From Clostridia bacterium (GTDB lineage: Bacteria > Bacillota > Clostridia > Oscillospirales > Acutalibacteraceae): a stretch of 32,000 nucleotides of DNA. Positions 1 to 32,000 of the stretch are shown here, piece by piece. The position numbers and the translations under genes are program-made. The notes beneath the pieces were generated by a model that saw only the letters and a program-made list of their open reading frames with translations, was not told where the DNA came from and did not search any database. Numbering within the stretch: the stretch's first letter is position 1; every line of letters starts with the position of its first letter. The stretch lies in assembly GCA_017415025.1 (NCBI GenBank), contig JAFQJH010000010.1, positions 28,888-60,887 on the forward strand, in the 5' to 3' direction.

Positions 1-873
1 GACGTTCCCGAAAAATATGCAGCTCTCTTCGGAGACTGCGTTCCCGTCGCAGACTACGGTATGCCCTCAACCTCGACACTCCGCAAGGCTGTTGAGACAG
101 CTTATGCAGAATACCCGAACAGCAAGGCTATTCTTATGAAGCAGCACGGTGCTGTTGTTACGGGCAACAGCTTTGAGCAGGCTTTCGAGGTTGTTTCCGA
201 GCTTGAAAACCTTTGCGAAGAGAAGATTCAGAAGGCTTACCTTCTTTATGAAGGTACACCCGAATATTCCTACAAGGGTATGCTTAACAGCTACATCAAG
301 GCTGTCGGCGCAGGCAAGATGCCCAAGCAGATTGCAGACTTCGGCGAAAGCTCAAGAATCGGCTCAAAGTTTGAGATTCATTATAAAAACGGTAAGAGCT
401 TCACCGTGGACATCAAAACTGCAAAGTCAGCAGAGGCTGAGGATGTTCCCGCAACAGCAATGGTTCACGCTGAAATCTATGCCAGAACGAATGCAGGCTT
501 TATCAAGCACCTTACTGCAAGTGAGATAGTTGCAGTAAGCGTTGCACAGCCGACTATCCTCCCCCGTCTTGACGACTTTGCACAGATTGCAGGAACAAAA
601 ATCAACTCCTTCAAGTGGGACGGCTCTCGCGCTTCGGCAAAAACGGCTGCAAAAGCTGTCAAGGGCAGTAACGCTGTTCTTATCAGCGGTTCAGGCGCAC
701 TTTGCACAGGAACAAAGGAAAGTGACCTTGATGCGGTTGAGCTTATTATGTCAAGAGAATGTCAGACTCATATCGGCTCGGTATTCTTCGGCGCAGGCGA
801 CGCCCTCAGCCCGATTGATGCAAAGATTATGAGAATCATTTATCAGACAAAGTACTCAAAGAAGGCTGAATAA
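1..873 (+). CDS. Class II aldolase/adducin-domain protein (tandem domains), 5'-truncated by the window edge
   Basis: Frame 1 is open from nt 1 (DVPEKYAALFGDCVPVADYG precedes the listed Met at 61). KQHGAVVTGNSFEQAFEVVSELENLCE matches the C-terminal helix region of class II aldolases. A second aldolase-like half follows (MVHAEIYARTNAGFIKHL...AVLISGSGALCTG). Stop TAA at 871-873. Confidence 0.55.
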   Translation, partial: DVPEKYAALFGDCVPVADYGMPSTSTLRKAVETAYAEYPNSKAILMKQHGAVVTGNSFEQAFEVVSELENLCEEKIQKAYLLYEGTPEYSYKGMLNSYIKAVGAGKMPKQIADFGESSRIGSKFEIHYKNGKSFTVDIKTAKSAEAEDVPATAMVHAEIYARTNAGFIKHLTASEIVAVSVAQPTILPRLDDFAQIAGTKINSFKWDGSRASAKTAAKAVKGSNAVLISGSGALCTGTKESDLDAVELIMSRECQTHIGSVFFGAGDALSPIDAKIMRIIYQTKYSKKAE

Positions 874-881
874 AAGTAAAT

Positions 882-917
882 CATAACCACCCGTTTGACG
901 GGTGGTTATGATTTATC
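882..917 (+). terminator. Rho-independent terminator candidate after the aldolase-like gene
   Basis: Perfect hairpin CATAACCACCCG-tttga-CGGGTGGTTATG (882-910) followed by ATTTATC. The T-tract is weak. Confidence 0.45.
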
Positions 918-1063
918 ATCGAATAAACAAAAATTACATATATAATTGTACCACTACATAAAAATCGTCTTAATTACATAAACACATTTAAGTTTCATCT
1001 TCAAATAATGTTTTCGATCAAAACTCGATTGAATATAGCATGCATATGAGGTGATTATATACT

Positions 1064-2308
1064 TTGAAAACATATAATACTATAAATAACATTTCTTGTG
1101 TTGACAATAAACATCAAAAATCAACTAGAAAGATAAGTGTAGTAGTTGTTACTGCTGATTTTGGAATGGGAGGAATATCTAAATCTTTAATAGAGTGGTT
1201 AAATTTAGTCGATTACAAAAAATATGATATTACTCTCTATATTCGAAGAAACGATACATTAGATTTGCTGTCCTTCGTAAACAACAATGTGAATATCGTA
1301 ACTGTTGACAGTGAACTAAAAAAACAAGTTTATGATGATTCTTTTGTTGGTAAAACGATAAAACTGATTTGTACGATTTTGCGAAAATTCAACAAAAAAT
1401 ACCTTGCCAAACAGATTTACAGATGGTATAAATATCCGCGACAAAGAGAAATTGAAGGAGAATACTTCAAAAAGAACAAACTGTCTTATGATACAGCTAT
1501 CGCTTATTCAACCGCTGATGATATACCGATTTTTGTCTTGGAGCAAATAAAAGCAAGTAGAAAATATCTCTTCATTCATCAAAGCACATCAATTTCAAAG
1601 CAAAACCAAAAATCTTTATCGCATTTTGATGGAGTAGTTGCAGTTTCAGATAATTTGTGTGAACAGTTAAAAAAAGAATTTCCCAATAAACAAATCAATT
1701 TTATTTCGTTGCCCAACTATGTTTCACATAGTCGGGTTACGAAACTGGCTAATGAAGTAACCGTGTATACTGATAAAAGCATTCTTAATTTAGCAACATG
1801 CGGCCGATTAGTGGAAGTAAAAGGCTATGACATTTTATTGGAAACAGCAGAAAAGCTTAAGAAAAAAGGCTTGAATTTTATTTGGAATTGGATCGGCGAC
1901 GGTTCGGAACGAAAAAAGTTGGAGGATGGAATCAAGTCAAAAAAATTAGAAAAAGAAGTGCACATTCTTGGAGAAAAAATCAATCCGTATCCTTACATTA
2001 AAAGTTGTGACATTTATGTTCAACCGTCAAAAGCAGAGGCCTCACCTTTAACCATTTTTGAAGCGCTTTCTCTCGGCAAAGTGGTAATATCTACAAAAAC
2101 TGTTGGTGGTAAATATATATTAACAAAATACAACTGCGGAAAACTTGTTGATTTTTCTTCAGATGAAATTGCAGAAAAAATTTTTGAATTAGCAACCAAT
2201 CCGAAGGTATCATTGACAGAACAGAAAAAAGTTAAAGATATTGATTGGTTGAAAGAGGAAAATGAATACCGCGACAATTGGGATAAGCTTCTTTCGGGTA
2301 AAATTTAA
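1064..2308 (+). CDS. GT-B fold glycosyltransferase (group 1 / GT4-like)
   Basis: 414-aa ORF with a TTG start 10 nt after GAGGTG (1048-1053). The C-terminal half has the GT4 signature region YVQPSKAEASPLTIFEALSLGKVVISTKTVGG (E-x7-E type). The gene is much more AT-rich than its neighbours. Confidence 0.7.
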   Translation: MKTYNTINNISCVDNKHQKSTRKISVVVVTADFGMGGISKSLIEWLNLVDYKKYDITLYIRRNDTLDLLSFVNNNVNIVTVDSELKKQVYDDSFVGKTIKLICTILRKFNKKYLAKQIYRWYKYPRQREIEGEYFKKNKLSYDTAIAYSTADDIPIFVLEQIKASRKYLFIHQSTSISKQNQKSLSHFDGVVAVSDNLCEQLKKEFPNKQINFISLPNYVSHSRVTKLANEVTVYTDKSILNLATCGRLVEVKGYDILLETAEKLKKKGLNFIWNWIGDGSERKKLEDGIKSKKLEKEVHILGEKINPYPYIKSCDIYVQPSKAEASPLTIFEALSLGKVVISTKTVGGKYILTKYNCGKLVDFSSDEIAEKIFELATNPKVSLTEQKKVKDIDWLKEENEYRDNWDKLLSGKI

Positions 2309-2339
2309 CCTCTAAAAAATTCTTTGTTTTTCTTTTATC

Positions 2340-2368
2340 TTTATTTATTTCCAAAAGTATGATATAAT
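2340..2368 (+). promoter_or_regulatory. Sigma-A promoter candidate with an extended -10
   Basis: TGaTATAAT at 2360-2368 with a weak -35 (TTTATT, 2340-2345) at 17-nt spacing. It lies ~32 nt upstream of the ATG at 2401, and the RBS AGAGGAG is at 2384-2390. Confidence 0.35.
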
Positions 2369-2400
2369 CGTTTTACCACAAAAAGAGGAGAAAATAAAAA

Positions 2401-2901
2401 ATGGCGGACACAATTTATAAGACAACAAGAAAGAAGCGCAATCTGACGCGCGACGAGGTTTGCGACGAGGCATCGCTACTGAACAATCCGATTCAGCCGG
2501 AACGACTTGAACGAATTGAAAACGGCAAATTCGGCATCACTCCCGACGAAGTTTTGCTTCTTTCAAAAATTTACCGAGAGCCCACACTCTGCAACCACTA
2601 CTGCTCAAAGGAATGTCCTATCGGCGAAAAATATGTTCCCGAGGTCGAGGTAAAAGACCTTTCGCAGATTATTCTTGAGATGCTGTTTTCACTCAACTCG
2701 ATGAAAAACAGTCAGGAAAGACTTATTGAAATCACATCAAACGGTCAGATAAATGACGATGAAATCAGAGATTTTGTTTCTATTCAGAGAAAGCTCGAAC
2801 AGCTTTCAATTACCATTGAGAGCCTTCAGCTCTGGGTTGAGCAGATGCTGGCGGATAAGAAAATCAATCTTGAAAAATATAATGAAATTATAAATGAATA
2901 A
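2401..2901 (+). CDS. XRE-family helix-turn-helix transcriptional regulator
   Basis: 166-aa ORF with a strong RBS. The N-terminal segment RKKRNLTRDEVCDEASLLNNPIQPERLERIENGKFGITPDEVLLLSKIY fits an HTH_3 layout. A Cys-rich segment (CNHYCSKECPIG) and a helical C-terminus follow. Confidence 0.6.
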   Translation: MADTIYKTTRKKRNLTRDEVCDEASLLNNPIQPERLERIENGKFGITPDEVLLLSKIYREPTLCNHYCSKECPIGEKYVPEVEVKDLSQIILEMLFSLNSMKNSQERLIEITSNGQINDDEIRDFVSIQRKLEQLSITIESLQLWVEQMLADKKINLEKYNEIINE

Positions 2902-2904
2902 GCA

Positions 2905-2942
2905 AAGGGCGCTGTGTCAAAAGCACAATGCCCTTATTTTTT
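2905..2942. terminator. Shared (bidirectional) terminator between convergent genes
   Basis: Stem AAGGGC(g)TGTG / CACA(t)GCCCTT (2905-2935) followed by ATTTTTT on the + strand. It sits between the stop of the + gene (2901) and the stop of the - gene (2941). Confidence 0.5.
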
Positions 2943-3147
2943 ATTCTTCCTTTTCAAAAATCAGGTCAAGCTCCTGTATGTGACCCGTGCCGCGCTGTCT
3001 TGTCGGGATGTAGCCGACATACCGCCATCCGTCGTTTGCGCGCTTTTCGATAATTGATTTATAATCGGCAATGCCGTAGGAATTTCCGTTAAACATTCCC
3101 CAGCCGTCCATTTCACAGCTAACCGATTCATATTCGTACTTGAACAT
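2941..3147 (-). CDS. DUF4177-like small protein
   Basis: MFKYEYESVSCEMDGWGMF...NDGWRYVGYIPTRQRGTGHIQELDLIFEKEE (68 aa). The ATG at 3147 is preceded by AAGGAG (reverse complement of 3155-3160). The longer ORF-track start at 3222 has no RBS and lies inside the upstream reading frame. Confidence 0.6.
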   Translation of the reverse strand: MFKYEYESVSCEMDGWGMFNGNSYGIADYKSIIEKRANDGWRYVGYIPTRQRGTGHIQELDLIFEKEE

Positions 3148-3151
3148 ACAA

Positions 3152-3547
3152 TCACTCCTTAATACCGATAGCAAAGTCTGCCGTAGGGGCAGCATCACCG
3201 TGTGTGTAAAATGAATAAACATCGTTTTCGATATAGTTGTCTGCCCACTTGAAATTAAAGCTGTCCGAAAGCCCGGGAATTGACTTTGACACGCTGAGCA
3301 TCAGCTTATTACCCTCGTATCAGATTGACGCTTCACCGATTTTTTCAAACTTTCCGTCTGCACTTTTTTCAACGGCAGTTTTTCCGTTTTCGGGTGCAGT
3401 GCGGTTTACAACTATATTTTCGTTGATGAAAAGTGACATCCAGCAGCCACCGTCATCGGAAGTCAGGGGCTGTGCCGTATCGACATAAAAAACAGTATGA
3501 ATGCTGTAATTCTCCGAACCGGAAACAGTTCAAATCCACCCATTCAT
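3152..3547 (-). pseudogene. 132-codon reading frame (131 aa plus stop) with two in-frame TGA codons; hypothetical protein, probably a pseudogene
   Basis: GGAGGAGAT-ATG gives a strong RBS, with the ATG at 3547. The single frame reads MNGWI*TVSGSENYSIHTVFYVDTAQPLTSDDGGCWMSLFINENIVVNRTAPENGKTAVEKSADGKFEKIGEASI*YEGNKLMLSVSKSIPGLSDSFNFKWADNYIENDVYSFYTHGDAAPTADFAIGIKE*. The internal TGAs are at 3530-3532 and 3320-3322. The terminal TGA (3152-3154) overlaps the RBS of the DUF4177 gene. Confidence 0.5.
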
Positions 3548-3563
3548 ATCTCCTCCGATCAGA

Positions 3564-4106
3564 TTATTTTATAACCTTAATCCTGTCCTCAAATCTCGGC
3601 TTCATTTCGGGTTTTTCGTCGGGATAGCCGACCGCGATTGCGATAAGGAATTTGTACTCCTCGGGGATATCCCACGCACGCTTCCACTTGTCACCCTGCT
3701 CATTTCCGTCGGCAAAGAGTGCTCCCACGCTCGCGATGATACAAGTGCCGAGTCCCATACCCTCTGCGGCAATGCAGATGTTTTCGCACATAATTCCGCC
3801 GTCCATATAGCTCTCGCCTTCGGCAAAAAGCACGATAAATGTCGGCGCGTTGTGGTAAACGGGATTTGTATCCCAACGGGTGTAGGCAGGGGTGTCATAG
3901 CCGACAAGCTCCTTGAAATCCGTGTTCATTTCCTTGAGCATTTCCGCATTCTGAACAAAACGCACGTGGCACGGCTGTCCGTTTCTTCCGCTCGGTGCGC
4001 GAAGAGCCGCCTGCTTGAGTGCTTCGAGCTGTTCATCCGAAATCTGCTCGGGCTTGTATTCGCGGATTGTCTGTCTTTTTAAAATTGTTTTCATTACCTC
4101 GTTCAT
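3564..4106 (-). CDS. Nitroreductase family protein
   Basis: ILKRQTIREYKPEQISDEQLEALKQAALRAPSGRNGQP is a typical nitroreductase N-terminus. The ATG at 4106 lies 7 nt after GAGGTG. An alternative GTG at 4115 overlaps the upstream stop (GTGA). Confidence 0.8.
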   Translation of the reverse strand: MNEVMKTILKRQTIREYKPEQISDEQLEALKQAALRAPSGRNGQPCHVRFVQNAEMLKEMNTDFKELVGYDTPAYTRWDTNPVYHNAPTFIVLFAEGESYMDGGIMCENICIAAEGMGLGTCIIASVGALFADGNEQGDKWKRAWDIPEEYKFLIAIAVGYPDEKPEMKPRFEDRIKVIK

Positions 4107-4111
4107 TGTTT

Positions 4112-5362
4112 TCACCTCAAAGAATCTTTTGTTATTATGTGTCTGAGAATCTTGTTATAAACTGTGAATATCACACCGTACAAAACTCCGAATTCAACCA
4201 ATCCCTTTAAATGCTCAATCACAAAATCAGGACTTACGAATTTATAAACAAGTATGTTTAACAGAATATAAGGAACAAGCACCGCTGAAATTTTTGCAAC
4301 AAACGGCCCAGCCGCAGATGGATTGCACGGTGACCAATAGGAAAAAGCATTTTTAAGCGGCGCGGTCTTCATTTGCTTACAGCAATCCTTATAGTTGAGC
4401 GAATATGTCTTGTAATTCTTCACATCGTTCTCGTCAAATTCAAAAACACGGAAGGCTCTGTGCTTTGTGCCGTAGGAGTTGTAGCCCGTACCGGGACAAT
4501 AGCCGAGGTCAATTCCGTCCACCTTGCCTGCAAAGGAATTGTAGTGGTCGTGTCCGAAATACATCGCAAAAACGTCGCCCTGCGCCTTCATAGCATCAAA
4601 CTGCTTTGTACCGAGTGTCATTGACGGTGTTTCGCCATAAGTATAGTTGTGGAAAAGCTTTTCCTCATCAAGAATCCAATATCTCGGGTTGCCTTTGACA
4701 AAGTCGCACTCCGCACCCTTTGTCCCCTTCGAAACCTCCTTGAAAAGTCCCATAATATTGCTGACGGGAATGTGCTGAAACACCATTGACGGTACAAGCT
4801 CTCCGCCGTTTTCCGCCTTGAGCTTCTCACCCACAGCCCTGTACCATTCAAGCTGTTTGTCGTTCACGCCCTCGTAACCGACACCCTTTGTTTTTGAATG
4901 AGTATCCATCACGAAAAAGTTGAGCGCAACCCTTTCGCCGTCAGTTGAAAGTACGGGAACATTGAATGTGCCGACGTCGGGTCTTCCGTCGTTCAGATCA
5001 TCAAAGCAGATGCAATTCTTCAAAGTCCTGTAAATTTCAACCTGCTTCTCGTTTGAAACGCCCGTCTCGCGGTCGTGATTGCCGAAGGTGAGGACATAAG
5101 GAATATTGTGCTTTTCGATAACGCTGAAAAGTCTGCGGATAGCAATTTCGACATTCTTTTCCGCCTTTTCACCCTTACCCCACAGTCCGACAACATCAAG
5201 CTGATCACCCGTCAGAATTATGAAATCGGGCTTGACCTTCGCAATAGCGTCGTCAACAAAGTGAAGCGTGTCAACGCTCGTATTTTTAGTGTCCTGCAAA
5301 TCCGAAATCTGCATAACCTTCAATTTTCCGTTTTTGAACTTAATTTTATTTTCAAGACTCAT
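4112..5362 (-). CDS. Calcineurin-like metallophosphoesterase with a C-terminal membrane anchor
   Basis: Motifs ILTGDQ, TFGNHD, FQHIP and YFGHDHYN are present. Two hydrophobic helices sit at the C-terminus (ISAVLVPYILLNILVY, FGVLYGVIFTVY). The ATG at 5362 is preceded by AGGTGA. The ORF-track start at 5389 lacks an RBS. Confidence 0.75.
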   Translation of the reverse strand: MSLENKIKFKNGKLKVMQISDLQDTKNTSVDTLHFVDDAIAKVKPDFIILTGDQLDVVGLWGKGEKAEKNVEIAIRRLFSVIEKHNIPYVLTFGNHDRETGVSNEKQVEIYRTLKNCICFDDLNDGRPDVGTFNVPVLSTDGERVALNFFVMDTHSKTKGVGYEGVNDKQLEWYRAVGEKLKAENGGELVPSMVFQHIPVSNIMGLFKEVSKGTKGAECDFVKGNPRYWILDEEKLFHNYTYGETPSMTLGTKQFDAMKAQGDVFAMYFGHDHYNSFAGKVDGIDLGYCPGTGYNSYGTKHRAFRVFEFDENDVKNYKTYSLNYKDCCKQMKTAPLKNAFSYWSPCNPSAAGPFVAKISAVLVPYILLNILVYKFVSPDFVIEHLKGLVEFGVLYGVIFTVYNKILRHIITKDSLR

Positions 5363-5504
5363 TGGTATCACCTGTAACAAGTTTATCACAGTTCAAACTC
5401 AAAAGCAACATAAAACCCCGTCATTGCACCACGGGAGGTATATTTCTTCGTCATTTCGCCAAAAATATATTTTAAAAAAGTGTTACTTTTTACCATAAAA
5501 AATA

Positions 5505-5533
5505 TTGATATTCAAAAATTGATGTGATATAAT
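5505..5533 (+). promoter_or_regulatory. Sigma-A promoter of the guaA-like gene
   Basis: TTGATA (5505-5510), a 17-nt spacer, then TGaTATAAT (TATAAT at 5528-5533). It lies 65 nt upstream of the ATG at 5599, and an AGGAGG RBS is present. Confidence 0.55.
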
Positions 5534-5598
5534 TTTCTACATTAAAAAATCAGAATCGAGATTTCTCGAGGAACTATACATCTTAGGAGGTCAGTATT

Positions 5599-6600
5599 AT
5601 GGATCAGAACAAAAGACCCGAATCTATGCAGAGAATCACCACTCCCGAGCTTGCAGAGGCTTTCATCGCCGAACAGGTAAAGGCTGTTCAGGAGCAGGTT
5701 GGTGACAAAAAAGTTCTCCTTGCGCTTTCAGGCGGCGTTGACTCATCAGTTGTTGCGGCATTGCTCATCAAGGCTATCGGCAAGCAGCTTGTTTGTGTTC
5801 ACGTTAACCACGGACTTATGCGTAAGGGCGAGAGCGAAAACGTTATTGAGGTATTCAAAAATCAGCTTGACGCAAACCTTATTTACGTTGACGCGACAGA
5901 CCGTTTCCTTGACCTTCTTGCAGGTGTAAGCGACCCCGAATCAAAGCGTAAGATTATCGGCGCAGAATTCATTAAGGTTTTCGACGAAGAATCAGCAAAG
6001 CTTGACGGAATTTCATTCCTTGCACAGGGCACAATTTATCCCGACATTCTCGAGAGCATCAAGCAGGCAGAGGGCAAGAAGGCTGTTAAGTCTCACCACA
6101 ACGTCGGCGGACTTCCCGAGGAAATGGAAATGCAGCTTGTTGAGCCGATTAAGCTCCTCTTTAAGGACGAGGTTCGTGTCGTTGGTGAAGCACTCGGACT
6201 TCCCCACGCTATGGTTTACCGTCAGCCGTTCCCGGGCCCGGGACTTGGCGTAAGATGTCTCGGCGCAATCACACGCGACAGACTTCACGCTCTGCGCGAG
6301 GCAGATGCAATCCTCCGCGAGGAATTTGACCTCAACGGTCTTGCAGAGAAGGTATGGCAGTATTTCATCGCAGTGCCTGATGTAAAGAGCGTAGGCGTTA
6401 AGGACGAAAGCCGTTATGAGGGCTGGCCCGCAATCATCCGCGCAGTCAACACAAAGGATGCAATGACAGCAACAATCGAGGAAATCCCCTACCCTGTTCT
6501 TCATAAGATTACAGCAAGAATCACAAGCGAAGTTGAAGGCATCAACCGCGTTCTCTTCGACCTCACCCCGAAGCCGACAGGCACGATAGAGTGGGAGTGA
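5599..6600 (+). CDS. guaA: GMP synthase, ATP-pyrophosphatase/dimerisation part only (no glutamine amidotransferase domain)
   Basis: SGGVDSS PP-loop (LLALSGGVDSSVVAALL). Also present are KRKIIGAEFIKVFDEE, QGTIYPDILES, SHHNVGGLP, VEPIKLLFKDEVR, RQPFPGPGLGVR and the C-terminal IEWE. It is collinear with the C-terminal ~320 aa of E. coli GuaA as I recall it. Confidence 0.9.
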   Translation: MDQNKRPESMQRITTPELAEAFIAEQVKAVQEQVGDKKVLLALSGGVDSSVVAALLIKAIGKQLVCVHVNHGLMRKGESENVIEVFKNQLDANLIYVDATDRFLDLLAGVSDPESKRKIIGAEFIKVFDEESAKLDGISFLAQGTIYPDILESIKQAEGKKAVKSHHNVGGLPEEMEMQLVEPIKLLFKDEVRVVGEALGLPHAMVYRQPFPGPGLGVRCLGAITRDRLHALREADAILREEFDLNGLAEKVWQYFIAVPDVKSVGVKDESRYEGWPAIIRAVNTKDAMTATIEEIPYPVLHKITARITSEVEGINRVLFDLTPKPTGTIEWE

Positions 6601-6616
6601 GTTTTGTACAACAAAG

Positions 6617-6674
6617 CTCTGAAATCATAACAAACAACCACCCGAAGCCGCGAGGTTTCGGGTGGTTTTGGTTT
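6617..6674. repeat. Left copy of the 58-bp direct repeat (includes the guaA terminator)
   Basis: CTCTGAaATCATAACAAACAACCACCCGAAGCCGCGAGgTTTCGGGtGGTTTTGGTTT. It is 55/58 identical to 30763-30820 at an offset of 30746. Mismatches are at 6623, 6655 and 6663. Confidence 0.85.
6636..6674 (+). terminator. Rho-independent terminator of guaA
   Basis: Perfect 11-bp stem AACCACCCGAA / TTCGGGTGGTT with a 10-nt loop, followed by TTGGTTT. Confidence 0.7.
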
Positions 6675-6746
6675 GGGTGGGATTTATATATGTTTGCGAA
6701 AAGCACAAAATTGACCAATGTTCAACCACTATTGCACTTTTTATAT

Positions 6747-7445
6747 TTAAAATATATCATTATATTTTTTAAAAATTTCGACTGTCTCCTCAACAAAAAA
6801 TTTCATAGGCACTTTAATTGCAATATCCGAAATATCACCAATTTTTAATACCGTCGGCTCTAAACTAACCGGATTTTCGTGAAATACAAATCTAAATTCT
6901 TGTTGCCATTCGAAATCTGTTGTTTTGTTGAATGGACTCAACAGTTTTGTTTGCTCATCATTTTCATAGTATTCAACAAAACCACGCTTCACACGAACGA
7001 TGTTTGTTTCTTGTTTGTCTAATGCTTTCTTTATTTTTGTTTCAAACGCCTCGATATCATATATTATTATTGCTTCATTGGCATTAAAGGTGTGTATTTT
7101 GGGGGATGGCGGTAAAATTGCCATTTTTTCTTTATCATACAAGAAAACATATAGGCAAAGTAATTTTGTGAATTTCAAATCTTCAGAAAGTAAATGAACA
7201 TTGCCAATTAGATTATTTTTTATTTCCTCTCCAAAATCTAATCCAAAATCTGCCCAATCATCAACATTAACACTTGCAACAGAACCTTCTAAAAAATCAT
7301 TTATTGCAGAGTTGCGTTCACCTATATTACCTTTAATAATTTCTTCTACACCTCTATAATATTCCAAAGGGTTAAGATAAAGATTGCCTTTCAAGAAATC
7401 ATCACCATGATTGGTGAATTTTATTAACTTGTGCTTCAAACTCAT
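6747..7445 (-). CDS. Hypothetical protein (232 aa), last gene of the minus-strand R-M operon
   Basis: ORF with RBS GAAGGTGA 4 nt before the ATG at 7445. I recognise no motif. It has an acidic central region and an FEWQQEFRF segment near the C-terminus. Confidence 0.5.
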   Translation of the reverse strand: MSLKHKLIKFTNHGDDFLKGNLYLNPLEYYRGVEEIIKGNIGERNSAINDFLEGSVASVNVDDWADFGLDFGEEIKNNLIGNVHLLSEDLKFTKLLCLYVFLYDKEKMAILPPSPKIHTFNANEAIIIYDIEAFETKIKKALDKQETNIVRVKRGFVEYYENDEQTKLLSPFNKTTDFEWQQEFRFVFHENPVSLEPTVLKIGDISDIAIKVPMKFFVEETVEIFKKYNDIF

Positions 7446-7486
7446 TATTTCACCTTCTTATGTGTTTTTAGTGTCGCACTTGGCAA

Positions 7487-7882
7487 TTATTGTTTTTTGC
7501 TTGCTTTCAAATATACTTGTGGGAATGTTTTATCCCGAATGTTCAGATCTTTTCTTATTTCAATAATAAGAGCTGTTAAATATTTATCATGCTCATTACT
7601 ATTTTTTCCTACAGCCGTTTCTTCATATTCTAACATTGCCCTAACAACTTTTTCGCTAGCAACTATAAACATTTTGTCGCGATGTAAAGTATATTCTTTT
7701 AACGCCTTTATATTTTTATTGTCTTCAGCAAGATTATGTACCGCCTCAAGATAACGCACATAATGTTCTTCCTTCATTTTTCTAGTTTGCATCTGCAAAT
7801 TATTCACATTAAGAAAAATTGCACCGAAAATTGCAACACATATAGAAAACAATCCCGCTACTATCGCTACTGCAATCTCCAT
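7487..7882 (-). CDS. Hypothetical small protein with an N-terminal transmembrane helix
   Basis: GAGGAGG lies 8 nt before the ATG at 7882. MEIAVAIVAGLFSICVAIFGAIFL is a clear TM segment, followed by a helical soluble part. Confidence 0.5.
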   Translation of the reverse strand: MEIAVAIVAGLFSICVAIFGAIFLNVNNLQMQTRKMKEEHYVRYLEAVHNLAEDNKNIKALKEYTLHRDKMFIVASEKVVRAMLEYEETAVGKNSNEHDKYLTALIIEIRKDLNIRDKTFPQVYLKASKKQ

Positions 7883-7906
7883 TCATAAAACCTCCTCATC
7901 TAATAT

Positions 7907-10672
7907 TTATTTAATCAAGTCCTGATACATCTTCATAAGCTCTGCGACGCATTCGGATTCGGTCATTTTGATGCTGAAGCCGTAGGCTTGCATAACAGCT
8001 TTATCGTTTGCCTGGTGAGCTTTGCGGAGTTCGGGCGGCATTGTAAGTTCGTCGTAGAGGTCAGCAAGCGAGCAATCGGGATAGAGTGCGCGTGCGTCAA
8101 GGATAGCCTGTGCGGTTTGTTCAATTTTCGTCTTCTGCTCATCAGTAGGAGTTGGCCATGGGAAGTTGTTGTAGACGACACTGCCCGAATACTGATAATC
8201 GCTTTTCATTCTACCTGCAACAGTTCTCATCCAAGACATATGAACATTTGAAATAATAACACCAAAATGATAAAGTGACGCGTCTGGAATTATCAAAGCA
8301 CTTCCATTTACAATTATTTCCGGAGAAACATAAGAAAGTGGTATATATCTTCTGTTTTCAGAAGACACTTTTGGGATAGCAATCATATTGGTTTTGGGTT
8401 GCCTTATTTCACCGAACAAAGCTGGCGTTTCAGCAAGCGCTAAAGTTTGCGGTCTGTTACTTGATTTTCTAAATTCAGAAGTTCTTTTTATTCTATCTTT
8501 AATAAAAGGGGAATTTTGAATATCTTTAGGTGATACTCCAACAAGCCACAAACACCAACGATCTTTATTTCTTAACAATTCAACTCCGCCTACATATTTG
8601 CGAATATACTTGCTATTTCCCTTATTCTCTTTTATCAGAGTATCAACATCTTCTTTATCAAGTATTAAAAGACCATCATCAATAGGCATACTGCCATAAT
8701 ATATTTGAGGAGTGTTAGTGCAAATAGCTTTACTTCGTGAACTGATTATAATCGTCGGAGCATTAACCAAATAGGGATTGATATTGTCTACCATTTGATA
8801 CTTTTCACCATCATATAATTTCTTTGCTTTATCAGATAGACCATTTAAAGTAAACCCTATAATAACACAATGGACATGGGCCTTCATACTCGCTTCACTA
8901 TCCCAACGGAAAGTGCGATGGGCAAAAATAATGTTCATGCCTAAAACCAACAATTCACCCCATAAAACAGGAACTTGTTCGCCTTGTGTAATTGAATTCG
9001 TGGATACAAAGGCAGCTTTTATAAATGTATCTCTCATAATATCGACAGCTTTTCTGTACCAGCAAGAAACATAGTCCAAATTGCCAACACCTTTAACTTT
9101 TTTACCAAAAGTATCGACAACCTCTTGTTTTTGAACTTTCGTCTGTTCCTTCTTGCCCACAAACGGCGGGTTGCCCATAATGTAATTGAGCTTGTCCTTT
9201 GGAACAACTGTCTCCCAATCGATACGCAAAGCGTTGCCCTCGACGATATTTGCATAGGATTTCAACGGGAGGAATTCAAGGTTCTGATGAATTATCTCTT
9301 CCGTTTCCTTCATCATCTGACTTTCGGCTATCCACAGCGCAGTTGTCGCTACTGTGACAGCAAAATCGTTAATCTCTATGCCGTAAAACTGTCCGATAGA
9401 AACATTGATAGGATTGCCGACCGCGCCGAACATCATCTGTCCTCTCGTTGTTTCTTCTATCGCTTCGTTTTCAAGTCTGCGAAGAGAAATATAAGTTTCT
9501 GTCAGGAAATTACCGCTTCCGCATGCAGGGTCAAAAAACGTCAGCGAGCCGAGCTTTTTTCTGAATTCATCAAGTCTTGCTACTCTTGTTTTTTCGACCT
9601 TGATTTCCTTTATCTCTTCAAATTCCTCGCGGAGCTCGTCGAGGAAAAGCGGATCGATAACCTTATGTATATTCTCAATAGAGGTATAGTGCATACCGCC
9701 CGAACGTCTTGTTTCGGGGTTGAGAGTTGATTCAAAAACCGCACCGAAAATCGTAGGACTTATTAAGCTCCAGTCAAAATCCTCACTGGCTTTGCGAAGA
9801 AGCAAATCACGGATAGTATCATTCATCTGCGGAATTTCTATATTTTCATCCGCAAAAAGTCCGCCGTTTACATAAGGAAATGCAAGCAGGTTTTCATCCT
9901 CATACGGGTCTCTGTCCTCAACCTTTGTGTCAAGAATTTTGAACAGCTCAATAAGAGCCTTTCTCATATCACGGGCAGAGAACGAGCTGATATAATTATG
10001 AAACTTCGAATGACCGCCGAAAACACCTGCATCCTCCGCATAAAGGCAGAAAACAAGACGGACGATAAGCTTGTTAAGGCTCTGTAACGATTGTTCATTC
10101 GACGGGTCGCGGTACTGTTTCAATATCTCATCATACATTATGCCGACAAGGTTGCCCGCCTGAATGGAAACCTCCATTTCACGGCGGATATTTTCGTCAC
10201 CCGTATCAACAAGAAATTGCAGACGGTAGTACTCTTTCGGGAGGTCTTTAAGTAAAATCTGCTCCGGCTCTCCGTTCGGCTTCTCCATATCGTAAACAAG
10301 AAATTCCTCAAAATTACAGGTTACAATCCAACGGGGACGCTGCGAATACGGAAGCTCCGCCGCATAGCGTTTTGCCTGCTGAAACGGAGTGAGCAACGAG
10401 CCGTCCGACTGCTTTATAGGCTTACGCAAATCCTTGCCGAGACCTTTTTGTTCAATCAAAACGTGAGTTGACGGAATACTGCCATCAATAAAGCTTGTGT
10501 GGTCGAGATGCACCTGATCTTCAAATGAAATAAACTATTCGGGGTGCTCCACACCGAAAACATCACGAAGAAGCGAGAGCCAGAACGCCTGACTTTCGCC
10601 TTTTTCATAGCCTTTATCCTTCCAATACGCCGCAAAATCCTTCGCCGCTGTACGCATTTCATTATCTTTCAT
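7907..10672 (-). pseudogene. MmeI-like Type IIG/IIL restriction-modification enzyme (fused nuclease plus N6-adenine methyltransferase), interrupted by an in-frame TAG at codon 46
   Basis: GGAGGTTACT-ATG at 10672. It reads MKDNEMRTAAKDFAAYWKDKGYEKGESQAFWLSLLRDVFGVEHPE*FISFEDQVHLDHTSFIDG..., with the TAG at 10535-10537. Downstream are the D...EQK nuclease motif (FIDGSIPSTHVLIEQKGLGK), motif I DPACGSGNFL and motif IV MGNPPFVG. The total of 921 codons matches the ~920-aa MmeI family. The listed ORF 7907-10513 is the GTG-restart portion. Confidence 0.7.
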
Positions 10673-10702
10673 AGTAACCTCCGAATTTTATTCACCGATA
10701 TA

Positions 10703-10731
10703 ATTTTATCATATTAGTGAACGATTTTCAA
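10703..10731 (-). promoter_or_regulatory. Sigma-A promoter of the MmeI-like gene
   Basis: On the minus strand: TTGAAA (10726-10731), a 17-nt spacer, then TGaTAAAAT (TAAAAT at 10703-10708). It lies ~30 nt upstream of the ATG at 10672. Confidence 0.45.
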
Positions 10732-10809
10732 TAACACAAAAGAAAATGAAGGAACAATCGTCAGGCACGCAACAGAAAACCAAATCAACGAAAAGAAAGG
10801 TAGGTCGGC

Positions 10810-11076
10810 ATGAAAAGCTTCATTGAAGAATTTTATTACGGCAACATAGAGCCGCAGGAACTCAGTTCTGAGCTCGGCTCTTCCCTTAAAAAGAAACTGA
10901 ACTCACTCGTAAAAAACGAAGATGAGTTCAGAGAAAAGCTATCCGAAGAAGAAAAGAAACTGCTTCAGCAATACACAAATTCATACAATGAATTTCTCAG
11001 CATAAGTATTGCCGACAGTTTTATTTCAGGATTCAGACTCGGAGCAAAATTCACACACGATGTATTTGTAAAATGA
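10810..11076 (+). CDS. Small conserved hypothetical protein of Firmicute mobile elements
   Basis: 88-aa ORF with an AGGTAGG RBS. The EEFYYGNIEPQE N-terminus resembles small proteins I recall next to tnpV in clostridial elements (from memory only). Confidence 0.45.
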   Translation: MKSFIEEFYYGNIEPQELSSELGSSLKKKLNSLVKNEDEFREKLSEEEKKLLQQYTNSYNEFLSISIADSFISGFRLGAKFTHDVFVK

Positions 11077-11088
11077 AAGGAGAAAATT

Positions 11089-11442
11089 ATGAACATCACT
11101 TACAGACAGGTCGGAGATTATAAAATACCGAATCTCACCTTACCAACCGAAGCGAAGGAAATCAGACTCGGTAAATGGGGACGAGCCCATGGTTTATATC
11201 TGCAGAAAAACAAACAGGTGCTTTTCACTCAGCTCTTCTCGGCAGGTAAACTCTGGAGTCACCTCGCAGAGATTGACAAGCAGGCAGAAGAATTATTCAA
11301 CACTCTCGTGACCCAAATCGCAAAAGCAGAAAATGTAACCGAAGAACTCAAGGAAACAAACCAACTTGAATGGGTTCAGCGAATGAATAACATCCACCAA
11401 CGCGCAACCGAAGTTGTGAACAGAGAACTGATTTACGCTTAA
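11089..11442 (+). CDS. tnpV: TnpV-like transposon-associated protein
   Basis: MNITYRQVGDYKIPNLTLP...WGRAHGLYLQKNKQ...GKLWSHLAEIDKQAEELF...EWVQRMNNIHQRATEVVNRELIYA matches the TnpV family (Tn4451-type) as I remember it. An AGGAGAA RBS is present. Confidence 0.6.
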   Translation: MNITYRQVGDYKIPNLTLPTEAKEIRLGKWGRAHGLYLQKNKQVLFTQLFSAGKLWSHLAEIDKQAEELFNTLVTQIAKAENVTEELKETNQLEWVQRMNNIHQRATEVVNRELIYA

Positions 11443-11483
11443 CATCAAGAACGGCAGTAAGATAATTCCCACTGCCGTTATAT

Positions 11484-12179
11484 TTAATCCAGTATTCTTC
11501 CGTCTGTGGAGATTGTGACGACTCTCCACGGGATAAACTTTCCGCTTGTCTGTAATGCTTTTTTCACTGCATACTCAATACCGCCGCAACACGGCACCTC
11601 CATACGCACAACAGTAACACTTTTGATGTTATTGTTTGTGATGATAGCTGAAAGTTTTTCTGTATAATCACCCTCGTCAAGCTTCGGGCAACCGATAAGA
11701 GTAATGTGGTTACGGATAAATTCATTATGAAAATTTCCATAAGCATAAGCTGTACAATCCGCCGCTACGAGCAGGTTTGCTCCGTCAAAATAAGGAGCAT
11801 TCACAGGAACAAGCTTTATCTGAACAGGCCACTGTGAAAGTCGGCTGTTGATCGGTGCAGCAAAGTTATTGTAGTCACTGCTTTCTCTGTTGATTGCTTT
11901 AGATTGTGTTCCGGGACAACCGCAGGGCAAGGTTCCTTGCTTTTTAGCTTTTGATTCAAGAACAGCCGCCTCATCGTAAGCAGGTGCTTCTCTTTCCTCA
12001 AAAGTGATGGCACCTGTGGGGCAAGCAGGAAGACAATCACCAAGTCCGTCACAATAATCCTCACGGGTCAGACGAGCCTTGCCGTCAATCATTTCAATAG
12101 CGCCTTCATGACAAGCGGAAGCACAAGCACCGCAGCCATTACACTTTTCTTCATCAATTTTTATAATTTTCCTAATCAT
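11484..12179 (-). CDS. 4Fe-4S dicluster ferredoxin-domain protein
   Basis: CNGCGACASAC and CDGLGDCLPACP cluster motifs at the N-terminus. Further Cys pairs are CGCPG and VPCCGG. Confidence 0.75.
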   Translation of the reverse strand: MIRKIIKIDEEKCNGCGACASACHEGAIEMIDGKARLTREDYCDGLGDCLPACPTGAITFEEREAPAYDEAAVLESKAKKQGTLPCGCPGTQSKAINRESSDYNNFAAPINSRLSQWPVQIKLVPVNAPYFDGANLLVAADCTAYAYGNFHNEFIRNHITLIGCPKLDEGDYTEKLSAIITNNNIKSVTVVRMEVPCCGGIEYAVKKALQTSGKFIPWRVVTISTDGRILD

Positions 12180-12266
12180 ATATTCTTACCTCACTTGATT
12201 TTGTGGCTTCATTATAATACAATAAAAGAAACAAATCAGTTGTTTTTACAACAGAATCGAGGCTTT

Positions 12267-12926
12267 ATGAAAAAATATGTACCTGTTTTAATGAAAACAC
12301 AGATGTTTGCAGGTGTAGGTAATGATGAAGTATCAGCGATGCTTTCCTGCCTCGATGCAAGACTGTACAATTATAAAAAAGGTGAATATGTTCTGCGTCA
12401 GGGCGAGCATCTGAGCGACATTGTTGTTTTAGTTGAAGGAACTCTTCACATACAAAATGATGATTATTGGGGTAACCGCAGTATCCTTGGTCAGATTGCA
12501 GTCGGCGAAATGTTTGGTGAAGCATATGTTGCACCCGAAAGCGGAGCTTTGTTAAACGATGTGGTTGCTATTGAGGACAGCACCGTCATCTTTTTTGATG
12601 TTAGGCGTATTCTTACAACCTGTTCTTCAGCCTGTCGTTTTCATGCTATGGTTGTGCAGAATATGTTTTTTGCAATATCCGGGAAAAACAGAAAACTCGT
12701 GCAAAAGCTCGGTCATATGTCTAAGCGTTCCACACGAGAGAAGCTGATTTCTTATTTATCCGAAGAAGCAAAGAAGCATAACAGTGCGACTTTTAACATT
12801 CCGTTCAACCGTCAACAGCTTGCGGATTTTCTTTCTGTTGACCGCAGTGCTATGTCGAATGAGCTTTGCAAAATGCGTGATGACGGTTTAATAGAATTTG
12901 ATAAAAACAGTTTCAAGTTATTATAA
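12267..12926 (+). CDS. Crp/Fnr-family transcriptional regulator
   Basis: cNMP-binding-like N-terminal half (MFAGVGNDEVSAML...GEYVLRQGE...GEMFGEA). The C-terminal HTH is REKLISYLSEE...RQQLADFLSVDRSAMSNELCKMRDDGLI. The ATG at 12267 is preferred because the track start at 12108 overlaps the divergent ferredoxin gene. Confidence 0.75.
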   Translation: MKKYVPVLMKTQMFAGVGNDEVSAMLSCLDARLYNYKKGEYVLRQGEHLSDIVVLVEGTLHIQNDDYWGNRSILGQIAVGEMFGEAYVAPESGALLNDVVAIEDSTVIFFDVRRILTTCSSACRFHAMVVQNMFFAISGKNRKLVQKLGHMSKRSTREKLISYLSEEAKKHNSATFNIPFNRQQLADFLSVDRSAMSNELCKMRDDGLIEFDKNSFKLL

Positions 12927-12962
12927 GATTCTGATTGCTGACTAAAATATTCCCACACAGCA

Positions 12963-12991
12963 TTGACAAACTATCGTTGTAACGATATAAT
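12963..12991 (+). promoter_or_regulatory. Consensus sigma-A promoter of the DUF3990/DUF3791-HTH operon
   Basis: TTGACA (12963-12968), a 17-nt spacer, then TATAAT (12986-12991). Both hexamers are perfect. Confidence 0.7.
12972..12987. promoter_or_regulatory. Operator palindrome 1 (TATCGTTGTAACGATA), inside the promoter spacer and -10
   Basis: Perfect 16-bp palindrome. It is part of the 19-bp direct repeat AACTATCGTTGTAACGATA (12969-12987 and 13005-13023). Confidence 0.6.
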
Positions 12992-13007
12992 AAAAACAGA
13001 TAACAAC

Positions 13008-13023
13008 TATCGTTGTAACGATA
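13008..13023. promoter_or_regulatory. Operator palindrome 2 (TATCGTTGTAACGATA), between the promoter and the RBS
   Basis: Identical 16-bp palindrome, 36 bp centre-to-centre from copy 1, just upstream of the AAAGGAG RBS. Confidence 0.6.
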
Positions 13024-13044
13024 CCTCGAGAAAGGAGCATACTT

Positions 13045-13701
13045 ATGGCAGAGAAGATTATAGTTTATCACGGTTCATCTAAAATTATTGAAAAGCCTAT
13101 TTGGGGAATGGGCAATCCTAATAATGATTACGGTCTCGGTTTTTACTGTACCGAAAATGAAGAGCTTGCAAAAGAATGGGCATGTTCATCAGAAAGTGAC
13201 GGTTACGCAAACAAATACAGTCTCGACCTCACCGGTCTTTCTGTTCTTTCGTTGACAAACGGAGAATACAATATCCTCAACTGGCTGTTTGTGTTGCTTG
13301 AAAACCGTCAGTTCCGTATCAGCGGAGATATTGCAACTCAGGCCAAGGAGTACATCTTCGATAACTTTGCAATTGATTATAAGAAATATGATGTTATAAA
13401 AGGTTACCGGGCAGATGATGCATATTTTTCGTTTGCAAATGCATTCCTGAACAATACTATATCTGTATCACAGTTAGAGAAAGCAATGGTTCTCGGAAAA
13501 CTTGGTGAACAAGTTGTTGCAATCTCACAAAAAGCTTTTAATGCATTCGAATTTATAGAAGCAACTGTTGCTCCTAACGAAATGTATCTGCCTAAAAAAA
13601 TGGCTCGTGATTCAGCAGCAAGAGATGAATTTAAGAAAGAAAAAAGCAGAGGCTCCGTACTTACTGAAAAATATATATTAGATATTATCAGAGAAGGGTG
13701 A
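13045..13701 (+). CDS. DUF3990-like protein (possible ADP-ribosyltransferase fold)
   Basis: 218 aa. N-terminal VYHGSSKIIEKP followed by DYGLGFYCTENEELAKEW. RBS AAAGGAG. The family assignment is from memory of DUF3990 N-termini. Confidence 0.55.
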   Translation: MAEKIIVYHGSSKIIEKPIWGMGNPNNDYGLGFYCTENEELAKEWACSSESDGYANKYSLDLTGLSVLSLTNGEYNILNWLFVLLENRQFRISGDIATQAKEYIFDNFAIDYKKYDVIKGYRADDAYFSFANAFLNNTISVSQLEKAMVLGKLGEQVVAISQKAFNAFEFIEATVAPNEMYLPKKMARDSAARDEFKKEKSRGSVLTEKYILDIIREG

Positions 13702-13708
13702 AAAAACG

Positions 13709-14350
13709 ATGATGAACGCTTACAGCGAGTTGTACTTGGATGATGCAATGCAGAATCTCGGAGATATGGTGGACTACGCCGTATGTGATTTAGGGTTTGA
13801 CCCTGACGAGTTCTTCGGTTGGTTTATATCTTCAGGTATTGCTTCACGTTTTGAAAAAGGCAATCCTAAATATGTAGGCGGAATGTCGGGTTATGAGCTT
13901 GCTGATGCAGTTCTCACCGCCACCAATGTTTCCTACGAAAAGAAAGAACCTTTATATTCTGATTTTAAGGGCAGAGAATATTGGGCAGGCTGGATTCTTG
14001 CATATTATCAGTGGATAACAAATCAGAGATTTGAAGACATCGTCAAAGACGGTCTTACTCTTTCCACTGTCTTTTCAATGTATATACTCCACGAAGCAGA
14101 TGTCAGCAAGTTTGTTGAAGCTGCAAACGAAGTGATTGCAAGAAATAAAGAAAATCGAAAATCAAAGCTCAGCGAAATCAGAAAATCAAGAGGATTCACT
14201 CAACAGCAGTTAAGTGATGCATCCGGTGTAACACTTCGTATGATTCAGCTTTATGAACAGCGACAGAACGACATAAGTAAGGCGCAAGTGAATGTCGTGT
14301 TAAGCTTAGCAAAAGCTCTTGGCTGTGAAATTGAAGATATAATTGAATAA
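13709..14350 (+). CDS. DUF3791-like domain fused to a C-terminal XRE-type HTH
   Basis: 213 aa. The C-terminus LSEIRKSRGFTQQQLSDASGVTLRMIQLYEQRQNDISKAQVNVVLSLAKALGCEIEDI is a clear HTH_3. The start lies 7 nt after the upstream stop. Confidence 0.6.
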   Translation: MMNAYSELYLDDAMQNLGDMVDYAVCDLGFDPDEFFGWFISSGIASRFEKGNPKYVGGMSGYELADAVLTATNVSYEKKEPLYSDFKGREYWAGWILAYYQWITNQRFEDIVKDGLTLSTVFSMYILHEADVSKFVEAANEVIARNKENRKSKLSEIRKSRGFTQQQLSDASGVTLRMIQLYEQRQNDISKAQVNVVLSLAKALGCEIEDIIE

Positions 14351-14356
14351 AGCAAA

Positions 14357-14397
14357 CCGGCTGATATCTGAATAATCAGATGTCAGTCGGATTTTTT
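14357..14397 (+). terminator. Rho-independent terminator
   Basis: CCGGCTGATATCTGA-ataa-TCAGATGTCAGTCGG (two G-U/mismatch positions) followed by ATTTTTT. Confidence 0.6.
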
Positions 14398-14682
14398 ATA
14401 CTCTCCCCTTTTCGGTTGCTTCTTGTCGTTTTATGTCGTAATACTGCACAATACATATCACCCCGTACTGTGTAAAATGTAGAACTTTAAAAAAAGTGAA
14501 AGATTTTGTGTTACATTTTACGGTTTCCGACATTTATATGTATAAGGGAAAGTATATACCTCGATATCTTTTATGTGAAAATAATTTGGAAGCTTCCGTA
14601 CAAGCACCGCTTATCCAACATAATCTCTATATGCACATTATAGTCATTTTAAATGTAAATTTAGTTTTCGCTTTATTTTTTC

Positions 14683-14711
14683 TTGCAAAAGCTGTTTTAT
14701 AGGGATATAAT
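14683..14711 (+). promoter_or_regulatory. Sigma-A promoter at the head of the 11-gene defence array
   Basis: TTGCAA (14683-14688), a 17-nt spacer, then TATAAT (14706-14711). It lies 36 nt upstream of the ATG at 14748, with RBS GAGGTG. Confidence 0.55.
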
Positions 14712-14747
14712 GTAGAAGTAAAATTATATTCTTTCTGAGGTGTAATT

Positions 14748-14960
14748 ATGTCTGTAAGTTATAAGAAATTATGGAAGCTTCTGATTGACCACGATATGAA
14801 GAAAAAAGATCTTGCAAAGGTCGCTGATATCAGCAACTACACAATCACAAAAATGAGCAAGGGTGAAAACGTTACCGTCGAAACCCTCGGCAAAATCTGC
14901 AAAGCCCTCGATTGCGGTGTGGATGATATTATGGAATTTGTTGTGGAAGAAAACCAATAA
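14748..14960 (+). CDS. Small XRE/Cro-type HTH protein (candidate R-M controller protein)
   Basis: 70 aa: LWKLLIDHDMKKKDLAKVADISNYTITKMSKGENVTVETLGKICKALDCGVDDIMEF, essentially a bare HTH_3 domain. It is the first gene of the operon. Confidence 0.7.
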   Translation: MSVSYKKLWKLLIDHDMKKKDLAKVADISNYTITKMSKGENVTVETLGKICKALDCGVDDIMEFVVEENQ

Positions 14961-15003
14961 ATATTTTTGTATGTTGTACAAGATAGTTTAAAGGAGAAAT
15001 AGT

Positions 15004-16827
15004 ATGTTAATTGAAAAATATAACCCCAATACATTAAGTGTAGGTGCAATACTTGGTCTTATTGCATCCGGTGATATTGCTATTCCGGAAATTCAAAGAC
15101 CCTTTGTTTGGAAAAAAACACAAGTTCGTGATTTATTAGATTCGTTATATAAAGGATATCCTACTGGTTACTTAATCGTTTGGAAGAATCCAAATGTAAA
15201 GTTAAAAGATGGAACAGTTTCTTCGGGAAAAAAGATTTTGATTGACGGTCAGCAAAGAGTGACAGCTTTGATGACTGCCATTGCCGGCATCCCTGTTGTT
15301 AACGCAAGCTATAAAAAGGATCGCATAAAAATTGCATTTAACCCCTTTGAAGCGCTTTCTGAAGACAAAGATGCGGAAATCTTTGCAGTACAGGACCAGA
15401 GCCATTTGAAAGGCAAAAAGTGGATTCCGGATGTGGCTGAAATTTTCAAACCCGGTTTCAAACAGTTCTCATTCATCAATCAGTATTGCACTGATAACCC
15501 TGATATGGATCCCGAAACACTTGGAGAAATACTTAGCAATCTTACATCAATCGCAAACCGTCTTATTGGTGTTATCGAGCTTTCAGATAATCTTGATATT
15601 GATATTGTTACAGATATATTTATCCGAATAAATTCTAAAGGAACTGCATTAAGTCAGGGTGACTTTGTCATGTCTAAGATTGCATCCGATGAAGAACATG
15701 GTGGTAACGCTCTTCGCAAGGCAATTGATTATTTTGCTCATCTTTGTGTTGAACCTTCTTTCTATAGCTATATCAAAGAAAACGACACAGATTTTGCGAA
15801 TTCCGAATATATCAACAAACTTTCATGGCTCAAAGATGATAAAGAAACTGTTTATGATCCAGAATGTGATGATATTCTTCGTGTTGCATTTATGCATATG
15901 TATCCAAGAGCAAAACTTGCAGACCTTGTAAGTCTGCTTTCAGGTAGAGATTTTGAAACAAGAGAATATAAATCTGAAATCATTGAAGAAACTTTTGCAA
16001 AATTAAAGCAAGGTGTCCTTAATGTAATAAACAAGAATAATTTTGAGCAATTTATGTTAGCAATTAAGGGAGCTGGATTTGTTTCTGAAAAACTGGTTAA
16101 TTCATATATGGCTCTTGATTTTGCATATGCACTGTACTTAAGACTTTCAATAAGTAAAGAAGTTAGTGTTAGTGAAATTAAAAAGATTGTTCAAAAATGG
16201 TATGTTCTTTCTGTGCTTACAGGTAGATACAGTTCATCTCCTGAAACTGCATTTTATAGGGATATTCGTAAAATAAATGAAGTAGGCGTTGTTAAAACAC
16301 TTGAAGATATGGAAGCTGCCCTTCTTTCGGATAATTTCTGGGAGGTAAAGGTTGTTCAAGATTTGGCATACACCTCAACTATCAATCCTACATACCTCGT
16401 TTATCTCGCAGCTCAGGTTGCTAACAATGATTTGTCATTGCTGTCTAACAATATAACGGTAAGAGATTTAATCGAAATTGCCGGTGATGTACACCACATT
16501 TTCCCGAAGGAATATCTCAAATCAAATGGATTCAATAAGAACCTTTATAATCAAGATGCAAACTACGCTTATCTCGATACGCAGGTTAACAAATCAATAG
16601 GCAAACAAGCCCCTTGTGAATATTTTGCAAAAGCATTGAAACAGTGTGAAACTAAGATTGTTGAATGCGGTTCAATCACTGAACTCAATGAACTGAAAGC
16701 TAACCTTGAGGCGAACTGCATTCCTTTTGAAGCTTGCAAAATGTCATATGAGGATTATGAGGGATTTCTTGAGGAACGTCGTAAGCTTATGGCGAAGAAA
16801 ATAAAAAGTTATTATTATAGTTTATAA
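15004..16827 (+). CDS. DUF262 (ParB-like NTPase) plus DUF1524 (His-Me/HNH) protein, GmrSD-like Type IV restriction candidate
   Basis: IPEIQRPFVWKKTQVRDLLDSLYKGYPTGYLIVW and the DGQQR motif (ILIDGQQRVTAL) in the N-terminal half. The C-terminal half has GDVHHIFPKEYL...NYAYLDTQVNKSIG. RBS AAAGGAG. Confidence 0.75.
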   Translation: MLIEKYNPNTLSVGAILGLIASGDIAIPEIQRPFVWKKTQVRDLLDSLYKGYPTGYLIVWKNPNVKLKDGTVSSGKKILIDGQQRVTALMTAIAGIPVVNASYKKDRIKIAFNPFEALSEDKDAEIFAVQDQSHLKGKKWIPDVAEIFKPGFKQFSFINQYCTDNPDMDPETLGEILSNLTSIANRLIGVIELSDNLDIDIVTDIFIRINSKGTALSQGDFVMSKIASDEEHGGNALRKAIDYFAHLCVEPSFYSYIKENDTDFANSEYINKLSWLKDDKETVYDPECDDILRVAFMHMYPRAKLADLVSLLSGRDFETREYKSEIIEETFAKLKQGVLNVINKNNFEQFMLAIKGAGFVSEKLVNSYMALDFAYALYLRLSISKEVSVSEIKKIVQKWYVLSVLTGRYSSSPETAFYRDIRKINEVGVVKTLEDMEAALLSDNFWEVKVVQDLAYTSTINPTYLVYLAAQVANNDLSLLSNNITVRDLIEIAGDVHHIFPKEYLKSNGFNKNLYNQDANYAYLDTQVNKSIGKQAPCEYFAKALKQCETKIVECGSITELNELKANLEANCIPFEACKMSYEDYEGFLEERRKLMAKKIKSYYYSL

Positions 16828-16842
16828 TTGAGGAATATTACG

Positions 16843-18930
16843 ATGGGAAATAAAATTATAGATACTTTTTGGGATGAATCTCCCATTGATGTAACACAAG
16901 AAGCAAATTTTATATGGTCAATTGCGAATAAATTGCGCGGTTCTTATATGCCCGATAAATACGGTGATGTGATTATTCCTATGACCATTATCCGCAGATT
17001 CGAATGTGCACTTGCAGATAAGAAAGATATTGTTAGAGCAACATTTGAAAAAGATCCAAAACACCCGCCAAAAGCTCTTTGTCGTTTGTCTGGTTATCAG
17101 TTTTATAATACGAGTGGTTATGACTTGGCAGAACTTTGTAATGATGCCGACAATATTGCTGAAAACTTTAAATCTTATATCAATAGATTTTCTTCAAATG
17201 TTCAGGATATTTTAAACGAGCTCGAAATCAATACTCATATCGATAAAATGGACAAGGATGGCTGTCTTTACTCCGTTGTAAAGGCATTCTCTGAACTTGA
17301 TTTGAGCCTTGAAACATTCGACAGCATTAAGATGGGGTATATTTTCGAGAATCTCATCGGACGTTTCTTCCAGAATGTTGATGCCGGACAGTTTTACACA
17401 GGTAGAGATATTATAAAACTTTTAGTTGAAATTCTTATGTCAGAAGGCTGTGACGATATTTTTGATAATGGTAAGGTTATCACCGTATGTGACCAGGCTT
17501 GTGGTACCGGCGGTATGCTTTCTACTGCCTATAATTATATTAAGCATTATAATCCCACTGCAGACGTTAGATTGTTTGGTCAGGAATATATGGGTGTATC
17601 TTATGCAGTCGGACTTGCAGAAATGTTGATTAAAAATCAAAATTCCGAGAATTTCAGACACACAGATACCTTCAAAGAAGACTGTTTTGAGAATATTAAA
17701 ATGCGATTCGTGATTGAAAATCCACCTTTTGGTACTCCTTGGTCTAGCAAAGATGCAAAAGTTGGGCAGGAAGATGCTGTTCGTGCAGAATATGCCAAAG
17801 GCGAAACGGGTCGTTGGGGACATGGATTACCTGACGGTGGTGATTCACAGCTTATCTTTATGCAGTCTGCCATTGATAAAATGGATGAAAAACTCGGTAG
17901 AGCTGCAATAATCGAAAACAGTTCTTCTCTTATGTCAAGTAAAGCATCTGCTGGAGAAAGTCAGATTCGCCGTTGGATGCTTGAAAGCGATTTGATCGAG
18001 GCAATCATTGCGCTTCCCGTAGACTTGTTCTACAACACAGGTATTCAAACTTATGTGTGGATTCTTTCAAAGAATAAACGTGCTGAACGAAAAGGTAAAG
18101 TTCAGCTTATCAATGCGGCAGCTTTTTATCATAAACTTCGCAAAGCAGTTGGCGATAAGAAAAATGAAATTTCTCCTGAAGACAGGAAGAAGATTGCTCA
18201 CCTTTATGCTGATTTTAAAGAAGGTGAATTCTGTAAAATTTATCGTAACGAAGAGTTTATGTATCGTGAATATACAGTTATGCAACCTCTCCAGCGCAGC
18301 TATGCTATTACAGAAGAACGAATTGAAGCTATGCTTTTAAATGGCATACTTAATAATCTTTATGATGAAGCAAAAGTTCGTGAATATGAAAATCAAGGCG
18401 TTGCCATTTCTGATGCTGACAAGAAGAAGTTCGATAAACTTCTTGCAGGTAAACCTACGTTTGATTTAATTGTTTCAAGACTTAAAGATAATATTTCTGA
18501 TAAAGTGTTCCTTTCTCCTAAGCCGTTTCTTGATTATCTTTCAACAATTTTAGATGTTGATAAAAAGTTGATTGAAAAAGTTGCAAATGGTCTTTCAGTG
18601 ATGGACAAGTCCGCAGAAATTCAAAGAGATAAAAAAGGTAATATAATCTACGATAAAACAACAGCTGAAACAGAAGTTGTAAAAATTGAAGAAGATATTG
18701 ATGATTATATGGCTCGTGAGGTATTGCCACATGTTCCTGATGCAGTTGCTTTCTTTGAAGAAGTAATTACAGAGAAAAAGACAGTTATCAAAACCGGTGC
18801 AGATATTGCGTTTACACGTTATTTTTATCAGTATCAAAAACCTGAAGATAGTGATGTGCTTGCAAGAAAGTTTATTGATATTGAAAACAATGTTAGTAAG
18901 AGAATATCAAAACTATTTATGGAGAATTAA
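16843..18930 (+). CDS. hsdM: Type I restriction-modification system, DNA methyltransferase subunit
   Basis: N-terminal HsdM-N pattern (ANFIWSIANKLRGSYMPDKYGDVIIPMTIIRRFE), motif I DQACGTGGML and motif IV ENPPFG. The ATG at 16843 lies 8 nt after GAGGA; the track TTG at 16828 is less likely. Confidence 0.9.
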   Translation: MGNKIIDTFWDESPIDVTQEANFIWSIANKLRGSYMPDKYGDVIIPMTIIRRFECALADKKDIVRATFEKDPKHPPKALCRLSGYQFYNTSGYDLAELCNDADNIAENFKSYINRFSSNVQDILNELEINTHIDKMDKDGCLYSVVKAFSELDLSLETFDSIKMGYIFENLIGRFFQNVDAGQFYTGRDIIKLLVEILMSEGCDDIFDNGKVITVCDQACGTGGMLSTAYNYIKHYNPTADVRLFGQEYMGVSYAVGLAEMLIKNQNSENFRHTDTFKEDCFENIKMRFVIENPPFGTPWSSKDAKVGQEDAVRAEYAKGETGRWGHGLPDGGDSQLIFMQSAIDKMDEKLGRAAIIENSSSLMSSKASAGESQIRRWMLESDLIEAIIALPVDLFYNTGIQTYVWILSKNKRAERKGKVQLINAAAFYHKLRKAVGDKKNEISPEDRKKIAHLYADFKEGEFCKIYRNEEFMYREYTVMQPLQRSYAITEERIEAMLLNGILNNLYDEAKVREYENQGVAISDADKKKFDKLLAGKPTFDLIVSRLKDNISDKVFLSPKPFLDYLSTILDVDKKLIEKVANGLSVMDKSAEIQRDKKGNIIYDKTTAETEVVKIEEDIDDYMAREVLPHVPDAVAFFEEVITEKKTVIKTGADIAFTRYFYQYQKPEDSDVLARKFIDIENNVSKRISKLFMEN

Positions 18931-18931
18931 T

Positions 18932-19759
18932 ATGACTGAAGAAATGATTAAAGCTTTTGGTGAATTTCAAGTTGAAAAAGGTATTTATGAACAAATAAAT
19001 GGAATAAAAATTGAAGATTTTAAAGCATTGACATCTAACCAAGCTTTAAAAACAATAGATCTATATTGTCCATTATGTAAAGAAAACAAAACATTCATTT
19101 ACTCGAAATCGGAATATATTAATGGATTAGGACAGCTTCCTTATCCCAGTGAAGATGGTTTTGGAACTGCATACACAGGTGCGATACGATTTTTAAATTA
19201 CGAATGTCCCTCTTGTGGTAAAAAACTTGTTTACGGATTTTATCATAATGGTAAAGCCAGTGTTACTAAAATAACGCAATATCCCTCCCTTTTTGATGTA
19301 AGTAGAGACGAACTAAAAAAATACCAGAAAAATGATTTGATTGACAAAGTAAGTTTTTCTCAGCTATACAAAGCAGAAACTTGTGCCAGTTCAGGGTATT
19401 ATGTAGCTGCTTATACTTATATGCGTAGAGTTTATGAAACAATGCTGTTATCTGTTTTTAAACAATACGAACAAGAAATAGGTATAACAGAAGATAATTT
19501 CCGAAAACTGCGGTCTGATGAAAAACTTAAATCAATTAAAAACTATTTAGCAATTGACGATGAAATTTATATTCCACTGTATGGTTTGTTAAGTGCTGGG
19601 ATTCACGCAATGACAGAAGAACAGTGTTGTGAAGATTATACTGTTTTAAAACCGATACTGTTAGAGATCTTGGCTGAACAAAAAGCAAAGAAAGAAAAAG
19701 CAGCCAAAAGAAAAGAACTTAAAGAATTATTTGCTAAAAGAAAAGGCGAAATGAAATGA
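18932..19759 (+). CDS. Zinc-ribbon protein with a DUF4145-like helical C-terminal half, inserted between hsdM and hsdS
   Basis: The ATG at 18932 lies 1 nt after the hsdM stop. Two CxxC pairs are present (CPLC at aa 46-49, CPSC at aa 92-95). YYVAAYTYMRRVYETML...LYGLLSAGIHAMTEE resembles DUF4145 (from memory). It has a Lys-rich tail. The track start at 18797 lies inside hsdM. Confidence 0.5.
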   Translation: MTEEMIKAFGEFQVEKGIYEQINGIKIEDFKALTSNQALKTIDLYCPLCKENKTFIYSKSEYINGLGQLPYPSEDGFGTAYTGAIRFLNYECPSCGKKLVYGFYHNGKASVTKITQYPSLFDVSRDELKKYQKNDLIDKVSFSQLYKAETCASSGYYVAAYTYMRRVYETMLLSVFKQYEQEIGITEDNFRKLRSDEKLKSIKNYLAIDDEIYIPLYGLLSAGIHAMTEEQCCEDYTVLKPILLEILAEQKAKKEKAAKRKELKELFAKRKGEMK

Positions 19760-21018
19760 GAGAAATGAAAGATAGTGGAATAGCTTGGGTGGGAACAATC
19801 CCGTCGCATTGGTTAAGTAAACCCATAGGGGCGCTTTTTCAGGAAATTAGAACAAAAAATTATTTGGGCAAAGAAAAACAAGCCTTGCAATTTAGAATGG
19901 GCTCAATTGTGCCTAAAGATAATTTTGATACAGATGTTGAAGATTATGTTGCCAATACAATAACCAATTATACTTTGGTTGACTATGGTACAATAATGAT
20001 TAATGGTTTGAATCTTAATTTCGATTTTGTTACACAAAGAGTTGCATTGGTTAAAGATAAAGGCGCAATTACGTCCGCTTATATGGCTATAAAAGCCAAG
20101 GATAATAACGAAATATTGCCTGAGTATAGTACATACCTTTTAAAAACATACGACAACTGTAAAGCATTCCACAATATGGGCGGCGGAGTCAGAAAAATAC
20201 TTAATTTTGATGAGTTGAGACGTAATTATATTATTTTACCATCAATAGATGAGCAAGAAAAAATAGTTGAATTTCTTGATATAAAGTGTTCTGAAATTGA
20301 TGCCTTGATTGCAGATATCCAAGAGCAAATTGAAACATTGGAGCAATATAAAAGGTCAACTGTTATTGAATCAGTTACTAAAGGTTTGAATCCCAATGTA
20401 CAAATGAAAGATAGCGGAATACAGTGGATAGGTAATATCCCTGTAACGTGGAATTGTGTTCGTGGTAAATATATTTTGAAATATATCTCAAAACCAGTCA
20501 GAGAAGACGATGGTGTAATTACTTGTTTTCGTGATGGTGAAGTAACGTTACGAAGCAAACGTCGTGAAGAAGGATTTACTATGGCTGACAAAGAAATCGG
20601 TTATCAAGGAATTGATGTTGGCGACCTTGTTGTGCACGGAATGGATGGTTTTGCAGGAGCAATTGGAATATCAGATTCACGAGGAAAAGCCTCTCCTGTA
20701 TTAAATGTTTTAGAAACAAAGCAAAACAAAAGATACATTATGTATTTTCTGCGCAGTATGGCTTATGGAGATGTATTCCTTGCTCTAGCAACTGGAATAC
20801 GAGTTCGTTCATGTGATTTGCGCTGGAACAAATTGGCTGAATTGTTCTATCCTATTCCTTCTCTTGGAGAACAAACTGAAATAGTTGAATATATCGACAG
20901 CGTTATCAAAGAAACAAATGTAATTATAGCTAATAAAAAAGAACAGATTGCAACCCTTGAGTCATACAAAAAATCAATTATTTTTGAGTATGTAACGGGC
21001 AAGAAAGAGGTTGAATAA
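19756..21018 (+). CDS. hsdS: Type I R-M specificity subunit (two target-recognition domains)
   Basis: The ATGA overlap with the upstream stop indicates coupling. Repeated conserved helices are LIADIQEQIETLEQYKRSTVIESVTKG and IIANKKEQIATLESYKKSIIFEYVTGK. Each TRD starts with KDSGI.W.G.IP..W. Confidence 0.85.
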   Translation: MREMKDSGIAWVGTIPSHWLSKPIGALFQEIRTKNYLGKEKQALQFRMGSIVPKDNFDTDVEDYVANTITNYTLVDYGTIMINGLNLNFDFVTQRVALVKDKGAITSAYMAIKAKDNNEILPEYSTYLLKTYDNCKAFHNMGGGVRKILNFDELRRNYIILPSIDEQEKIVEFLDIKCSEIDALIADIQEQIETLEQYKRSTVIESVTKGLNPNVQMKDSGIQWIGNIPVTWNCVRGKYILKYISKPVREDDGVITCFRDGEVTLRSKRREEGFTMADKEIGYQGIDVGDLVVHGMDGFAGAIGISDSRGKASPVLNVLETKQNKRYIMYFLRSMAYGDVFLALATGIRVRSCDLRWNKLAELFYPIPSLGEQTEIVEYIDSVIKETNVIIANKKEQIATLESYKKSIIFEYVTGKKEVE

Positions 21019-22266
21019 ATGATTGATTTTATAGACATATCAAAAGAGGCTACTGATTTATTGTTTGAAATAGTCGAACATGAAGAAGAGGCAAATTATT
21101 GGAAGAGTCGTTTTCAAAATATGAGTAATCGTGAAGACACAATATTACGTGGTTGTTTTAAAGAGTTGAGAGAAAACAATTTGGTTAATGTTTTATGGGC
21201 GGATAATTATCCTTACAATATTGCTATTTTAAAAGATGGGTATCTGTTCGAAGAAAAAACAAGAAAAGAAATTGAAGCAAACCTTAGTACTTTCGAAAAA
21301 GGTTTAAAAGGGTTATTACAACGCACCAAATCAATAAAATCTCCGATTAACGCAGCATCAATTGGCACTAATATTGATGAATATAACAAACCAAGCAATG
21401 TTTGGATTAACGACTTTGAAATCTTTTATAACAAGTACTTGAGAGACCATTTCTTATCTAAAAGAATTGAATCTATTCTTTTTCATAGAACGCTTAGTGC
21501 ATATAATGACTTAGTTGCAATTCTTGAAAGTATTAGTAAGGATACAGATTATATTAATAGCAAGAAAACAACATTTATTACTGAGGGTAAAGCTATGAAA
21601 GATTACGAGATTCTTTTAAAAAAATTAATTTCAAAAGCTAACAAAGATGATTTAAATATTCTTTGCTATACAATCGAATCCGGTGAACGTCCATTATTTG
21701 GTAAACTTGAAATGGATGGTTACATTAAAAACGTGCACTTTAGAGGTCACCAATATGTAGGACTTGATCTTACATATGAAGGTTTGCATTATTTTGATAA
21801 AAAAAGCGATGCTGTTCCCGAAAAAACAGACCCCAAACCAAGAAAAATGTATGATGTGTTTTTATCACACGCAAGTGCAGATAAGATAGCATATGTAGAA
21901 GATCTCAAAAAGTCTTTGGAAATTTTAGGTATAGAAATTTTTTATGACAAGGACACAATTGAGTGGGGAGATAATTGGAAAGCTAAAATATATGAAGGTT
22001 TGGAGAAATCTGAATTTGCAATTATCGTAATTTCTGAAAACTTTTTTGGAAGAGAATGGACTGAACTTGAACTTAAAACCTTGCTCGAACGACAGAATGA
22101 TGAAGGGCAAAAGTTAATTCTTCCTATTTTGCATAATATAACAACTGAGCAATTAAGGGATAAATATCCTACGGTTGCCGATATTCAAGCAATTGAATCT
22201 GGCAAGAATTCAACCGAACAAATAGTTTTATTATTTGCAAAACAATTAATAAAAAGATACAAATAA
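21019..22266 (+). CDS. TIR-domain protein with an N-terminal ~270-aa domain carrying two wHTH-like repeats
   Basis: The ATG directly abuts the hsdS TAA. The C-terminal TIR (aa ~277-395, nt ~21847-22203) reads MYDVFLSHASADKIAYVEDLKKSLEILGIEIFYDKDTIEWGD...FAIIVISENFFGREWTELELKTLL, with the conserved W-x-E glutamate. Confidence 0.8.
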   Translation: MIDFIDISKEATDLLFEIVEHEEEANYWKSRFQNMSNREDTILRGCFKELRENNLVNVLWADNYPYNIAILKDGYLFEEKTRKEIEANLSTFEKGLKGLLQRTKSIKSPINAASIGTNIDEYNKPSNVWINDFEIFYNKYLRDHFLSKRIESILFHRTLSAYNDLVAILESISKDTDYINSKKTTFITEGKAMKDYEILLKKLISKANKDDLNILCYTIESGERPLFGKLEMDGYIKNVHFRGHQYVGLDLTYEGLHYFDKKSDAVPEKTDPKPRKMYDVFLSHASADKIAYVEDLKKSLEILGIEIFYDKDTIEWGDNWKAKIYEGLEKSEFAIIVISENFFGREWTELELKTLLERQNDEGQKLILPILHNITTEQLRDKYPTVADIQAIESGKNSTEQIVLLFAKQLIKRYK

Positions 22267-22382
22267 AAACATAAGTATGTAGTTAATGCTTTTGATATAT
22301 AGTTTTCTTTATTGTTCTTTTTGTGTCGGATTTATTTGCTTATTACACAGTAATATTATATTCAACTGTAAGGAGGGCTCTT

Positions 22383-23687
22383 ATGAGCCAGGATAAAGTA
22401 AAGACAAAGAATATTGAAAAAATTAAATGGGTAGTACCACTTAGCATATTGTCTTTAAGCTTCATACTGTTAGGTGGATTCTTGCCTGTGTTTTTTAATT
22501 TTTCTAAATTAACCTGTATATTAAAAGTTGCTTTTATTGTTTGCTATATTCTCGGGTTTGTTTTAGTGATTGCACTTACTTATTTTGATAAAAACAATAA
22601 AGAGGAAGAAAGAAACTGTTGGAAAGATAAAGTTTTTTCTACATTTTTATATGTTGTTTATACTCTTAGCTTCTTAATGTTTTTCAACCATGAATTGTGG
22701 GGATATAAAGAAACAGTTTACGGTTTACTATTTCTAGTTGTCTTGTTTTTAGAAATCTATATAAGTTTAAAAATAATTTTAGGTAAAAAACTTAATTTAG
22801 AAAAAACACCAATGGTTTTAATATCTACTGCTGTTTTAACCTTTCTTTTAGCAGCAGTTAATCATACTGCAAATAACCTAATACCAGCCAACTTGCTTTA
22901 TAAGATAAGTATAGGGATTACTTATTTAGTAGCAATAGCATTATTTATAAATAGCTATCTTTTCAAAAAAAGAGATGATAATAAAACAATTAACACTATT
23001 ATTGGAATAGTTTTTTGGGGTTCATTGATACTTGTCACATTTCCTTATTATGTACAGTGGTGTGGTTTAAAAGAAGATGATTTTCAGACATTTGTTACCG
23101 TATATGCAGCTTTGATTGGCGGTGGTATAACTCTTGCTGGCGTTGCCTGGACAATAAAAGATAGTAACGACAAGAGAAAAGCGGATTTAGAACGCATTGA
23201 AATGGAACGTAAAGAAGATGACAGACGAAAACATAGACCAATTATGCATGTATACGCAGGTCCGTATTCCGGCCTAAAAACAGACATAAATGTTATGAAA
23301 TGGCTAAAAAACACTGAACAGATTTCCAAAGAAGCAACAGAAAAATTAAAGGTACCCAATAAAATACGCAGTTGTTATTTTGGCAATACAGAATTCTCAA
23401 ATGTTTATGTTTGGGGCATAAAACTTAATGGTAATATTACAAACTTTGATTCCATTAGATACATAAAAAAAGATAGTTATTTTTACTTGGATTTTTCTGA
23501 TAAACCTATATACACAGAAAAAACTATTGAAACAATTTCTCTAATTATTGAGGATGTTTTGGAAAATTTATATGAGTTACCATTAGATTTTGCATATAGC
23601 AAGGAGTTTGAATGGTTTACAATTGTAGGTAATAATCCGAGTTTTTATATTGGTAAAGTAGATAAGGGGAATATTATTTATGAATAA
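22383..23687 (+). CDS. Polytopic membrane protein (about 8 TM helices) with a ~170-aa soluble C-terminal domain
   Basis: AAGGAGG lies 6 nt before the ATG at 22383. Eight hydrophobic segments fall between aa ~16 and ~258, then a charged linker KRKADLERIEMERKEDDRRKHRP and a mixed beta-looking domain. The last 8 nt overlap the hsdR start. Confidence 0.6.
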   Translation: MSQDKVKTKNIEKIKWVVPLSILSLSFILLGGFLPVFFNFSKLTCILKVAFIVCYILGFVLVIALTYFDKNNKEEERNCWKDKVFSTFLYVVYTLSFLMFFNHELWGYKETVYGLLFLVVLFLEIYISLKIILGKKLNLEKTPMVLISTAVLTFLLAAVNHTANNLIPANLLYKISIGITYLVAIALFINSYLFKKRDDNKTINTIIGIVFWGSLILVTFPYYVQWCGLKEDDFQTFVTVYAALIGGGITLAGVAWTIKDSNDKRKADLERIEMERKEDDRRKHRPIMHVYAGPYSGLKTDINVMKWLKNTEQISKEATEKLKVPNKIRSCYFGNTEFSNVYVWGIKLNGNITNFDSIRYIKKDSYFYLDFSDKPIYTEKTIETISLIIEDVLENLYELPLDFAYSKEFEWFTIVGNNPSFYIGKVDKGNIIYE

Positions 23688-26661
23688 CATACTTTCCGAA
23701 AAAGAATATCAAAGATACATAATAGATGAGTTGGTCAATAATAATGATTATATTGAACGTAAAGCTGCTTCATTTGATCGTTATTTTGCCATTGATAGAG
23801 AAATGTTATTTAAGTTCCTTTGGGATACACAGGCAGAAACAATGAAGCTGCTTCGTAAAATTTACAAAGATACACTTGAAGAAACTTTAGTAAATTATTT
23901 GAATACTGAAATGACAAAGGCAAAAGGAAGTCTCCTTAATGTTCTTAAGCATGGCATTGAAATTGCTAACTATAAATTACACTTGATGTATACCAAACCG
24001 GCAACAACTTTTAATCAGGAATTACTTGATAAATACGAAAAAAATATTTTTTCCGTTATGGAAGAGGTTTGGGCGAGCGACAAAGAACGCATAGACCTTG
24101 TAATCTTCTTAAACGGTCTCGCTATTATGTCATTTGAACTAAAATGCAATATGGCAGGACAATCCTACGAAGATGCTATTTATCAATATCGTACTGAGCG
24201 TAATCCTAAGTCGAGATTATTCTTGTTCAAAGCAGGATGTCTTGTCAATTTTGCTATGGACTTAAACGAAGTTTATATGACAACCAAGCTTGACGGTCAG
24301 TCTACATTCTTCTTACCATTTAATATGGGTAACGGAGAAGGTGTAAATTCCGGAAAAGGTAATCCTACTTACGAGGACAAGTATAGCGTTTATTATATGT
24401 GGGAAGATATCCTCAAAAAAGATACTGTTCTTGACCTTATAAACAAGTTCATATTTATACAAGTTAAAGAATCTGTAGACGAACTTACAGGAAAGAAAAA
24501 GATTAAAGAAAGCATTATTTTTCCTCGTTACCATCAGCTTGATGTTATTCGTCAGGTGCTGTCTGATGTTGGAGAAAATCGCACTTCTCAAAACTACTTG
24601 ATTCAACATAGCGCAGGTTCAGGTAAGACGAATTCTATAGCTTGGTTAGCACACCGTTTATCATCTTTACACGATGCTGACAATAAGATTATTTTTGACA
24701 ACATTGTAATTGTTACTGACCGTGTTGTTGTTGACAGACAATTGCAAGCTGCTATCACTGGAATGGAGCATAAAGCAGGCTTAATTCGTGTGATGGACGA
24801 TAAATGTACATCTGCCGATCTCGCTATTGCGTTAAAAGGAAATACAAAAATTATTGCAACCACAATTCAAAAATTCCCCTATATAGTAGATAGTGTTGCT
24901 GGACTTAAAAATAAGAACTTTGCTGTAATTATAGATGAAGCTCATTCTTCAACGGCCGGTAAAGATATGGCAGCTATCACTATGACTTTAGGCAAAGGCG
25001 ATGCAGAGATTGATACTGAATCAGGCATTGATACAGAGGATATTATATCTGATGAAATTGCTCGTAATGGCAAACAACCCAACGTTTCAATTTTTGCGTT
25101 CACTGCAACTCCAAAGCCAACAACTTTGCAGCTTTTTGGTAAAGTAAATGCTAAAGGTCAGAGAGAAGCTTTCCATATTTACTCTATGAAGCAGGCAATT
25201 GAAGAAGGCTTTATTCTTGATGTTTTACAAAACTTTACAAAGTATTCTACATTCTATCAAATCAACAAGGAAATTGAAGAAGATCCTCGTTGCAAGACTG
25301 TTGATGCAAAACGTCAGATAGCACGTTTTGTAGAACTTCATGAAACAAACATTTCACAACGAATTGAAGTTATTATCGAGCATTTCCGTACAACTGTTAT
25401 GGGTGAACTTGGTGGTATGGCAAAAGCTATGGTTATAACAGCATCAAGACAAAGTGCAGTTAAATATCGACAAGCTTTAGAAGACTATATAAATCGTAAG
25501 GGATACAAGGATATTCATGCCCTTGTAGCTTTTTCAGGAAAAGTTAATCTTCCTGATGACGAAAAAGAATATACTGAAAGTTCAATCAATGGTTTTTCTG
25601 AAGATAAACTGACAACAGAATTTGATAAAGATGAGTACAAAGTGCTTCTTGTTGCAAATAAATATCAAACCGGTTTTGACCAACCAAAACTTTGTGCAAT
25701 GTACGTGCTCAAAAAACTCCGTAGTGTGAATGCAGTTCAGACACTTTCAAGACTCAATCGAATTTGTCCGCCGTTTGATAAGAAGACATTCATTCTTGAC
25801 TTTGTAAACAAATACGAGGATATTGTTGCTGCATTTAAACCTTATTACACTACAACATTGCTCGCCAACTCCGTAACTCCTTCAGCCGTTTATGATTTGG
25901 AAGCTAAACTCGATGGTTATACTGTACTCGATCCTACAGACATTGACTGTGCAGTTGCGTATCTGTATCAAGGCGATTCTAATGCTGCAGTTAAAAAGAA
26001 GCTTAATTATTACTTTAAGCGTACGAAAAACCGTATTGAGCAGTATGATATCTTGAAGCAACTGGAGATAGTTGCTGTTATGCGTCATTTTATTCGTTTT
26101 TATGAGTTCCTTATCCAAGTTTCATGTTTTGAGGATATTGAACTTCATAAAAAGTACCTGTTTGTAAACTATCTTATGTCGTATATAGATATCAAACATC
26201 CCGGCGGTGGTTATAATCTTGATGGTAAAATCAAAGCTTCTAACTTCGTTCAAAAGAAGGGCGAAGAACACAAGGGTGAAAAGATGGTTTCTGACCCTGT
26301 TGTTAAATTGCCTACCGCTGATACTATTATGTTGCCAGAGGACAAGAGAGAACGTCTTTCTGTTATCATTGCAGAAATTAATAGTAAAACCGGAAAATCA
26401 TATGACAATGATGTAGCAATCAAAGCAATGTTACAGATCAAAGATTTGCTTATGAAGTCCGAAAAACTTCGCACTAGTGCAAAAAACAACACAATTAAAG
26501 ATTTTGAATTCTCATACTTTGATGATATTGATGATGCACTTATAGAAGGTTTGTCACAGAATCAAGATTTCTTCTCATTACTGCTTAATAATGATGAGAT
26601 AAAAAAACAAGTTTTAGGTATTTTTACGGATGAGATTTATAAGAGTTTAAGAAACACTTGA
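23680..26661 (+). CDS. hsdR: Type I restriction enzyme, R (helicase-nuclease) subunit
   Basis: 993 aa. It has an N-terminal PD-(D/E)xK region (DLVIFLNGLAIMSFELK), Walker A HSAGSGKTNS, DEAH box IIDEAHSS, and helicase motif VI QTLSRLNR. Confidence 0.9.
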   Translation: MNNILSEKEYQRYIIDELVNNNDYIERKAASFDRYFAIDREMLFKFLWDTQAETMKLLRKIYKDTLEETLVNYLNTEMTKAKGSLLNVLKHGIEIANYKLHLMYTKPATTFNQELLDKYEKNIFSVMEEVWASDKERIDLVIFLNGLAIMSFELKCNMAGQSYEDAIYQYRTERNPKSRLFLFKAGCLVNFAMDLNEVYMTTKLDGQSTFFLPFNMGNGEGVNSGKGNPTYEDKYSVYYMWEDILKKDTVLDLINKFIFIQVKESVDELTGKKKIKESIIFPRYHQLDVIRQVLSDVGENRTSQNYLIQHSAGSGKTNSIAWLAHRLSSLHDADNKIIFDNIVIVTDRVVVDRQLQAAITGMEHKAGLIRVMDDKCTSADLAIALKGNTKIIATTIQKFPYIVDSVAGLKNKNFAVIIDEAHSSTAGKDMAAITMTLGKGDAEIDTESGIDTEDIISDEIARNGKQPNVSIFAFTATPKPTTLQLFGKVNAKGQREAFHIYSMKQAIEEGFILDVLQNFTKYSTFYQINKEIEEDPRCKTVDAKRQIARFVELHETNISQRIEVIIEHFRTTVMGELGGMAKAMVITASRQSAVKYRQALEDYINRKGYKDIHALVAFSGKVNLPDDEKEYTESSINGFSEDKLTTEFDKDEYKVLLVANKYQTGFDQPKLCAMYVLKKLRSVNAVQTLSRLNRICPPFDKKTFILDFVNKYEDIVAAFKPYYTTTLLANSVTPSAVYDLEAKLDGYTVLDPTDIDCAVAYLYQGDSNAAVKKKLNYYFKRTKNRIEQYDILKQLEIVAVMRHFIRFYEFLIQVSCFEDIELHKKYLFVNYLMSYIDIKHPGGGYNLDGKIKASNFVQKKGEEHKGEKMVSDPVVKLPTADTIMLPEDKRERLSVIIAEINSKTGKSYDNDVAIKAMLQIKDLLMKSEKLRTSAKNNTIKDFEFSYFDDIDDALIEGLSQNQDFFSLLLNNDEIKKQVLGIFTDEIYKSLRNT

Positions 26662-26736
26662 TTATTAAAAACTAAAAAGAGCTTTAAAAATGGATTATAT
26701 GTTCTAGGTTTAAAGTTCATATCGTAGGAGGAGAAT

Positions 26737-28281
26737 ATGAATTATATCAAGTCATTACATATTGAGGGTTTTAGAAAATTTTCCTCTCTTGATGTGGAGT
26801 TTAATGAACACATGAATATTCTTGTAGGAGAGAATGAAGCTGGTAAAAGCACGATTTTGGATGCGCTAAAAACTGTACTCAATCAGCAATATCGAAATAC
26901 AGATAAAGCGGTATTGAGAGATTTGTTTAATGCACAGATGGTAGAATCATTTTATACTAATCCAAGTGTCAAAACTCTTCCTCGAATTTATATTGAAGTG
27001 GAACTTGTGCTTGATCCGAAGAAGAAAAGTTCATCTTATTTTTATGGAGAGGCATATGGGAAAAGAAAACAACAAGATGAAAAATTTGGTATTCGTTTTG
27101 AGTGTAAGTTCGATGAAGAACTTGGTTCTGGTATGGAACAATCAATTATTGATGGAAAAATTCCTTACGAATACTATTCTTTGACTTGGACCACCTTTGC
27201 AAATAGACCATATCAGATGATAAAGAGACCATTAAACTTCATATCTATCGATACGACTAACAGTTCAACGACGCCATCATTCAATTATTATAATAGAACC
27301 TTATTCTCGAGTAGGTATGATGAAGCTACTAGAGCAAAGGCAAAGAATGAATTTAGAAGCAAGTTGGAAGATGCTCTTGCAGCTACTAACCTTCCACCAA
27401 TTAGTGATAATAGAAAATTTGGTATAGATGGTAAGAAGGTCGTTTTGGAAACGATCTTGTCTGTATATGAAGATTCAATTGCCCTTGAAAATCGTGGTAG
27501 CGGTATGGAAAGTCTTATAAAAACACAGATAGCATTGGATAAGGCTAACGGTTTGGATGTTATTTTGATGGAAGAACCAGAGAATCATCTTAGTTTCGTC
27601 ACTTTGCGAAAGATGCTTCAAGAAATATCTGTTCAACAGGAAAACTCGCAGATTATTGTGGCTACTCATAATAATATGATTGCTAGTCGACTGAATTTGA
27701 ACAATGTTTTGTGGATTACAGATAATAGTGTTAAGAGTTTAGCTGGTGTAAAAAATGATGTAGCAGAGTTTTTCGTTCGAGCTGATGACAATGCCTTTTT
27801 ACAGTTGTTGTTGTCAAAGAAGGTTTTTCTGGTTGAGGGAGCAACAGAATTTCTACTTATCCCTATTTTTTATAAGCAGCAAACAGGACATACCATTGAA
27901 GAAGATGGCATATCTGTAATTTCATGTAATGGTATTTCTTATATGAGATATATTGAAATTGCAAAAGCTACTGATAAAAGAATTGCTGTCATCACCGATA
28001 ATGACAAGAAAAAAGATAGGATTACGAAAGCAGACACCTTTAATAAGTCTAACAAGTTGCAGCATATCTTTTTAGGAAAAACGGAAGACGAATGGACATG
28101 GGAGGCATGTCTCTATAAAGAGAACAAAGAAGTTTTAGATAATATGATTACTGTTCAGCCAGGCGCGGAATATAAATTCCACGGAGAAGACTACGGTTTT
28201 GTTTTGGGTAAGATGTTAAACAATAAAGTTGATGTTGCCTACCAGATGCTTACTTCAGGTGTTACTTTTGCGATACCTTAG
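26737..28281 (+). CDS. OLD-family ATP-dependent nuclease (ABC-type ATPase plus Toprim), GajA-like
   Basis: IEGFRKFSSLDVEFNEHMNILVGENEAGKSTILDAL (Walker A), GMESLIKTQIAL (signature-like) and VILMEEPENHLS (Walker B). The Toprim part is VFLVEGATEFLL and AVITDNDKK. RBS AGGAGGAG. Confidence 0.8.
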   Translation: MNYIKSLHIEGFRKFSSLDVEFNEHMNILVGENEAGKSTILDALKTVLNQQYRNTDKAVLRDLFNAQMVESFYTNPSVKTLPRIYIEVELVLDPKKKSSSYFYGEAYGKRKQQDEKFGIRFECKFDEELGSGMEQSIIDGKIPYEYYSLTWTTFANRPYQMIKRPLNFISIDTTNSSTTPSFNYYNRTLFSSRYDEATRAKAKNEFRSKLEDALAATNLPPISDNRKFGIDGKKVVLETILSVYEDSIALENRGSGMESLIKTQIALDKANGLDVILMEEPENHLSFVTLRKMLQEISVQQENSQIIVATHNNMIASRLNLNNVLWITDNSVKSLAGVKNDVAEFFVRADDNAFLQLLLSKKVFLVEGATEFLLIPIFYKQQTGHTIEEDGISVISCNGISYMRYIEIAKATDKRIAVITDNDKKKDRITKADTFNKSNKLQHIFLGKTEDEWTWEACLYKENKEVLDNMITVQPGAEYKFHGEDYGFVLGKMLNNKVDVAYQMLTSGVTFAIP

Positions 28282-28301
28282 TACATAAAGGATGCGATTG
28301 A

Positions 28302-29426
28302 ATGGCTAAAAAAGTAATCTTGGCGGTTGCCGGTGCAGGAAAAACCTATCACATATGCCATAAGATAGACCCTGGAAAGAGAAATCTAATACTTGCTTTT
28401 ACTCATGAAAACATCCAAAACATTCAGAAAGAACTATGCGATGCACATGGTTGTGTGCCGGAGCTAACAACAGTATCAACTTTTGACTCTTTTGTATACC
28501 ATCATATGGTATTACCTTATGAACCGAGCATAGCAGAACACTTTGGTTGTCCTCAGATTGTTAGTCGTGGAATTTGCACAATAGCTCCACCATCCCAGAC
28601 AATAAAGACTTCTAAAGGAAAAACTATTGCAAATCCGCTATACAAGAAAAAAGATAGGCTTGCTCACTATGTTACTATGAGAGGACAATACTATTGTGCG
28701 ACTCTGTCCGAACTAGTTTTACAGGTGAAGAAAAATCGAGAATCACTTATAAAGAGAGTAGCGGCACGCCTTAATTTATTTTATGATTGTGTACTCATTG
28801 ATGAGTTTCAAGATTTCCGAGAATATGATTACGAGTTGATTATGACTCTAGCCAAACAATTAAATGATGTTACTCTTATCGGTGACTACTATCAACATTC
28901 TGTGTCTGCAACGAACAATTCCGGTAAACCTTTTAAGAAAAAAACTAATGATGTTTGTTATGATGATTTTGTATCTGAACTTATTAGTGTTGGTTTCGAA
29001 GTAGATGTGACCACTCTAAATAAGTCTAGACGCTGTTCTGTAGATGTATGTCAGTTTGTGACCAGCAAGCTTGGTATCAACATTGATTCTTGCGGAGAAA
29101 ATATTGGTAATGTTATTTGGGCAGATGAGTATGCAACTGAAATTCTTGACGATAATCAAATTGTGAAGTTGGTTTATAAAGATGCTGCTCTCTATTCGTT
29201 TCGTTCAATGAACTGGTCATATTCAAAGGGTGATACTATGGATGCAGTTTGTGTTATATTAACAGACAGGTTTGACAATCTTGATATTGCTAATTTTTCT
29301 GATAATGGTGTGCCGGTATCTACTTTAAATAAATTATATGTTGCATTGACAAGAAGCCGTGGTAATTTATATTTAATAAAAGCTTCTACTTTCAAATTAT
29401 TAAAAGAAAAATATCTAAAACCTTAA
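28302..29426 (+). CDS. Short UvrD/Rep-like SF1 helicase, GajB-like
   Basis: AVAGAGKTYHI (motif I), VLIDEFQDF (motif II), LNKSRRCS and LYVALTRSRGNLYLI (motif VI). At 374 aa it is shorter than typical UvrD-family proteins. Confidence 0.75.
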   Translation: MAKKVILAVAGAGKTYHICHKIDPGKRNLILAFTHENIQNIQKELCDAHGCVPELTTVSTFDSFVYHHMVLPYEPSIAEHFGCPQIVSRGICTIAPPSQTIKTSKGKTIANPLYKKKDRLAHYVTMRGQYYCATLSELVLQVKKNRESLIKRVAARLNLFYDCVLIDEFQDFREYDYELIMTLAKQLNDVTLIGDYYQHSVSATNNSGKPFKKKTNDVCYDDFVSELISVGFEVDVTTLNKSRRCSVDVCQFVTSKLGINIDSCGENIGNVIWADEYATEILDDNQIVKLVYKDAALYSFRSMNWSYSKGDTMDAVCVILTDRFDNLDIANFSDNGVPVSTLNKLYVALTRSRGNLYLIKASTFKLLKEKYLKP

Positions 29427-29453
29427 TTTTATCAAGAAAAGGGAGTTTTAAAT

Positions 29454-30464
29454 GTGGCTAGAAAAGGTCGCGACTTTGAGTTGGCTTATGAGTGGTTATA
29501 TGATCTAAATGAAAATTATACAGTCACAAGTCCTGCTTATGTGTATGATAAAGCAGCAGAAGTGATGAGAGAAGTTGATGTACTTGTTGAGTATGTGGAT
29601 GATAGAGGCTACAATCGTAAAATAGCTATTGAGTGTAGGGATCGAAAGCAATCCGAAAATGTAATGTGGATAGACCAACTCGTTCAAAAGCGTGAAGATT
29701 TAGAGTTGGATTATATTATTGCAACAACAACCCAGACTTTTAGTGAAGCTGCTATAAGAAAAGCTAAATATCATGGCATAATTATAGAGCGAGCGGAATT
29801 GGCCAATAGTAAAACCATAGAAGATGCTGCACAAAACTTTAATTTAGATATTTTCTTTTTTAAGTTTGAGTTATTGTCCTGTAATTTTTTATTAAAGAAC
29901 AACCAAAAACTTAAATTTTCAGAATATTTAAACAGATTGAATTTTTTACAGCGAGCCAAACTCATAAATGAATTCAATACCTCCCTGTATTTCGGATTTG
30001 AGCCAAACAATTTATTAAAAGAATGTGAGATAGAAACGAAAGACTTTTTTTCGAGAGATGACAACAGTATAACGATTCGTGCAGATAGTTTTTTAACTGA
30101 GTTTCCTCTGTTAGAGTTTATGGAGGATGTAGCACTTTTCGACTGGGAAATCAGAGTAATACCTATTAAGATAACACTGCCTCTTTCGGATTCTATTTCG
30201 GTTTTTGATGCTGAGAGTAACTCGAATAAAGATTACCGTGCTATTTATGGAAACAATGAAGATTACTTGCGTTTAGGTTATTTGAACGGAAAATTATTTA
30301 CAGAAATAAAATTCAAACATCGTGAGTATTTGCGATTTGCAAGTATGAATCTAGAACTAAACACAATTATTCCTGAAGAAACTGATACTTCTGCAATAGA
30401 CGACATCAATTGTTATATTGCAGACAATTTATTGGGGAAGTTTGATTTTTCAAAAATTTTATAA
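29454..30464 (+). CDS. PD-(D/E)xK (Mrr_cat-like) restriction endonuclease-fold protein with an unknown C-terminal domain
   Basis: GTG start 8 nt after GGGAG. GRDFELAYEWL...REVDVLVEY...KIAIECRDRK...IIATTTQTFSEAAIRKAKYHGIIIE fits the Mrr catalytic-domain pattern (D...E-x-K/R). The ~200-aa C-terminal part has no recognised motif. Confidence 0.55.
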   Translation: MARKGRDFELAYEWLYDLNENYTVTSPAYVYDKAAEVMREVDVLVEYVDDRGYNRKIAIECRDRKQSENVMWIDQLVQKREDLELDYIIATTTQTFSEAAIRKAKYHGIIIERAELANSKTIEDAAQNFNLDIFFFKFELLSCNFLLKNNQKLKFSEYLNRLNFLQRAKLINEFNTSLYFGFEPNNLLKECEIETKDFFSRDDNSITIRADSFLTEFPLLEFMEDVALFDWEIRVIPIKITLPLSDSISVFDAESNSNKDYRAIYGNNEDYLRLGYLNGKLFTEIKFKHREYLRFASMNLELNTIIPEETDTSAIDDINCYIADNLLGKFDFSKIL

Positions 30465-30522
30465 AGCTCAACGTAAAAATTGCCCAAAACCATACCGCGC
30501 TAAACTTCAACGCTTTAAAGTG

Positions 30523-30552
30523 TTGACATTTGTTTTTTTTGTGTGGTACAAT
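30523..30552 (+). promoter_or_regulatory. Strong orphan sigma-A promoter with no ORF downstream
   Basis: TTGACA (30523-30528), an 18-nt spacer, then TGgTACAAT (TACAAT at 30547-30552). Confidence 0.5.
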
Positions 30553-30558
30553 CCATTT

Positions 30559-30820
30559 GCAATTGTGAAATAAAGATTTTTGAGGAATCGGGGTTGTTTT
30601 TCGGCCCGGTAAAAGTGTCGGTGATACTGAAAGTACAGTATCAAGTGGTCAAAAGCGGTCTTTTCCCCTGTTCCGACTTTTAAAAAAGCTTGATTTTACG
30701 CGGTTTCATAAAATTTAAAATAACGAACTTAAGTGAGTGGGAATAATTTTCATCTGATAGCACTCTGACATCATAACAAACAACCACCCGAAGCCGCGAG
30801 ATTTCGGGCGGTTTTGGTTT
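30559..30820 (+). ncRNA. Candidate ~260-nt non-coding transcript (promoter to terminator), function unknown
   Basis: No ORF of 60 aa or more and no RBS-ATG. Local hairpin GATACTG-aaagta-CAGTATC (30623-30642) is flanked by GTCGG...CCGAC. It ends at the terminator inside the right direct repeat. Confidence 0.25.
30763..30820. repeat. Right copy of the 58-bp direct repeat
   Basis: CTCTGAcATCATAACAAACAACCACCCGAAGCCGCGAGaTTTCGGGcGGTTTTGGTTT. It is 55/58 identical to 6617-6674. The hairpin (30782-30813) carries one A-C mismatch relative to the perfect left copy. Confidence 0.85.
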
Positions 30821-30861
30821 ACATACAATCGCTGCATACAGCATTAAATACAAGCGAAGAA

Positions 30862-30896
30862 AATCCCGCGGATTGCTCCGCGGGATTCATTTTTTA
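30862..30896. terminator. Bidirectional rho-independent terminator
   Basis: Perfect 11-bp stem AATCCCGCGGA-ttgc-TCCGCGGGATT (30862-30887). CATTTTTT follows on the + strand and TTTCTTC on the - strand. It lies ~35 nt downstream of the minus-strand stop at 30922. Confidence 0.7.
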
Positions 30897-30921
30897 GGAG
30901 TCGATATTATATTCTGACTAA

Positions 30922-32000
30922 TTATTCAACAGTATACTCCAATGTGCCGACAGTTTTCCATACATTTTTACGGTAAATTTTGACTTCGATTTCGTTAAGT
31001 CCGTCCTCGTTCATCCAGGCGTTACCTTTGAATATCTTATTACCGTTTTCGTCGGTTTCCGTTGATGCAACTGTTACGGAAGTGCCGTTCGGCATTTTGA
31101 ACATTACTTTTTCGGTCTTTTCGTCAGCAACAACTGTTGCGGGTACAGGACCCTTCTTGCCTGATGTTGCAGAAAGCTCCATTGAAACAATCGGGTTATA
31201 CGGCTCGATTGTGAAGCTGTATTTTACTTCGTCCCATACATAATTTTCTTTGCCGCGGACTTTGATTTCAACACCGACACTCATATTTGAATAGATTTCC
31301 CATACTTCGTAAGCGAGATCACGTGCCATTGCGCTGACAACCTCACCGTCTGCGTTGTAGCTTGTAATTTTAACATTCTTGTTATAGCGGTCATATGTTC
31401 TTGTTCCGCCGTCGGGCTCGATGAACTGAATCATCTGCTTTCTGCCGTTGGCTGTGACCGTAAAGGTCTTTCGGGTATCTTCCTGCTGAACGTAGGTAAC
31501 CTCTGTTACGTCACTTAAAAGTGTCGGGTCAAAGGGCTCATAGTCGGCAAGAATAAGTTCCTCGTAACTTCCAAATGTATCAAAACCTGCATAGCTGCTT
31601 GAAACATAATATCTCAAATCGTGGGATTTGCCCTCATTACTTGTTACAACCCAGTCAGCAACGAAGGAGTTGACCAAATCAATCGGATATCCTTCTTCGT
31701 CAAGAAAATTTTCCTGAAGAACCTTAAACTTAAGACTGAAAAGACATCCATCAGTGAAATCCAAGGCATCAAAATTCAACTGAACAATTGCATATTTCAG
31801 GTTTCCGTAGTCGGGGTCATTCGGATAAAGGTCGCCTGTTTCAATAATCGTTACTGTGCCGCCGAGGTCATAAAGCTCCTTTGACGGGAGAGCATCGATA
31901 AGCTCCAATGTTGAAGAATCGTAGTTCACCTTAATCTGAATCTTAGTTGTGCTGTCCTTGAAGCCTGTTGCAGAGCGAACCCATTCTTCGTAGTCAACAT
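30922..32000 (-). CDS. Secreted or cell-surface protein with a cohesin-like module and Ig-like beta-sandwich repeats, N-terminus outside the window
   Basis: The frame stays open upstream of the listed GVG/GTG start at 31929 to the window end (...VDYEEWVRSATGFKDSTTKIQIKVNYDSSTLELIDALPSKELYDLGG). The KV.YDSS.LELI pattern is typical of cohesin modules. The C-terminal half is beta-rich (TFTVTANGRK..., VKIYRKNVWKTVGTLEYTVE). Confidence 0.45.
   Translation of the reverse strand, partial: VDYEEWVRSATGFKDSTTKIQIKVNYDSSTLELIDALPSKELYDLGGTVTIIETGDLYPNDPDYGNLKYAIVQLNFDALDFTDGCLFSLKFKVLQENFLDEEGYPIDLVNSFVADWVVTSNEGKSHDLRYYVSSSYAGFDTFGSYEELILADYEPFDPTLLSDVTEVTYVQQEDTRKTFTVTANGRKQMIQFIEPDGGTRTYDRYNKNVKITSYNADGEVVSAMARDLAYEVWEIYSNMSVGVEIKVRGKENYVWDEVKYSFTIEPYNPIVSMELSATSGKKGPVPATVVADEKTEKVMFKMPNGTSVTVASTETDENGNKIFKGNAWMNEDGLNEIEVKIYRKNVWKTVGTLEYTVE

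Follow-up and report, generated by a model that had tools for sequence, protein, structure and literature searches.

A TIR protein gene and an eight-helix membrane protein gene as probable separate cassettes at a Type I hsdS-hsdR junction of a Clostridia bacterium

Background

Defence functions are known to reside in genes embedded in Type I restriction-modification (R-M) operons, but few such genes have been tested. The idea of defence genes nested in Type I operons is already established, through PrrC, DarTG2 (PMC12255303) and guilt-by-embedding (bioRxiv 10.1101/2024.01.29.577857). In a stretch of 32,000 nucleotides from a Clostridia bacterium (the window), a gene for a TIR-domain protein and a gene for a membrane protein with eight transmembrane helices (8-TM protein) lie between hsdS and hsdR. 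The first-pass annotation had treated them as one module, which raises the question of whether they form a single system and whether that system depends on the R-M enzyme. The best explanation, to which we assign a probability of roughly 0.55, is that they are two separate accessory defence cassettes stacked at the Type I hsdS-hsdR junction and co-expressed with the R-M genes.

Organization of the operon

Based on Pfam and PADLOC searches, hsdM, hsdS and hsdR were all identified in one locus, which is a Type I R-M system. All genes described here are on the + strand. The methyltransferase gene hsdM (16828..18930; Pfam N6_Mtase 9.8e-55, HsdM_N; PADLOC MTase_I 6.7e-216), the specificity subunit gene hsdS (19756..21018; Pfam Methylase_S; PADLOC Specificity_I 1.2e-83) and the restriction subunit gene hsdR (23680..26661; Pfam HSDR_N, ResIII, SWI2_SNF2 and T1R_D3-like; PADLOC REase_I 9.5e-31) are accompanied by more than the two genes at the hsdS-hsdR junction, and, contrary to what had been claimed, the operon is not otherwise canonical. 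It opens with a gene (15004..16827) for a 607-aa protein with a GmrSD_N (DUF262) domain only (Pfam GmrSD_N 4.5e-31; PADLOC HEC-05 2.8e-31), which abuts hsdM and is kept 5' of hsdM in relatives L001, L008, L012, L013 and L018. In another study, the Type I-embedded genes were reportedly GmrSD-like restriction genes. A third non-R-M insert (18932..19759) was recognized from the sequence between hsdM and hsdS; its 275-aa product carries two CxxC pairs and had no significant match in Pfam, PADLOC or NCBIfam. A homologue of this gene was found in L013, and other genes fill the hsdM-hsdS slot in relatives.

Downstream of hsdR, the genes for GajA (26737-28281; PADLOC 6.5e-85) and GajB (28302-29426; PADLOC 1.3e-41) adjoin each other. 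GajA is an ATPase-TOPRIM protein (Pfam AAA_15 and OLD-like_TOPRIM) and GajB is UvrD-like (UvrD-helicase), and the two constitute a Gabija pair (26737..29426). They are followed by a gene for a 336-aa Mrr_cat-like nuclease-fold protein (29454..30464; Pfam Mrr_cat 2.6e-4), the final gene before a terminator-like site at 30507-30526. From the GmrSD_N gene to the Mrr-like gene, the only + strand terminator-like site is a weak one of 7 pairs at 29453, at the GajB/Mrr-like junction. In the scan for promoters and terminators the counts did not exceed the shuffled expectation. The GmrSD_N, Gabija and Mrr-like genes in the same terminator-free stretch provide a defence context for the two cassettes. 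The operon is most likely part of a gut Clostridia defence island with a hypervariable hsdS-hsdR junction.

The stop codon of hsdS (21016-21018) is directly abutted by the ATG (21019) of the TIR gene (21019..22266), which encodes 415 aa. Its stop at 22266 is followed by a 116-bp spacer (22267..22382) without promoter or terminator-like site, and then by the ATG (22383) of the gene for the 434-aa 8-TM protein (22383..23687). The Shine-Dalgarno sequence AAGGAGG (22370-22376) precedes the ATG. The GTG at 22323, which opens a longer reading frame, is unlikely to be the start. The stop codon of the 8-TM gene (23685-23687) overlaps the hsdR ATG (23680) by 8 nt (ATGAATAA). Reading of the frames and junctions bore out both the abutting start and the 8-nt overlap as first annotated.

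The TIR protein

Based on Pfam and an AlphaFold2 model (pLDDT 79), the protein consists of a wHTH-like region (aa 1-80), a helical region (aa 88-190), a second, alpha/beta insert (aa 195-265) and the TIR region (aa 275-415), within which Pfam TIR_2 placed the domain at aa 278-404 (1.2e-20). The model matched BtpA, PdTIR, BtTir and AbTir in Foldseek searches at 2e-10 to 9e-8, with TM-scores to the target of 0.65-0.85; the TIR domain is 32-41% identical to theirs, and phmmer aligned the protein with AbTIR at 1.1e-25. The motifs FLSHA, WGD and REWTELEL (REWTE.EL) are invariant in 34 aligned relatives. The same holds for E349 and for E351 (codon 22069-22071), which aligns with the catalytic Glu of AbTir (WTNYEL) and BtpA (WPAREL). 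The TIR domain has an AbTir/BtpA-like fold with the catalytic Glu E351, and the earlier observation that the FLSH segment and the catalytic glutamate are retained was confirmed. The protein most likely cleaves NAD+ when switched on.

In PADLOC, the protein matched the candidate model PDC-S66 (2.5e-45), with its TIR part only. About positions 137-277 of the 282 in the model were covered (139-274 by the window protein, 136-277 by four variants); the match extended neither to the first 270 aa of the window protein nor to the N-terminus of any variant tested. The name PDC-S66 was found in the literature only in two genome-annotation papers, and not in the accessible part of the supplements of Payne et al. 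Three sub-segments of the N-terminal 270 aa had no match in Pfam. The first-pass annotation had seen two similar wHTH-like segments here. This is barely supported: BLASTP detected no internal repeat, hhalign gave a probability of 15.6% over 38 columns, and the modelled units differ, one being a helical bundle plus hairpin (aa 9-70) and the other a mixed alpha/beta unit (aa 195-251). Searches with aa 1-190 returned almost exclusively TIR-fused proteins or fragments and gave no sign of this domain joined to other effectors. One protein, P0360, consists of the N-domain only and lies in a defence island without hsd genes; the genomic context of P0399 was uninformative. Against the plasmid collection, matches were at the level of the TIR domain only (31-44% identity, to DUF1883/TIR proteins) and were likewise uninformative.

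The first cassette would encode an AbTir/BtpA-type TIR enzyme that works as a single protein, with the N-terminal wHTH/helical region presumably acting as sensor or regulator. Once on, the enzyme would cleave NAD+, perhaps with a cyclic ADPR isomer as product, and would thereby arrest growth of the infected cell. Single-protein TIR defence systems have been demonstrated experimentally in E. coli (PMC11350192).

The membrane protein

The AlphaFold2 model of this protein (pLDDT 77) comprises eight transmembrane helices in a bundle (aa 1-258), a conserved core (aa 240-286; GGGITLAGVAWTIKD plus a charged helix) and a cytoplasmic beta-sandwich (aa 287-433). Loop charges are consistent with an N-in/C-in topology. 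As modelled, the eight-helix topology is counted among the firm points of this analysis. It agrees with the about eight helices annotated at first; the soluble C-terminal domain, put at about 170 aa, is a beta-sandwich of about 150 aa in the model. The family, defined by alignment A1, numbers 910 cluster representatives at E<=1e-3.

No family was assigned by Pfam, PADLOC or NCBIfam to the whole protein, to either half (with E up to 5) or to four relatives. A match to Claudin_2 (9e-4) was under the cutoff and was considered noise. The family profile had no meaningful match among PDB sequences, and Foldseek found no match to the model in the PDB at E<0.1. One Foldseek match in BFVD at 5.7e-4 was rejected, with TM-scores of 0.17-0.25 and an rmsd of 12.8. 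The second cassette would encode an inner-membrane protein with an exchangeable cytoplasmic beta-sandwich. Its site of action is most likely the membrane, which it would depolarise or permeabilise, or where it would stop DNA from entering.

Distribution of the two families

All related sequences came from metagenome-assembled genomes or metagenome contigs of gut Firmicutes, many of them short. Over 1,300 protein clusters belong to the TIR clade, which was confirmed at no fewer than 429 metagenome loci. Of 80 such loci, at least 48 (42 scored automatically and 6 by inspection) have the gene between hsdS and hsdR, so that the clade is largely confined to the slot, as PrrC is. These operons span Type I families, with HsdR 24-98% identical to that of the window. 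At 27 of 38 junctions the TIR start overlaps the hsdS stop by 1-8 nt, so that its translation is usually coupled to that of hsdS. About 15-20% of the TIR loci are outside hsd operons, and one such copy (L115) still has an 83-aa HsdS remnant upstream. The TIR clade is a recurrent hsdS-hsdR insert in its own right.

The 8-TM family follows the pattern of PrrC only partly. Of 23 species-level loci, ten belong to Type I or Type I-like operons, and roughly half of the loci lie outside hsd operons. Like the TIR loci of that kind, these are carried on conjugative elements or neighbour Type II or Type IV systems. Wherever hsdR follows in the scored loci, the 8-TM gene overlaps its start; the overlap is 8 nt in 7 entries, which represent 6 distinct loci, and 4 nt in L017. 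A gene for a 116-aa membrane-anchored coiled-coil protein, which has no similarity to the TIR protein, precedes the 8-TM gene in numerous relatives, among them L008, L012 and L017 and, outside hsd, L003. The 8-TM gene occurs with GmrSD in L006/L014 and L015 and lacks an upstream gene in L018. Distant relatives are found beside GmrSD+SNF2, NlaIII-like and HpaII R-M systems and Thoeris. The C-terminal domain is exchangeable and differs between TIR-linked loci in alignment A1; the type A domain of the window protein was not detected in L001 or L013.

This spread over several kinds of restriction (Type I, NlaIII-like and HpaII Type II, GmrSD Type IV) would suit a membrane helper of restriction and not a suicide effector, for instance one tethering the enzyme at DNA entry sites or blocking superinfection or DNA injection, with the TIR protein a separate matter. 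Translation of hsdR is coupled to the 8-TM gene, implying steady co-expression, and the cytoplasmic domain, being exchangeable, might serve for docking. We nevertheless regard such a helper as quite improbable. No resemblance of the protein to a known exclusion protein was detected (SieB, at E=0.089, was noise), and tblastn against phage and plasmid collections gave no match in either.

One unit or two cassettes

Since both families recur within Type I hsd operons or alongside them, the assignment of the two genes to the prrC slot stands; that they behave as a unit is not supported. Automated scoring found an 8-TM match in none of the 80 TIR-clade loci. On inspection, one of them (L035) was seen to end in a partial 8-TM gene, leaving 79 without. 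Most 8-TM loci, in turn, are without a TIR gene. The closest relative of the window 8-TM protein (82% identity) is in L012, where the 116-aa gene takes the place of the TIR gene. 8-TM proteins encoded beside a TIR gene share just 26-55% identity with that of the window.

In a blastn comparison of the window with L012, homology stops at 21027 and resumes at 22348, which delimits a swappable cassette (21028..22347, + strand) made up of the TIR gene and most of the spacer. Replacement of the TIR gene by the 116-aa gene in L012 is a case of clean cassette swapping at the hsdS-hsdR junction. Nothing supports a derivation of the 116-bp spacer from the 116-aa gene, since homology to L012 starts again no more than 35 bp upstream of the 8-TM ATG. 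In L018, hsdM and hsdR are 93% and 95.5% identical in DNA to those of the window, yet the content of the junction differs. The junction also hosts many unrelated cassettes (DarTG2, ATPases, small soluble proteins).

At the protein level, identity with the window is 87-97% for HsdM, 89-98% for HsdR, 72-78% for the TIR protein and 26-82% for the 8-TM protein. Among operons with HsdR at least 89% identical, the 8-TM gene was present in 8 of 8 and the TIR gene in 5 of 8, so that shared lineage accounts for their co-occurrence. TIR proteins with the second insert (aa 195-265) adjoin an 8-TM gene in seven verified loci (window, L001, L013, L035, L116, L117 and L124). Among these, L117 has the TIR gene, a 115-aa gene and the 8-TM gene consecutively, and in L124 the gene beside the 8-TM gene encodes a TIR protein of another architecture, 324 aa in length. 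TIR relatives without the insert never adjoin an 8-TM gene, and a functional link may therefore exist within the insert-bearing subclade.

Adjacent TIR and membrane genes make a Thoeris-like reading tempting, in which the TIR protein makes a nucleotide signal that is sensed by the C-terminal domain of the 8-TM protein. The genes adjoin in one operon, the insert-bearing TIR proteins keep 8-TM neighbours in more than one architecture, and the TIR domain partially matched a PADLOC ThsB model (3.3e-25). Type II Thoeris, moreover, employs a membrane effector. The reading is corrected here and is considered unlikely, because the genes do not behave as a unit and the 8-TM protein is without a known ligand-binding domain: SLOG, STALD, Macro, SAVED or others were not found in Pfam, PADLOC, NCBIfam or Foldseek searches. 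The type of the presumed sensor domain varies among TIR-linked loci, and the 8-TM protein nearest to that of the window belongs to a TIR-less locus. On the TIR side, Pfam ThsB_TIR gave no match, and the nearest solved structures are AbTir and BtpA.

Two stacked cassettes thus remain the preferred reading, and their dependence on the Type I enzyme is a further question. In a guard of the PrrC or Ronin type, the Hsd complex would keep one or both of the TIR and 8-TM proteins latent, and a phage or plasmid anti-restriction protein (Ocr, ArdA, Stp-like) that disables or binds the Type I enzyme would trigger NAD+ depletion or membrane damage, as a further layer of defence behind restriction. The N-terminal region of the TIR protein might dock on HsdM/HsdS or HsdR and hold the TIR domain inactive until an anti-restriction protein, such as a DNA mimic, releases it, while the 8-TM family might be a Ronin-like membrane guard of several restriction kinds, giving two tripwires. 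Such arrangements are plausible and are put forward tentatively, as a minority reading in either form. They are suggested by a slot identical to that of prrC, whose product is almost exclusively Type I R-M-embedded (Payne et al.), by the retention of TIR genes in that slot across HsdR proteins of 24-98% identity, by the overlaps at both junctions, by the HsdS remnant in L115 and by the Ronin precedent of a membrane toxin restrained by HsdMS and freed by Ocr or ArdA.

This support is positional. Positional fidelity of both families is what a PrrC-like functional link predicts, without the mechanism being thereby shown; for the TIR clade it may reflect a real dependence on the R-M complex beyond co-transfer. 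An identical 338/339-aa TIR architecture was, however, found with HsdR only 24% or 67-73% identical to that of the window, which argues against a tightly co-evolved protein interface. The many unrelated cassettes at the junction are as expected of a recombination hotspot, and both families have members outside hsd operons.

Comparison with known systems

A TIR or 8-TM protein inside a Type I operon was not found described in the literature. Novelty is reduced by the match of the TIR part to PDC-S66 and by embedded defence genes being already established. Delimited here are two families common in gut Firmicutes: a TIR clade kept after hsdS across distant Type I families, and an unannotated 8-TM/beta-sandwich family tied to restriction systems.

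PDC-S66 belongs to guilt-by-embedding, in which candidate single-gene TIR systems were defined by embedding in BREX, DISARM or Type I R-M (Payne et al., bioRxiv 10.1101/2024.01.29.577857). The window TIR domain is alike, while the N-terminal 270 aa of the protein fall outside the match to PDC-S66 and the 8-TM family has no PADLOC model. The NADases AbTir, BtpA (TcpB), PdTIR and BtTir share the TIR fold and a catalytic Glu aligned to E351; they differ in having coiled-coil or other N-termini, and a location in hsd operons is not known for them. Thoeris (ThsB + ThsA) likewise has a TIR protein beside a possible effector, but the ThsA-type domain (SIR2-SLOG/STALD or Macro) is missing and the window genes are distributed independently. 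In EPEC, the same hsdS-hsdR slot is occupied by DarTG2, an independent defence module, and was called a potential recombination hotspot (PMC12255303); there the gene content is a toxin-antitoxin pair.

In Ronin, HsdMS suppresses the RonA toxin, which is freed by Ocr, ArdA or Aop1; RonA has 61 aa and one transmembrane helix, and hsdR is absent in most Ronin-carrying E. coli genomes (bioRxiv 10.1101/2023.04.06.535777). The window resembles it in having a membrane protein closely linked to Type I hsd genes. That protein is set apart from RonA by description, with 434 aa, eight helices, a beta-sandwich and a place before an intact hsdR. The closest parallel in position is PrrC of EcoprrI (E. coli prr locus), also a non-R-M gene between hsdS and hsdR and a slot-bound family, for which a back-up role once restriction is inhibited is the natural hypothesis. 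PrrC is an ABC-ATPase anticodon nuclease, whereas neither of these domains was found in the TIR or 8-TM protein by Pfam or PADLOC. If either family does sense inhibition of the restriction enzyme, the guard principle of PrrC and Ronin would come to include NAD+ depletion as well as a new membrane effector, and would help to explain why anti-restriction proteins give phages and plasmids no free entry to these gut bacteria.

Organization of the operon

The genes at 15004-30464 are closely packed on the + strand of the window, which comes from a gut Clostridia MAG. The first encodes a 607-aa protein with a GmrSD_N (DUF262) domain only (15004-16827; PADLOC HEC-05, 2.8e-31); it abuts hsdM, an arrangement resembling Type I/Type IV composite systems, and keeps its place upstream of hsdM in most close relatives. 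It is followed by genes for HsdM (16828-18930), a 275-aa protein with two CxxC pairs (18932-19759), HsdS (19756-21018), a TIR protein of 415 aa (21019-22266), a membrane protein of 434 aa (22383-23687; the 8-TM protein) and HsdR (23680-26661). Downstream of hsdR are the Gabija pair GajA and GajB and a 336-aa Mrr_cat-like protein (26737-30464). The operon was described in the first-pass annotation as otherwise canonical, which is not the case, since a third embedded gene lies between hsdM and hsdS and further defence genes flank the system. Its reading of the junctions was borne out: the TIR ATG immediately follows the hsdS stop, and the membrane-protein gene and hsdR overlap in ATGAATAA. The true start of the membrane-protein gene is the ATG at 22383, preceded by AAGGAGG. 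The layout is co-transcriptional, with translational coupling.

A scan of the + strand for terminator-like sites revealed 14357-14390 and 30507-30526, and between them only 29453-29472, a weak site of seven pairs at the junction of GajB and the Mrr-like gene. The entire stretch 15004-30464 may be a single transcription unit. The site at 14357-14390 is a strong hairpin following genes for a DUF3990 protein and an HTH_3 protein (13045-14350) just 5' of the operon. These two may constitute a regulator or a toxin-antitoxin-like module; in locus L117 they are fused as a 291-aa protein encoded upstream of hsdM. The - strand encodes a 793-aa Type IIL enzyme of the MmeI family (7907-10288) that may be truncated at its N-terminus, since the MmeI_N nuclease domain was matched over its final third only.

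The junction of hsdM and hsdS looks like a second variable slot, because relatives hold other genes there: Abi_alpha with a 124-aa 4-TM protein, a 217-aa protein, or a 145-aa protein with a KAP NTPase.

The TIR protein

The Pfam domain TIR_2 spans residues 280-394. The motifs FLSHA, WGD and REWTE.EL are invariant in an alignment of 34 relatives, and E351 was identified as the counterpart of the catalytic glutamate by sequence alignment to AbTIR and BtpA. The AlphaFold2 model (pLDDT 79) matches BtpA/TcpB, PdTIR, BtTir and AbTir (E 2e-10 to 9e-8, TM-score to target 0.65-0.85, 32-41% identity). The catalytic residues of the TIR domain are intact and of AbTir/BtpA type.

Three parts make up the N-terminal 270 residues: aa 9-70 form a wHTH-like unit, aa 88-190 are helical, and aa 195-251 form a second unit of alpha/beta type. 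None of the three was named by any profile library searched. The second unit is missing from relatives of 338 aa, and the helical region from those of 318-324 aa. Two similar wHTH-like segments had been proposed here; their likeness was undetected by BLASTP and marginal by hhalign. The top PADLOC match of the protein was PDC-S66 (2.5e-45), through the TIR part alone; four further architectures in the clade were likewise matched only there. PDC-S66 and the window protein have the TIR domain in common but differ in their N-termini; to judge by its name, PDC-S66 is a PADLOC candidate from a guilt-by-embedding kind of survey.

The 8-TM membrane protein

The AlphaFold2 model (pLDDT 77) contains the eight TM helices and soluble C-terminal domain expected from the sequence. 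The last TM helix extends into a long charged helix, followed by a beta-sandwich at residues 287-433. Loop charges agree with an N-in/C-in topology, which places the sandwich in the cytoplasm. The family alignment revealed a strongly conserved core, GGGITLAGVAWTIKD.ND-KRKEDL.RIE.ERKEEERKK..P, and several unrelated versions of the TM bundle at the N-terminus as well as of the C-terminal domain, shuffled between members. The protein thus carries a cytoplasmic, exchangeable domain. It belongs to no Pfam, PADLOC or NCBIfam family and has no structural match in PDB or BFVD. An exhaustive profile search gave 910 cluster representatives at a cutoff of E<=1e-3, 545 of which reached E<=1e-10; no copy was found in the phage or plasmid collections searched.

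Genomic neighbourhoods of the two families

A metagenome scan with two TIR-domain motifs yielded at least 429 confirmed loci of the TIR clade, of which the best 80 were annotated. In 42 of these 80 the TIR gene has hsdS or hsdM on its 5' side and hsdR on its 3' side, no more than three genes away; another six have the same layout with a TIR gene missed by ORF calling, and 12 are hsd-consistent on the sole side visible in the contig or locus. For approximately 15, either hsd genes are absent or the sequence is not long enough to judge. Of 38 junctions, 27 have a TIR start codon that overlaps the hsdS stop, by 1-8 nt. Protein lengths vary between 247 and 442 aa and the N-termini differ; the HsdR subunits of the Type I families that carry them are 24-85% identical to that of the window. 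Loci outside hsd operons include an Eco57I-type system and conjugative elements with a MobL relaxase. The elements that carry 343-aa relatives with the same N-terminal region in L043, L047, L048 and L050 are conjugative or mobilisable, and genes for a DUF3991-Toprim protein and a Sel1-repeat MobL relaxase lie nearby. A 415-aa relative stands alone in L115 (5749-9226) between an 83-aa remnant of the HsdS C-terminus on its 5' side and a fusion of RVT_1 reverse transcriptase and Trypsin_2 protease on its 3' side; this looks like a decayed hsd operon within another defence island.

Arrangements of the 8-TM gene were collected by looking up loci directly and by scanning species-representative genomes. 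The order HsdS-TIR-8TM-HsdR occurs in the window, L001 and L013, and in L116, which carries a close TIR relative. In L008, L012 and L017 a 116-aa gene takes the TIR position (HsdS-116 aa-8TM-HsdR); its coiled-coil product carries a TM anchor at the C-terminus and is not related to the TIR protein. The orders HsdS-8TM-HsdR (L018), 8TM-HsdR (L022) and HsdMSR-GmrSD_N-8TM (L006/L014) were also identified, together with an AAA ATPase-S24 peptidase-116 aa-8TM string without hsd genes (L003/L016). Distant members end other Type I-like operons (L010, L021, L023, L025, L033), and remoter ones adjoin GmrSD+SNF2, NlaIII-like and HpaII Type II systems, an SLFN-type helicase and canonical Thoeris. The last is seen in L028 (9554-12680), where a 340-aa distant relative of the 8-TM core is immediately 5' of the Thoeris pair (ThsB_TIR and SIR2-STALD ThsA). 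Approximately 10 of 23 species-level loci are Type I or Type I-like operons, and approximately 19 of 23 are restriction or defence neighbourhoods.

One unit or two cassettes

Look-ups of close TIR relatives revealed that proteins with the second alpha/beta unit usually have an 8-TM gene adjacent. A 115-aa gene intervenes in L117 (HsdS-TIR-115 aa-8TM-HsdR). In L124 a 324-aa TIR protein precedes 8TM and HsdR. L118-L120 lack an 8-TM gene; there a soluble 102-aa protein stands between a 318-aa TIR protein and HsdR. Among operons whose HsdR is at least 89% identical to that of the window, the 8-TM gene was present in 8/8 and the TIR gene in 5/8; the HsdR of TIR-less L018 (98%) is as close as that of TIR-bearing L013. 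TIR-adjacent 8-TM proteins are only 26-55% identical to that of the window and have other C-terminal domain types, and the nearest relative (82% identity) is in L012, which lacks a TIR gene. The cassette edges are sharp: blastn similarity to L012 ends at 21027 and restarts at 22348, the 116-aa gene replacing the TIR gene, and in L018 the hsdM and hsdR DNA is 93% and 95.5% identical, respectively, with a junction unrelated except for the 8-TM core.

Based on this carriage, these identities and the sharp edges, the adjacency of the two genes probably reflects shared operon ancestry, not a functional pair. A two-part TIR/membrane system had been proposed from the window. The survey supports recurrence of both families at hsd operons and argues against their co-occurrence as a fixed pair, the 8-TM gene being absent from 79 of the best 80 TIR loci; the exception, L035, has TIR, 116-aa and 8-TM genes. 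A Thoeris-like pair, in which the TIR protein would be the producer and the 8-TM protein the effector, is unlikely, because their linkage probably reflects ancestry and no ligand-binding domain is recognisable in the 8-TM protein. Both families have been placed independently and repeatedly at restriction operons.

Other stacked cassettes occur between hsdS and hsdR. They include TIR with 142-151-aa soluble proteins; TIR, AAA ATPase and a 258-aa protein (in L067, L068 and L070 a 281-aa TIR protein and a 351-aa ATPase with weak GajA similarity); and a 232-aa or 320-aa protein, then TIR. The 320-aa protein of L056-L058 (approximately 4093-5055 in L056) precedes a 339-aa TIR protein; it contains several CxxC pairs of Zn-ribbon type along with a possibly HEPN-like RxxxxH motif.

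Possible functions and comparison with known systems

Each of the two genes probably encodes a defence effector, the TIR protein presumably acting through NAD+ cleavage and the 8-TM protein at the membrane. Single-protein TIR defences are known in E. coli (PMC11350192). By analogy with PrrC and Ronin, either effector could be tied to the state of the R-M enzyme as a guard. This fits how faithfully the position is kept, most of all by the TIR clade. RonA, a membrane toxin held by HsdMS and freed by Ocr or ArdA, offers a direct precedent (bioRxiv 10.1101/2023.04.06.535777). However, the slot between hsdS and hsdR is also a hotspot for unrelated modules such as DarTG2 (PMC12255303).

A literature search found no paper on a TIR protein or the 8-TM family within a Type I operon, and the 8-TM family is missing from every library searched. 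The embedding of the two families is real, common in gut Firmicutes and open to direct test. The concept of genes embedded at hsd is already known from PrrC, Ronin, DarTG2 within hsd and the guilt-by-embedding survey, which contributed 145 as yet untested candidates to PADLOC, drawn from genes located inside BREX, DISARM and Type I systems (bioRxiv 10.1101/2024.01.29.577857).
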